This document shows, piece after piece, positions 1 to 64,000 of a DNA stretch of 64,000 bases. The position numbers and the translations under genes are program-made. Below the pieces are notes generated by a model. It saw nothing but the letters and a program-made list of their open reading frames with translations, was not told the origin of the DNA and searched no databases. The DNA comes from an uncultured archaeon. Its GTDB lineage: Archaea > Asgardarchaeota > Lokiarchaeia > Sigyniarchaeales > SOKP01. Positions within the stretch are counted from its first letter, which is position 1. Each line of letters begins with the position of its first letter. Location of the stretch: assembly GCA_964486045.1 (NCBI GenBank), contig CAZALK010000002.1, positions 224,001-288,000 of the forward strand, read 5' to 3'.

Positions 1-972
1 TATACTTATATCTCTAATGCCTGGTAATCTTTCTTTAATCCGGTTAGCACCTAGATGAGTGAGATCTAAATGGACATAAGCATTCTTAAATCCTCTTCCC
101 TCAAGAACTTCTGTCTCTATTGATCTGGCCACGATATCACGTGGAGCTAGCTCCATAGCTTTTGGGGCAGTTTTTTCCATAAAACGTTCACCTTTAGAAT
201 TAAATAAATACCCCCCTTCACCTCGAGCACCCTCAGTAATGAGTATATTGGTACCGAATAGCGTAGTTGGGTGAAATTGAACAAATTCTACATCCTGCAT
301 TGGGACACCAATTCTAAAAGCTGCCCCCACTCCATCACCAGTATTAATAACAGCATTAGTTGAGCGTTTAAAAATACGACCAAAACCCCCTGTAGCTAAA
401 ATAATATATGGTGCGCGAAATGAAACAAGTTCACCTTTTTTAATATCAAGGGTAATCAATCCTGCAATCCTACCATCTGTTTTATAAAGATCTACTAAAA
501 AATATTCATCAAAGAAAGTCACACCATTTCGAACAGATTGTTCATTGAGAGTATGAAGTAACGCATGACCCGTTCTATCACCAGCATAACAAGTACGAGG
601 AAATCCAGCACCACCGAAAGGACGTTGTGCTATTAAACCAGATTCTAATCTTGAAAAAGGAGCACCCATACTCTCAAATTCGACAACAATCTTAGGTGCT
701 TCTTCACACATGAACAATACAACATCCTGATCTGCAAGATAATCAGAGCCTTTTACTGTGTCAAATGCATGTTCTTTGGGAGTGTCGTCTTTCCCTTCTT
801 CTAGATTACCTAGGGCGGCATTGATCCCTCCTTGCGCAGCTCCGGAATGGCTGCGAACAGGAAAAACTTTACTAATAACCGCAATATTCCATTTAGTTGA
901 TAATTCTAATGCTGCCCTTAAGCCGCTAAGTCCCGCTCCAACAACTAAAACGTCAAATTCTTCGGTTTTCAT
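1..972 (-). CDS. sdhA: Succinate dehydrogenase/fumarate reductase flavoprotein subunit (5' part; runs off window start)
   Basis: Not in ORF track. Manual translation from ATG at 972: [17 protein letters not shown]...[16 protein letters not shown] (covalent-FAD His motif), later [26 protein letters not shown]. Confidence 0.92.
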
Positions 973-1260
973 TAAATATCATATTTTATTGTATTGAATA
1001 AAAACATTTTACTAATAAGATATAAATGTTCATATTACTCTTGCAGATATCGAACGAGCATATAAAGAAGTAGAGGAGTTTCAACGACTAATTGAAAGGG
1101 GCAGAACTCCAGAACAGATTTTCGAGAACTTGCTTAGAATGATTGAAGATAGATATTTAAATAAACATAATGATAAGAGACGATTTCCTTTAAAAGTCAG
1201 TAATGACTCGATTTCCCGTAAAAAAAAAGGAATTTTTTTATAAATCATAAATTTACTGTT

Positions 1261-1272
1261 ATGTATATACAT
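1261..1272. promoter_or_regulatory. Perfect 12-bp palindrome ATGTATATACAT, candidate operator upstream of the UPF0175/PIN pair
   Basis: Palindrome seen directly about 50 bp upstream of the antitoxin start; function inferred. Confidence 0.3.
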
Positions 1273-1323
1273 TAATAATTAAATTTCTTATATATGATTA
1301 AATAAGAAAAGGGGAAAATAATT

Positions 1324-1548
1324 ATGGTTCAAAGAAGCGATTCAAAACAGTATTGGTTTGATCAAGAAAATTTACTCAAACCTATAGACTGGGAATACAT
1401 AAAAACACTTTCTGATGCAGTTCAAGATGTTCTAGAGTTATATATGCGTGGAGAGATCTCGATTGGTAAAGCATCTGAAATTGCACGCTTAAGCTATCGA
1501 GAATTTGATGATATTCGTGCAAATGCTAGAATTCCGATACATGTTTAA
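1324..1548 (+). CDS. UPF0175-family HTH antitoxin
   Basis: LYMRGEISIGKASEIARLS motif; small; directly upstream of a PIN gene. Confidence 0.8.
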   Translation: MVQRSDSKQYWFDQENLLKPIDWEYIKTLSDAVQDVLELYMRGEISIGKASEIARLSYREFDDIRANARIPIHV

Positions 1549-1559
1549 CTTATGTTGAA

Positions 1560-2096
1560 ATAATCGTAATTTCTGATACATCTCCTATTGTTTTTTTCGC
1601 AAAGCTCTCAAAATTAACCTTATTAAGAGATCTATATTCTACAATTTTCATTCCCTTTGCCGTCTGGGAAGAATTGATACTTCCACTTTCTAAACCAAAA
1701 GGAGAAGTTCCTTCGGATATTGAAAATGAAATGAAAGCAAAAGATGAAGGATGGTTAGTTGTAAAAGATCCGGAATCATATCTCTACCGTGAGATTGCTT
1801 TGAATCTCTCTAAAAACTTGGGACGTGGTGAGGCATACGCCATTGCATTGAGTTTAGAGTTAAAAGCAGATATTCTTCTTATTAATGATAGTGAAGCTAG
1901 AAAAGTAACAGAATCTAAAGGAATTAAAACTAAATGGAGTACTGAGGTTCTTTTAGATGCATTAGAAAGTAATATAATCAAAAATTATAAAGAATTTGAA
2001 GAATTGCTAAATAGAATGATTGAGATTGGTTTATGGATAGAGAAATCTTTATATGATGATATTTTAAATAAGGCAAAAGTTATTAAGAAAAAATAA
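1560..2096 (+). CDS. DUF3368-type PIN-domain toxin (no canonical start; possibly frameshifted)
   Basis: Frame is open 38 codons upstream of the track start and reads IIVISDTSPIVFFAK (first PIN Asp); LGRGEAYAIAL and LLINDSEARK motifs. Confidence 0.75.
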   Translation: MIVISDTSPIVFFAKLSKLTLLRDLYSTIFIPFAVWEELILPLSKPKGEVPSDIENEMKAKDEGWLVVKDPESYLYREIALNLSKNLGRGEAYAIALSLELKADILLINDSEARKVTESKGIKTKWSTEVLLDALESNIIKNYKEFEELLNRMIEIGLWIEKSLYDDILNKAKVIKKK

Positions 2097-2119
2097 TCCA
2101 GAACATAAAAGAATACTAA

Positions 2120-2992
2120 TTATCGAAAAGCATTTAATAAATCATTAAATTTATCTTTATCTAAATCTCTCTGGTATAAAGGTCTCTTATCATTATCATA
2201 AATGCGAACATTTTCTTCATAGGATTTACGGTTAGGATTAATATAAAGTACACCCAACGCAAATCTTTTTGTATCCAAGGCTAACTTCATAGCAGATTCT
2301 TGATTATAAGGATTATGTGAATCATCTATGTAATAACTATTAGATTTGTACCACTGGAATGTATTTACTCTATTAAAAGTCACGCATGGGCAAAGTAAGT
2401 CTATTAATGCATAACCTTTATGACTTATTGCTTTTATCAAAATCTCTTTTGTTTTTTCTATATCTCCAACAAAAGACCTGGCCACAAATGACGCATTTAA
2501 AGCAATCGCAACTGCAACCGCATTAAAGGGCTCATTTATAACTCCAAATACTTGAACTTTTGTCTTAAATCCTAATTGACTGGTTGGAGATGCTTGACCT
2601 TTTGTTAAGCCAAAGATCATATTGTTATGCACAAGATTTACAATATCAGGATTATATCGAATGGTGTGTAAAAAATGATTACCCCCTTCACTAAGCGTGC
2701 ATCCATCGCCACTAACGGCAATAACATGGAGTTCCGGATTAGCTGCTTTTATCCCAAGTGCCACTGATAAATACCTTCCATGGAGTCCATTGAAACTTTG
2801 CGATTTCATAAAATGAGGAAATTTTCCTGCCTGACCGATCCCTGATACTAATACAAGATCTTTAGGTTTAATACCTAATTCTGTCAGAGTTTCTTTCATT
2901 ACTTTCATAGCACTAAAATTCCCACATCCGGGACACCAGTGAATTTCAGTATCTAAATCAAATTCAGTTTTTGAAATCTTAATCACCATCAA
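2120..2992 (-). CDS. korB: 2-oxoacid:ferredoxin oxidoreductase beta subunit (TPP-binding)
   Basis: WCPGCG, GLHGR, SGDG..., [17 protein letters not shown]. Confidence 0.9.
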
Positions 2993-4691
2993 TTATTTTT
3001 TTTAATCTATCAACAATTTCTTCTACAGAAAACACGTATCCACTGTATTTTAAAATCCTATGATTCATATTAATATGTGTTTCATTCTCTAAAAGTTTTG
3101 CGAACTGTCCTGTAGGATTTTGTTCGATCGAAATTTTAATTTCTGCTTTGATAAGATAATCACGCACAATTTCATGAACAGGGTATATTTGCTTAAAAAA
3201 TAAAAAACTAATGTCATCTCTATTTAATCTTTCTAAAGCTTCCTTGATTAAATAATAATTACTCCCCCAACTGACTATCAAATATTTAAAATCTTCATTT
3301 CCATAAAATTCTGGTGGAATTGTCTCCTTTTTAATCAGTTCCAACTTTTTGAACCGCTTGCTGACAGTTTTATTTCTTAAAGCTGGATCTTCTGTAATTA
3401 TTCCATATTCATCGTGAGTATGACTGTCCGCATCAACTAACCCCTCACCATATCCAGGGATACCGCGAGGAGAAATACCAGTATTTGTAAAACGATATCT
3501 TTCATAGTTTTCATCAGTTTTTATAATATTTTTTAGAATTTCTAAGGAATCAAGATCTAATGAGTGAATATTATAGTATGAATCTACCAGATATTGATCA
3601 GTAAGAATAAATACAGGCACATGAAATTTTTGAGTAAGGTTAAACGCATTTTGAGTCAATTTAAATGCGTCTTCGATAGTCCCGGGGGAAAAAATTATTC
3701 TTGGAAACCAGCCTGCACCAGCATGTAAGACAAGTTCAATATCCTCTTGGCATGTTCTTGTTGGCATTCCTGTCGCAGGACCTGGTCGTTGACCTACAAC
3801 AATTACTATTGGTAATTCAGTCATGCCCGCAAGACTCACTCCCTCTGTCATAAGGGAAAAACCTCCACCAGATGTAGATACAAATGATCGAGCACCTGCA
3901 TAAGATGCACCTAGGGTTTTATTTATAGCGCTTATCTCATCCTCAGTTTGATCTACAATCATCCCAAATTCAAGAGCATGTTGAGCCAAAAATGTACCAA
4001 TGCCCGTAGAAGGTGCCATAGGATAAAAACAAGCAAAATTACACCCTCCAGCAATGGCTCCTAATGCAATGGCTTGAGTCCCATCTAGTATATAATCATC
4101 TATTAACTCAGGATTTTTCTTTATTTCAAATTTTTGATTAATTTGGTTGGAATTTATTAAGTCTTTAATTACATCATAACCCTTATCTGCGGCTTTAATG
4201 TTATTATTTATAATTTCTTGTCCTTTTGTTTTGAAATTTTCTTTTAGCAACTCATAAAGAATAGTTCTTTCAGCTTTCAACATACATAGAATTACACCTA
4301 ATGCTATGATATTGGCGTAAATCTTTCCGCCAACTGTATTTGAGAGCTCAGTAAAAGGGATTTCTACAGTGTTAGTTTCAATATCAGGGATAGTCTCAAT
4401 AAAATGTTTTTCACCAATGATTAAGGTCTTGGAAGATATCCTTTCTTTCAAATAAGGTAAAGCCTCCTCGTTTAGCGGAACTAGTAAATCAATTTGATCA
4501 AGATAAGCACGAACTGGTTTAGAAGATACTCGGATAGCTGTAGAATTAACACCTCCTCTAACTCTTGACATGTACTCTCTTGTTGCGAATACATGATAAC
4601 CGGTTTTTTTTAATGTTTTTGTTAATAATGCTTCAACAGTTTGGATCCCTTGACCTGCAGCACCACAGAGAACTATTGAAATACCATTCAT
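2979..4691 (-). CDS. korA: 2-oxoacid:ferredoxin oxidoreductase alpha subunit (gamma-alpha fusion)
   Basis: [44 protein letters not shown]; overlaps korB. Confidence 0.9.
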
Positions 4692-4916
4692 ATCTTTTTT
4701 TCACCCATATTTCACACTGTAAGAATTAATATTTCTGATTAAAGTAAGTGAACTAAGTTTAAATTTAAGATTATATTATTCTCGGGAATATAAGATTAAA
4801 AAGGCTTTTTTTATAGTTTATAAATATTTTCTAATGGAAATATCAACCCATTTTTTATTAATTACTATTAATTTACCTAAAAAACGTATAAACTAATCAT
4901 TCTAAATTTAACAATC

Positions 4917-5738
4917 ATGTCAGTTATAGGTATAAATAAAGAAAAATGCTCAAATTGTAAACAATGTATCCAAGAATGTGGTCGTGTTTATTTTTATGTT
5001 GATAATAATGGAGAGGTAGTTTTCAATGAACGATTAAATGCATGTAATATATGTGGTCATTGTATAGCAATCTGTCCTGAAGATGCTATATTAACAAAAG
5101 ATCTAGATGATGTGGAGACTTACCCCGGAATTGATACACCTGAAACTATTGTAGAGAGTGAAAAATTGCTTAGACTTCTTCGTGCTAAACGATCAATTAG
5201 ACGTTATAAAAATAAAAAGGTTCCAAAAGAATTACTAGAAAAAGTTTTTGAAGCTATGAGATATGCTCCAAGTGCTTCTAATGCTCGAAAGTGGCGCTAT
5301 GTAATTTTATCTGATCCTGAAAGAATTAAAGCATTAAACAATGAAGTTGTTAAAGCAAATTATGCTTATATGGGATTTCAATCAGGAGAGCAAGCAATCA
5401 AATATTTTGAATCTACTGGAAGGGGTATTTTCTATAACGCACCACATTTGATTGTGCTTTATTATAGGATTGTTGAAAAAAGTTCTGTTATGGTTGGATT
5501 ACGAGCAAATGATGCAGGAATTGCTTTAACTTATGGAATGTTAGAAGCTGAAAGTCTTGGGCTTGGAACTTGCTGGATTGGATTGGTCCAAGGAGCTGTT
5601 CCTATGAACAAGGAAATTTTAAATGTTTTGGGTATAAAAGGAATGGTGCTTGGAACTTTTACATTGGGTTACCCAGCTGTTAAATACCGTAGGACAGCCC
5701 CGAGACCACCTCTTAAAATAAAAGGACTGGAAAATTAA
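4917..5738 (+). CDS. Nitroreductase with N-terminal 2x[4Fe-4S] domain
   Basis: CSNCKQC..C and CNICGHCIAICP; KRSIRRY, APSASN, LGLGTCWIG. Confidence 0.88.
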   Translation: MSVIGINKEKCSNCKQCIQECGRVYFYVDNNGEVVFNERLNACNICGHCIAICPEDAILTKDLDDVETYPGIDTPETIVESEKLLRLLRAKRSIRRYKNKKVPKELLEKVFEAMRYAPSASNARKWRYVILSDPERIKALNNEVVKANYAYMGFQSGEQAIKYFESTGRGIFYNAPHLIVLYYRIVEKSSVMVGLRANDAGIALTYGMLEAESLGLGTCWIGLVQGAVPMNKEILNVLGIKGMVLGTFTLGYPAVKYRRTAPRPPLKIKGLEN

Positions 5739-5789
5739 GGATTATTCACAAGAAATATTTCTGTAAGTAGAATTTTCATTAAAGGAATA

Positions 5790-6227
5790 TTATAATATTT
5801 TATCTAAATTTTTAGTTATTTCTAATAATTCTTTGATAAAGTTTTTTACATCAATTAATTCTTCTTTTACATATGTAAGAACCTTGGAATTGTCTACTTT
5901 TGCATAGCTGTGAACAAGAATATTTCTAAACCTAGCCATGTCAGATAACTTTCTACTCAATTCAGATTCAATAATATTATTATTTTTAAGAATTTCAAAC
6001 ATTTCAGCGTAACTTTCCGCCCTTTCAAATCCTTTTACAGAAATAATATGTGAAGCAATATCAATACATGATTCAATTATTTCAAACAGGGAGTACTTTA
6101 CAGCTTGAACGTCCTTATAATTGCTCAAAAATTTTTCTATTTCTACGCTTTTATATTCATCTAAAAATTTTAAATTCTTTTCAATAATATCAATTTTATC
6201 TTGGATTAAATCCTTATCTATTTGCAT
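5790..6227 (-). CDS. hepT: HepT-like (DUF86) HEPN RNase toxin
   Basis: RNILVHSY = RX4HXY motif. Confidence 0.88.
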   Translation of the reverse strand: MQIDKDLIQDKIDIIEKNLKFLDEYKSVEIEKFLSNYKDVQAVKYSLFEIIESCIDIASHIISVKGFERAESYAEMFEILKNNNIIESELSRKLSDMARFRNILVHSYAKVDNSKVLTYVKEELIDVKNFIKELLEITKNLDKIL

Positions 6228-6633
6228 ATCTATATCTTCTCATTGTTTCATATAATTCAGAATGAGGTTTAAAATCTAAATATTCTTTCATAATCCTTGA
6301 TTCAAACTGGACTCTTTTGAAATCATCTACCGAGTATACTAATTTTGAATTTTTAAGCACTGAATAAAGGAATCTTAATGGCTTTCCGTTTAAAATTCGA
6401 ACATCAATAGATTTATAGATACCGATTGAGTCTTTGAATATTTTTTCTAACTTTCCCGCTAATTTAACTTCATACATATAATTAGGCTTGGATCCTTCAA
6501 GAATTAAGAGCCCGATATCTATATCTTTGTAACTTTCACTGTATGAAGCAGATCCATAAAGGTAAGTGGCTATTATCTTCTTTTCTTTAGACAGAATTTC
6601 CTTAAATGCATTCTTTATTTTTTCTAATTTCAT
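6214..6633 (-). CDS. mntA: MntA-like minimal nucleotidyltransferase antitoxin
   Basis: YLYGS...DIDIG; overlaps hepT. Confidence 0.85.
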   Translation of the reverse strand: MKLEKIKNAFKEILSKEKKIIATYLYGSASYSESYKDIDIGLLILEGSKPNYMYEVKLAGKLEKIFKDSIGIYKSIDVRILNGKPLRFLYSVLKNSKLVYSVDDFKRVQFESRIMKEYLDFKPHSELYETMRRYRYANR

Positions 6634-6752
6634 TTATAATAATTCTAATACCTATCCCATTAAATATATTTTTTCCTAGCTGATTTTATTGTTCGATTTT
6701 TTTAGTTTTTTAGAATATCTAAGAAGGATATTATCTAGTTGAAATTTTAATC

Positions 6753-8171
6753 TTATAAACCCATTTCATGCAATTTTTGCATGATTTCTTGCTTTTTCTT
6801 TCCCTTCAAATCATACCACTTATAAAAAACTAAAGCTCCTACGATACAAAAGATAAAGGGTAAAATACCTTGAATCAGACGAAGACCAAATATTCCATTC
6901 TCACTTGGACTATCGGGGTTATAAAGTGTGACTATATGGATAATCGCAACAATAAAGCTCTGAATTGTAACTGAGATTTTAGTAAAAAAATTCCTAATTC
7001 CCAACAATGTTGCTTGGTGGTGCTTTTGGATTTTTAAGGCAATCTCATCATAAACATCAGCGAACAGAGGGGATAACATAATCAAAAACATTGCAATTGC
7101 AATTCCTCTTAAAAACGCTATTACAAATAACTGGAGAATATTCACAATAAAAAAATTGCCTAACATTACAAAACCAAAGAATAATAAACCCAATGAAAAT
7201 AAAGCTGAATGCTCAATTTTTTTAGCCACAATAAACCATATGGGAATTGTTAAGAGAGAAGATATAAGCATTATTAATGATTCAAAAGTTCTTACTACTT
7301 GAGGGACTCGAAGAACATCATCCACAAAATTGACCGAATTCATGCTGATTAATCCCATTGCTATCATAAAAAAAACATATGCAAGAATAACCAGCATAAA
7401 ATTTTTTTGTTTAATCGCTATTTTCATTGTTTTAAAGAAAGAAATTCTTTCTGCATGCTCGTAACCTACGATAAAACGCTCTTTTATCTCTTCTGATTCT
7501 TTTGAGCCAGGAATAAAAATTAATAGAGACCCACCTAAAATAAAAACACTTATAATTGCAGCAAACGTAAATGAAGGAGGATTCCCTGGGATAATAATTA
7601 AAGACCATACTCCTACAGTTAAAAAATTAGCTATAAATGTAAAAATTTGAGAAATTAAACCCGCTTTTCTACGATTAGACTCCCCTCTAAAGTGAGCACC
7701 AAATCCTCCAAAAGTGTGGGTGTTTATGAGTGAAAAAAAAGCGTCAAATAAACAGACAATGATAATATAATAGAGCAAGACAGGTATCACACTCCCTACT
7801 CCTGTAACATTGGGTGGGGTAAAAAGCAAGAAAAAAAGTATAATTGTTGGAATCCCACCTATTATAATCCATGGAGTGTGAAAGCCCCTTTTTTTTGTCC
7901 ATCTTGTAGGTCTATCGGTATAAAATCCAATAAGAAGTCCCACAACCATACTCCATATTGTGTATACCACGTTTGCCAGAGCCATATAAATAGGCCAAAA
8001 AGATACTATATTTGTAAAGCCGAGATTATCTTCGTAGAATGTCCATACAAAGCTATTGAAAGCCATCATAACAAAAATATTGAAGAAATATCCCATAGAA
8101 AATAAGAATATCTTAAGAGTAGGCACTTTTTTCACTTCATTTGAATTTAAACCTTTTCTTAAAGACACCAT
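6753..8171 (-). CDS. MFS transporter, GPH (MelB-like) family
   Basis: About 12 hydrophobic segments; GFYTDRPTRW, ADVYDE. Confidence 0.8.
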   Translation of the reverse strand: MVSLRKGLNSNEVKKVPTLKIFLFSMGYFFNIFVMMAFNSFVWTFYEDNLGFTNIVSFWPIYMALANVVYTIWSMVVGLLIGFYTDRPTRWTKKRGFHTPWIIIGGIPTIILFFLLFTPPNVTGVGSVIPVLLYYIIIVCLFDAFFSLINTHTFGGFGAHFRGESNRRKAGLISQIFTFIANFLTVGVWSLIIIPGNPPSFTFAAIISVFILGGSLLIFIPGSKESEEIKERFIVGYEHAERISFFKTMKIAIKQKNFMLVILAYVFFMIAMGLISMNSVNFVDDVLRVPQVVRTFESLIMLISSLLTIPIWFIVAKKIEHSALFSLGLLFFGFVMLGNFFIVNILQLFVIAFLRGIAIAMFLIMLSPLFADVYDEIALKIQKHHQATLLGIRNFFTKISVTIQSFIVAIIHIVTLYNPDSPSENGIFGLRLIQGILPFIFCIVGALVFYKWYDLKGKKKQEIMQKLHEMGL

Positions 8172-8291
8172 TTTAAGCTCTTAATAAAATTAACTCGTAA
8201 TAATCTATTTCATTTAATTATTTATTAAATTAATTCAAAAAACAGTTATAATAAATGATAAAATTAAGGATTTTTAATAAGAAATATTTCT

Positions 8292-9405
8292 GTGAGAAGT
8301 ATTTCAAGAATAGGAATATCTCTTAATTCTAATACTTGGCTTGTGTTATGGAGCGTATGGTATTTCCACAGTATTGATTTATCCCCCTCAAATAAGCGCA
8401 AAAACTCAAGAAATTATCGAATGTGCTAAAATCGCAGGAAAATATGGGGGGATATATTGTAGTCACATGAAAAATGAAGCAGATTATGTACTAGAAGCTA
8501 TTGAAGAGCTGATTGAAATTGTAGAAAAATCGGGGTGTCGAAGTGGGCAAATATCGCATATTAAAGTTGCAGGACCATTAAATTGGGGGAAAAGTGTAAA
8601 AATGCTCCAATTAATTAAGGAAGCAAATGACCGAGGATTAATAATTCGTGCCGATCAATACCCATACAAAAGAGGGATGAATTCATTGAGAAATTCTTTA
8701 CCAGAGTGGGCAAAAATGGGAGGGAATGAAGAAATTATCAAAAGACTACAAGATATTAAATCTAGAGAAAAAATAAAAAAAGACATGGAAAAAGAATTTA
8801 GTAAATCTAAAAGGTCATGGGATAAAATATTTGTAGCTTCTCAAAGAACAGATAAATGGAGAGATATAGAGGGATTATCAATATCAGAAATTAGGAATAA
8901 AAAGCAAGGCTCTAGCGAATTTGATATATTTTGCGAAATTCTCATTGATAACAATGCCAATGTGGAACAAATTACTGAATATGGGCATGAAGATGATCTT
9001 ATTACTCTAATGAAAAGTCGCTTCACTATGGTTGGAACAGATGGTTGGTCAGTACCAATGGGATCCGGTAAACTTCATCTTAGATTTAATGGAACATACC
9101 CAGGAATCCTCGGAAAATATGTCCGTGAAGAAAAAATATTAACGTTAGAACAAGCTATTAGGAAAATGACTTCGTTTCCTGCTCAAACATTAGGATTATA
9201 TGATAGAGGGATAATTCGAGAAGGGATGTGGGCAGACCTTGTAATTTTTGATCCCGATACGATCATTGATAGAGCAACCTATACCGATCCTCATCAATAT
9301 CCAGATGGGATACATTATGTAATAATAAATGGTGAAATTGTTGTAAAAGACAAGCAACACACAACAGTTAAACCTGGGAAGATTCTAAGAAAGAATTCTC
9401 ACTAA
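8292..9405 (+). pseudogene. N-acyl-D-amino-acid deacylase (amidohydrolase) remnant, 5'-truncated
   Basis: SHMKNE, QISHIK, DQYPY, GTDG, EQAIRKMTSFPA, ADLVIFDP present. The N-terminal metal/beta region is missing and a GISLN fragment lies upstream in another frame. Confidence 0.7.
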
Positions 9406-9511
9406 TTATTTTTAATGATGAGATTTTTAAACTACTTAGTATTCAAAATCATTAATCAAATTATGAACAAATATATAGACCCATTAAGCTAAATAGTAAT
9501 GAGGGATAACT

Positions 9512-10636
9512 ATTCGATTGCTAGAATATGAGTGTAAAAGGATTTTCAATAGATTTGATATTCCATTAGCAAAAAATATAATCATTGAAAAAAGTGAAAA
9601 TATTGAACAAAAAGTTGATCAATTTACATTTCCTGCAATAGTTAAGTCTCAAATTGCGATTGGCAGTAGAAAAAAAGCGGGATTGATAAAAATTGCTAAT
9701 TCTAAGGAGGAAGCTATAAATCTCTGCAAAGAATTCTTTAGTAGAGTAGTTGCTGGATTCACAGTAGAAGCAATACTTATTGAAGAATTAATTCAAATTG
9801 AACATGAATATTATTGCTCAATTGCTTTAGACGCATCGGGACGCCAATTTTTTATTATTGCTAGCACAAAAGGAGGTATTGACATTGAAGAAGTATCCAA
9901 AAATAATCCTGAGGCAATATTAAAAGAGAAATTTAGATACAATGAAGGTTTAAGCGAAAATATTGCTAATGAAATTTCTGAACAGTTAGGATTTAAAGGA
10001 GAGCTCAAAGATTCAGTTATAGATTTATTTCATAAATTATGGAAAATTACAAAGGATCTTGAAGCCCAATTAGTAGAAATAAATCCCTTAGTTCTTACCC
10101 CTTCTGGATTAGTAGCTGTTGATGGTAAAATGATATTAGATGATGATACAGTATTTCGACAACCGATTGTCCAAGAATTACAAAACAAAAAGCTTTCACA
10201 ATTAGAAAAATTAGCAAAAGACGCGGGGTTTTCATTTGTAGAACTTGAAGGTGAAATTGGTATTTTGGCAAACGGTGCTGGCCTAACGATGGCATTATTA
10301 GATGTCTTGTCTGAATTAGGTTTAAAACCGGCAAATTTTTTAGATGTAGGAGGTGGAGCAAGTAAAGAACGAGTGTATAGTGCATTGGAATTGTTATTCA
10401 AAATGAATCCTAAGTCTGTACTGGTGAATATTTATGGCGGTATTACTCGTTGCGATGTTGTAGCTGAAGCAATAATTCAAGCCTTAGAAGATTTTAAAGA
10501 TACACCTCCTATGGTAATAAGACTAACAGGTACTAACGATAAGGAGGGAATTGCTCTACTTAATAATGCGGGAATTACAGCTTATCAAGATGTAATGGAT
10601 GCTGTCCATAAAGTTAAAGAGGTAATTGAGGGTTAA
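9512..10636 (+). CDS. sucC: Succinyl-CoA synthetase beta subunit
   Basis: VKSQI..GSRKKAG, GGIDIEE, EINPL, NGAGL, NFLDVGGG, GGITRCD; start either ATT 9512 or TTG 9518. Confidence 0.92.
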   Translation: MRLLEYECKRIFNRFDIPLAKNIIIEKSENIEQKVDQFTFPAIVKSQIAIGSRKKAGLIKIANSKEEAINLCKEFFSRVVAGFTVEAILIEELIQIEHEYYCSIALDASGRQFFIIASTKGGIDIEEVSKNNPEAILKEKFRYNEGLSENIANEISEQLGFKGELKDSVIDLFHKLWKITKDLEAQLVEINPLVLTPSGLVAVDGKMILDDDTVFRQPIVQELQNKKLSQLEKLAKDAGFSFVELEGEIGILANGAGLTMALLDVLSELGLKPANFLDVGGGASKERVYSALELLFKMNPKSVLVNIYGGITRCDVVAEAIIQALEDFKDTPPMVIRLTGTNDKEGIALLNNAGITAYQDVMDAVHKVKEVIEG

Positions 10637-10637
10637 T

Positions 10638-11498
10638 ATGTATATTAATGAAAATTCCAAGGTACTAGTTCAAGGAATTACAGGAAGTCAAGGTAAGTTC
10701 CATACTCGATTAATGCTAGATTACGGGACTAATATAGTTGCAGGAGTGACTCCTAAGAAAGGAGGCCAGATGGTTCATGGGATCCCGGTATTTAATACTG
10801 TCGAAGGAGCAGAAAAAGAGGTAGGTTGTGATATAAGTATTATATTCGTTCCAGCACGTTTTACTTTTAATGCAGCTAGAGAAAGCTTAAATGCGGGAAT
10901 TAAAATGACATGTATAATAACAGAAAATGTTCCTGTTTTTGATATGATTCAGTTAATTGAGATAGCACAAGAGCGAAATCTACATATAGTAGGGCCAAAT
11001 TGCCCGGGTATGATGATTCCAGATAAGATAAAATTAGGGATAATGCCGGGGGATATGTGCAATTATGGAAATGTAGCAGTTATCTCAAAAAGTGGTACAT
11101 TATCCTATGAAATTACTAAAGCAATTGGGAATGCTGGAATTGGAGTATCCGCTTATATCGGAATTGGAGGAGATCCTGTACGAGGTACAACAATGCTAGA
11201 GGCCGTAGAATATTATTCAAATGATCCTGATACTAAATTAATTGTTTTAATTGGCGAAATTGGGAGCGATGAGGAAGAGAAAACTGCTGAATTTATTAAA
11301 CAACATACTGATAAACCAGTTGTGGCGTATATAGCTGGGAGAAGCGCTCCAGAAGGTAAACGAATGGGTCATGCGGGTGCAATTATTTCTGGTCATTTTG
11401 GAACTGCTCAAGGTAAAATAAGAGCGCTTACAGAAGCAGGAGCTACAATTGCAGAAACTCCTTGGGAAGTTCCTCAATTAATTAAACAAATTATGTAA
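10638..11498 (+). CDS. sucD: Succinyl-CoA synthetase alpha subunit
   Basis: VQGITG, GPNCPG, SKSGTL, GIGGDP, RMGHAGA (phospho-His); ATG at 10638 just after the sucC stop. Confidence 0.93.
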   Translation: MYINENSKVLVQGITGSQGKFHTRLMLDYGTNIVAGVTPKKGGQMVHGIPVFNTVEGAEKEVGCDISIIFVPARFTFNAARESLNAGIKMTCIITENVPVFDMIQLIEIAQERNLHIVGPNCPGMMIPDKIKLGIMPGDMCNYGNVAVISKSGTLSYEITKAIGNAGIGVSAYIGIGGDPVRGTTMLEAVEYYSNDPDTKLIVLIGEIGSDEEEKTAEFIKQHTDKPVVAYIAGRSAPEGKRMGHAGAIISGHFGTAQGKIRALTEAGATIAETPWEVPQLIKQIM

Positions 11499-11559
11499 GG
11501 GTGATGGAAAGGTTTTTCCAAACTCATTATGGAAATTTCTCTAGATTCCTAAATCTAAA

Positions 11560-11991
11560 TTATAAATATTGTAAAAAATCATTTATAACTGAAGTTATTG
11601 CTTGAAAATCCATAAGTTCTTCACCACTACCTTCAAAGGAAACATCTCCCTCCTTATGGGCACTTGAAATTTCGATTTGACCAAATAATATGCCTGTAAA
11701 AACATTCATCGAAGTTTTAAATGTAAGGGTTGGATCTTCAATATCACCCTCTCCAAAATCAACTTTTCCTTCCTTGAATTCTACCCAAAATTTCTTATTG
11801 TCATCAGAAATTATTATCTGTCCTAAAAAAGACATGTCCATCATGGCCATATCTTCAAATTCTTCCTTCAGTTTTTCATTTACTGTTGATATATGTTTGT
11901 AAACATTCAACAATTTTAGAGTGTCTTCAACTGTTGGATCCCCATCATTTAATTTCTCTTTAATATATTTTATTAATTCATCATCTACCAT
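11560..11991 (-). CDS. SCP2 sterol/lipid-binding domain protein
   Basis: SCP2-like C-terminal pattern (GEGDIEDPTLTF...SAHKEGDVSFEG); GAGGAG upstream of ATG 11991. Confidence 0.7.
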   Translation of the reverse strand: MVDDELIKYIKEKLNDGDPTVEDTLKLLNVYKHISTVNEKLKEEFEDMAMMDMSFLGQIIISDDNKKFWVEFKEGKVDFGEGDIEDPTLTFKTSMNVFTGILFGQIEISSAHKEGDVSFEGSGEELMDFQAITSVINDFLQYL

Positions 11992-12210
11992 CTGATTCTC
12001 CTCATTTTTTGGAGTACTTGATCTAAACAACTATATAAAATAAAAAATAATTAAATCTTTTCTTTAAGATAATTCGATTTTCTTAATTTAAAACAATAAA
12101 TAACATTAATAATCTATAAATCTCAAATTAATAGTATTAAACAAAATCAGTTAAGACTATAAATATTTAAGGTTTTTTTAGGCATTTAAGTATCATCCGG
12201 AGTTGATAAG

Positions 12211-13458
12211 ATGAAAGTTCAGGAAATATTGAAAAAAATTGATTCAAAGAAAAATGAAATAGTGAAATTGGTTCAAAATTTAATTCAGATTAAAAGCATA
12301 AATCCTCCTGGAAGCACAACTGAGATCGCTGGGTATATTAAGGAATATATTTCTGAACACAGATTGAAATGTGAACTTTACGAGCAAGAAAAGACAAAAG
12401 TAAATGCAGTGGGATCACTTTTAGGTAGTGGTAAAAAAAAATTCATTTGGAATGGTCATCTCGATGTAGTTCCGATCTCCAAACCCAACGGATGGTCAGT
12501 AGATCCTTGGGAAGGAGAAATAATTAATTCTAAGATTTTGGGACGGGGAGCAGCGGACATGAAAGGAAGCATTGCAGCGGTTATCTCTGCGGCATGTATT
12601 CTGTCAGATTCTAATGTAGAGTTATCAGGAGATTGGATTTTGGGATTTACGGCCGACGAGGAGACCGGCGGAGAGATGGGAGCTGAATACTTGGTTGAAA
12701 AGGGAATATTATCAGGGGATGCATGCATAGTAGGGGAACCGACATCTCTTTATAAACTTGGGGTGGGTGAAAAAGGTGTATTATGGCTTAAAGTTAAAGC
12801 TGAGGGAAGACCAGCTCATGCTGGTGTGGCATTCCTCGGGGATAATGCTATAGAAAAACTCTACCAATTTTTAACCAAATTACATAAAATTGAAGACATC
12901 GAGAGGAAACATAGCGAAGAAATTGAAAAAATATTATCGCATATTATTGAGGAATCAAAAAAGATAAAAAATCCGGAATTTTCAAGGGAATTTTTTGAAA
13001 GGGTGATGAATAGATTAGTAATGAATGTAGGAATGATGAAGGGGGGTACAAAAATTAACATAGTCCCATCTTCAGCAGAAGCTATAGTAGATATCAGAAT
13101 AGTCCCGGGAATGACCCATGAAACGGTAATGGAGGAAATTGAAGAGATTCTAAAGGATAGCGGTATAAATGGAATTACGTTTGAGACGGTATTAAAGGCA
13201 GACTCTTCTTATCAGAATATCGATAATCCATTTGTTAATTTTATGAAGAATACAGTTAATAGTAATAATAATATTGAGCTTACACTTAACATGATCCCAG
13301 GATTTACAGATGCTAGGTTCTTTCGAGCAATTGGAGTACCAACAGTAGTTTACGGGTGCGGAGGAGAAAATATTCATGGTGTAGATGAATTTATTACCAT
13401 TGATAATCTCATTTCAACAACAAAAGCCTATGCTCTAATTGCAATGAATTATTTATGA
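12211..13458 (+). CDS. M20 metallopeptidase/deacylase (ArgE/DapE family)
   Basis: NGHLDVV, GRGAADMKG, DEETGG, GEP, GFTD, NIHGVDE. Confidence 0.88.
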   Translation: MKVQEILKKIDSKKNEIVKLVQNLIQIKSINPPGSTTEIAGYIKEYISEHRLKCELYEQEKTKVNAVGSLLGSGKKKFIWNGHLDVVPISKPNGWSVDPWEGEIINSKILGRGAADMKGSIAAVISAACILSDSNVELSGDWILGFTADEETGGEMGAEYLVEKGILSGDACIVGEPTSLYKLGVGEKGVLWLKVKAEGRPAHAGVAFLGDNAIEKLYQFLTKLHKIEDIERKHSEEIEKILSHIIEESKKIKNPEFSREFFERVMNRLVMNVGMMKGGTKINIVPSSAEAIVDIRIVPGMTHETVMEEIEEILKDSGINGITFETVLKADSSYQNIDNPFVNFMKNTVNSNNNIELTLNMIPGFTDARFFRAIGVPTVVYGCGGENIHGVDEFITIDNLISTTKAYALIAMNYL

Positions 13459-13524
13459 TAGTATCTTTTTGTCTACTCTGGGTGAATTTCCAAAAAAGTG
13501 AAAAATTACAGTTTGAGGATTCTT

Positions 13525-15033
13525 TTATACAAAATCTAGAATATTTCTGTCCAATTCTGGATTGTATTCAACCTTATAAGTTTTTCCTACAAAATCCTGG
13601 GTTTCCAAAGTTGACAAGTTCGGGAGTCCTTCCTTAGTAATTGCGATTGTACGTAACCCATTTTCGAGCGTTCCAATAAAGATTCCCCTTTTAATTCCTC
13701 CAGTTCGGCTATAAAGAATAGTGTATGCATTTATGGTAAAATTCCCATAAGCCTTTTCAACTGGTTTTGGTAAAGCCTTTTCTAATATCGATTGTTGAAT
13801 TTTTGAGTCATCTCGGATTTCCCATGGTATTTTACCGGGTGTTGAGCTATAAATTCCAACTGATTCTCCGGAATTGTAACCCCCATTTGCCAAAATCATT
13901 ACTTTAAAAGAGGAATTATTTCTTATCAAATTCACCGCTTGAGCAACTGCTTGCAACGAATAAGCACTTAATGGTCCTCCATGAAAAGGGAGCCCTCCGG
14001 TAATGGTCAGATTTCGAGGATCATCTTTTTTGATACCGAGTTCTTTTATAGTTATCTCCACCATGGAAGGAAAGCAGCAATAGAAATCAAACTTATCTAT
14101 CTCATCAATAGTTAAACCCGCCTGCTCCAATGCGAGTCTTGAAGATTCTCTTACTGCTGGTGAATCATGTAAGTTTGGGCGCCTAGTAATCGCACCTATA
14201 TTCTTGAAATCAGCACTCCCTGTAAGGTAAATTAAATTCTTTGGATCAATATTAAGTGATTCCGCTATCTCTTGACTTGTCATTATTACAGTAGCCGATT
14301 GATCCACAAAATTGTTAGCACACATCTGTTTAGTATAAGGAAACGTAATATAACGATTATTTTTAGTAGGTGTAGTTATTTCTTCAGCTTTAAGATATTT
14401 TTGAGTCCAACTGAAGGGATTCTCTGAAGCTACTTTGGAATATCTTTCATACAATTCCCCCATATAGACTTTATGATCTTCAAGGTTCCGTCCAAAAAAT
14501 GCCCTTACAGCACTCTCAAACAAGGAATAAGCAATAGGTGGCCAACCAATGGCATTTTTTCTTTCAAACTCGCTGAGATAACCCGATTTTTTTTCTTCGA
14601 TATATTTTGGCTCCTTTATTGCTGGCCAATTTTCGGGAGGATTTCTGTTAAATTTCTTCCCTATAGTATAGGTTGATTCTCCCCCAGTAATAAGAACACA
14701 ACGATGATTGCCTTTCACAATTGCTTTAGCTGCTCGATTTATCATTAATTGAGGGCTGTTTCCTCCCATTGACATTGAAAAGTAAACTTTCTCCTTAGGT
14801 TTAATATTAAGTCTTTCACTAAGCAAACCTGGAGCATCTTCATATGACCAAGATACAACATTAAGCATATAAACTGCATCAATAATATCTTTTATATTAT
14901 TAATTTTTGTCTCTTCGATAGCCAACTGGCTTGTCTTTTCCATTAAACTCAAAGGATCTAGGTTTTGGTCAGATTCTTTACGCTGCGTAAATTGGGCAGC
15001 TCCAATTATTACAGGAATATTTTTGTTAGTCAT
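13525..15033 (-). CDS. Thiolase-like protein (acetyl-CoA acetyltransferase-like family, GGNSPQ type)
   Basis: PVIIGAAQ, MGGNSPQ, YPYTK-like FPYTK, VDQSA, YCCFPS, TGGLPFHGG. Confidence 0.75.
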   Translation of the reverse strand: MTNKNIPVIIGAAQFTQRKESDQNLDPLSLMEKTSQLAIEETKINNIKDIIDAVYMLNVVSWSYEDAPGLLSERLNIKPKEKVYFSMSMGGNSPQLMINRAAKAIVKGNHRCVLITGGESTYTIGKKFNRNPPENWPAIKEPKYIEEKKSGYLSEFERKNAIGWPPIAYSLFESAVRAFFGRNLEDHKVYMGELYERYSKVASENPFSWTQKYLKAEEITTPTKNNRYITFPYTKQMCANNFVDQSATVIMTSQEIAESLNIDPKNLIYLTGSADFKNIGAITRRPNLHDSPAVRESSRLALEQAGLTIDEIDKFDFYCCFPSMVEITIKELGIKKDDPRNLTITGGLPFHGGPLSAYSLQAVAQAVNLIRNNSSFKVMILANGGYNSGESVGIYSSTPGKIPWEIRDDSKIQQSILEKALPKPVEKAYGNFTINAYTILYSRTGGIKRGIFIGTLENGLRTIAITKEGLPNLSTLETQDFVGKTYKVEYNPELDRNILDFV

Positions 15034-15297
15034 ATGCTAGTTCTTTTTTTACTATAAATAATAAAATTTCCGATTTGTAATAAAAATTAGGAAACTATTT
15101 ATTACATTATTGGAAAAAAGTATAACAACGGATAGGAAACATACACTTTCCTCATTTTTTTGCTTTGTTTATCATTTCTGAGTCAAACTTGTATTCTAAA
15201 ATAATAAATCCTTACTCCAAAATATCTTACTACACAAAAATATAATTGAATCTGAAAAATAATTAAAATTAAATAAAACAAAACTTTTGTGGAAGCT

Positions 15298-16536
15298 ATG
15301 AGGAAAGTAGCAATAATTGGGGTTGGTATTACAAAATTTAAACCAAGATGGCTAGACAAAACATATTTTGAACTAGCATATGATGCAACCAAGCTAGCAT
15401 TAGAGGATGCTAATAAAAATGGAGCTATTATTACACATAATGATTTACAATCGACTATATATGGTATATATAATGAACTCTTTGAACGTCAATTTATGCC
15501 AGATATTTTTATTAATAGTTATATCGGAATGAATGACAAACCGGGGGTGAGAGTCGCAACAGGTGGAGCAACGGGGGGATATGCTGTAAGAACGGCTTAT
15601 GCTGAAGTAGCATCCGGATTATCAGATTTAAGTCTTTGTCTTGGAGTAGAGAAATGTGCTGACTGTTATGATGAACAGACAGGAGCAAGTACACCAGAAG
15701 TTCTTAATTCAATAGCCTTTTCAACAGATATGACTTATGAATATCCAATGGGGGTTAATGCTGCTAGTTCTTATGTAAGTATGGTAAATGCTCATTTTGA
15801 GGAATTTGGAAGCCCTACAGAGGAACAAATGGCACTTGTATCCGTAAAAAATCATGGGAATGCTATTAATAATCCTAAAGCCCAATCACCAATGAAAATA
15901 ACTGTAGAAGATGTTCTGAATTCAAGAATTATATGCTATCCGTTTAAACTATTGGATTGTTGTTTATATTCAGAAGCGTCAGCAGCGTTAATTTTAGCAA
16001 GTGAAGATAAAGTTAGAGAATTAAAAGTTGAGAATCCAATTTGGATAACAGGAGTCGGTGCTGCAAATACAGATTGTTTTATAGGGAATAGAGAAGATAT
16101 GGGTAGGCTATATTCAAATATCCATGCGGCTAAAGCGGCATATAAAATGGCAGGATTAGAATATGATAAGATTAAAAGTCAAATTGACTTGGCAGAATTA
16201 CATGATGCTTTTTCTGGCCAAGAAGTAATATCCTATGAGGAATTAGGGTTTGTACCTTTCGGAGAAGGTGGCAAATGGATTGAATCAGGAGGTCCACTAA
16301 TGGATGGTGAAGTACCATGTTGTCCATCTGGAGGACTTATTGGATGTGGTCATGCGGTAGGTGCGACAGGAATTATGTCTACCGGTGAAGCTGCTCTTCA
16401 ATTAAGAGGAGATGCGGGAAAGCATCAAGTGAAAACAATTGAAAATGGAAGAGCTATTTCTCATTCAATTGGGGGGCCTGGAGCAGCATATGCTGCTATA
16501 ATTGTGATGGAAAATGAGGAGGCGGTGAGAAAATAA
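15298..16536 (+). CDS. SCP-x/Ltp2-type thiolase-family protein
   Basis: VAIIGVG, VKNHGNA..NP.AQ, LLDCC, ELHDAF, GGL..CGHAVGATG; probable ATG at 15298. Confidence 0.85.
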   Translation: MRKVAIIGVGITKFKPRWLDKTYFELAYDATKLALEDANKNGAIITHNDLQSTIYGIYNELFERQFMPDIFINSYIGMNDKPGVRVATGGATGGYAVRTAYAEVASGLSDLSLCLGVEKCADCYDEQTGASTPEVLNSIAFSTDMTYEYPMGVNAASSYVSMVNAHFEEFGSPTEEQMALVSVKNHGNAINNPKAQSPMKITVEDVLNSRIICYPFKLLDCCLYSEASAALILASEDKVRELKVENPIWITGVGAANTDCFIGNREDMGRLYSNIHAAKAAYKMAGLEYDKIKSQIDLAELHDAFSGQEVISYEELGFVPFGEGGKWIESGGPLMDGEVPCCPSGGLIGCGHAVGATGIMSTGEAALQLRGDAGKHQVKTIENGRAISHSIGGPGAAYAAIIVMENEEAVRK

Positions 16537-17030
16537 TGAATAATGAGTTTCAAGCTCATGAAATTAGAGATATAATCAAAATCAATTATAAGTATACGAT
16601 GGGTGGACAATCCAAGTTTTTCTTAGAATTAATGAAGAATAAAAGGATTTTAGGTGCAAAATGTACAAAATGCGGGAAGGTCTGGATGCCCCCGAGAATT
16701 AATTGTTCAGATTGTTTTGTCCCGGCTGATTGGTATGAAGTTAAACACACAGGCACAATCGAAGTAAGTACAATAGTATGGTACACCACATCTGCATTTA
16801 TTGAAAATATTCCATATGGTACTGTCTATGTTAGATTAGATGGAGCCGACACTGCGTTATTACAAGGAATTTTTTCTGAAAATCTAGTTCCTTCAAAAAT
16901 TAAAAAAGGAAAACGTGTAAAAGCCGTATTTCAAAAAGAAAGGGAAGGAAAGATGACTGATTTTTTCTTTGTTCCTGAAGATGAATATTTAAATTGGATT
17001 AATAAACCTGAATTTGAGGGAGGAGAATAG
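16536..17030 (+). CDS. DUF35 Zn-ribbon/OB-fold protein (thiolase partner)
   Basis: CTKC...PPRINCSDC plus OB-fold; coupled to the thiolase by TAATG. Confidence 0.85.
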   Translation: MNNEFQAHEIRDIIKINYKYTMGGQSKFFLELMKNKRILGAKCTKCGKVWMPPRINCSDCFVPADWYEVKHTGTIEVSTIVWYTTSAFIENIPYGTVYVRLDGADTALLQGIFSENLVPSKIKKGKRVKAVFQKEREGKMTDFFFVPEDEYLNWINKPEFEGGE

Positions 17031-17032
17031 AA

Positions 17033-17404
17033 TTGGGAGTTGCATATGAGAACTTAAAAAAAATAGCTGAGAGAATGAATAACAATCCTAAAGCTCTCCA
17101 AGTATTTGTGACAGATATCGGTGGTTCTCCAGTAAATTGGAGTATGACATTTCAATTTAATTTAGACACGGAGAATCAATTTTATTTGGTAATTAAAGAT
17201 CAAAAAATAGTTGTAAATATTGGAACTTCACCAGATGCGGAAATTATAATATCAGGAGATAATAACAGTATTACAAAAATTTGTCAAGGAAAAGGGGACT
17301 TCACACATGCTATCTCAAGAGAAGAGATTACGGTGCAAAAGGGGAAGGTAATGGATATAATAAGGTTAACAAGAGCTATTACTATTGTTTTAAAAACCGA
17401 ATAA
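17033..17404 (+). CDS. SCP2 domain protein
   Basis: TFQFNL...FYLVI...PDAEII...AISREEITVQKG. Confidence 0.7.
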   Translation: MGVAYENLKKIAERMNNNPKALQVFVTDIGGSPVNWSMTFQFNLDTENQFYLVIKDQKIVVNIGTSPDAEIIISGDNNSITKICQGKGDFTHAISREEITVQKGKVMDIIRLTRAITIVLKTE

Positions 17405-17538
17405 CTATTAATTTCTAATTTTTATTATTACAAGATTTTTTAACATTAAACAGGATACCAATTTTATCGTTTAAACTTATAAAAGTAGAATTTACAACAA
17501 AAAGAAAAGATCTCTGGATTTAGAACATTAAAAAAGTT

Positions 17539-18819
17539 TTAAATGAGTTTAAACATTTGTCTTAAAGCAGAAGTCATAATATGTTTCTGAATTTGTGAAG
17601 TTCCTCCCCCAACTTGCCAGGTTCTAGAAATTCCTAGTAAATCACTCATTAATGTGTTATCACATAGTCCCGCACCGCCCATTAGGTCTGCACACTTATA
17701 ACAGACTCTCTCACTTAATTCCGCACTTTGAAATTTCAATTGTGAAGCGGTGGTGACGAGAGAAAGATTTAAATTCTGTGGAATAATTCCAAACTTTTCC
17801 TTTTTCTCATCAATAATTTGACAGATATGTAAAGTTGCTAAAGTTAAACTCATTGTTTTTGCCCACATATCTGCTAGTGGAAACCCTACTCCTTGATATT
17901 TTATTATTTCCTTATCAAATTGCTTCCTCATATTGGCATAAATAACAGCATGAGAAAGGGCATTCCATGCTTCTGATAAATTGATAAAGACTATCGATAA
18001 TCTCTCCAAATTGAGTCCTTCAAATAGATAGTCTCTTCCAAGACCTGGTTTTCCTAATACATAGTCCATAGGGACTCTTAAATTAGTGAAGGTTTCTTTT
18101 CCAAGAAATAATCTTGGAGTCCATGGGATATTTACCCTTTCAACACTCCATCCTTCCCAAGAAGTATCGACCAAAAATTGACCCATTGTATTTCCATTAT
18201 CCTTCTCTAAAACCGCATAAATTACAGCTAAATCAGCTTTGGGTCCATTTGTTTGATAAATCTTTTCCCCATTCAGAGAAAAGTCACCGTTATCATGTTG
18301 TTCACAAGTTGTAAGCATATGAACTGCATCAGAACCACGTTCGGGCTCAGTAATGCATATGCATCCTACTTTTTCACCAGTCACCAAATCTTTTAGGGCT
18401 TTCAAGCGTACATCAATATCTTCATGGTGAAATATTAAAGGATTTATTGCTAAAACACTCGAAAGTATCCCAAAACCCAGTTGAGGGTCGAAAAAATCAG
18501 TAGCAAGATATCTCATAAAATCAGCTGTCAATCCGTATGGTTCATAATTTAATCCAACATCACTAAAACGATTTACTCTTGTAATTAACCCTTCTCTACC
18601 AATTTCAGGAAACCATTCATAAAAATCTTCATTATGAGTAATATTGTATTTGTTTTCAAATTTAAGATAAAAGTCTTGAGCTATTTTTAAAAAACTTAGG
18701 CTCTCTGGTTTTAAAATGTTTATTAAATTGTTGTTTAGGAAATTATAACGATTTTTTAAGCACAGCTTTTCTAATATCTCGTCATTAATACATTGAACTT
18801 GCCCTTTCATATTTACCAC
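17539..18819 (-). CDS. Acyl-CoA dehydrogenase
   Basis: CITEPERGSDA, LNGEKIYQTNG, RKQFDKEIIKYQGV, MGGAG, GGGTSQIQ. Confidence 0.9.
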   Translation of the reverse strand: MVNMKGQVQCINDEILEKLCLKNRYNFLNNNLINILKPESLSFLKIAQDFYLKFENKYNITHNEDFYEWFPEIGREGLITRVNRFSDVGLNYEPYGLTADFMRYLATDFFDPQLGFGILSSVLAINPLIFHHEDIDVRLKALKDLVTGEKVGCICITEPERGSDAVHMLTTCEQHDNGDFSLNGEKIYQTNGPKADLAVIYAVLEKDNGNTMGQFLVDTSWEGWSVERVNIPWTPRLFLGKETFTNLRVPMDYVLGKPGLGRDYLFEGLNLERLSIVFINLSEAWNALSHAVIYANMRKQFDKEIIKYQGVGFPLADMWAKTMSLTLATLHICQIIDEKKEKFGIIPQNLNLSLVTTASQLKFQSAELSERVCYKCADLMGGAGLCDNTLMSDLLGISRTWQVGGGTSQIQKHIMTSALRQMFKLI

Positions 18820-18965
18820 GGAATCAAACCTTAGTATTACTTTTTGTATTTAAAATAATTCTAAGCAATTTAATTTTTTTAAAAATTAGATATTCGATAT
18901 AACAAAAGTAAACAAAGAAAACTAGAATCGAATATTAAGTATTTAATAAATTAATAAATATTTCA

Positions 18966-19022
18966 TTAATCTTGTTCTCAATTTGGGGGAGATCTTTTAA
19001 TTCGGCTATTTGACTCGTCTTA
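18966..19022 (-). repeat. Degenerate direct repeat copy A (coding remnant KTSQIAELKDLPQIEN)
   Basis: 44/57 nt identical to 20067-20123 by manual ungapped alignment. Confidence 0.7.
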
Positions 19023-19150
19023 TAAAACCTATTTAACATTTGTCATATAATTGAATTGCTTCGTATTTTAACTATGAAGCTAATTAATTTCTGTTTCGCA
19101 AGTCAGTTTCTTGTCGTTTTAAGTGGTTTAACGATTTATAAGAATAAATA

Positions 19151-19207
19151 CGAAAAAAAGCATTTTTTCCGAAAATATATAAATATAACGAAAAATATAT
19201 TAAAAAT
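19151..19207 (+). promoter_or_regulatory. Three CGAAAA boxes at 19-bp period, candidate AbrB operator/promoter
   Basis: CGAAAA at 19151, 19170 and 19189; ATG at 19208. Confidence 0.4.
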
Positions 19208-19459
19208 ATGACAACACAGGATAAGTCAATTGTCGGAAAAAAAGGGGAAATTCTCCCTAAAAAACATCTTAGAGTAATTTCTGGAATTAGTCCTGGTGAT
19301 AAAATCTTAATCGAAGCCTATCCTGGTGAATTAATTGTGAAAAAAATCTATTCAGTTGACGAATTACTTGAAATGCCAATTATAGCAGAGGGAACGGTTA
19401 AAGAAATTGAAAAAGATATTGGAGAGGAAAGTAAGAAACAAGATGAGATGACTGATTAA
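19208..19459 (+). CDS. AbrB/MazE/SpoVT-family antitoxin
   Basis: VGKKGEILPKKHLR..GISPGDKI; acidic tail; TAATG-coupled to PIN gene. Confidence 0.82.
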   Translation: MTTQDKSIVGKKGEILPKKHLRVISGISPGDKILIEAYPGELIVKKIYSVDELLEMPIIAEGTVKEIEKDIGEESKKQDEMTD

Positions 19460-19947
19460 TGCAAATTCAAAGGCTTATTTTAGATACAACTTATATTCTC
19501 CCACTATTTGGGATAAAAATTAAAGATTTAGCAGGAATAAATGAAGGTATAAAACTTATTTGGAAGAATGGAATAAAAGATTTTGAGGTTTATTTACCCA
19601 CAATTTGCCTTATTGAAGTTCTCTATAAGTTAATTAATGAATATAAGAAAACAAACGATTATAAAATTTTAAAAAGGTATCCTGTAGCAACTCCTACTGT
19701 AATGACTTCTCAGATTGTTAGTCTTTTCGATCCGCACTTAAATTCGATCGCAAGTCAAATTGCTATAATAATCCGTCATAATGGTCATTTAGATATTATG
19801 GATTGCCTAATCGCAGCTAGCGCCGCAGCGTTAAATGGGATATTGTTAACTGAAGATAAAAATTTAAAAAATATATTACAGAATATTCCTGAGACTAAAC
19901 TTCTTCCAATTTGGTCATGGAGCGAAATAGTTACTAAATTAATCTGA
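19459..19947 (+). CDS. PIN-domain (VapC-like) toxin
   Basis: LILDTT, LIE, DIMDCLIAA, LLTED. Confidence 0.85.
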   Translation: MQIQRLILDTTYILPLFGIKIKDLAGINEGIKLIWKNGIKDFEVYLPTICLIEVLYKLINEYKKTNDYKILKRYPVATPTVMTSQIVSLFDPHLNSIASQIAIIIRHNGHLDIMDCLIAASAAALNGILLTEDKNLKNILQNIPETKLLPIWSWSEIVTKLI

Positions 19948-20066
19948 AATATAATAATTCTGAAAACATTCATTTTAGATTACCTTTAATTTAAGTTTCT
20001 GTTATTATTGTCTATGGTTAAAATTCGATTTGAATTAGATTTCAAAATTAAGTAATAAATATATCC

Positions 20067-20123
20067 TTAATCAAGTTCTCAATTTGTGGAATATCGTGTA
20101 GTTCAGCGACTTGGCTTGTCTTA
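20067..20123 (-). repeat. Degenerate direct repeat copy B (coding remnant KTSQVAELHDIPQIEN)
   Basis: 44/57 nt identical to 18966-19022. Confidence 0.7.
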
Positions 20124-20158
20124 ATTTTAGCAAAACTCAAATTCAACGTTTAATTAGA

Positions 20159-21514
20159 TTAAAAAAATCCTATTTGATCTTGGATATTTCTATATAATTC
20201 AGATAAAGTTGGGTGAGCATGAATTAACTTTCGGAAGATCTCTACGCTATTTGGCAAGTGCATCAGAGGGACTATCTCATGAATTAGAATATCGGCAGAT
20301 TCTCCTATTATGTGGCATCCTAATATCTTATTTTCATTATAGATCAGTTTAATCAGACCTCTTTTTAATTTCATTAAATTACCACGGGAATTTGTAGGGT
20401 ATGTTGAAATCAATACTTTATAAACTTCTCCAGCATCCTCTAATTCTTGTGTGGTTTTCCCTACAGAACCAATAGGAGGATCAGTAAAAGCGGCATAGGG
20501 AATATTCTCAAAGCTTATAGGTACTTTATCTTCATTTAATATATTATGAATTACCACTTTTGATTCACGGAGTGCCATGTGTGTGAATTGAGATTTACCA
20601 ATAATATCCCCGATGGCATAAATATTTGGTTGTGAAGTTTGAAGAAACTCATTTACGATTATATTTCCCCGTGCATCAGTTTCGACTCCAGCAGCTTCCA
20701 ATTTAAGTTCCTGAGTATTAGGGATGAATCCTGTTGATAACATGAGTTTTTTCACCTTGAATACATTACCTTTAGTAGTTTCTACAACAATCTCCCCTGA
20801 AGACTCATGAACTTTAGCAGTTCGCTGATTTGGATAAAATTCAATACCATCTTCTTTATAATACTTCTCAATTTCAGAAGAAATTATCTCGTCTGCTCTA
20901 TGAATTAAATGAGGGTTTGATTCAATAATATAAACTTTACTCCCAAAAGTATTAAAAACGTTAGCAAATTCTAAGGAAATAAATCCACCACCTATAAACA
21001 GAATTGATTTTGGTATCTTCTTAAGATTAAATATATTCTCATGTGTTAAGTAATTCACCTCACTAATCCCTTCAATAGGTGGAATTCGTGGAAATGTACC
21101 AGTTGATATTAACATATTGGAACCTGTGTATACATCATTTCCAACTTCAACTGAGTTTTCACTTAGACAGTGTCCATTCTTTTTTACATAATCTACATTT
21201 TTATATAGTTGTATTTGTTTCTCATTACCTTGTATACCATTATAAACTAATTTGTCTGCATAATTGAGGACTTTGCTAAAATCAACTTTAATTCCCTTTA
21301 TCTGAATACCAAATTCTTTTGCTCTCAGTGCGGATTTATATAGATTAGTGGCATAAATCATAGATTTACTGGGAATACAACCTTTTTCTAAACATTTCCC
21401 TCCTAATGCACCTTCTCCTAATAGTAAAACCTTTTTTCCATGATTTGCGGCTATTTTAGCGGAAGGAAAACCTGAAGTACCGGCACCAATTATTATTAAA
21501 TCATAATCAGACAT
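20159..21514 (-). CDS. Dihydrolipoamide dehydrogenase/mercuric reductase-like flavoprotein disulfide reductase
   Basis: GAGTSG, GGKCLEKGCIPSK redox disulfide, GGGFISLE, YAIGD, HPTLSE. Confidence 0.88.
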   Translation of the reverse strand: MSDYDLIIIGAGTSGFPSAKIAANHGKKVLLLGEGALGGKCLEKGCIPSKSMIYATNLYKSALRAKEFGIQIKGIKVDFSKVLNYADKLVYNGIQGNEKQIQLYKNVDYVKKNGHCLSENSVEVGNDVYTGSNMLISTGTFPRIPPIEGISEVNYLTHENIFNLKKIPKSILFIGGGFISLEFANVFNTFGSKVYIIESNPHLIHRADEIISSEIEKYYKEDGIEFYPNQRTAKVHESSGEIVVETTKGNVFKVKKLMLSTGFIPNTQELKLEAAGVETDARGNIIVNEFLQTSQPNIYAIGDIIGKSQFTHMALRESKVVIHNILNEDKVPISFENIPYAAFTDPPIGSVGKTTQELEDAGEVYKVLISTYPTNSRGNLMKLKRGLIKLIYNENKILGCHIIGESADILIHEIVPLMHLPNSVEIFRKLIHAHPTLSELYRNIQDQIGFF

Positions 21515-21806
21515 AATATTCCCTCAATGTGAGTGATTTAGAATTTTTAAGATAGTATTGTTATGGTGTTCATTTAAATTAAATGCTTATCCAATATAAA
21601 AAATGGTCTCGGTTGAAGATTTGGTGAATGCATCTAAATTTTCAATTTGATTTCCGCAATAGTAGCGATGATCTTTGCATATAATTTGTTAAGAGAGGGA
21701 GAAAGTTCCCATAATATTGACCTAAGAAAAATTTATATAAAATTGGATTCTACACAACCTATTGGTTTTATCAATAATTCAAATTTACTGAATGAGTAAG
21801 TGACCT

Positions 21807-23096
21807 TTGGCACAAAAAAATATTTATGAATATGATGCTAAAAAACTATTAGCAGCTGAAATACCAAAGTATTATCCTGACTTTAAATATCATAATAAAT
21901 TAGTGGTAGTAGAATGTGATACCGATTTAGAACAATTAATTAAGGAAAACCCATGGATTGATTCGGAAAAGGTTGTAGTTAAGCCTGATCAACTGTTCGG
22001 GAAAAGAGGAAAAGCCAATTTATTATTACTCAATGCAAATTGTGATGAAATGAAAGAATTTTGTGTTGATAACTTAGATAAGGTTTGCGAAATTGGTAAT
22101 GTGAAAGGAGAATTAAAACGCCTTCTTGTTGAACCTTTTATTCCTCATGAAAGAGAGTATTATGTGTCGATAACTTCTGATAGAGAAAATGATATAATTC
22201 ACTTTAGTTTTGAGGGCGGGATATTTGTTGAAGAGAATTGGGATAAAGTGATTCACATACCCGTTCCTCTTGGAACTGATATTGAATCTTTTGACTTAAA
22301 AAGTATGTTGCCCGATCTCGGAGATTTACAAGATGTTTTAGAACCTTTCATAAAAGCTCTTTTTCAAGTTTTTGTTGATCAAGATTTTACCTTTCTTGAA
22401 ATTAATCCATTCGCGATCACTGAAAAAAAGGAAATTGTCCCCTTGGATGTAAAAGCTCGATTAGATGACACGGCTTTATTTTTACATTCAAATACTTGGG
22501 GGGATCCTCTAAATCCCATAGAATTTCCTGCAGGTTTTGGACAAATAATGTCGGAAGAAGAGACTATGATTCATGAGCTTGATGAAAAGACTGGGGCATC
22601 ACTTAAATTTACAATTTTAAATCGAGAAGGTCGTGTCTGGACCATGGTTGCTGGTGGTGGTGCCTCCGTAATTTATACTGATACTGTAGTTGATCTTGGA
22701 TTTGGAAATGAATTAGGTAATTATGGTGAATATAGTGGAAACCCCTCACGAGAACACACCGAAATTTATGCTCAAACAATTATAAATCTAATAACAGCCG
22801 AACCAGATCCAAAAGGAAAACCAAAATATCTTATAATTGGTGGAGGAATCGCAAATTTCACTGATGTTAAAGCAACATTTACAGGGATTGTCAGCGCTAT
22901 AAAAAAATCTGTTGATCAATTGAAAAAGGCTAAAGTAAAAATTTTCGTTCGTCGGGGTGGTCCTAATGAAAAACAAGGATTAGAGCTTATGAAGCAAGTT
23001 GGTGAAGAAACTGGGATCCCAATTGAAGTTTATGATAGATATACACACATGACAAGAGTAGTTGAATTAATTAAAAAAGCAGAAGAAAGTACCTAA
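21807..23096 (+). CDS. aclB: ATP-citrate lyase, ATP-grasp/citrate-binding subunit
   Basis: VVKPDQLFGKRGK, LEINP, GRVWTMVAGGGAS, NYGEYSGNP, GGGIANFT, VRRGGPN. Confidence 0.93.
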   Translation: MAQKNIYEYDAKKLLAAEIPKYYPDFKYHNKLVVVECDTDLEQLIKENPWIDSEKVVVKPDQLFGKRGKANLLLLNANCDEMKEFCVDNLDKVCEIGNVKGELKRLLVEPFIPHEREYYVSITSDRENDIIHFSFEGGIFVEENWDKVIHIPVPLGTDIESFDLKSMLPDLGDLQDVLEPFIKALFQVFVDQDFTFLEINPFAITEKKEIVPLDVKARLDDTALFLHSNTWGDPLNPIEFPAGFGQIMSEEETMIHELDEKTGASLKFTILNREGRVWTMVAGGGASVIYTDTVVDLGFGNELGNYGEYSGNPSREHTEIYAQTIINLITAEPDPKGKPKYLIIGGGIANFTDVKATFTGIVSAIKKSVDQLKKAKVKIFVRRGGPNEKQGLELMKQVGEETGIPIEVYDRYTHMTRVVELIKKAEEST

Positions 23097-23107
23097 AGAA
23101 GGTTAAG

Positions 23108-24946
23108 ATGATGAACGACTATGATCTGTTTGATAGGAATACTCAAGCTTTAATATATGGCTTTCAGGCAAGAGCAATTCAAAGAATGTTGGATTTTGAT
23201 TTTGTTTGTAAGAGAGAAAAACCTTCAGTCGCAGGTGTAATACGTCCTACTCAATCCGCTGCTGTTGCCTATCATAAAACATTCTGGGGATCTAATGAAA
23301 TTGTTGTCCCTATCTATAAGACTTTACAATTAGCATTTAAAAACCATCCTAAGGCGGATGTCATAGTTAATTTTGCGTCTTTTCGATCCGCATATCCTAC
23401 AAGTAAAGAAGCACTTGAATCTGACACAATTCAAACTGTGGCAATTATAGCAGAAGGAATGCCAGAAAAACAGACTAGACATTTAATTAAAATTGCGAAC
23501 GAGAGAAATAAAGTTATAATTGGACCAGCTACTGTAGGAGGGATTAAGGCAGGTTCTTTTAAAATAGGAAATACTGCGGGAACTATTGAAAATATAATTT
23601 TATCCAAATTGTATAGACCCGGATCTGTTGGATTTGTTTCTAAGTCTGGTGGATTGTCAAATGAAATGAATTTCATGATCTCCCAAACTACTGATGGAAT
23701 TTATGAAGGAATTGCTATAGGCGGAGATAGATTTCCTGGTTCTCAATTAATTGATCATTTATTACGCTATGAAGCTAATCCTAATATTAAAATGTTAGTA
23801 GCTTTGGGTGAAATTGGTGGAAAAGATGAATACGCTATTGTAGATGCTATAAAATCAGGAAAAATCACAAAATCACTGGTTATTTGGGTTGCTGGGACAG
23901 GAGCCCGCATTTTACCAGCAGGTTTGCAGTTTGGGCACGCAGGCGCTATGGCTGGAAGCGATATGGAAACCGCCGAAGCAAAAAACAAAGCTTTAAGAGA
24001 AGTAGGTGCGATAGTTCCTGACTCATATGAAGATTTAGATAAATTAATAAGATCAACCTTTGATAAATTAGTAAATGAGGGTGTTATTAAACCTGCTGAA
24101 GAGTTTGATCCGCCGAAAGTACCTATAGATTTTAATGATGCAACTAGATTAGGATTAGTAAGAAGACCTGCCGATGTCGTTGTAACTATTAGCGATGACA
24201 GAGGAGAAATCGTAACATTCAATCAAGTACCATTAGATAAAATAATTCGAGAGAATAAATCATTAGGTTATGTAATCGGATTACTTTGGTTTAAACGAGA
24301 ATTACCAGAATTCGCACAACAATATATAGAATTCGTAATTAAATTAACAGCAGATCACGGTCCAGCGGTTTCAGGAGCACACAATGCCATTGTGACTGCT
24401 AGGGCAGGCAAAGATTTAATGTCAGCTTTAGCAAGTGGAATTTTAACAATAGGACCACGATTTGGGGGTGCAGTATCGGACGCTGCGAAATATTTCCGTG
24501 AAGCTATGCAAAAAAAAATGAAGCCAGTAGAGTTCGTAGACCACATGAAACAAGTAGTTAAAATTAATATCCCAGGGATAGGCCATAGAGTTAAATCAGT
24601 TCAAAATCCTGATATGCGAGTGGTTTTGTTAAAAGAATTTATTCTTAAGAATTTCCCTAAACATCCTCACTTAGATTACGCTTTAGAAGTTGAGAAAGTT
24701 ACCACTTCAAAAAGAAACAACCTAATCTTAAATGTTGATGGTTGTATCGGTATCACCTTTTTAGATTTATTGGAAAATTTAGATTATAGTTTAGAAGAGA
24801 TCGAAGATGTTATTTATAGCGAAGCTTTGAATGGTCTATTCGTCTTGGGAAGAACGATTGGGATGATGGGACATATTTTTGACCAAAAAAGACAAAGGGC
24901 TGGATTATTCCGTCAACCTTATGATGAAATTTTATTTACAGAATAA
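23108..24946 (+). CDS. aclA: ATP-citrate lyase, CoA-binding + citryl-CoA lyase subunit
   Basis: QRMLDFD, NFASFRSA, GPATVGG, QFGHAGA, ADHGPAVSGAHN, GIGHRVKS, ILNVDG. Confidence 0.94.
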   Translation: MMNDYDLFDRNTQALIYGFQARAIQRMLDFDFVCKREKPSVAGVIRPTQSAAVAYHKTFWGSNEIVVPIYKTLQLAFKNHPKADVIVNFASFRSAYPTSKEALESDTIQTVAIIAEGMPEKQTRHLIKIANERNKVIIGPATVGGIKAGSFKIGNTAGTIENIILSKLYRPGSVGFVSKSGGLSNEMNFMISQTTDGIYEGIAIGGDRFPGSQLIDHLLRYEANPNIKMLVALGEIGGKDEYAIVDAIKSGKITKSLVIWVAGTGARILPAGLQFGHAGAMAGSDMETAEAKNKALREVGAIVPDSYEDLDKLIRSTFDKLVNEGVIKPAEEFDPPKVPIDFNDATRLGLVRRPADVVVTISDDRGEIVTFNQVPLDKIIRENKSLGYVIGLLWFKRELPEFAQQYIEFVIKLTADHGPAVSGAHNAIVTARAGKDLMSALASGILTIGPRFGGAVSDAAKYFREAMQKKMKPVEFVDHMKQVVKINIPGIGHRVKSVQNPDMRVVLLKEFILKNFPKHPHLDYALEVEKVTTSKRNNLILNVDGCIGITFLDLLENLDYSLEEIEDVIYSEALNGLFVLGRTIGMMGHIFDQKRQRAGLFRQPYDEILFTE

Positions 24947-25023
24947 CTTAAATTTTTATAATTTAATAAGATAGAAGTTTTAGATTTTAATACAAACTAA
25001 TACAAAAATTAAGGCAAATTAAA

Positions 25024-26214
25024 ATGAATGAAATTGTTGAAAATGCAAAAAATCATTTTGAAAAATTAGTTACGGAACAGTTGGAACGCGTTGAACGTAT
25101 GAAAAGCGCAGGAGATTGGATAGATTACTCCAGTTTAAAACCCATCATTATTGGATTCGTTGGGGGTGATGGTATAGGGCCTTTTATTACGAAACACGCA
25201 CAAGCAATATTAGAGTATTTATTAAAGGATGAGATAGATAGTGGAAGAGTAGAATTTAGAGTAATAGAAGGGTTAACAATAGAGAATCGAGCAAAAGTAA
25301 TGAAAGCTATACCGGATGATGTCTTAGTAGAAATCAAGAAATGTCATGTCCTGCTCAAGGGGCCTACGACTACACCCAGAAAGGGAGATAAATGGCCTAA
25401 TATCGAAAGTGCTAATGTAACGATGAGACGTGAATTAGATTTATTTGCGAATGTTCGACCAGTAAAAGTTCCAGAATTAGGAATTGATTGGATGTTCTTC
25501 AGAGAAAACACTGAAGGAGCTTACGTATTAGGATCTCAAGGGATTAATATTACGGATGATCTAGCAATCGACTTTAAAGTAATTACCACTCAAGGATCAG
25601 ACCGAATTATACGCTTAGCTTTCGATTATGCCGCAAAAAACAAGATTAATCGATTGTCAGTGGTAACTAAAGCTAATATAGTCAAAGCTACGGACGGAAA
25701 ATTCCTTTCTATGGCAGCCGAAATAGCTAAAGAATACCCCCAAGTAAAATGGGATGATTGGTACATAGATATTGCAACCGCAAAACTAGTTGACCCTGCG
25801 CGTCAGAGCGATTTTAAGGTATTTGTCGCTCCAAACCTTTATGGGGATATAATTACTGATGAAGCTGCACAAATTCAAGGCGGAGTGGGAACTGCGGGGA
25901 GTGCGAATATTGGCAAACGATATTCTATGTTTGAAGCAATTCATGGATCTGCTCCAAGAATGGTGGAAGAAGGAAGGGCAAAATATGCCGATCCATCAAG
26001 CATCATTAAAGCTGCGGCATTACTTATGAACCACATAGGATTCACGGAAAAAGCTAAAAAACTTGAGATGGCACTCGATATTTGTGCGCAATATGAAAAG
26101 AAAGTAGTTCTAACTGGGAGAGACACTGGAGCGACTGGTGAAGAATATGCTAAGTATTTAATGGAGACACTCCAAGATCCAGACCTTGAAGGAAAATGGA
26201 AAGGATATCAATAA
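25024..26214 (+). CDS. icd: Isocitrate/isopropylmalate dehydrogenase family; probable isocitrate dehydrogenase
   Basis: GDGIGP, KGPTTTP, SANVTMRRELDLFANVRP, RENTEG, NLYGD, FEAIHGSAP; follows aclBA. Confidence 0.8.
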   Translation: MNEIVENAKNHFEKLVTEQLERVERMKSAGDWIDYSSLKPIIIGFVGGDGIGPFITKHAQAILEYLLKDEIDSGRVEFRVIEGLTIENRAKVMKAIPDDVLVEIKKCHVLLKGPTTTPRKGDKWPNIESANVTMRRELDLFANVRPVKVPELGIDWMFFRENTEGAYVLGSQGINITDDLAIDFKVITTQGSDRIIRLAFDYAAKNKINRLSVVTKANIVKATDGKFLSMAAEIAKEYPQVKWDDWYIDIATAKLVDPARQSDFKVFVAPNLYGDIITDEAAQIQGGVGTAGSANIGKRYSMFEAIHGSAPRMVEEGRAKYADPSSIIKAAALLMNHIGFTEKAKKLEMALDICAQYEKKVVLTGRDTGATGEEYAKYLMETLQDPDLEGKWKGYQ

Positions 26215-26617
26215 ATATCTAAGTAAATTCCAATATTTTTTTAATTACTATTTTTCTCATTTTAGTAGATTTTAGTGAGTTTTATTCTATTATTCTCATT
26301 TGATGATTTATAATGGATACTAAAATTATTCTAATTTGGGAATCTTTTCTTTTAATATTTATTCCAGACTATAGAATATATTAAAAACATGGATTATATA
26401 TCCGGAAATGTGGATTTTAGGAGGTTAAACTTAAAAGAATTTCAGCTATTAATTTAAAAGAAAAATAAATAATAAGTCTGCTGAGTTCTAAGAATATAGA
26501 TATATTTAAGGATAAATATAAATATCATTATTACTTCTACTAATACAGACAGAGAAAAAATTTGAGATCCTTAAAATCTTAAAGTTTTAGATTTGTTTTT
26601 AAACCATATCTCATGTA

Positions 26618-26648
26618 TCATTGTCGTTTTTAATTATTTCGACAATGA
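26618..26648. promoter_or_regulatory. Inverted repeat TCATTGTCG-N13-CGACAATGA
   Basis: Perfect 9-bp arms in a long intergenic region; role unknown. Confidence 0.35.
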
Positions 26649-26833
26649 AAGTGACAAATATTTTATAGCTATTTAAACCGTGATTCCTTAAAATTGAAGA
26701 TATTATGAGATTAGAAAAAGGATAATCACTCAAAACAACAATAAACTATCAGGGTAATAGAGTAATTTTTCTAAAAATTAACCCTTCATTTCTCTATTCA
26801 CCTAAACTAAAATTAAAAAAAGGTTTAAAATAA

Positions 26834-27739
26834 ATGACAATACATAAAGAAAGTAAATCTAATATTTTGATAAATTATCCTTTCTCATTATTAGATATAG
26901 ACGGTTTAACGGAAACATGGCAGAAAATATATAATCCTTACATTGATTTAATCGAGAGTAAAATCGTTATGTCAAAAAATGATTCTTTCAGTACTGTTAG
27001 AAATCATAATTTTGCTTTTAATAATTCATTTCAGCAAAGAATAGCTGATTTAATTATTAGTGAACTTGAAGAACAGATTTCTAATCCAGTTTCTAAGAGT
27101 AGAAACAATAATTTGAATAAACCAAGGGAAAAAATCGAAGATCAATATTCTAATGATGTAGAACAAGAAAATTATAACCTGAAAATTACCTTTGTTTTTG
27201 CTAATAAGAAAATACAGCCGTTAAAATTAATGCAGATGCTTAAACTAACAGATGAAGTAAAGAAATACACTCGATTGCTACATAAAAAAGAGCTTAAACA
27301 ATATTCTAAGATAATTCCACAGATTGTTTTTATATCACTTTTTGGTTTTGAAACTTCAATAGGAGATTATCTAAGAAATAATCTTCATGGAGAATCAAAT
27401 AGTAATATATCAATCTTGGTTGTTCCTCCTATTGATAATAAGTTATGGAATAATTATCTTGTGGAGAATTCAATAGAAGGTAATACTAACTATGAAAAAT
27501 ATAAATGGGGTTTAAGCTTCGATGAGTATAAAAATTTGAAGAATAATGGTGCAATTAATAAATACCAAATAAGCAAAATGGAAAACTATTATAATGATTT
27601 AAAGGAATCTAAAGCACTCTCAGAATATAATTATAAACAGTTAGTTTTTTGGTCAGATGTCTTGAACATTGAAAATTCTTCTACACTATTAGATATAAGT
27701 AATTCAAGAAAGATGATAAAAGGCCTAGTAAATGAGTAA
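26834..27739 (+). CDS. Hypothetical protein (Asn/Lys-rich)
   Basis: 301-codon ORF in very AT-rich DNA; no confident family. Confidence 0.6.
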   Translation: MTIHKESKSNILINYPFSLLDIDGLTETWQKIYNPYIDLIESKIVMSKNDSFSTVRNHNFAFNNSFQQRIADLIISELEEQISNPVSKSRNNNLNKPREKIEDQYSNDVEQENYNLKITFVFANKKIQPLKLMQMLKLTDEVKKYTRLLHKKELKQYSKIIPQIVFISLFGFETSIGDYLRNNLHGESNSNISILVVPPIDNKLWNNYLVENSIEGNTNYEKYKWGLSFDEYKNLKNNGAINKYQISKMENYYNDLKESKALSEYNYKQLVFWSDVLNIENSSTLLDISNSRKMIKGLVNE

Positions 27740-27768
27740 TTTATAGACTAATAATTTTTTATTTTGTC

Positions 27769-27933
27769 TTACATCTTTTTTATTTTTAAAGAATCTTCAT
27801 TATTCAATAATAGCCGCTTCTTGTTTTGTTTCAGAAAAAAGTCCGTTTCTTCATTCATATTTTCTTTACTAAATTGATTTTGACACACCCAACACTTATT
27901 TTCCACTGAACATACTGAATTGAAATAGTTATT
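27769..27933 (-). pseudogene. Remnant of a C-terminal Cys finger (ENxCWVC)
   Basis: Start-less frame ...SVCSVENKCWVCQNQFSKE...; resembles C-terminal fingers I recall from Lokiarchaeia proteins. Confidence 0.4.
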
Positions 27934-28180
27934 TCACACCAAAAAATTCATTTAACAGAAATAAAAGAAAAAAATATAACATTTAATGAAGGTGTGTTTT
28001 CAATAAAGTTAATCTTTATAGAGGCTTTGGTAAAAGTACGGACAATGGAAATTTAATATGATTTTAATTGTATTCTAAACAAAATTTTGGATATCATCAA
28101 AGCTTTAGACGCATCCAGTCCTAGTATGTTCCGAAAAGGCCATTTAGAGAGTTAATTGCATTTTTAAGAAATTTCCAATT

Positions 28181-28738
28181 TCATCTACGTAGCTTTAATA
28201 CTATTTTTTTTTGGCTTGAAATTTTATCCAGAATTTTGTGGAGTGTTTTTGATCTATCTTTGATGTCCAAACCTATAGAATTCTCCTTTGCTTTTGTTAT
28301 AGCTTCTTTTAATGTTTTAATATCTAAGGTAGTAGCAGCAACACAATAATAACTTTTCGAGCGTCCTTCATTAAAATTGAGTAAGAGATCTCTGAGAATT
28401 TCTTCTCGTATATCTTGTAATCTTTTAAATTCTTCAATTCCATTTTCATTTATAAATAAAATGTCATCTTCAAGCTTTTGATAACAACATTTAACCGAAT
28501 CAAATTCCTTTGCACTTAATCTGCGTCTATTCCATTTATCACAGTTGGGACTATCATTACACTCCCAACAAAATTCAACTTTCCTTTTCTTAATTGCACA
28601 TGTTATGAATGGGCAGCTTTTTTTCATCCTCACCTCGCTTTTACATCCCTCACATTTACCCTTACTTTTCAAGTGATACATTGAGCATAATTGGCAAGGA
28701 AGACCACATATTCCGATAGATCTATATTTGATTTCCAT
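28181..28738 (-). CDS. DUF3795-type Cys-rich protein
   Basis: CGLPCQLC, CEGC, SCPFITC, FCWEC. Confidence 0.75.
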   Translation of the reverse strand: MEIKYRSIGICGLPCQLCSMYHLKSKGKCEGCKSEVRMKKSCPFITCAIKKRKVEFCWECNDSPNCDKWNRRRLSAKEFDSVKCCYQKLEDDILFINENGIEEFKRLQDIREEILRDLLLNFNEGRSKSYYCVAATTLDIKTLKEAITKAKENSIGLDIKDRSKTLHKILDKISSQKKIVLKLRR

Positions 28739-28871
28739 AAATAAATCTCCTTCAATTTAATATAATTAATTTCTAAAATATATTTTCTTGGATACAGGTT
28801 TTTATGTTGGATTATGTCATTTAAAAGATTAATATGCAAAAAAATGTTGACGATCTCTTGATATTACTTAG

Positions 28872-29066
28872 TCAATCCTTTTTTCAAAAATAGAACTAAA
28901 TCGTTGTAGGTTTGATAATTATGAAAATTTATGGGATGTTCCAACACGGTCTCATCATTTCAATCCAAAAAATAAAAAGAAGACGATTCCAAGCAAGATG
29001 ACGTTAGTTCCCAATGCAGACATGTTGTTACTTCGTAGTTTTTTTAAATCAAGCAAATTAAATTAG
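28872..29066 (+). pseudogene. DUF6516/TumE-like gene remnant
   Basis: Start-less frame after TAG: SILFSKIELNRCRFDNYENLWDVPTRSHHFNP...; RxDN...HHxH-like motif. Confidence 0.5.
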
Positions 29067-29099
29067 TGTTTTAAAGCATCAAATATTCTATCTACAATA

Positions 29100-30020
29100 A
29101 TGGGATTAATTAGCTTGGGAAATATAGTAAATTTTATTACTATGGGACCATCATTGTTAAGATCAATCGTAAAAAAGGTTCCATTATATGTGAATTATGA
29201 TTTAACTTGGCAATGCAATTTAAAATGTGAGCATTGCTATTTTTTCTCATCAACAACGGAATTAAAAAGTAAAAGACCAGAATTATCAAACAAGGAATGG
29301 GTTAAGGTTTTTAAATATCAAAGAAAATTAGGAACAAAAATAGCAGTTTTAACCGGTGGAGAGCCTACTTTAAGATTGGATGTTATTAAAGAAGCTATTA
29401 AAATTTTTCCATCAGTTCAGGTTGTATCAAATGGAATTATAAAATTACCTCGATTTAATGGATATAAACAACCAAGATACTGGTTGAGTATTGATGGTAC
29501 AAAGGAAACTCATGAGAAGATAAGAGGTGCGAAAATTTTTGATACAGTCATTCAAAATATTCGGGAAAGCAATCCGGTTGTTACATCAACAATTATGACA
29601 TTAAACCATAAGGAAATTGAAGACGTTGTTAAAATTGCTCACGATAATGGTGCTTCTGGATTGGTTTTTTCATTATACACTGGTTATCCTAACGACCCAC
29701 TTTTATTAAAAGGAAATATATTAAAAAAGACAATTAGAGACATTTTAAAAGTAATGCATGAATATGGAAATTTTATTTGTTATTCAAAAAAAATGTTAGA
29801 ATTATACTTGTCAAAAGCATTTGTACCACATTGCATATTTAAAACTGGTCAAATAAAAAGTTTCTATCCTGATGGAAAACAAAAATTTTGTGTCATGGGA
29901 AATTCTCCACTCTTATGTGCTAATTGCGGTTGTATAGTACCGATTGCGGCTCACGCCTTATTTAAGAAATTTGACTCTGACACAGTTGAAAAAACGAGAA
30001 AATTGTTTAATTTTGCTTAA
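29100..30020 (+). CDS. Radical SAM protein with C-terminal Cys cluster
   Basis: CNLKCEHC, TGGEP, SIDG..HEKIRG, C-terminal C...CANCGC. Confidence 0.88.
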   Translation: MGLISLGNIVNFITMGPSLLRSIVKKVPLYVNYDLTWQCNLKCEHCYFFSSTTELKSKRPELSNKEWVKVFKYQRKLGTKIAVLTGGEPTLRLDVIKEAIKIFPSVQVVSNGIIKLPRFNGYKQPRYWLSIDGTKETHEKIRGAKIFDTVIQNIRESNPVVTSTIMTLNHKEIEDVVKIAHDNGASGLVFSLYTGYPNDPLLLKGNILKKTIRDILKVMHEYGNFICYSKKMLELYLSKAFVPHCIFKTGQIKSFYPDGKQKFCVMGNSPLLCANCGCIVPIAAHALFKKFDSDTVEKTRKLFNFA

Positions 30021-30190
30021 TAAATAAGCACGTCCATCGTATTTCAAATATATTAAATAATCTTTGTTTTCTTTGGGCATAAATGTAGTGGTGGGTTATC
30101 GTTCCCATAATATTTTCAATAAAAATTATAACAAATCCCAAATTTATTATTATAATTGAAAAAAGAATGCTATGAGAAAGGTTTATACTA

Positions 30191-31528
30191 GTGACAAAAA
30201 AGAAAGTAATAATAATTGGCGCATTAGGTTACGATTTCCACTTGTTTAATACAGTATTCAGAGATAACGAGGAATATGAAGTAGTAGCCTTTACAATTGC
30301 AGTTGAACAAAATGTCGGGACAATAGAAGGGGCAGAACGAAGATTTCCCACTGAACTTTCAGGAAAAATCTATCCCGAAGGAATACCTATGATTTCAGAA
30401 GAATTACTTGAAGATATAATTAAAGAAAAAGAAATTGATGAAGTAATATTTGCATATTCAGATGTTTCTCATGACGATGTGATGCATAAAGCGTCGAGAG
30501 CTCTTAGGGCAGGTGCAGATTTTCGCTTAGTCTCTGGAAAATTTACACAAATAAAAGCAAATAAACCTGTCGTAGCAATTTGTGCTGTAAGAACAGGTTG
30601 TGGAAAAAGTCAAGTTTCTAGAGCAACTTATAGATATTTAAAAAGTAAAGGTTATAAAGTAGTTGCTATACGAGAACCTATGCCTTATGGGGATTTAATT
30701 AAACAAAATATAATGAGATTTGAAAAATATGAAGACTTAGATAAACATAATTGCACTATTGAGGAACGAGAGGAATATGAGCCATACATTGAGCAAGGTT
30801 TAATTATCTATTCAGGAATTGATTATGAGAAAATCATTAGAGAAGCTGAGAAAGAAGCAGATATTATTATTTTTGATGGTGGAAATAATGAAATTTCTTT
30901 CTATGTACCTGATTTATTGTTTATAGTTGTAGATCCTTTAAGACCGGGTCATGAAATGAAGTATCATCCAGGTGAAGTCAATGCTCGATATGCTGATGCA
31001 TTTGTAATTAATAAAATGAATAGTGCTAAGCCTGAAGATGTAAAGACTGTAGAAAATAATTTAGATGAACTAAATCCTATGGCTACAAAGATATATACAA
31101 ATTCTATAGTTACAATTGAAGGTAATCATGAAATAAAAGGCAAAAAAGTCATCGTTGTGGAGGATGGTCCCACCCTAACACATGGAAACATGTCTTATGG
31201 GGCAGGATATGTTGCTGCCATTAATAGTGGAGCTATAGTAGTGGATCCAAGACCTTATTTATCAGGTACAATGAAGACTGTCTTTGAAGAATTTCCACAA
31301 ATTACTGAAATTATTCCAGCAATGGGGTATAATGATCAACAAATAAAGGATATGGAAGACACACTAAACAAAGTAGATGCTGAAATTATAATAGATGGAA
31401 GCCCAATAGACCTTGAAAAACTTATAAAGAGTAATAAACCAATTGTCAGAGTTAGCTACGATATCGAAGCTTTAAAGAGTCCAACAATAGAAGAAATTTT
31501 AGATCAATTTATCAAAAAGCATCTTTAA
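30191..31528 (+). CDS. arcE: Arginine synthetase (ArcE; usually annotated GTPase/cDPG-synthetase-like)
   Basis: DFH..N.VFRDN, AYSDVSH, AVRTGCGKSQ, PMPYGDL, CTIEEREEYEP, DGGNN, VEDGPTLTHG, PAMGY match the Thermococcus ArcE as I recall it; arcB/arcC nearby. Confidence 0.82.
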   Translation: MTKKKVIIIGALGYDFHLFNTVFRDNEEYEVVAFTIAVEQNVGTIEGAERRFPTELSGKIYPEGIPMISEELLEDIIKEKEIDEVIFAYSDVSHDDVMHKASRALRAGADFRLVSGKFTQIKANKPVVAICAVRTGCGKSQVSRATYRYLKSKGYKVVAIREPMPYGDLIKQNIMRFEKYEDLDKHNCTIEEREEYEPYIEQGLIIYSGIDYEKIIREAEKEADIIIFDGGNNEISFYVPDLLFIVVDPLRPGHEMKYHPGEVNARYADAFVINKMNSAKPEDVKTVENNLDELNPMATKIYTNSIVTIEGNHEIKGKKVIVVEDGPTLTHGNMSYGAGYVAAINSGAIVVDPRPYLSGTMKTVFEEFPQITEIIPAMGYNDQQIKDMEDTLNKVDAEIIIDGSPIDLEKLIKSNKPIVRVSYDIEALKSPTIEEILDQFIKKHL

Positions 31529-31646
31529 AAGCAATATTATTATAATTATCAGAGGTAGAATTCATAAGAAATGTTTTTCTTTTTACTTAAAAAGATTTCA
31601 TGACAAGTTTTTTTTCACATTCAATATACATACATAAATAGAGTGA

Positions 31647-33833
31647 ATGTTCATGATTTTAGCAGAAAGGAGATATGAACTTCAAGATGTCAAAAAAGGC
31701 TATGTGAATCGAACCTTATATATCAATCTTTCAAATAATGAAATTATTATTAAACCTGTTTCGGATGGGATGAAAGAGAAGTTTATAGGTGGAAAAGGTT
31801 TTGATCTGTGGCTTATGTGGAATGCCCTTCCAAAAGATAGAATAGTAAAATGGAATGATCCTATCAACGAAATTTGTATCGCGTCTGGTCCATTAGGAGG
31901 AAGTATATTTTATCCAGGATCAGGTAAAAGTATAGTAACTTCGATTTCTCCACTAACCGGGATAGTTATTGATAGTAATGTGGGGGGCTATTTTGGCCCT
32001 TACATGAAATTTTCGGGTTTTGATGCTATTGAAATACAAGGTAAGGCTGAAGAGGAGGTGTTTATTTACATTGATGGTGTTGAGGGATTAATCCAAATTG
32101 AAGCTGTAGAGGAAAATGAAAATTTTTCTGAATATTCACATGAACTTACTCAACAATTAACTGAAAGATATGCTCAAAATGAAAATGAAAAACAACGAAT
32201 TTCGGTAGTTAGTACTGGTCCTGCTGCAAAACATACGAAATGGGGGATGCTTAATTTTTCATGGTTTGTGCGAGGACGTAACTGGGCTTCATGTAAACAA
32301 GCTGGTAGAGGTGGAATTGGGACAGTGTTTACAGATAAAAATATAAAAGCTTTGGTTTGCCGAACTCCAAAGGTTACCATCAAATCAAATAATCCCGATA
32401 ATCTAGAAGCAGCAAGAGACTTAGGTAAAAAACATAGTCAAGAAGTAATTGAATTGGATCCTACTCAAAATGAAATGAGAAGAGTCGGTACCGGTCATCT
32501 TCCTGATATAATGAATGTTACCGACTTATTACCAACTGAAAATTTCAGATATGGCCGACATAAAGAAATTAGCGGAAAAGATATTCCGTATAATAGGGAA
32601 TTCATGAGAGAGATCTATTCTGGAAAAGAAGGAGCTGATGGATGCTGGTTGGGTTGTACAGTAAGTTGCTCACATTACTCAGATAATTATGAAGTCATGA
32701 CAGGCCCTTTTAAAGATCAAAAAGTAATTGTAGATGGTCCAGAATACGAAACTATAGCGGGATGTGGTTCAAATTGGGGTGTATGGGATGTTAATTGGGT
32801 ATTAGAAGTAAATTTTTATTGTGATACTTACGGTCTTGACACAATAAGTGTGGGAACAGGAATTGCATTCATTATGGAATGTTATGAAGAAGGTATCCTA
32901 AACAAAAAGATTACAGGTGGACTGGATCTTAGTTTTGGAAATGCTGAAGCTGCAATAGAATTAATACACCAAATGGCAAAGGGAGAAGGATTTGGTTTAA
33001 TTGTTGGGCAAGGTGTTAGTGAAATGAAAAAAAAATTTAAAGAAGAATATGGGGCAGATCCAAAATTTTTGCAAGACATCGGAATGGAACATAAAGGGTT
33101 AGAATTTTCTGAATATATGACAAAAGAATCTTTAGCCCAACAAGGAGGTTATGGTTTCACTAACAAAGGAAGCCACCATGATGAGGCGTGGTTAATTTTT
33201 GAGGATGTAATTAGAAACTCTATTCCCACCCTTGAGGACAAAGCAAAAGCTTTGTATTGGTTTCCACTGTGGCGTACATGGTTTAGTCTTAACGGCCTTT
33301 GTAAGCTCCCTTGGAACGATATTCAACCAAAGTCTCAAAAAGACTATCCAATTAAAGACCTTGCTACAGGAGAACTAACGCGAGCAAAAGTCCCTGATCA
33401 TGTTGAATGGTATGCCAAATATTTTTCTGCGGTAACAGGACTCAAGTCGAGTCCAACAGATCTTATAAAAATGTCCGAAGTTGTTTATAACTTTCAAAGA
33501 ATATTTAACATAAGACAAGGTAAAGGGCTTAGAGAGAATGATTCAAACTTGCCGTATAGAGCAATGGGTCCGGTTACTCAACTAGAATATGAAAGTCGTA
33601 CTGAACGGTATGATAACCAGCTGAAAGATTTAGGTTATAATATCGATAAAAAGACTACTGAAGAGAAAATAACCTTACTCCGGAAATATAGAGTAGAGCA
33701 ATATGAAAAACTTCAAGAAGCAGTTTATAAGGAACGTGGTTGGAACCAAAATGGTTGCCCTACAATCGAAAAAGTAAAAGAATTAGGAATTGATTTCGAT
33801 GATGTCATCTCAATTATTAAACCTTATCAATAA
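31647..33833 (+). CDS. aor: Tungsten aldehyde:ferredoxin oxidoreductase family
   Basis: FIGGKG, SPLTG, GRGGIG, C..GC...C, GPEYET, CDTYGLDTIS, GLCKLPW. Confidence 0.9.
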   Translation: MFMILAERRYELQDVKKGYVNRTLYINLSNNEIIIKPVSDGMKEKFIGGKGFDLWLMWNALPKDRIVKWNDPINEICIASGPLGGSIFYPGSGKSIVTSISPLTGIVIDSNVGGYFGPYMKFSGFDAIEIQGKAEEEVFIYIDGVEGLIQIEAVEENENFSEYSHELTQQLTERYAQNENEKQRISVVSTGPAAKHTKWGMLNFSWFVRGRNWASCKQAGRGGIGTVFTDKNIKALVCRTPKVTIKSNNPDNLEAARDLGKKHSQEVIELDPTQNEMRRVGTGHLPDIMNVTDLLPTENFRYGRHKEISGKDIPYNREFMREIYSGKEGADGCWLGCTVSCSHYSDNYEVMTGPFKDQKVIVDGPEYETIAGCGSNWGVWDVNWVLEVNFYCDTYGLDTISVGTGIAFIMECYEEGILNKKITGGLDLSFGNAEAAIELIHQMAKGEGFGLIVGQGVSEMKKKFKEEYGADPKFLQDIGMEHKGLEFSEYMTKESLAQQGGYGFTNKGSHHDEAWLIFEDVIRNSIPTLEDKAKALYWFPLWRTWFSLNGLCKLPWNDIQPKSQKDYPIKDLATGELTRAKVPDHVEWYAKYFSAVTGLKSSPTDLIKMSEVVYNFQRIFNIRQGKGLRENDSNLPYRAMGPVTQLEYESRTERYDNQLKDLGYNIDKKTTEEKITLLRKYRVEQYEKLQEAVYKERGWNQNGCPTIEKVKELGIDFDDVISIIKPYQ

Positions 33834-33868
33834 TTTATTTGTGACTTAATTTTCAAAAAAGATCTCAT

Positions 33869-35953
33869 ATGGAGAATATAACTACCCATCCTATACTAAA
33901 TATACCTGATAGAAAAAAGATCACATTCAATTTTGATGGACATGAATTAACAGGTTATGAAGGAATGGTTATCTCTTCAGCACTTTTTCTTAACAAAATT
34001 AAAGTGTTTGGGCACCATGTTAAGGATTCGAGTCCTCAAGGAATATTTTGTGCTAATGGTCAATGTTCACAATGTAATGTAATTGCTAATGGAATACCAG
34101 TTAAAGCCTGTTTGACTAGTCTAACAAGTGGTATGTCTATCGAAAGTTGTAATGATCTACCGGAATTACCTGCTGAAGATAATCCCGTAAGTATAGAAGA
34201 TGCAGAAATTATGGATGTTGAAGTACTTGTAATAGGGGGTGGACCTGCAGGCCTTTCAGCTGCAAAAATACTAGGGGAGCATAACTTTAATGTTATTTTA
34301 ATTGATGATAAAAACCGACTAGGTGGGAAGTTAATTCTTCAAACCCATAAATTTTTTGGTTCTCAAGAAGAAGTCTATGCCGGGAAACGAGGTATTAATA
34401 TTGCAGAATTACTTGGTAAATCTATTCAAACAATATCAACCATTCAGGTTTGGTTAAATAGTATATGTCTGGCAATTTTTAGCGATGGATTTGTTGGGGT
34501 TTTAAAGAATAAAATTGAATATGTTTTATTAAAACCGAGATATCTTTTAATTGCCACAGGGGCTCGTGAGAAGATGCTAGTTTTTTCAGGTAATACTCTT
34601 CCAGGAGTATATGGAGCTGGCGCATTTCAAACCTTAGTTAATCGTGATCTAGTTAAAGCAGCAAATAGAGTTTTCATAATTGGTGGAGGTAATGTAGGAC
34701 TAATTGCCGGTTATCATGCACTCCAAGCAGGAATTGAAGTTATTGGTTTAGTTGAAGCGATGCCTCAATGCGGGGGATATAAAGTCCATGAGGATAAACT
34801 CAGACGCTTAGGAGTTCCAATTTATATTAGCCACACAATTATATCCGCAAATGGTAAGGATAAAGTAGAATCAATAACAATAGGGCAGATTGATAAAAAT
34901 AAAAATATTATAGCTGGAACTGAAAAAACATATTTATGTGATACAATTTTAATCTCTGTAGGATTAACTCCTGTAAACGAGTTTTATAAGAAGGCTGAAG
35001 AATTTGGCTTAGAAGTTTGGGTTGCAGGGGATGCTAAAGAAATCGCTGAAGCCTCTGCTGCAATATTAACTGGTAGAATTGAAGCGTTAAAAATTTTAAG
35101 AGAAAATGGAATTCCTTTTTCAGATAGTATAAATGATCTCCAAAATTTCGCAAACTTAATGAAAACCAAACCACTTCAACCCCTTAAAAAAGAAATTCAA
35201 TTTAAAGAAGAAGGGATTTTTCCAGTATTTTATTGCACTCAAGAAATACCGTGTAATCCATGTACTTCGGTATGTGACCAAGAGCAAATTAAAACTATGG
35301 ATGATTTAATTGTCAAATTGCCATACTTTAAAGGAGAAAAAGATTGCATTGGGTGTGGAAAATGTCTTGCAGTTTGCCCCGGATTAGCAATAGTGTTACA
35401 TGATTATAGAAAAGATAAAAAAAATCCATTAGTCACCTTTCCACTAGAGCTTTCGGATACCAAACTAGAAACGGATCAAAAAATAATTGTTGTAAGTAAT
35501 AACGAAGAATTAGGAGAATTTGAAATACATAGATCTAGAATACTTAAAGAATTTCCAAAAACTCAATTAATAACCATAAAATTACCTTCAGAGTTAGCAA
35601 AAAAAGCTGTTGCTATAAAACTTGTAAGAATTAGTTATAGTGAACCCATTGAAAGTTATCAGAAATTATTTACTGAGGATGATACAATCGTCTGTAGATG
35701 TGAACGAGTCTCTGTTGGAGAGATACGAAAATGGATTATATCTGGAGTAAAAGATTTTAATGAATTAAAAGCTTTAACAAAAGCTGGAATGGGATCTTGT
35801 GGAGCAAAAACTTGTACTACACTAATTTACCAAATATTTAGAGAGGAAGGAATTCCTATTGAGGATATTACACCAGGAACAAAACGACCATTATTTATTG
35901 AAGTGTTTATGGGGACATTTGCTGGAATTAGAAAGAAAAAAGAAAGTCGATAA
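33869..35953 (+). CDS. Proline dehydrogenase/sarcosine oxidase alpha-like multidomain protein (2Fe-2S, FAD/NAD, 2x4Fe-4S, BFD-like 2Fe-2S)
   Basis: FCANGQCSQC; GGGPAG; ATGARE; CNPCTSVC and CIGCGKCLAVCP; VCRCE...GMGSCGAKTC. Confidence 0.85.
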   Translation: MENITTHPILNIPDRKKITFNFDGHELTGYEGMVISSALFLNKIKVFGHHVKDSSPQGIFCANGQCSQCNVIANGIPVKACLTSLTSGMSIESCNDLPELPAEDNPVSIEDAEIMDVEVLVIGGGPAGLSAAKILGEHNFNVILIDDKNRLGGKLILQTHKFFGSQEEVYAGKRGINIAELLGKSIQTISTIQVWLNSICLAIFSDGFVGVLKNKIEYVLLKPRYLLIATGAREKMLVFSGNTLPGVYGAGAFQTLVNRDLVKAANRVFIIGGGNVGLIAGYHALQAGIEVIGLVEAMPQCGGYKVHEDKLRRLGVPIYISHTIISANGKDKVESITIGQIDKNKNIIAGTEKTYLCDTILISVGLTPVNEFYKKAEEFGLEVWVAGDAKEIAEASAAILTGRIEALKILRENGIPFSDSINDLQNFANLMKTKPLQPLKKEIQFKEEGIFPVFYCTQEIPCNPCTSVCDQEQIKTMDDLIVKLPYFKGEKDCIGCGKCLAVCPGLAIVLHDYRKDKKNPLVTFPLELSDTKLETDQKIIVVSNNEELGEFEIHRSRILKEFPKTQLITIKLPSELAKKAVAIKLVRISYSEPIESYQKLFTEDDTIVCRCERVSVGEIRKWIISGVKDFNELKALTKAGMGSCGAKTCTTLIYQIFREEGIPIEDITPGTKRPLFIEVFMGTFAGIRKKKESR

Positions 35954-35955
35954 AA

Positions 35956-37122
35956 ATGGTTGTATATGATGTTATTATCATAGGTGCTGGAAGTATTGGT
36001 GTTCCAACAGCCTTAGCAACTGCGAAAGATGGATTGAAAACACTTGTCCTCGATTCTTTACCTTCAGTTGCTCAAGCAGATAATAAACATGCAATAGGTG
36101 GTATTAGAGCAACTCATTCAAACATAGGAAAAGCTTTATTATGCAAAAAATCAATTGAAATTTTCTCTAAATGGGAAGAAAAGTATGCAGACGACATTTG
36201 GTGGAATCAAGGAGGGTATACTTTTCTAGCTTTTAATGAAAAAGATGAAAAAATGCTGAAAGACACCGTTAAACTCCAGAAAAGTTTTGGATTGAATATT
36301 GACTTCATAACTATTGAAAAAATTAAAGAATTAATACCAGGAATCAATGATAATGGTTTATTAGGAGCAACTTATAGCCCTGAAGACGGTAATGCTTCTC
36401 CCTTATTATCTTTGCATGCATTTTTTAGACGGTCAAAGAACATTGGTGCTGAATATCGTTTTAATCAGAAAGTTATTGATATTAAAATTAAAAAAAATAC
36501 GATCGTTGGAGTTAAAACAACCAGAGCAAAGTATAAAACAAATATGGTGATAAATGCTGCGGGAGCGCAAGCAAAAAATGTAGGTAGATTAATAGGATTA
36601 AATTTACCTGTTGAGCCAGAATCTCATGAAGCAGGTATTACCGAACCTGTTAAAAAATTTTTCTCACCTATGGTTGTCGACATTAGACCGTGGATAGATA
36701 AAAAATTTGGTAATTCTAAAAATTATTATTTTTATCAAAATAATGAAGGAAAGATTATTTTCTGTTTAACTCCTAATCCAGGCATTTTAGGTAGTGATCG
36801 TAGTGAAACTTCTTCATTTTTACCTCAAATAGCGAAGAGAATGGTTCAACTTTTACCGCGTTTAAAAAATATTAAAATAAGAAGAACATGGCGCGGTTTA
36901 TATCCTATGACTCCCAGTGGAAATCCAATTATAGGCACTGTCAATAAAGTGGAAGGATATATTAATGCTGTCGGTATGTGTGGACAAGGATTTATGTTAG
37001 GACCCGGAACAGGAGAGTTAATAAGCCGTATTATATCAAATAAAACAACTCCCGGAGATACATTAATTTTGAACAATTTATCTACAGAAGATGAATTCTT
37101 TGATGGAGAGATACTAAGATAA
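35956..37122 (+). CDS. FAD-dependent oxidoreductase, DAO/proline dehydrogenase beta-like
   Basis: GAGSIG, INAAG, RTWRGLYPMTP, GMCGQGFMLGPG; 2 bp after the alpha gene. Confidence 0.85.
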   Translation: MVVYDVIIIGAGSIGVPTALATAKDGLKTLVLDSLPSVAQADNKHAIGGIRATHSNIGKALLCKKSIEIFSKWEEKYADDIWWNQGGYTFLAFNEKDEKMLKDTVKLQKSFGLNIDFITIEKIKELIPGINDNGLLGATYSPEDGNASPLLSLHAFFRRSKNIGAEYRFNQKVIDIKIKKNTIVGVKTTRAKYKTNMVINAAGAQAKNVGRLIGLNLPVEPESHEAGITEPVKKFFSPMVVDIRPWIDKKFGNSKNYYFYQNNEGKIIFCLTPNPGILGSDRSETSSFLPQIAKRMVQLLPRLKNIKIRRTWRGLYPMTPSGNPIIGTVNKVEGYINAVGMCGQGFMLGPGTGELISRIISNKTTPGDTLILNNLSTEDEFFDGEILR

Positions 37123-37296
37123 ATTTTAATTCTATAATTGTCTGAACTCAACATCTCAAGATCAGGGATTTATTACGGAAATGTTTGGATACTTTTTTGA
37201 AATTGACTTTTTCTAAGAATAAGATTTTAAGAAAGAAGTGACATTAATTAAATACTTAATTTTAAGATCACATTTATAGTATTTTGGTGGTAGTTA

Positions 37297-38478
37297 ATGA
37301 AGATATTTTTCAGTTATGCAAGTGTTGATACAACGGAATATAGGATAGAAGATATTGTTGATTTTTTAGAATTTCAGGAGGATATTGAATGTGTGTTTTA
37401 TTGGGAGCGTGATACAAAAGGAGGGGAATCCTTTGATGACTATATGAGGAACAACATTAAAAATAGCGACTTAATTATTGTTTTGTTCACTTCCAATACC
37501 GCAACGTCAATTCCAGTTTTCATAGAAATTGGGATGTCAAAAGCTTTTCAAAAACAAGTTATGCCTGTATTTGATAAAGTTGATCATATTGTGGCTGATA
37601 TGCAATCAAGTAGAGGTGTTCAATTTAATTCGAATTTTCGTATGTTTTGTGAAGATTTGTGCTTTAAAATAACGGGAAAAAGAGCCAAATTTAAAGAATC
37701 TAACCCAATGGTAGATTATCGACGCGACTTGTTTGAATCCTTTAGTTTTAATAAATCTTCATACGTAGAACCCGATGTTAGAGATGTTACCGATACCTAC
37801 AAAGAAGAAGAGAAGAACCAAAAGAAGCTTCCATTGATCAGTTATCGAATATTCGAATTTATTCTATTCGACCCTTTAAATCGAGGATCTCTTAACGTTA
37901 TTACTGCTCCTCCTGGTTCGGGCAAGTCTATATTATTAAATTCCATTACGCATGACATATTACATCAAGAGCATTTATCAAGTTACACACCTTTCACAAT
38001 AAATGCAGAAATCTTAAAACTCACCAATGATGAATTATTAGAAGAATTTTATAGATACCTATTTCCTGATACTGAAGGGAGATATTATACAAGTTTTGAA
38101 AACATAGTTAAATCTGGGAGAGGTATCATCCTTTTAGATGGCTTAAGTAAAAACCCTAATGCACATGAGTTACTTACTGACCTTCATAAATTTATCCTTA
38201 CAAACAACGCGAGGATAATTATCACTTGCAGACCGGTCATTCACGATTTTATTCGAAGTTCTCCAAAAATAAAAGAAAAAACCCACTTATATGAGCTCAA
38301 TTCATTCAAGTCATCATCTCTTTTTGAATGGGTTGTTTTAAATAAAAACAATTATGAACAAACTCGGCATCTTCAAGCGAGAGAGATTTACATAGTTTTA
38401 AGAGAACACGTTAAAGAACATGAAGAAAAAGGAGAACGAGTCTCTCTTCCATCTATGATGCAAGAATTTTCTATGTAA
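37297..38478 (+). CDS. TIR domain + NACHT-like P-loop NTPase
   Basis: KIFFSYA...FIEIGMS (TIR with Glu); APPGSGKS, ILLDGL, IIITCRP. Confidence 0.75.
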   Translation: MKIFFSYASVDTTEYRIEDIVDFLEFQEDIECVFYWERDTKGGESFDDYMRNNIKNSDLIIVLFTSNTATSIPVFIEIGMSKAFQKQVMPVFDKVDHIVADMQSSRGVQFNSNFRMFCEDLCFKITGKRAKFKESNPMVDYRRDLFESFSFNKSSYVEPDVRDVTDTYKEEEKNQKKLPLISYRIFEFILFDPLNRGSLNVITAPPGSGKSILLNSITHDILHQEHLSSYTPFTINAEILKLTNDELLEEFYRYLFPDTEGRYYTSFENIVKSGRGIILLDGLSKNPNAHELLTDLHKFILTNNARIIITCRPVIHDFIRSSPKIKEKTHLYELNSFKSSSLFEWVVLNKNNYEQTRHLQAREIYIVLREHVKEHEEKGERVSLPSMMQEFSM

Positions 38479-38606
38479 TTCTAAAACTCTTTTTTATTAC
38501 ATTTGCTTTTCCTTTCTTTTCAAGTATTCTAATTATACTTTTTAGAAAAAAGAAATTTAATTAAAATTGCAAATTTAAGAAATTAATTTAGAATAGGTAA
38601 TTTTTC

Positions 38607-39755
38607 TTAGTTATCAAGACCCAATTTAGTATAGATTGAAATCATATCACCATCCTCAATTATGTGGTTTAAATTAGCGATTTTTTGACCTGGATGTTTT
38701 GCTGAATTCCCCCATATTTGTGAAAACCGAAAATCTTGTACAAATCTTTTATGAATCTTACGACAAAGAGTTTCCATTGTGTCTCCTCTATGAAGAATTA
38801 TAGGCTCATCCAAATCTGCTTCTTTTTTAGGAGGTTTCAGATAAACTCGAATTAAATTCAATTCTTGGAAAATTCGATGGCGAAGAGCATTTATATTTTC
38901 TTTCTTTTTTGCTGAAATCATAACCCAATGATTGTGTCCAATAGATTCAGTGATTTCTTCTGGTAAGAGTGGAATCTTCATCAAATCTACTTTATTAATA
39001 ACAACAAATTCTTTTGTATAAACCCGATTTCCCATTACAAAATCAATTAGTTGATCTGGTGTAGTATTTGGTTCAGAAAAATGCACTCCTGCATTACGTA
39101 AACCTAATTCATTTAATAAAGCTTTAACCTCATTTTGGTCCATTAATTGAGGACCTTTTGAGGCGAAGTGAATACCACCTCGATTTTGTTCTTTAATAGA
39201 AATACGTGATGGTCGACTATTTAAACGTATTCCCGCATTATTAAGTTCATTCCTAATTTTTTTTAAATCTAGAAAATTGATGGTTCCATCTTCTCGAAAG
39301 CAAATAATTATTAGAACCAATTCAGCTGACCGTACAGCGCCTAAGACTTCTTTCCCTTTCCCCTTTCCGGTTGCTGCCCCTAATATGATACCTGGTAGAT
39401 CTATCAGCTGAATTTTAGCATCTTCAATATCCATCATACCGGGGATAGCGGTTATTGTAGTGAAATTATAAGCTGCCACTTTTGAATGAGTATCTCCTTC
39501 AGTCAACAAGTTAAGCAATGATGATTTCCCAACAGAGGGAAATCCAATGAAAGCGACTTGAGCATCTCCCGATTTCTTAATCCCAAAGCCACCACCACCA
39601 CCCTTTTTAGAACTTACAATCTTAATTAAGCTTTCTCGTAGCTTGGCTAATTGTGCTTTAATAAAATTTATACTTTTTTGTGTAGCTTTGTTTACTTTGG
39701 TGGCGGCCAATCGTTCTTCTAATTCTTTTATTCGATCTTCTACTTTTTCACTCAT
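38607..39755 (-). CDS. drg: DRG/Rbg-family GTPase with TGS domain
   Basis: NKAT, GFPSVGKS, YNFTT, DLPG, NKVD, IWGNSAKHPGQ. Confidence 0.9.
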   Translation of the reverse strand: MSEKVEDRIKELEERLAATKVNKATQKSINFIKAQLAKLRESLIKIVSSKKGGGGGFGIKKSGDAQVAFIGFPSVGKSSLLNLLTEGDTHSKVAAYNFTTITAIPGMMDIEDAKIQLIDLPGIILGAATGKGKGKEVLGAVRSAELVLIIICFREDGTINFLDLKKIRNELNNAGIRLNSRPSRISIKEQNRGGIHFASKGPQLMDQNEVKALLNELGLRNAGVHFSEPNTTPDQLIDFVMGNRVYTKEFVVINKVDLMKIPLLPEEITESIGHNHWVMISAKKKENINALRHRIFQELNLIRVYLKPPKKEADLDEPIILHRGDTMETLCRKIHKRFVQDFRFSQIWGNSAKHPGQKIANLNHIIEDGDMISIYTKLGLDN

Positions 39756-39901
39756 TCCAAATAAATAAAACTACATTAACCAAAAAATTTTTCTTAAATT
39801 GTATAACAATACGGTTTTTCAATAAGTACTTTTTTGTCTTATGGTTTATTATTAAAAATAATGTTTAACGATGGAATAAGCACATAAAGTTGAATTCAAA
39901 A

Positions 39902-41191
39902 ATGGTTGATATAAAAGAAATTTTTGAAGAAGTCGATAATTTAGAAACAGATGATGTTATGGATTTAATGAGGGTTCTTATAAACATTAATACAGTCGTC
40001 CCTCCGGGTAGAAATTATCGTGAGTATGTTGATGCGATTTCACCATATTTCAATGACTTAAGTTATTCATTGGAAGAAGTAATAGTACCAGAAGAGTTAA
40101 TTCAAGAGATTCCGCTTGATCTAATAGGTCCACGAGTAAATTTATTGGCAAAAAAAGATTTTGGTCAAGAAAAATGGGTAAATTTTTATGGACACATGGA
40201 TGTTGTGCCGGCACCAAATAGTGGGGTTGGAAAATGGCAATCTCCACCATTTGAAGCTGAAATCTTAGACAACGGAGAAATCTATGGTCGGGGTGTTGCT
40301 GATATGAAAGGATCTATGGTCTGCTTAATACTAGCGCTTCAAATAATAGAAAGATTAAATCTCAATCCTTTGTTTAATGTCCTTGTTATGAATTGTACAG
40401 ATGAAGAGATTGGTGTTTGGCCAGGAGTAAAATATTTAGCAGAAAAAGGTTATATAGAAGGAACAGTTTATTGCATGGAAGGAAGAATCTATCCTATTAT
40501 ACTTTCTGGAGCTGCAGGAAATTTAGATGTCATCGTTGAAACTATCGGAGTAAGTTGTCATTCCGGAATGAATTATTTAGGAGTGAATGCATTGGAAGAA
40601 ATGGTTCCAATTTTAGTAGAACTTATGGAACTCAAGAAGATTGTAGAAAAACGCGAAAGTATAGATGCTTCTGGTCCACCAAATATTAAAACAGGGAAAA
40701 AATGTAATTTAACGCCAATGTTTAATCTGGATATTATTCGATCAGGTGAGAAATCAAATATTGTTCCGGATTTATGCAAATTAGTTATTAACAGAAGAAT
40801 AATCCCTGATGAGAAATATTCAGAAGTAAAACAAGAAATTATTGATGCTATTGAAAGGGGGAAAAAAAAAAGTAAAGCAGTTGATGTGGAAGTAACATTT
40901 AATTATTCATACCCTCCTCTTAAGATAGACACAAATAGCCCGGGGATAAAAAGAATGAAAAAAGTCTTGAATCTAGTGCATGGTATTCCTGAAGAAAAAA
41001 TTATCTCGATGGGAATGGGTGGATCATTAGACATGAGTTTTATCACCCAAATCTTAAACACTCAGGATATTATAATTCATGGTGTAGGAACTAAAGATTC
41101 TAATATACATGGGGTGAATGAAAATATAAAATTGGATGATGTAAAAATTTATATTAAAGAAATATTAGCGTTCTTATTAGTTGAGTTTTAG
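39902..41191 (+). CDS. M20 metallopeptidase/deacylase
   Basis: GHMDVVP, GRGVADMKG, DEE, NIHGVNE; directly upstream of arcB. Confidence 0.85.
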   Translation: MVDIKEIFEEVDNLETDDVMDLMRVLININTVVPPGRNYREYVDAISPYFNDLSYSLEEVIVPEELIQEIPLDLIGPRVNLLAKKDFGQEKWVNFYGHMDVVPAPNSGVGKWQSPPFEAEILDNGEIYGRGVADMKGSMVCLILALQIIERLNLNPLFNVLVMNCTDEEIGVWPGVKYLAEKGYIEGTVYCMEGRIYPIILSGAAGNLDVIVETIGVSCHSGMNYLGVNALEEMVPILVELMELKKIVEKRESIDASGPPNIKTGKKCNLTPMFNLDIIRSGEKSNIVPDLCKLVINRRIIPDEKYSEVKQEIIDAIERGKKKSKAVDVEVTFNYSYPPLKIDTNSPGIKRMKKVLNLVHGIPEEKIISMGMGGSLDMSFITQILNTQDIIIHGVGTKDSNIHGVNENIKLDDVKIYIKEILAFLLVEF

Positions 41192-41279
41192 CACGTTATA
41201 AACTATCAAAAATTAGATCGAAGAGGATTCAAAAAAAGGATTAAAACAAATAAATATTAAAAAAAACATGTGATTAGTT

Positions 41280-42212
41280 ATGGTTCGACATTTATTAAAA
41301 ATTTCAGATTTTTCAAAAGTTGAATGTGAAGAAGTTATAGATAAAGCAATTGAGATCAAGAACAACCCTAAAAAATTTTATAATTTACTAGAAGGAGAAA
41401 CCCTTTTAATGCTATTCGAAAAACCTTCCTTAAGAACTCGAATATCTTTTGAGACTGGGATGCAACAATTGGGTGGTCATGCAATTTTTTACTCAATAAA
41501 GGATTCACCTTTAGGTAAAAAGGAAAACATTTCTGATACAGCAAAGGTTGTTTCTAGATTTGTAAATATAATTGCTGCTCGTGTTTTTAAACGTCAAGAT
41601 ATCTGGGATCTCGCTAAACATGCAGGTATTCCCGTAATCAATATGCTTGATGATTTTGCTCATCCCTGCCAAATTCTTGGTGATTTTCAAACAATAAAAG
41701 AAAAGATGGGGCGACTTGACAATTTTAAATTATCTTATTTCGGAGATGCATATAATAATGTTACTTATGATTTGATGCGAATGTCTGCCTTATTTGGTAT
41801 ACGAATGGATGTTGCTTGCCCTAATGGCTCTGAATATTCTCCTGAGCAAATAGTTTTAGATGAAGTTGAAGAGATTTCTAAAAAAACTAGTGCTGTTGTA
41901 CGAGTTATTCATGATGTGACCCAAGGTGCAAAGGAAGCCGATGTAATCTACACAGATAGCTGGATGAGTTACGGAATACCACAAGAACAAGAAGAAATAC
42001 GGAAAAAAGCTTTTATGCCTTTTCAAGTTACATCATCAGTTATGAAAGCAGCAAAATCAAATGCAATTTTTATGAATTGTTTACCGGCAATGAGGGGATA
42101 TGAACAAACTACTGAAGTAATTGATAGCCCCCAATCTATTGTTTTTGATCAAGCAGAAAATAGATTGCATATTCAGAAAGCTATAATGCTATTTTTACGA
42201 GAAAAATTTTAG
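41280..42212 (+). CDS. arcB: Ornithine carbamoyltransferase (catabolic context)
   Basis: KPSLRTR, HPCQ, YTDSWMSY, NCLP, QAENR. Confidence 0.93.
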   Translation: MVRHLLKISDFSKVECEEVIDKAIEIKNNPKKFYNLLEGETLLMLFEKPSLRTRISFETGMQQLGGHAIFYSIKDSPLGKKENISDTAKVVSRFVNIIAARVFKRQDIWDLAKHAGIPVINMLDDFAHPCQILGDFQTIKEKMGRLDNFKLSYFGDAYNNVTYDLMRMSALFGIRMDVACPNGSEYSPEQIVLDEVEEISKKTSAVVRVIHDVTQGAKEADVIYTDSWMSYGIPQEQEEIRKKAFMPFQVTSSVMKAAKSNAIFMNCLPAMRGYEQTTEVIDSPQSIVFDQAENRLHIQKAIMLFLREKF

Positions 42213-42234
42213 ACTTAAATAAAATTTCTCTAAA

Positions 42235-42268
42235 TTTATGTATGTGTATGTATATGTGTATACATATG
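42235..42268 (+). promoter_or_regulatory. TATGTR tandem repeats with near-palindrome, candidate VapB operator
   Basis: TATGTATGTGTATGTATATGTGTATACATATG abuts the vapB ATG. Confidence 0.45.
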
Positions 42269-42505
42269 ACCTCTAAAAATATTAGTATTACTGAGGAAGT
42301 ATATAAAAAATTAATGAAGATTAAACGAGAGAATGAAAGCTTCTCTGAACTTTTCCTAAGACTGTTAAAAATCCAAAAAACCAACATGAAAAGAACTTTT
42401 GGAGCGTGGAATTTATCAAAAGAAGAGGAATCTGAGATATGGAAGGCTATTTCAAGTCGTTCTGGTCGAAAATGGGAACGATCAGAAATGGGTGAAATCA
42501 AGTGA
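42266..42505 (+). CDS. vapB: VapB-family antitoxin
   Basis: MTSKNISITEEVYKKL..IKRENESFSE; likely start 42266, not 42242. Confidence 0.85.
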   Translation: MTSKNISITEEVYKKLMKIKRENESFSELFLRLLKIQKTNMKRTFGAWNLSKEEESEIWKAISSRSGRKWERSEMGEIK

Positions 42506-42909
42506 TAATTCTTGATACTTCTGCATGTATAGATTATCTAAATGGTAATCCTAATCTTAAAAAAGTTATATTTGAACAAGAGAATCTTGTACACCTTACT
42601 TCAATTACAATATATGAAGTAAATATTGGTTTAGAACGAACAAAAAGGAAGATTTCCGAAACTAGATATAAAGAACTATATAAATTTTGGATGGAATTCA
42701 TTAGTGGTATGGAAATCTTCTCTTTAGGATTAAAGGAAGCTGAAAAAGCAGCAGAAATTCATGATATTCTTGAATCTAAAGGAAAAATGATTGATGATAA
42801 CGATATCTTAATTGCTGGAATTATGCTTTCAAATGGTATAAATAAAATTATAACTAAAAACATTAAGCATTTTGAATTAATCCAAGAATTAGAAATAATT
42901 CAATATTAA
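42502..42909 (+). CDS. vapC: VapC PIN toxin
   Basis: IILDTS, TIYE, DNDILIAG, ITKNIKHF; GTGA overlap. Confidence 0.9.
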   Translation: MIILDTSACIDYLNGNPNLKKVIFEQENLVHLTSITIYEVNIGLERTKRKISETRYKELYKFWMEFISGMEIFSLGLKEAEKAAEIHDILESKGKMIDDNDILIAGIMLSNGINKIITKNIKHFELIQELEIIQY

Positions 42910-43006
42910 AATCAAATAGAAAACTTATGTGAAAAATTTTAAATAATAAGTTAAATACTATAATTTTTCCATTTGTGTTAATTATTTTAGCATTAGAGGT
43001 TTTTCT

Positions 43007-43915
43007 TTGAAAACATTAATTGTAGCATTAGGTGGGAATGCTTTAATAAAATTTGGTGATGAGGGTACAACAGAAGAACAATTTCGAAATTTACGTGTTC
43101 CCATAAGTCAAATCGCAGAATTAGCTAAAGAATATAATATAATTATAACCCATGGTAACGGTCCCCAAGTAGGAAACTTATTGTTACAACAAGAAGCTAC
43201 TAAAGCAGTTTCGAAGAGACCATTACAAATTTTAGTTGCTGAGACTCAAGGCCAAATAGGCTTCATGATTGAGTCTACCTTAGATGAAGCACTTATGAAA
43301 ATTGGTCTTGATAAAGAAAAGCTGTTTCTTACTGTTCTTACTTATGTTGAGGTAAATTCTGAAGACCCTGCATTTTTAAATCCTACTAAACCGATAGGTC
43401 CCGCTTATTCGGTGCCAAAAGCGGGATATGTTAAAACAGTAAAAGGATATCGCCGTGTAGTTCCCTCACCAAAACCCATTAAAATATATCAATGGCGTGA
43501 GATAAAAAGATTAATGGAATTAGGAAGTTGGATTATAATTGCTTGCGGAGGTGGCGGAATTCCTGTAATAAAAGAAAAAAAAAGACTTTATGGTGTCGAA
43601 GCTGTAATAGATAAAGATCTTGCAAGTGCTAAATTAGCTGAACAAATTAATGCTGATATTTTATTAATAGCAACTGATGTAGAAAAAGTTTCTCTTAATT
43701 ATGGAAGGTCAAATCAAGTGGATTTAGATAGTGTTTCTGTTTCTGAAGCAAAAAAATATTTAGAAGAAGATCAATTCCCACCAGGAAGCATGGGACCTAA
43801 AATTCAGGCAGTTATAAACTTTTTAGAATCAGGTGGAGAAAAAGCAATAATAACTTCTATCGATAAAATAATTAAAGCTTTAGATGGAAAAGCGGGGACA
43901 CAGATATATATATAA
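43007..43915 (+). CDS. arcC: Carbamate kinase
   Basis: ALGGNAL, THGNGPQVG, PTKPIGP, RRVVPSP, GGGGIPV, VIDKD, GSMGPK. Confidence 0.95.
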   Translation: MKTLIVALGGNALIKFGDEGTTEEQFRNLRVPISQIAELAKEYNIIITHGNGPQVGNLLLQQEATKAVSKRPLQILVAETQGQIGFMIESTLDEALMKIGLDKEKLFLTVLTYVEVNSEDPAFLNPTKPIGPAYSVPKAGYVKTVKGYRRVVPSPKPIKIYQWREIKRLMELGSWIIIACGGGGIPVIKEKKRLYGVEAVIDKDLASAKLAEQINADILLIATDVEKVSLNYGRSNQVDLDSVSVSEAKKYLEEDQFPPGSMGPKIQAVINFLESGGEKAIITSIDKIIKALDGKAGTQIYI

Positions 43916-43977
43916 GATTATGATTATTTAGGTAAACAATAAATCTCCAATGATAAAACAAAAATTTTGAGCCATAT

Positions 43978-45240
43978 TTAGTCTCGAATTAGGATCTTTT
44001 CTATAATTTCCAGAGCCCAATCAATTTCCTCTCGAGTTATTACTAATGGTGGAGCAAATCTAATCGTAGTCGAATGGGTATCCTTTGCAAGTATCCCATT
44101 ATTTTTTAAGTCTTCAACAATTTGCCTAGCATCTTTAGTAAATTCAACTGCAATAAGCAAACCCTTACCCCTTATGTCTTTAATTGGAATTCTTGTTTTC
44201 TTTTCACCAATTTCTCTTAGTCTCTTGATAAAATATGCTCCCATTTCCTTTGATCGTTCAGCGAGGTTTTCACGTAAGTGAATATCGATGGATTTCATTG
44301 CAACAGCACATGCCAACGGATTTCCCCCAAATGTACTTCCATGAGTGCCGGGTGTAATTACATCAGGTCCGACTATATCTTTAGTTGTTACGCACGCAGA
44401 AACAGGATAAATACCACCTCCAAGTGCTTTGCCTATTAGTAACATATCTGGCTTCACGTCTTCATGATCACAAGCAAAAAATTTCCCAGTTCTACAAAAC
44501 CCAGTCTGAATTTCATCTAAAACCATTAGAATATTATATTTTGTACAAACTTCCCTTACACTTCTTAGATAACCCTCCGGAGGGATGTTAACACCAGCTT
44601 CTCCTTGTATTGGTTCAAATAAAAAACCAGCTACTTTTTCAGGTCCAGTTTCTAGAATAATACTCTCTAATTCTTCTATATCTCCGTAGGAAATTATTTT
44701 AAATCCTGGTGTGTATGGTCCAAAATTTCCGTAATACCTGACTGCCGAGATGTCAGAACTAAAACCGATAATTGTTATCGTTCTTCCATGAAAATTATTT
44801 CTACATACTATAATTATCGCTTCGTCTTTTGGTATCTTTTTCTTAATATACCCCCATGCCCTTATTATTTTCAAACCTGTAGAAACTGCTTCTGTTCCAG
44901 TATTCATTGGAATAGACATTATTCCTGAATCTGATGGATCATTAATATGAGGACCAACAATTTCAGCTAATAATTTCAAGAAAGGCCCCATCATATCATT
45001 ATGAAAAGCCCTTGAGGTTAAAGTAACCTTACTAGCTTGTTCTGTTAAAGCGGCTATGATTTCTGGGTGACAATGGCCAGTGTTTTGACTTGAGTATGCT
45101 GATAAACAGTCAAGATACTTTTTTCCTTCCGGATCATAAACCCAAACTCCTTCTGCTCTAGAGATTACCACGGGAATCGGATGATAATTGTGAGCGCAAT
45201 ACTTTAAATCCATATCAATATAATCTTTTGAGGTTGGCAT
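43978..45240 (-). CDS. rocD: Ornithine delta-aminotransferase
   Basis: AHNYHP, LSAYS, TLTSRAF, PMNTG, EPIQGEAG, DEIQTG, GKALGGG, HGSTFGGNP. Confidence 0.92.
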   Translation of the reverse strand: MPTSKDYIDMDLKYCAHNYHPIPVVISRAEGVWVYDPEGKKYLDCLSAYSSQNTGHCHPEIIAALTEQASKVTLTSRAFHNDMMGPFLKLLAEIVGPHINDPSDSGIMSIPMNTGTEAVSTGLKIIRAWGYIKKKIPKDEAIIIVCRNNFHGRTITIIGFSSDISAVRYYGNFGPYTPGFKIISYGDIEELESIILETGPEKVAGFLFEPIQGEAGVNIPPEGYLRSVREVCTKYNILMVLDEIQTGFCRTGKFFACDHEDVKPDMLLIGKALGGGIYPVSACVTTKDIVGPDVITPGTHGSTFGGNPLACAVAMKSIDIHLRENLAERSKEMGAYFIKRLREIGEKKTRIPIKDIRGKGLLIAVEFTKDARQIVEDLKNNGILAKDTHSTTIRFAPPLVITREEIDWALEIIEKILIRD

Positions 45241-45372
45241 AATACTTCAAATAACTTTACTTAAAAAATTATTACTAAATTAAATGAAAGAATTCATTAA
45301 AGTTTTAGATTTTTTGTAAAATAAGCCTTGGGAAAGCGATGGGAATTCTTTATACTTAGAGACAAAATTCAA

Positions 45373-45867
45373 TTAAAATTCAATATTATCTCCAAATTCT
45401 TTTATAGGCCATTGCCAATAGAGATCTGTTTTAATAACTCCCTTATCTTTTAATTCTGTAAATAACTTTTCTCTTAAATTATGAAGAAAATTATCGGGAT
45501 CATAGAGAATCTGACCTTCATCTAATGCATCTAAAATTAAATAATATTTTGAATCCGCATAACTTTTCATTTCCTTTGAAGTTCTCCAGAGAGCTTGAAT
45601 ACCTGAACAAACAGACATAGTTAAATTAATACCCCACTTACTCCTCTTAAGAAGATCAACAGTAATTTTATCAGAAATAATAAATAAATCAATATCGCTT
45701 ATATATTCTGAATCATCCCTAGACCTTCCAGTTGCAACAGACCCATAAAGTAAGATTGAGCGTATTTCTAAGTCTAATTTAAAAATATATTGAAGAAACT
45801 CACTTAGTTTGTTTTTAAAATACTCTTCTTTAATAAAAAATAGGTTTATATCCTCAACTTGAGTCAT
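45373..45867 (-). CDS. Minimal nucleotidyltransferase (MNT)
   Basis: LYGSVATG...SDIDL. Confidence 0.82.
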   Translation of the reverse strand: MTQVEDINLFFIKEEYFKNKLSEFLQYIFKLDLEIRSILLYGSVATGRSRDDSEYISDIDLFIISDKITVDLLKRSKWGINLTMSVCSGIQALWRTSKEMKSYADSKYYLILDALDEGQILYDPDNFLHNLREKLFTELKDKGVIKTDLYWQWPIKEFGDNIEF

Positions 45868-46373
45868 TTTTCAATCAAATCATTACATTCTTTTATGAAA
45901 TTTGATAATAATATTATTTCTTGTTTGAGATTTGGTAATTCATTAATTAGTGCCTTAATATTTATCATAATTTTTTCTAAGTCTTTTAAATATTTAATTG
46001 CTTCTAATTTATCGTATTTCTCCTCTGGAGTGATTAATTTACCCTCTTTCATAATTCCATATCTAGTGGAGGGTCCTTCTCCTTCAATCCCTTTTGCTAG
46101 AGCTGCGACGTTTTTTATTTTCTCAAGAATTTCTTTTTCAATATTAATATTTTTATTAGTTTCAATGGATTCTAATATTATTGATGGATTGTGAATTTTG
46201 CGAAATTTAAATCCTAACAATAGGATTAATGCTTTTTGCAGTTGTTCTATTGATAATTGAATTTTAAAGACACACTCAGAATAGTCATTAATTTTATAAT
46301 TCCTAATTACTCTTTCTATATTTTTAAACGCTAAATCTATCCATTCCTTAGTTTTTTCGTAATTAGTGGTCAA
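45864..46373 (-). CDS. HEPN domain protein
   Basis: QLSIEQLQKAL, KIH, TRYG; ATGA overlap with MNT. Confidence 0.8.
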   Translation of the reverse strand: MTTNYEKTKEWIDLAFKNIERVIRNYKINDYSECVFKIQLSIEQLQKALILLLGFKFRKIHNPSIILESIETNKNINIEKEILEKIKNVAALAKGIEGEGPSTRYGIMKEGKLITPEEKYDKLEAIKYLKDLEKIMINIKALINELPNLKQEIILLSNFIKECNDLIEK

Positions 46374-46555
46374 ATTGATAATGAAAGTATTTAATATTCT
46401 AGTCTATAAATAATACGAATTCTATTTTTAAAAAAATTTAGCACTCATTTATATCTATTAATCTTTTTTATGATTAATAACAAAAATCATAATCTAGAGA
46501 ATTAAAAGTTTACAGAGAATTTTAAATGCACAACTTCAATCATCACTCTTATTAG

Positions 46556-47365
46556 TTAAGATATTTTATTTTTATTTTCTCTATTTCCTCGTTTTATAAT
46601 TTCTTTAATAAAATAAGTTGCAACCATATTAGCCTTAGCACCTGAACCAAAACCTGCATCATATCCTAGCTCTTTTGCCAATTCATTACTTATTCTTGCT
46701 CCACCACATATTAAAATTACTTTATCACGTATTTCTTCTGCTTCTAATAGTTCTACTAAATTAGTTAAATTCTTTACATGAATATTTTTTTGGGTAACTG
46801 TTTGAGACACCAGTAATACATCTGCTTTTAATTCTATAGCCTTTTTTACAAATTCTTCATTTGTTATCTGGCTTCCGAGATTATAAGTTTCAATCATTTC
46901 AAATCTTTCAAGCCCATAATGACCCGCGAAGCCTTTCATATTCATAATAGCATCAATACCTACTGTATGAGCATCTGTACCTGTTGATGCCCCAAGAATT
47001 ACAATTTTCCGCTTAAGGTTTTTTTTTATGAGTTCATTTATTACTTCAATTGACAAAGTTTCTACCTCAACAGATTCTGCTTGAATTGTTGTATAATCAA
47101 CTGTATGATCTATACTGCCATACACTACAAAAAATGTAAAATCTTTATCTAAGGAGCTATGATAGGCTACAGTTGGATCTTTTAATCCCATCTTTTTTGC
47201 TAACTCTTTAGCTGCTACAACTGCTTTTTCATCATTTTCAATAGGAAGCGTAAAACTTAATTGAACTTTTCCATCGTTCATCGTATCGCCATAAGGTTTA
47301 ATTTTTGTTAAATCGAGATGTTGATCAAATTCCCTTTTTTCAGTCGAATATAATCCCCCACCCAT
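46556..47365 (-). CDS. kamE: Lysine 5,6-aminomutase beta subunit (B12/PLP)
   Basis: KPYGDTMNDGKVQLSFTLP, DAHTVG (DxHxxG), NMKGFAGHYGLER. Confidence 0.95.
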   Translation of the reverse strand: MGGGLYSTEKREFDQHLDLTKIKPYGDTMNDGKVQLSFTLPIENDEKAVVAAKELAKKMGLKDPTVAYHSSLDKDFTFFVVYGSIDHTVDYTTIQAESVEVETLSIEVINELIKKNLKRKIVILGASTGTDAHTVGIDAIMNMKGFAGHYGLERFEMIETYNLGSQITNEEFVKKAIELKADVLLVSQTVTQKNIHVKNLTNLVELLEAEEIRDKVILICGGARISNELAKELGYDAGFGSGAKANMVATYFIKEIIKRGNRENKNKIS

Positions 47366-47366
47366 A

Positions 47367-48947
47367 TTAATTCCCTCCTTTTATTAAATCATTTATCATA
47401 ATTTCCATAAATGGATTATAATATTCTTCCTTTTTTTGAACTACCCCATCCATCCCCTTACCCCCATCTGTAGGTCTTTTAATTCCCGCGAAAATACCTT
47501 TTTCAATAGTCGTAAATAGTCCTTGTTTTTCAATTTCCTTTAGCAAATTGTAAGCATTATTAATGACTTCATTAGCTCTTTTTTCTATTACTCCACCTTT
47601 CTTAAAAATGATTTCTTCACTTATAGATTTCATATTATTAAAAATATATTTAGCGTTTTCTATCGATAGTGCTCTATCAGCCATAAAGGGGGTGTGTATT
47701 GCCTCTGTCAACATACCTAGGAGATGAATCCGTTGGTTAGTCATAATTGTAATCATATTGAATAGTGCATCTTGAATATGGCCCTTGAAGATATTTCCAT
47801 TCATAAATTTTGTCGGAGGCATATATTTAAGGGGAGCGTTAGGAAAAATCTCTCGTGCCATTTGGGCTTGGGCAAGTTCATACAAAAAGCCATTCTCCAA
47901 ATCAGGATTCATTTCAAAAGCATGTCCTAGCCCCATAAGTTCCTCTTTTAACCCTGCGAGTAAGGCAAATTGTTCATTAATAAATTCTGAAGCGAGAACA
48001 GTATGCGCCGCATCAAATGCATCAGCAGTAGTTAAATAGTTATCTTCACCAGTATTAATTGTTATTCCTGCATATGCATTTATCATTCTTGAAAAATACT
48101 GATCAACAATCGTTCTTTTCATATTGATATCACGAAATAAAATACCATAAAGGGCGTCATTAAGCATCATATCAAGCCTTTCAAATGCTCCTATTACAGC
48201 AATTTCAGGCATACACAAGCCAGAGCAATAATTGGTTAACCTGATGTATCGTCCTAATTCTTCACTAACTTTATCCAATGCCGTTCTCATTAATCGAAAG
48301 TTCTCCTGAGTAGCATATGTTCCCCCAAATCCTTCTGTTGTAGCACCATAAGGAACATAATCAAGTAGACTCTGTACAGTAGATCTAATTACAGCGATTA
48401 TATCTGCTCCTTGACGTGCTGCAGCCTGAGCCTGAACAATGTCTTCATAGATATTTCCCGTTGCTACAATAACATAAATAAGAGGTCCATCCTTTTCTCC
48501 ATACTTAGTAATTAATTGATTTCTTTTGCTTTTATTGAAAGAAATTTGCTTCAAATTTTCTTGAGCAATTAATTTTATTTTTGCCTTTATTTCTGAAATA
48601 TCTTCTAAAGGAAGATCTACTAGATCCAATTCACCTCTACTAACTTTTTCAGCAATCTCTTGAGGTGTAAGATTAGTTTGTAATATAGCATTCCCAATAT
48701 ATAGTGCTACTCCAACTCCCAAATTGTTTTTAATGTTATCAATTACAACGTTTGGTAAGGGAACATCAAACTCATCTACACCATCAATACCAAAGAATCT
48801 ACACACAGTCCTCTCAACGGTTGTAGTAGTATATTGATCTATAAATTTTTGAGTATCTAAAGCAATATTTTTTGCTGATTCTCTTGCTTTACTTACAGTT
48901 GAAAAATCTAAATTTAACTTACTTTCTTTTTCCATCATAATTTTCAC
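47367..48947 (-). CDS. kamD: Lysine 5,6-aminomutase alpha subunit
   Basis: ESKLNLDF, YVIVATGNIYED, QSLLDYVPYG, NYCSGLCMPE, INTGEDNY, KYMPPTK. Confidence 0.95.
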   Translation of the reverse strand: MKIMMEKESKLNLDFSTVSKARESAKNIALDTQKFIDQYTTTTVERTVCRFFGIDGVDEFDVPLPNVVIDNIKNNLGVGVALYIGNAILQTNLTPQEIAEKVSRGELDLVDLPLEDISEIKAKIKLIAQENLKQISFNKSKRNQLITKYGEKDGPLIYVIVATGNIYEDIVQAQAAARQGADIIAVIRSTVQSLLDYVPYGATTEGFGGTYATQENFRLMRTALDKVSEELGRYIRLTNYCSGLCMPEIAVIGAFERLDMMLNDALYGILFRDINMKRTIVDQYFSRMINAYAGITINTGEDNYLTTADAFDAAHTVLASEFINEQFALLAGLKEELMGLGHAFEMNPDLENGFLYELAQAQMAREIFPNAPLKYMPPTKFMNGNIFKGHIQDALFNMITIMTNQRIHLLGMLTEAIHTPFMADRALSIENAKYIFNNMKSISEEIIFKKGGVIEKRANEVINNAYNLLKEIEKQGLFTTIEKGIFAGIKRPTDGGKGMDGVVQKKEEYYNPFMEIMINDLIKGGN

Positions 48948-48961
48948 TTATTTTTATTAAT

Positions 48962-49996
48962 TTACTCATTAACTCCAAGGTTATAAACAGGAATAGTGAG
49001 TAGTTCAGTAAATGACTTTAAAAATAAATCTTTATCGAACTCATATCCATTTGGAGATGTAGGATTTATTGTTACAGCGATAATTTTTATAGGTTTTAAT
49101 ACTTTTATGATTCCTTCATTCTTTTGGAATTTCATTAGAGTATTATTACTTAAAAATAATTTTGTTCCATCCTTTACCAAAAAAGTGCAACCCTTATACT
49201 TTTGGGTAGATTTCATTAAGTCTTCTAATAACCTATCTGTAATGGCGCCATTTATTACGATATATTTTGAGTCTTCATCTAAATTTTCAACAATTTCTTG
49301 AGCTGAATCTAATGCTGTGGGGACTTTTAAAAACTTAATCGAATTAGTTTTACTGATAATACCTATTTTTGATTTTTTCATTATTTCTTTTGAGAGATTT
49401 ATAGTTTTTTCATTAACCTCTTGCTCCAAATTTAATAAGTTAATAGTATGAATTGTTAAATCTATAACCTCACTCATGTTTCTGGATACCGAAGCTCCTG
49501 TCGAGATGATAGTAGCATCTGAGATTAAAGGAGTTGAATAAGATCTTCTATCAAACGCTCCATCGACCAGTATGAGATCGCAACCAAGGTTTTTTAATTC
49601 TAAACAGATCTTCTTTAATTGGATGTTTATTGAAGGTCCAGCTAATTCAATATACCCCTCCCCTTCTGTTTTTAAGATCATGACCTCTCCTAAGGGAGTA
49701 TAAAATCCTGTATTTTTAATAACCTCAAAATCTATTTTACTATCTTCAAAACATTGTTTTGCTGTAACTACAAAAGTCCCTTTCTTAACATAAATTTGCG
49801 GTTTAGGTAAATCAGTTATAACATCATATTTTTCACCATCTCTCCCAATTGAAGTGAGACCTAAAACATAAGTTTCTTCTATATTTCTTATAATATAATT
49901 TAAGGTAGTCGTTTTAGAAACATTTTTAGCAAGCCCTATTATCGAGATTACTCTTGGTTCATCAGTTTTATTGAAAAAGTCAGATATAAAGTCCAT
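48962..49996 (-). CDS. kamB: KamB-like lysine 5,6-aminomutase reactivase subunit
   Basis: SIIGLAKNVSKTT, LTSIGRDGE, TPLG, DGAFDR; position between kamA and kamD. Confidence 0.75.
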   Translation of the reverse strand: MDFISDFFNKTDEPRVISIIGLAKNVSKTTTLNYIIRNIEETYVLGLTSIGRDGEKYDVITDLPKPQIYVKKGTFVVTAKQCFEDSKIDFEVIKNTGFYTPLGEVMILKTEGEGYIELAGPSINIQLKKICLELKNLGCDLILVDGAFDRRSYSTPLISDATIISTGASVSRNMSEVIDLTIHTINLLNLEQEVNEKTINLSKEIMKKSKIGIISKTNSIKFLKVPTALDSAQEIVENLDEDSKYIVINGAITDRLLEDLMKSTQKYKGCTFLVKDGTKLFLSNNTLMKFQKNEGIIKVLKPIKIIAVTINPTSPNGYEFDKDLFLKSFTELLTIPVYNLGVNE

Positions 49997-50119
49997 TTTC
50001 TCACTAAAAAATTAATGAGTTATTAATAATATGAGAAATAGTTCTTGCCTATTTAAATTTTAAATTAAGTATAAATATTAACTCGATTTCTGTTATAAAT
50101 CTCAATATAATTTACTGTT

Positions 50120-51358
50120 TTATTTACTTAATTTCTTCCTTCTTAACTTTCTTACCATATCTTCTGGTTCGATAGTCATTTTCTGTCCACTCAATAAAGC
50201 ACTAACTCCAATTTGTTTCTCACAATCTTCGCAATGACAATTTGGAATATAATCGTTAGGTTCTTCATATGTAGTTATAACGCCCTCAAAGTTTCTTAAA
50301 ACAACACGAGTATTTCCCTGAGAAATAACGTAATCTGGCATCACTGGAATTTTTCCACCACCTCCAGGGGCATCAACGACAAATGTAGGTACACATAATC
50401 CAGAAGTATGACCCCTCAAACCTTCAATAATTTCAATACCCTGAGCAACACTAGTTCTAAAATGTCCTAGCCCTATAGAGAGATCGCATTGATAAATATA
50501 ATAAGGTCTGACTCTTATTTTTACTAGTTCCCGTACTAATTTCTTCATTACATGAATACAATCATTTACTCCTCTTAAAAGAACAGACTGGTTTCCCATA
50601 GGGATTCCCGCATCTGCTAACATCTCACAAGCTCTCGTAGAATCTCTTGTGATTTCATTTGAGTGATTGAAGTGTGTATTAAACCAAATAGGTTGATTTT
50701 TTTTAAGTATTTCACATAACTCTGGAGTAATTCGATGAGGATTTGTAACAGGGGCTCTAGAACCTATACGTATTATTTCTACGTGATGGATCTCTTTCAA
50801 TCCCTTTAAAATTTCTTCCAGTTTCCTATCGGATATTAATAATGCGTCACCTCCTGATAAAAGGACATCTCTAATAGAAGGAGTGTCTCTTATATACTCA
50901 ATGCATGCATCAATTTGAGGTTGTGGTGGTGACATATCATGATGACCTGCAAATCTTCTTCTAGTGCAATGTCTACAGTACATGGAGCAATTTTCTGTTA
51001 CGAGAAATAATACTCGATCAGGATAACGATGGGTTAATCCTTCGACAGGAGAATCCACATCTTCGCTTAGAGGGTCTTCAAGGTCACCAGTATATCTCTG
51101 TAATTCGTGAATAGTTGGGATAGCTTGTTTTCTGATTGGATCAAAAGGATCGTCGGGGTCAATTAAAGATAAGTAATAGGGGGTAATCGCCATTCGATAT
51201 TCTTTCAATAATCTAGGATCATCTTCTTCATTAGTCAACTTAATATATTTTTTAAGTTCTTCAAAAGTGGTTATTCTATTTTTAACTTGCCAATGCCAGT
51301 CATCCCAATCCTCATCATTTACATGAGAAAACAAATCATTACGTCTATTAACTTTCAT
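50120..51358 (-). CDS. kamA: Lysine 2,3-aminomutase
   Basis: WDDWHWQ, HRYPDR, CSMYCRHCTRRR, LSGGD, APGGGGKIP, CHCEDC. Confidence 0.96.
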   Translation of the reverse strand: MKVNRRNDLFSHVNDEDWDDWHWQVKNRITTFEELKKYIKLTNEEDDPRLLKEYRMAITPYYLSLIDPDDPFDPIRKQAIPTIHELQRYTGDLEDPLSEDVDSPVEGLTHRYPDRVLFLVTENCSMYCRHCTRRRFAGHHDMSPPQPQIDACIEYIRDTPSIRDVLLSGGDALLISDRKLEEILKGLKEIHHVEIIRIGSRAPVTNPHRITPELCEILKKNQPIWFNTHFNHSNEITRDSTRACEMLADAGIPMGNQSVLLRGVNDCIHVMKKLVRELVKIRVRPYYIYQCDLSIGLGHFRTSVAQGIEIIEGLRGHTSGLCVPTFVVDAPGGGGKIPVMPDYVISQGNTRVVLRNFEGVITTYEEPNDYIPNCHCEDCEKQIGVSALLSGQKMTIEPEDMVRKLRRKKLSK

Positions 51359-51500
51359 GTCATTAAAATTGTAAATGTAATTAGATCTTATAATCTGTAA
51401 AGTTTTCTATACTAAAAATATTGTTTAATTAGATGAATTGAAAGATTCTTTAAAATAGTAAAATTAAATTCATTTAATTCTTTCTAATTTTTGGAACAAA

Positions 51501-52616
51501 ATGAATCCGGATCAAATAAAGACTAAAAGAATATTTACTAACCAAAATTCTGATATCAAAAAGAAAAAGTCGAGAACTACAGAAAACCCAGAAGTTAAAT
51601 ACTTAACCAGGTGTCGTGCATTCTCAGATCGACTAATAACTTCTGATGAAAATTCGACTCAAGAGGGATTTGAATATCTTTATAAAAATTATAAAAAATC
51701 AGAACTTTTTAAGCCTGAAACAACCGATTCAAAAATTCGAAGAAGAAACACTTACGGAAAGTATGGGTTTAAAATATTTAATGCTATGGTGAAAAGCTAT
51801 AGTGATATAAATCCCTATTTATCTGAAGTAGAGCAAAAGGAGCATTTTAGCCCAATTAATCAAGTTCTTCAAAATATTATTGGTTTATATCCTAATAAGG
51901 AGTTATGGTCTAATCTTCAAAAATATGCTGAGAAAAAATGGGAGATTATAAAGATAGGATTTACTGAACTCCCAGAATCATTAATTTTCAAGAACAAAAT
52001 GGTTTTGTTTCGATACGTGTTAGTTTTCATGCAAGAAATGAAGAAGAACAAAATCGATAAAGCTCCGAATATTGAAGCCAGTGATGAAACTATGCGAGTT
52101 TACGCAGCGTTAGGTGAGGCTGTGAATGATATTGCTAATTGGCTTCGTTCAAAGGGAATAAGAAGCCAGAGTAATCATCCAATGGGAGGTTTAGTATGCA
52201 CCCCACCGCTTGCAGGAAAAGCAGGAATGGGTTGGCAGGGTAAACAAGGAATATTAATTACACCAGAATTTGGACCTCGTCAAAGATTAGCCCCTATTTT
52301 TATTAAAGAGAAGATCTTTGAATTTACTGATAGTAAAGAACATAGGTGGATTGAAGAATACTGTGTTACTTGTGATTTATGTCAAAAAAATTGTCCAGGT
52401 AAAGCAGTTTATACTGAAAAAAAAGTCACCATTGAAAATATACCTACGATTGGGGCTATGAAAACTTGTATTGATAATGCTAAATGTTATCCATTTTTTC
52501 TTAAAAATATGGGATGTTCAATATGCATTGCGGTATGTCCATTTTCAGAAGGACAAATAATATATTCTAAACTGAAAAAATATGTGGAAAAAAAGTCTGT
52601 ATCTGGAAAGTTATAA
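51501..52616 (+). CDS. Reductive dehalogenase/QueG-superfamily corrinoid 2x[4Fe-4S] protein
   Basis: IGFT, AGMGWQG..GILITPEFGPRQRL, CVTCDLCQKNCP, GCSICIAVCPF; no obvious TAT signal. Confidence 0.75.
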   Translation: MNPDQIKTKRIFTNQNSDIKKKKSRTTENPEVKYLTRCRAFSDRLITSDENSTQEGFEYLYKNYKKSELFKPETTDSKIRRRNTYGKYGFKIFNAMVKSYSDINPYLSEVEQKEHFSPINQVLQNIIGLYPNKELWSNLQKYAEKKWEIIKIGFTELPESLIFKNKMVLFRYVLVFMQEMKKNKIDKAPNIEASDETMRVYAALGEAVNDIANWLRSKGIRSQSNHPMGGLVCTPPLAGKAGMGWQGKQGILITPEFGPRQRLAPIFIKEKIFEFTDSKEHRWIEEYCVTCDLCQKNCPGKAVYTEKKVTIENIPTIGAMKTCIDNAKCYPFFLKNMGCSICIAVCPFSEGQIIYSKLKKYVEKKSVSGKL

Positions 52617-62033: not shown

Positions 62034-62165
62034 TCTTCTTATAAAGAAGATTACAACTTTTTTTAAAAATTAAATTATAAAAGCATTATTCATTCTCAAA
62101 AATACATTTTTATTCTTGAAAGAAATTAGGAATTTTTAAAATTTAAAAAGAGGTTACAAGATAAA

Positions 62166-63281
62166 TTGCAAAAAAGTGAAGTTATTAATAAAGCATTAGA
62201 AATAGGTTTTGAAGATATTGGGTTCACAACAATTGAACCTTTTGAATCTCAACGAGAAATTTTGAATTCTAGAAGAGAAGAGTATGAATGGATTATAAAT
62301 AGCTCTTTCGATCTAGAGAAAGGTCTTGATGCTAAAAATATTATGCCTGATGGTAAATCTATTATTGTTTTGATTGATTTTCATTTCAGGGAAGCGTATC
62401 CCTCGAGTTTAGAAGGTCACTTTGGCCGTGCATATTTAGATGATGATCGTATAACTAGAAATAATATATACCTGCGTATAAAAGCATTCCGAAGCTATTT
62501 ACGAGATAATGGGATTAGTTCGAGAGCACCAGGCAATATTCCACATAGATTAACAGCAGCTAGAGCAGGATTAGGAACTTTTGGGAGGAATAATTTTCTT
62601 TATTCAAACAGAATCGCGCGAAAAAGCTCTTGGTTAACTCCAATACCTTTAATAGTGGATTATGAATTTGAACCAGATGAACCGACAGTTGAAATAGGAT
62701 GCCCTAAATGGTGTAAAAATACTTGCATTGCTTCCTGTCCCACTGGTGCTCTTAGAGCTCCTAATACTATTGATCCTAGGAAATGTATATCATATCTTAG
62801 TTATTACCAAGAAGGAATAACTCCACTAGAACTTCGAGAGGCTTTAGGGACTTGGGTTTATGGTTGTGATCGATGTCAAGAAGTTTGCCCACGTAATAGG
62901 CCATGGTTATCTCAGAATTTGCCTATAAATAAAAGAGTTGCTGCTAAGGAAAAAGATTTCGATTTGATAAACCTGCTCCATATGGATCTGAAATATTATC
63001 AAAAAAGAATTTGGCCTCACATGTTTTATCAGTCATATAACGAGACATGGCGTTGGAAAATGAATGTGGCAAGAGCTATGGGAAATTCACAAGATTCAAA
63101 ATATATACCTGAGCTTATTAAAGCTTTTAAAGAAAACTCAGATGAACGGGTAACTAGAATGATTGCATGGGCTTTGGGAAGACTAGGTGGAGTGGAGTCT
63201 AAAAAAGCGTTAGAATCCTTTCTTGATAAAGGTAATGGTGAAGTTCGAGAAGAAATTTCAATTGCTTTGAGAAATTTTTAA
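62166..63281 (+). CDS. Epoxyqueuosine reductase (QueG)-like protein with C-terminal HEAT repeat
   Basis: ARAGLGTFGRN, CP..C...CIASCPTGAL, KCISY, YGCDRCQEVCP.N, MIAWALGRLG. Confidence 0.82.
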   Translation: MQKSEVINKALEIGFEDIGFTTIEPFESQREILNSRREEYEWIINSSFDLEKGLDAKNIMPDGKSIIVLIDFHFREAYPSSLEGHFGRAYLDDDRITRNNIYLRIKAFRSYLRDNGISSRAPGNIPHRLTAARAGLGTFGRNNFLYSNRIARKSSWLTPIPLIVDYEFEPDEPTVEIGCPKWCKNTCIASCPTGALRAPNTIDPRKCISYLSYYQEGITPLELREALGTWVYGCDRCQEVCPRNRPWLSQNLPINKRVAAKEKDFDLINLLHMDLKYYQKRIWPHMFYQSYNETWRWKMNVARAMGNSQDSKYIPELIKAFKENSDERVTRMIAWALGRLGGVESKKALESFLDKGNGEVREEISIALRNF

Positions 63282-63340
63282 ACTTTGAAAGTAAATTATC
63301 TTGGATCTATATAATCAAGTAGAAAAAAAAAGGAAAAATA

Positions 63341-64000
63341 CTATTTACTTATCTTTAATTCATTCAATTTCTCTTCTGTTGGTCTTCCAGTTTCCCAATC
63401 CCAACCTCTAAATTTATAGTATTTTTGTAAATTGCCTTCTAATTCAATTTTTACATCAGTAGTTTTTCCAGATTTTAAGACTTTCAGCAGATGGCTAGGT
63501 AATCTATCATCAGTCCTTGTTATCCCTAAATTACAATTTATTACTCTTTTCAAAGTATTGATTCGTTCACCAACAGTTGAAATTGATTTTACATCATAAT
63601 TAAAATTAGTCGAGGCATTTATATGTCCCACTATGTCTTCTAGACTTGGATGTGGAAAGTTACAGTTTACAGCAGAATCATCAATAGCTCTTATATCTTG
63701 CAATGCCATAACACCTTTCTCTCTTCGTTTAACTGTAGTTCTGTCTCCCCCTTGTATTTTTAATTTAGGGTAATTTATAGAACCAATCTCTACTGTAAAC
63801 CAATCACATTTTTCATGGTTGGCACCAACACAACAAGTTATATAACTTAAAGCTTGTCCGGCAAATGCTCTAGGATCATGCATAGGTACTTCCAATCCTT
63901 TTACATGAGCAGCTAAGCCTGGGTCTACTTCAAATTTCTCTGCCATTGAACGTACACCTTCAGCAAGAATATTTCCAATACCTTTTCTCTTAGAAATCAT
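63341..64000 (-). CDS. aor: Aldehyde:ferredoxin oxidoreductase family (3' part; runs off window end)
   Basis: LAEGV, HVKGLE.PMHDPR, GERI, DDRLP, YY..RGWD.ETGRPT. Confidence 0.88.
   Translation of the reverse strand: MISKRKGIGNILAEGVRSMAEKFEVDPGLAAHVKGLEVPMHDPRAFAGQALSYITCCVGANHEKCDWFTVEIGSINYPKLKIQGGDRTTVKRREKGVMALQDIRAIDDSAVNCNFPHPSLEDIVGHINASTNFNYDVKSISTVGERINTLKRVINCNLGITRTDDRLPSHLLKVLKSGKTTDVKIELEGNLQKYYKFRGWDWETGRPTEEKLNELKISK

Follow-up and report, generated by a model that had tools for sequence, protein, structure and literature searches.

Gene content of the locus

The region at 30191–45240 of a 64 000-nucleotide stretch of archaeal DNA (the window) raises the question of whether its host, a Loki-type Asgard archaeon with a genome of 5.18 Mb and 32 % GC, converts arginine to citrulline with formation of ATP rather than by the hydrolysis catalysed by arginine deiminase (ADI; arcA). 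An arginine synthetase pathway of this kind is known from Thermococcus kodakarensis, where it comprises ArcE (TK2200), ArcB (TK0871) and ArcC (TK2158) (Michimori, Yokooji & Atomi, 2024, PMC11032458; Michimori et al., 2026, PMC13260591). The original prediction placed arcE, arcB, arcC and rocD in this region of a probable Asgard genome. All four genes are present, the latter three scoring above curated cut-offs, and near-identical public proteins are assigned to Promethearchaeota/Lokiarchaeota. The region also holds an aldehyde:ferredoxin oxidoreductase (AOR) family gene, a proline-dehydrogenase-like pair and genes for TIR-NACHT, DRG-like GTPase, M20 and VapBC proteins. The features are as follows.

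30191..31528, + strand: ArcE-family protein, EE subfamily, putative arginine synthetase, 445 aa (motifs, family scores, predicted fold)
31647..33833, + strand: AOR-family protein, 728 aa (Pfam AFOR_N and AFOR_C)
33869..35953, + strand: Fe-S/FAD alpha-like subunit of a proline-dehydrogenase-like complex, 694 aa (Pfam Fer2_4, Pyr_redox_2, 4Fe-4S, BFD-like)
35956..37122, + strand: DAO-family beta-like subunit of a proline-dehydrogenase-like complex, 388 aa (Pfam DAO, 191 bits)
37297..38478, + strand: TIR-NACHT protein, an insertion outside the pathway (Pfam TIR_2 and NACHT)
38607..39755, − strand: DRG/Obg-like GTPase with a TGS domain, an insertion outside the pathway (Pfam MMR_HSR1, MMR_HSR1_Xtn, TGS)
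39890..41191, + strand: M20 ArgE/DapE-family deacylase, window-specific, pathway role uncertain (TIGR01910, 225 bits; cut-off 218)
41280..42212, + strand: ornithine carbamoyltransferase (OTC; arcB/argF) with variant motifs (TIGR00658, 356 bits; cut-off 281)
42242..42909, + strand: VapB-VapC toxin-antitoxin pair, an insertion that separates arcB from arcC (Pfam VAPB_antitox, PIN)
43007..43915, + strand: carbamate kinase (CK; arcC) (TIGR00746, 365 bits; cut-off 358)
43978..45240, − strand: ornithine aminotransferase (OAT; rocD) (TIGR01885, 522 bits; cut-off 378)

Proposed pathway

The locus is probably a catabolic arginine module, in which the ArcE homologue forms ATP as it converts arginine to citrulline. 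The observations cover gene identities, family membership, predicted fold, the lack of arcA, conserved linkage and co-occurrence; from them we infer every catalytic step and its direction. The ArcE-family protein would first convert arginine, ADP and Pi to citrulline, NH3 and ATP. OTC would then phosphorolyse citrulline to ornithine and carbamoyl phosphate, from which CK would generate a second ATP, and OAT would convert ornithine to glutamate-5-semialdehyde/P5C. The proline-dehydrogenase-like pair could supply this pool from proline as well. Oxidation of the semialdehyde to glutamate, with ferredoxin, would probably be the task of the AOR-family enzyme. The step assigned to the EE-type ArcE protein is the most conjectural of these, since TK2200 is the only family member that has been assayed.

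Genes argG, argH and carB are present in the host genome, so that ArcE would be dispensable for arginine synthesis, and by the logic that the authors of the TK2200 study applied, the presence of argG and argH would lead one to expect a catabolic role. As the host has a carbamoyl-phosphate synthetase (CPS), the pathway is not required as a source of carbamoyl phosphate. A second carbamate kinase, 66 % identical to that of the window, is encoded elsewhere (G000:C6:82870-83760). Four points stand against the catabolic reading: the residue replacements of the EE type, the deviation of the OTC at its SMG and HCLP motifs, the 9.8 kb that separate arcE from arcB, and the DDAH-like protein described below.

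The system shares with that of T. kodakarensis the protein family and its P-loop, two-domain fold resembling LpxK (4EHY), the absence of arcA, the presence of OTC and CK, homologues named GTPase, and argG and argH. It differs in that TK2200, TK0871 and TK2158 are dispersed whereas the window genes are clustered, together with rocD, the AOR-family gene and the proline-dehydrogenase-like pair; moreover, the window ArcE is an EE-subfamily member without R14, its OTC carries SYG/NCLP motifs, and the host has a CPS. The ADI pathway (arcABC) has the same OTC and CK steps and the same overall conversion of arginine to ornithine with a gain of ATP, but the window lacks ArcA, and its proposed first step would be ATP-forming rather than hydrolytic, so that each arginine would yield two ATP and not just one.

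A route through agmatine and N-carbamoylputrescine was rejected, as the neighbouring genes are OTC, OAT and P5C dehydrogenase genes by curated models.

Fate of glutamate-5-semialdehyde and proline

No P5C dehydrogenase is recognizable in the host genome, and the AOR-family protein is a candidate for the enzyme that oxidizes glutamate-5-semialdehyde. Its best PDB match is 1AOR (178 bits), and it has both domains of the tungsten-containing AOR and FOR of Pyrococcus furiosus (1AOR, 1B25). It is only about 25–29 % identical to the other AOR-family proteins found to be encoded in the host genome. In nine of the ten relatives of the same order that were examined, an AOR-family gene directly follows arcE.

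The alpha-like and beta-like flavoprotein subunits, both conserved in the cluster of the relatives, have as best PDB matches chains A and B (the latter at 186 bits), respectively, of 1Y56, the L-proline dehydrogenase complex of Pyrococcus horikoshii. The alpha-like subunit of the window differs in its greater length (694 aa) and its additional 2Fe-2S, 4Fe-4S and BFD-like domains.

Conservation of the cluster

The original prediction named arcE, arcB, arcC and rocD as the pathway genes. These four are indeed linked, but the conserved unit is larger: relatives of the same order keep the arrangement arcE–AOR–proline-dehydrogenase-like pair–arcB–arcC–rocD, with rocD conserved at its end. G094 and L162 have compact arcE–arcB–arcC–rocD operons; in another Asgard family arcE adjoins arcC. 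The TIR-NACHT, DRG-like GTPase, M20 and VapBC genes of the window are lineage-specific insertions. None of the ten relatives examined has the TIR-NACHT gene in its cluster, and the DRG-like GTPase and M20 deacylase genes are likewise absent from the relatives' clusters; VapBC is shared with G156 and metagenome locus L157 and is missing from the other relatives. A lysine aminomutase gene is also adjacent; the homoarginine/lysine route that it suggests found no support.

More widely, a gene for CK and/or OTC is located within 8 kb of the ArcE family member at 15 of the 80 genome loci, and one for CK at 22 of the 70 HD-type loci from metagenomes (the HD and EE types are described below). OTC adjoins three of seven EE-type loci of the Halobacteriota. 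EE-type arcE directly follows a rocA-type glutamate-semialdehyde dehydrogenase gene in all 15 WOR-3 genomes, and at the WOR-3 locus examined the start of arcE overlaps rocA (TIGR01237, 730 bits). This coupling of WOR-3 EE genes to rocA supports a function in arginine catabolism.

Identity of the ArcE-family protein

The 445-aa protein, encoded by a single-copy gene in the host genome, has no Pfam match above cut-off and no NCBIfam match. Its motifs are a P-loop, TGCGKS (residues 135–140), REPMPYG (161–167), EEREEYE (191–197) and FDGGNNE (228–234). It matches diverse representatives of the ArcE family over its full length at 350–507 bits and 40–54 % identity, and homologues from Thermoproteota/Desulfurococcales at 40 % identity, also full length; the family loci found, 80 in genomes and 30 cluster representatives, include no Thermococcales, the profile for hyperthermophiles having yielded Thermoproteota only, and the 14 control genomes contain no Thermococcales either. 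The AF2 model (pLDDT 93.3, pTM 0.91) has LpxK (4ehy, E 6e-9) as its third Foldseek match, and a model of TK2200p was reported to resemble the same LpxK structure (4EHY), the similarity of the protein to the cyclic 2,3-diphosphoglycerate (cDPG) synthetase, cDPGS, being described as low (PMC11032458). The assignment of this 'GTPase' to the ArcE (TK2200) family, and not to the cDPG synthetases, is supported.

Two types of ArcE and a variant OTC

Sequences of the ArcE family (150 in all) comprise 112 with H162 and D234 (HD type), 37 with glutamate at both positions (EE type) and one with Q/D, residues 162 and 234 covarying perfectly; the HD residue set is a consensus derived in this analysis, not a published criterion. 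The division corresponds to a single branch of the family tree. Relative to the HD majority, the EE type shows R14→Y/M, Q38-I39-P40→x-E-Q, H162→E, W228→F and D234→E, at positions 94–100 % conserved within the HD type. The window protein has Y14, V-E-Q at 38–40, E162, F228 and E234; it is of the EE type and lacks the HD-invariant residues, and all 120 of its close homologues are also EE. The variant N-terminal motif that had been noted, GALGYDFH, is present at residues 10–17 of the ORF, which starts with GTG, but the divergence extends beyond this motif, which is one sign of a divergent subfamily. Loss of R14 is confined to an M/Y/F14 group. The RTGCGKSQ pattern is common to both types (a metagenome scan aimed at EE genes returned mostly HD sequences). 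From the architecture of P-loop NTPases, H162 and D234 are predicted to flank the site of phosphoryl transfer, and the variant N-domain positions of the EE type may line the substrate site of the partner subunit, by analogy with cDPGS (PMC10690619).

Members of the EE branch come from Loki-order Asgard archaea, Halobacteriota, DPANN-labelled archaea, WOR-3 bacteria and a few eukaryotes. A FastTree tree had suggested that the two EukProt sequences belong with the Loki clade; this sister relationship was rejected, since in a better tree they group with sequences labelled as Diapherotrites or as unclassified archaea. In-frame TAG/TGA codons suspected in some arcE homologues were also discounted: the visible one is the gene's own stop, two residues before the C terminus of the query, and the other seven re-alignments contain no internal stop.

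The OTC of the window, the sole OTC of the host genome, carries DSWMSYG and FMNCLP in place of SMG and HCLP; DxxxSMG and HCLP are presumably the ornithine-site motifs. Its TIGR00658 score lies below the 425–448 bits of five other Asgard OTCs. Among the OTC genes examined, the SYG/NCLP combination is found in all 12 of Loki type, and SMG with HCLP in all 20 other full-scoring genes, including those beside HD-type ArcE, those beside EE-type ArcE of the Halobacteriota, and those of other Asgard families.

It is conceivable, but unlikely, that EE-type ArcE and its co-varying OTC have shifted in function, acting on a related guanidino or ureido substrate, with another nucleotide, or with kinetics tuned to one direction, and that this ArcE cannot simply be equated with TK2200. 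The one-branch split with its perfect covariation, the restricted loss of R14 and the Loki-order OTC motifs are consistent with such a shift, as is the net effect of the EE replacements, which would make the presumed site more acidic; in addition, Halolamina has both ADI and an arcE homologue (PMC11032458), and the haloarchaeal homologues sampled here are of the EE type. However, the neighbouring genes are bona fide OTC, CK, OAT and, in WOR-3, P5C dehydrogenase genes by curated cut-offs, which points to arginine, citrulline and ornithine as the substrates. As the sole OTC of a genome with argG, argH and carB, the window OTC should still handle ornithine and citrulline, and it keeps D226 and the cysteine of the xCLP motif.

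Within the catabolic reading, a more elaborate proposal is possible, though speculative: the EE branch might be a biochemically distinct enzyme type, which in Loki-type archaea co-evolved with the SYG/NCLP OTC and, with the AOR-family enzyme replacing the missing P5C dehydrogenase, forms a ferredoxin-linked pathway from arginine and proline to glutamate that differs from that of Thermococcus in kinetics, specificity or coupling. The characterization of TK2200, the only biochemical one, may not extend to a large share of the family, including its Asgard, haloarchaeal, WOR-3 and eukaryotic members.

Absence of arginine deiminase and distribution of ArcE

No arginine deiminase gene is present in the window by TIGR01078, as had been noted, and the genome-wide search proposed at the same time found none in the 5.18-Mb genome, where the best TIGR01078 score is 21.8 bits and the cut-off 489. 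Among 201 Asgard genomes, none has an arcA above the cut-off. An ArcE homologue is encoded in 167 of the 201 and arcC in 150; both occur together in 142, that is, in 142 of the 150 arcC-bearing genomes.

Elsewhere in the host genome (contig C5) is a DDAH-like protein of the amidinotransferase superfamily, which could in principle make citrulline. That this 269-aa protein hydrolyses arginine to citrulline while the ArcE homologue has some other role is very unlikely. It matches the dimethylargininase model NF045658 at 306 bits and ADI models weakly, but the former score is below the 450-bit cut-off, and its gene is unlinked to the arc cluster; the ArcE homologue, not the DDAH-like gene, travels with arcB, arcC and rocD. 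Moreover, the substrates of DDAH enzymes are methylated arginines.

The ArcE family also extends to bacteria and many non-methanogens. Carriers include Desulfurococcales (among them Staphylothermus marinus F1), Nitrospirota, Chloroflexota, Caldisericia, Brocadia and Lokiarchaeota, and match the published list of arcE-bearing taxa, in which homologues in Lokiarchaeota and the order Desulfurococcales, with S. marinus, already appear (PMC11032458).

If the proposed function is correct, arginine synthetase, not ADI, would be the standard entry to arginine catabolism across the Asgard phylum. No known prokaryotes are more closely related to eukaryotes than the Asgard archaea, whose cultured representatives grow slowly by syntrophic fermentation of amino acids. 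For such slow amino-acid fermenters, one extra ATP per arginine would be a large gain.

Relationship to cDPG synthetases and annotation

That the ArcE homologue is itself a cDPG synthetase, as NCBI names many close homologues, is extremely improbable: superfamily and two-domain fold are shared, cDPGS structures 8oru and 8ork are the top Foldseek matches (E 1e-17), and a 76-sequence ArcE family profile scores 55–69 bits against cDPG synthetases, but comparison of the single sequence with the solved enzymes gives 23 bits, the structural alignment shows 16 % identity, reports of cDPG are confined to hyperthermophilic methanogens (PMC10690619), whereas the host is an Asgard archaeon of 32 % GC, and the gene context is one of arginine catabolism in a family not restricted to methanogens. 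Grouping against the cDPG synthetases, suggested with the original prediction, places the protein outside them. The enzyme of Methanothermus fervidus (8ORK/8ORU, PMC10690619) is a remote homologue, alike in its two-domain architecture and Walker A P-loop; it differs in the P-loop sequence (GTGKRVGKT, against RTGCGKS in the window), in taxonomy and in gene neighbourhood.

Near-identical public proteins are named 'predicted GTPase', 'GTPase' or 'cyclic 2,3-diphosphoglycerate synthase', so that automated annotation overlooks arcE, as anticipated, and metabolic reconstructions of Asgard archaea that rely on such pipeline names will miss the putative arginine synthetase step. A single curated protein is linked to the arginine synthetase reaction (RHEA:79573).

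Arginine gene cluster and its conservation in relatives

A conserved cluster for arginine catabolism is indeed present at the locus; it is centred on an ArcE-family enzyme of a divergent subfamily, termed here the EE type, and the pathway is the already known arginine synthetase pathway. Full-text literature searches found no paper on the Asgard cluster, on the HD/EE split described below or on the ornithine carbamoyltransferase (OTC) variant. Every ORF named in the original prediction is present where it was placed, in AT-rich sequence (31–34% GC). The 445-aa ORF carries GALGYDFH at residues 10–17 and has no NCBIfam match and no Pfam family above cut-off. The expectation that automated annotation would miss ArcE also held, the source names in relatives being 'predicted GTPase', 'GTPase' and 'cyclic 2,3-diphosphoglycerate synthase'. 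The span contains further genes, absent from the original prediction: an AOR-family gene, two flavoprotein genes, and the TIR-NACHT, DRG-like GTPase, M20 deacylase and VapBC genes listed here.

Genes in and beside the cluster
30191–31528, plus strand: 445-aa ArcE-family protein (P0001), GTG start
37297–38478: TIR-NACHT gene (NLR-like, defence-type), interrupting the otherwise conserved metabolic cluster
38607–39755, strand opposite to the TIR-NACHT gene: DRG-like GTPase, inserted in the cluster
39890–41191: M20 deacylase, inserted in the cluster
41280–42212: OTC (arcB), over curated equivalog cut-off
42242–42909: VapB-VapC pair, between arcB and arcC
43007–43915: carbamate kinase (arcC), over curated equivalog cut-off
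43978–45240, minus strand: ornithine aminotransferase (rocD), over curated equivalog cut-off
45373–46373, minus strand: overlapping genes with Polbeta nucleotidyltransferase and HEPN domains
46556–48947: lysine 5,6-aminomutase beta and alpha (NF052385 and NF052384, both over cut-off), directly past rocD

Among the loci of ten relatives, those of seven genomes of the same order keep the co-directional genes arcE, AOR, flavoprotein alpha, flavoprotein beta, arcB and arcC together with a convergent rocD. A compact arcE-arcB-arcC-rocD operon is present in genome G094 and metagenome contig L162, and arcE abuts arcC in two genomes of another Asgard family (G020 and G041). The TIR-NACHT, DRG-like GTPase and M20 genes are confined to the window, being absent from the clusters of all ten relatives, and the VapBC insertion is common to the window, G156 and metagenome contig L157 and missing in the other relatives. 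The Polbeta/HEPN genes look like a HEPN/MNT toxin-antitoxin pair. The lysine 5,6-aminomutase genes occupy the same position beyond rocD in G192; lysine fermentation genes thus adjoin the arginine cluster. Outside Asgard, 80 diverse genome loci include 15 with carbamate kinase and/or OTC genes no more than 8 kb from the family member, mostly directly downstream, and among 70 HD-type metagenome loci 22 have a carbamate kinase gene nearby.

Family identity of the 445-aa protein

The 120 closest relatives of P0001 (80–100% identity) derive from Promethearchaeota/Lokiarchaeota MAGs, Promethearchaeota being the Asgard phylum. An exhaustive search returned 2971 cluster representatives; matches spanning the full length had 31–54% identity and reached 507 bits. 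Among solved structures, the top sequence match of P0001 is a cyclic 2,3-diphosphoglycerate synthetase (cDPGS) at only 23 bits; a 76-sequence ArcE-family profile scores cDPGS at 55–69 bits. The ArcE family and cDPGS are thus genuinely, if distantly, related, in agreement with the ArcE paper (PMC11032458). The AlphaFold model of P0001 (pLDDT 93.3) matches cDPGS (8oru/8ork) first and LpxK (4EHY) next, and the ArcE authors superimposed their model of the Thermococcus kodakarensis enzyme, TK2200p, on the same LpxK entry (PMC11032458). Named carriers of the family (Desulfurococcales, Ignisphaera, Staphylothermus marinus, Nitrospirota, Chloroflexota, Caldisericia, Brocadia, Bacteroidota and Thermoplasmatota) coincide with the arcE-bearing groups of that 2024 paper, which already include Lokiarchaeota (PMC11032458). 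Full-length matches, remote cDPGS relation, predicted fold and carrier taxa all agree with the predicted assignment of P0001 to the ArcE family.

A divergent subfamily

Set against 80 diverse family members and seven further Asgard sequences, the own-order clade shows alterations at ten positions or blocks that are 94–100% conserved in the other members. The variant N-terminal motif of the original prediction is one mark of this subfamily.

Residues altered in the own-order clade (P0001 numbering; majority, then clade)
14: R, Y/M
18: N, L/V
36: A, I
38–40: Q-I-P, x-E-Q
162: H, E
175: Q, M
208: A, S
228: W, F
234: D, E
404: T, S

Across 150 sequences, perfect covariation links positions 162 and 234 (H/D in 112, E/E in 37, Q/D in one), and a single branch separates the HD and EE types (FastTree support 98; IQ-TREE PMSF SH-aLRT 94). 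The HD type comprises other Asgard families, all 120 Thermoproteota profile matches, Thermoplasmatota, Bathyarchaeia and most bacteria. One EE group, from Halobacteriota, keeps R14; the other, with M, Y or F14, comprises WOR-3 bacteria, DPANN-labelled archaea, two EukProt eukaryotes and the window's order, and also takes in Helarchaeota- and Undinarchaeales-labelled sequences. For the eukaryotic homologues (P0132 and P0413, one from Creolimax fragrantissima), the better (IQ-TREE) tree shows a grouping with sequences labelled Diapherotrites or unclassified archaeon and no specific link to the Loki clade; these homologues possibly reflect contamination or gene transfer.

In the AlphaFold model, position 162 follows the strand that succeeds the P-loop helix, and position 234 follows the Walker-B-like FDGGNN strand. 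By analogy with P-loop NTPases, we infer that the loops of H162 and D234 would flank the gamma-phosphate. Similarly, R14 and residues 38–40 may line the substrate site of the partner subunit, as in cDPGS (PMC10690619). Only one enzyme of the ArcE family has been characterized.

The EE type and arginine catabolism

Three independent gene contexts, namely the Loki-order cluster, OTC neighbours in Halobacteriota and rocA neighbours in WOR-3, argue that the EE type would still serve arginine catabolism. An OTC gene adjoins three of seven Halobacteriota EE loci; among five Halobacteriota EE genomes, none encodes arcA (arginine deiminase) and two encode carbamate kinase. In WOR-3, an EE-type gene is present in 15 genomes (L236–L250), and in every one of them a gene of about 514 aa lies immediately upstream of it in the same orientation. 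In L236, the sole WOR-3 locus scanned, the start of arcE overlaps this gene, which encodes a rocA-type L-glutamate gamma-semialdehyde dehydrogenase (TIGR01237, 730 bits; cut-off 660); its counterparts in the remaining 14 genomes belong to the same BLAST cluster. No OTC or carbamate kinase gene was found within 9 kb of these EE-type genes. Downstream, pheS and pheT are present in eight of the 15 genomes.

The window's genome (G000; 99% complete, 7.8% contamination) has a single copy of the P0001 gene. The arcA search suggested by the original prediction found none genome-wide, the sole superfamily relative being a DDAH-like amidinotransferase (G000:C5:214987-215412; L001:1147-1956) under cut-off (NF045658, 306 bits). 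Besides the carbamate kinase gene of the window, the genome has another copy at G000:C6:82870-83760, with 66% identity to it. As argG, argH and carB are present, ArcE would be catabolic here by the logic of the ArcE paper (PMC11032458). Judged from sequence and context, the window's enzyme probably carries out the ATP-forming conversion of arginine to citrulline.

Of 201 sampled Asgard genomes, 167 have an ArcE homologue, 150 have arcC and none has arcA over cut-off. Both ArcE and arcC occur in 142, ArcE alone in 25, arcC alone in eight and neither in 26; as the sampled genomes are related, the odds ratio of 18 exaggerates their independence. Within the window's own family, both are missing from whole genera.

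Variant OTC

The window OTC has the motifs DSWMSYG and FMNCLP, as does every Loki-order OTC gene seen, metagenome contigs included. OTCs beside HD-type ArcE and beside Halobacteriota EE-type ArcE have SMG and HCLP, as does the main OTC in each of five other Asgard genomes. The ArcE-family protein and the OTC, which share citrulline, have thus both altered otherwise fixed motifs in one lineage. The variant should still accept ornithine and citrulline as substrates, since it is the only OTC in a genome that retains argG, argH and carB. Biosynthetic argG, argD-like and argH genes are grouped at G000:C14:16543-24088 without an OTC of their own, so the variant OTC of the catabolic cluster would have to serve both directions.

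AOR and proline-dehydrogenase-like genes

The two flavoproteins have as best PDB matches chains A and B of 1Y56, which we take to be the L-proline dehydrogenase of Pyrococcus horikoshii. No conventional P5C dehydrogenase was found in the window's genome, where the aldehyde-dehydrogenase family is represented by one gene only, for methylmalonate-semialdehyde dehydrogenase. The 728-aa protein is one of about twelve AOR-family members in this genome. It would fit as a candidate glutamate semialdehyde oxidizer, since its gene adjoins arcE in the place where WOR-3 carries rocA.
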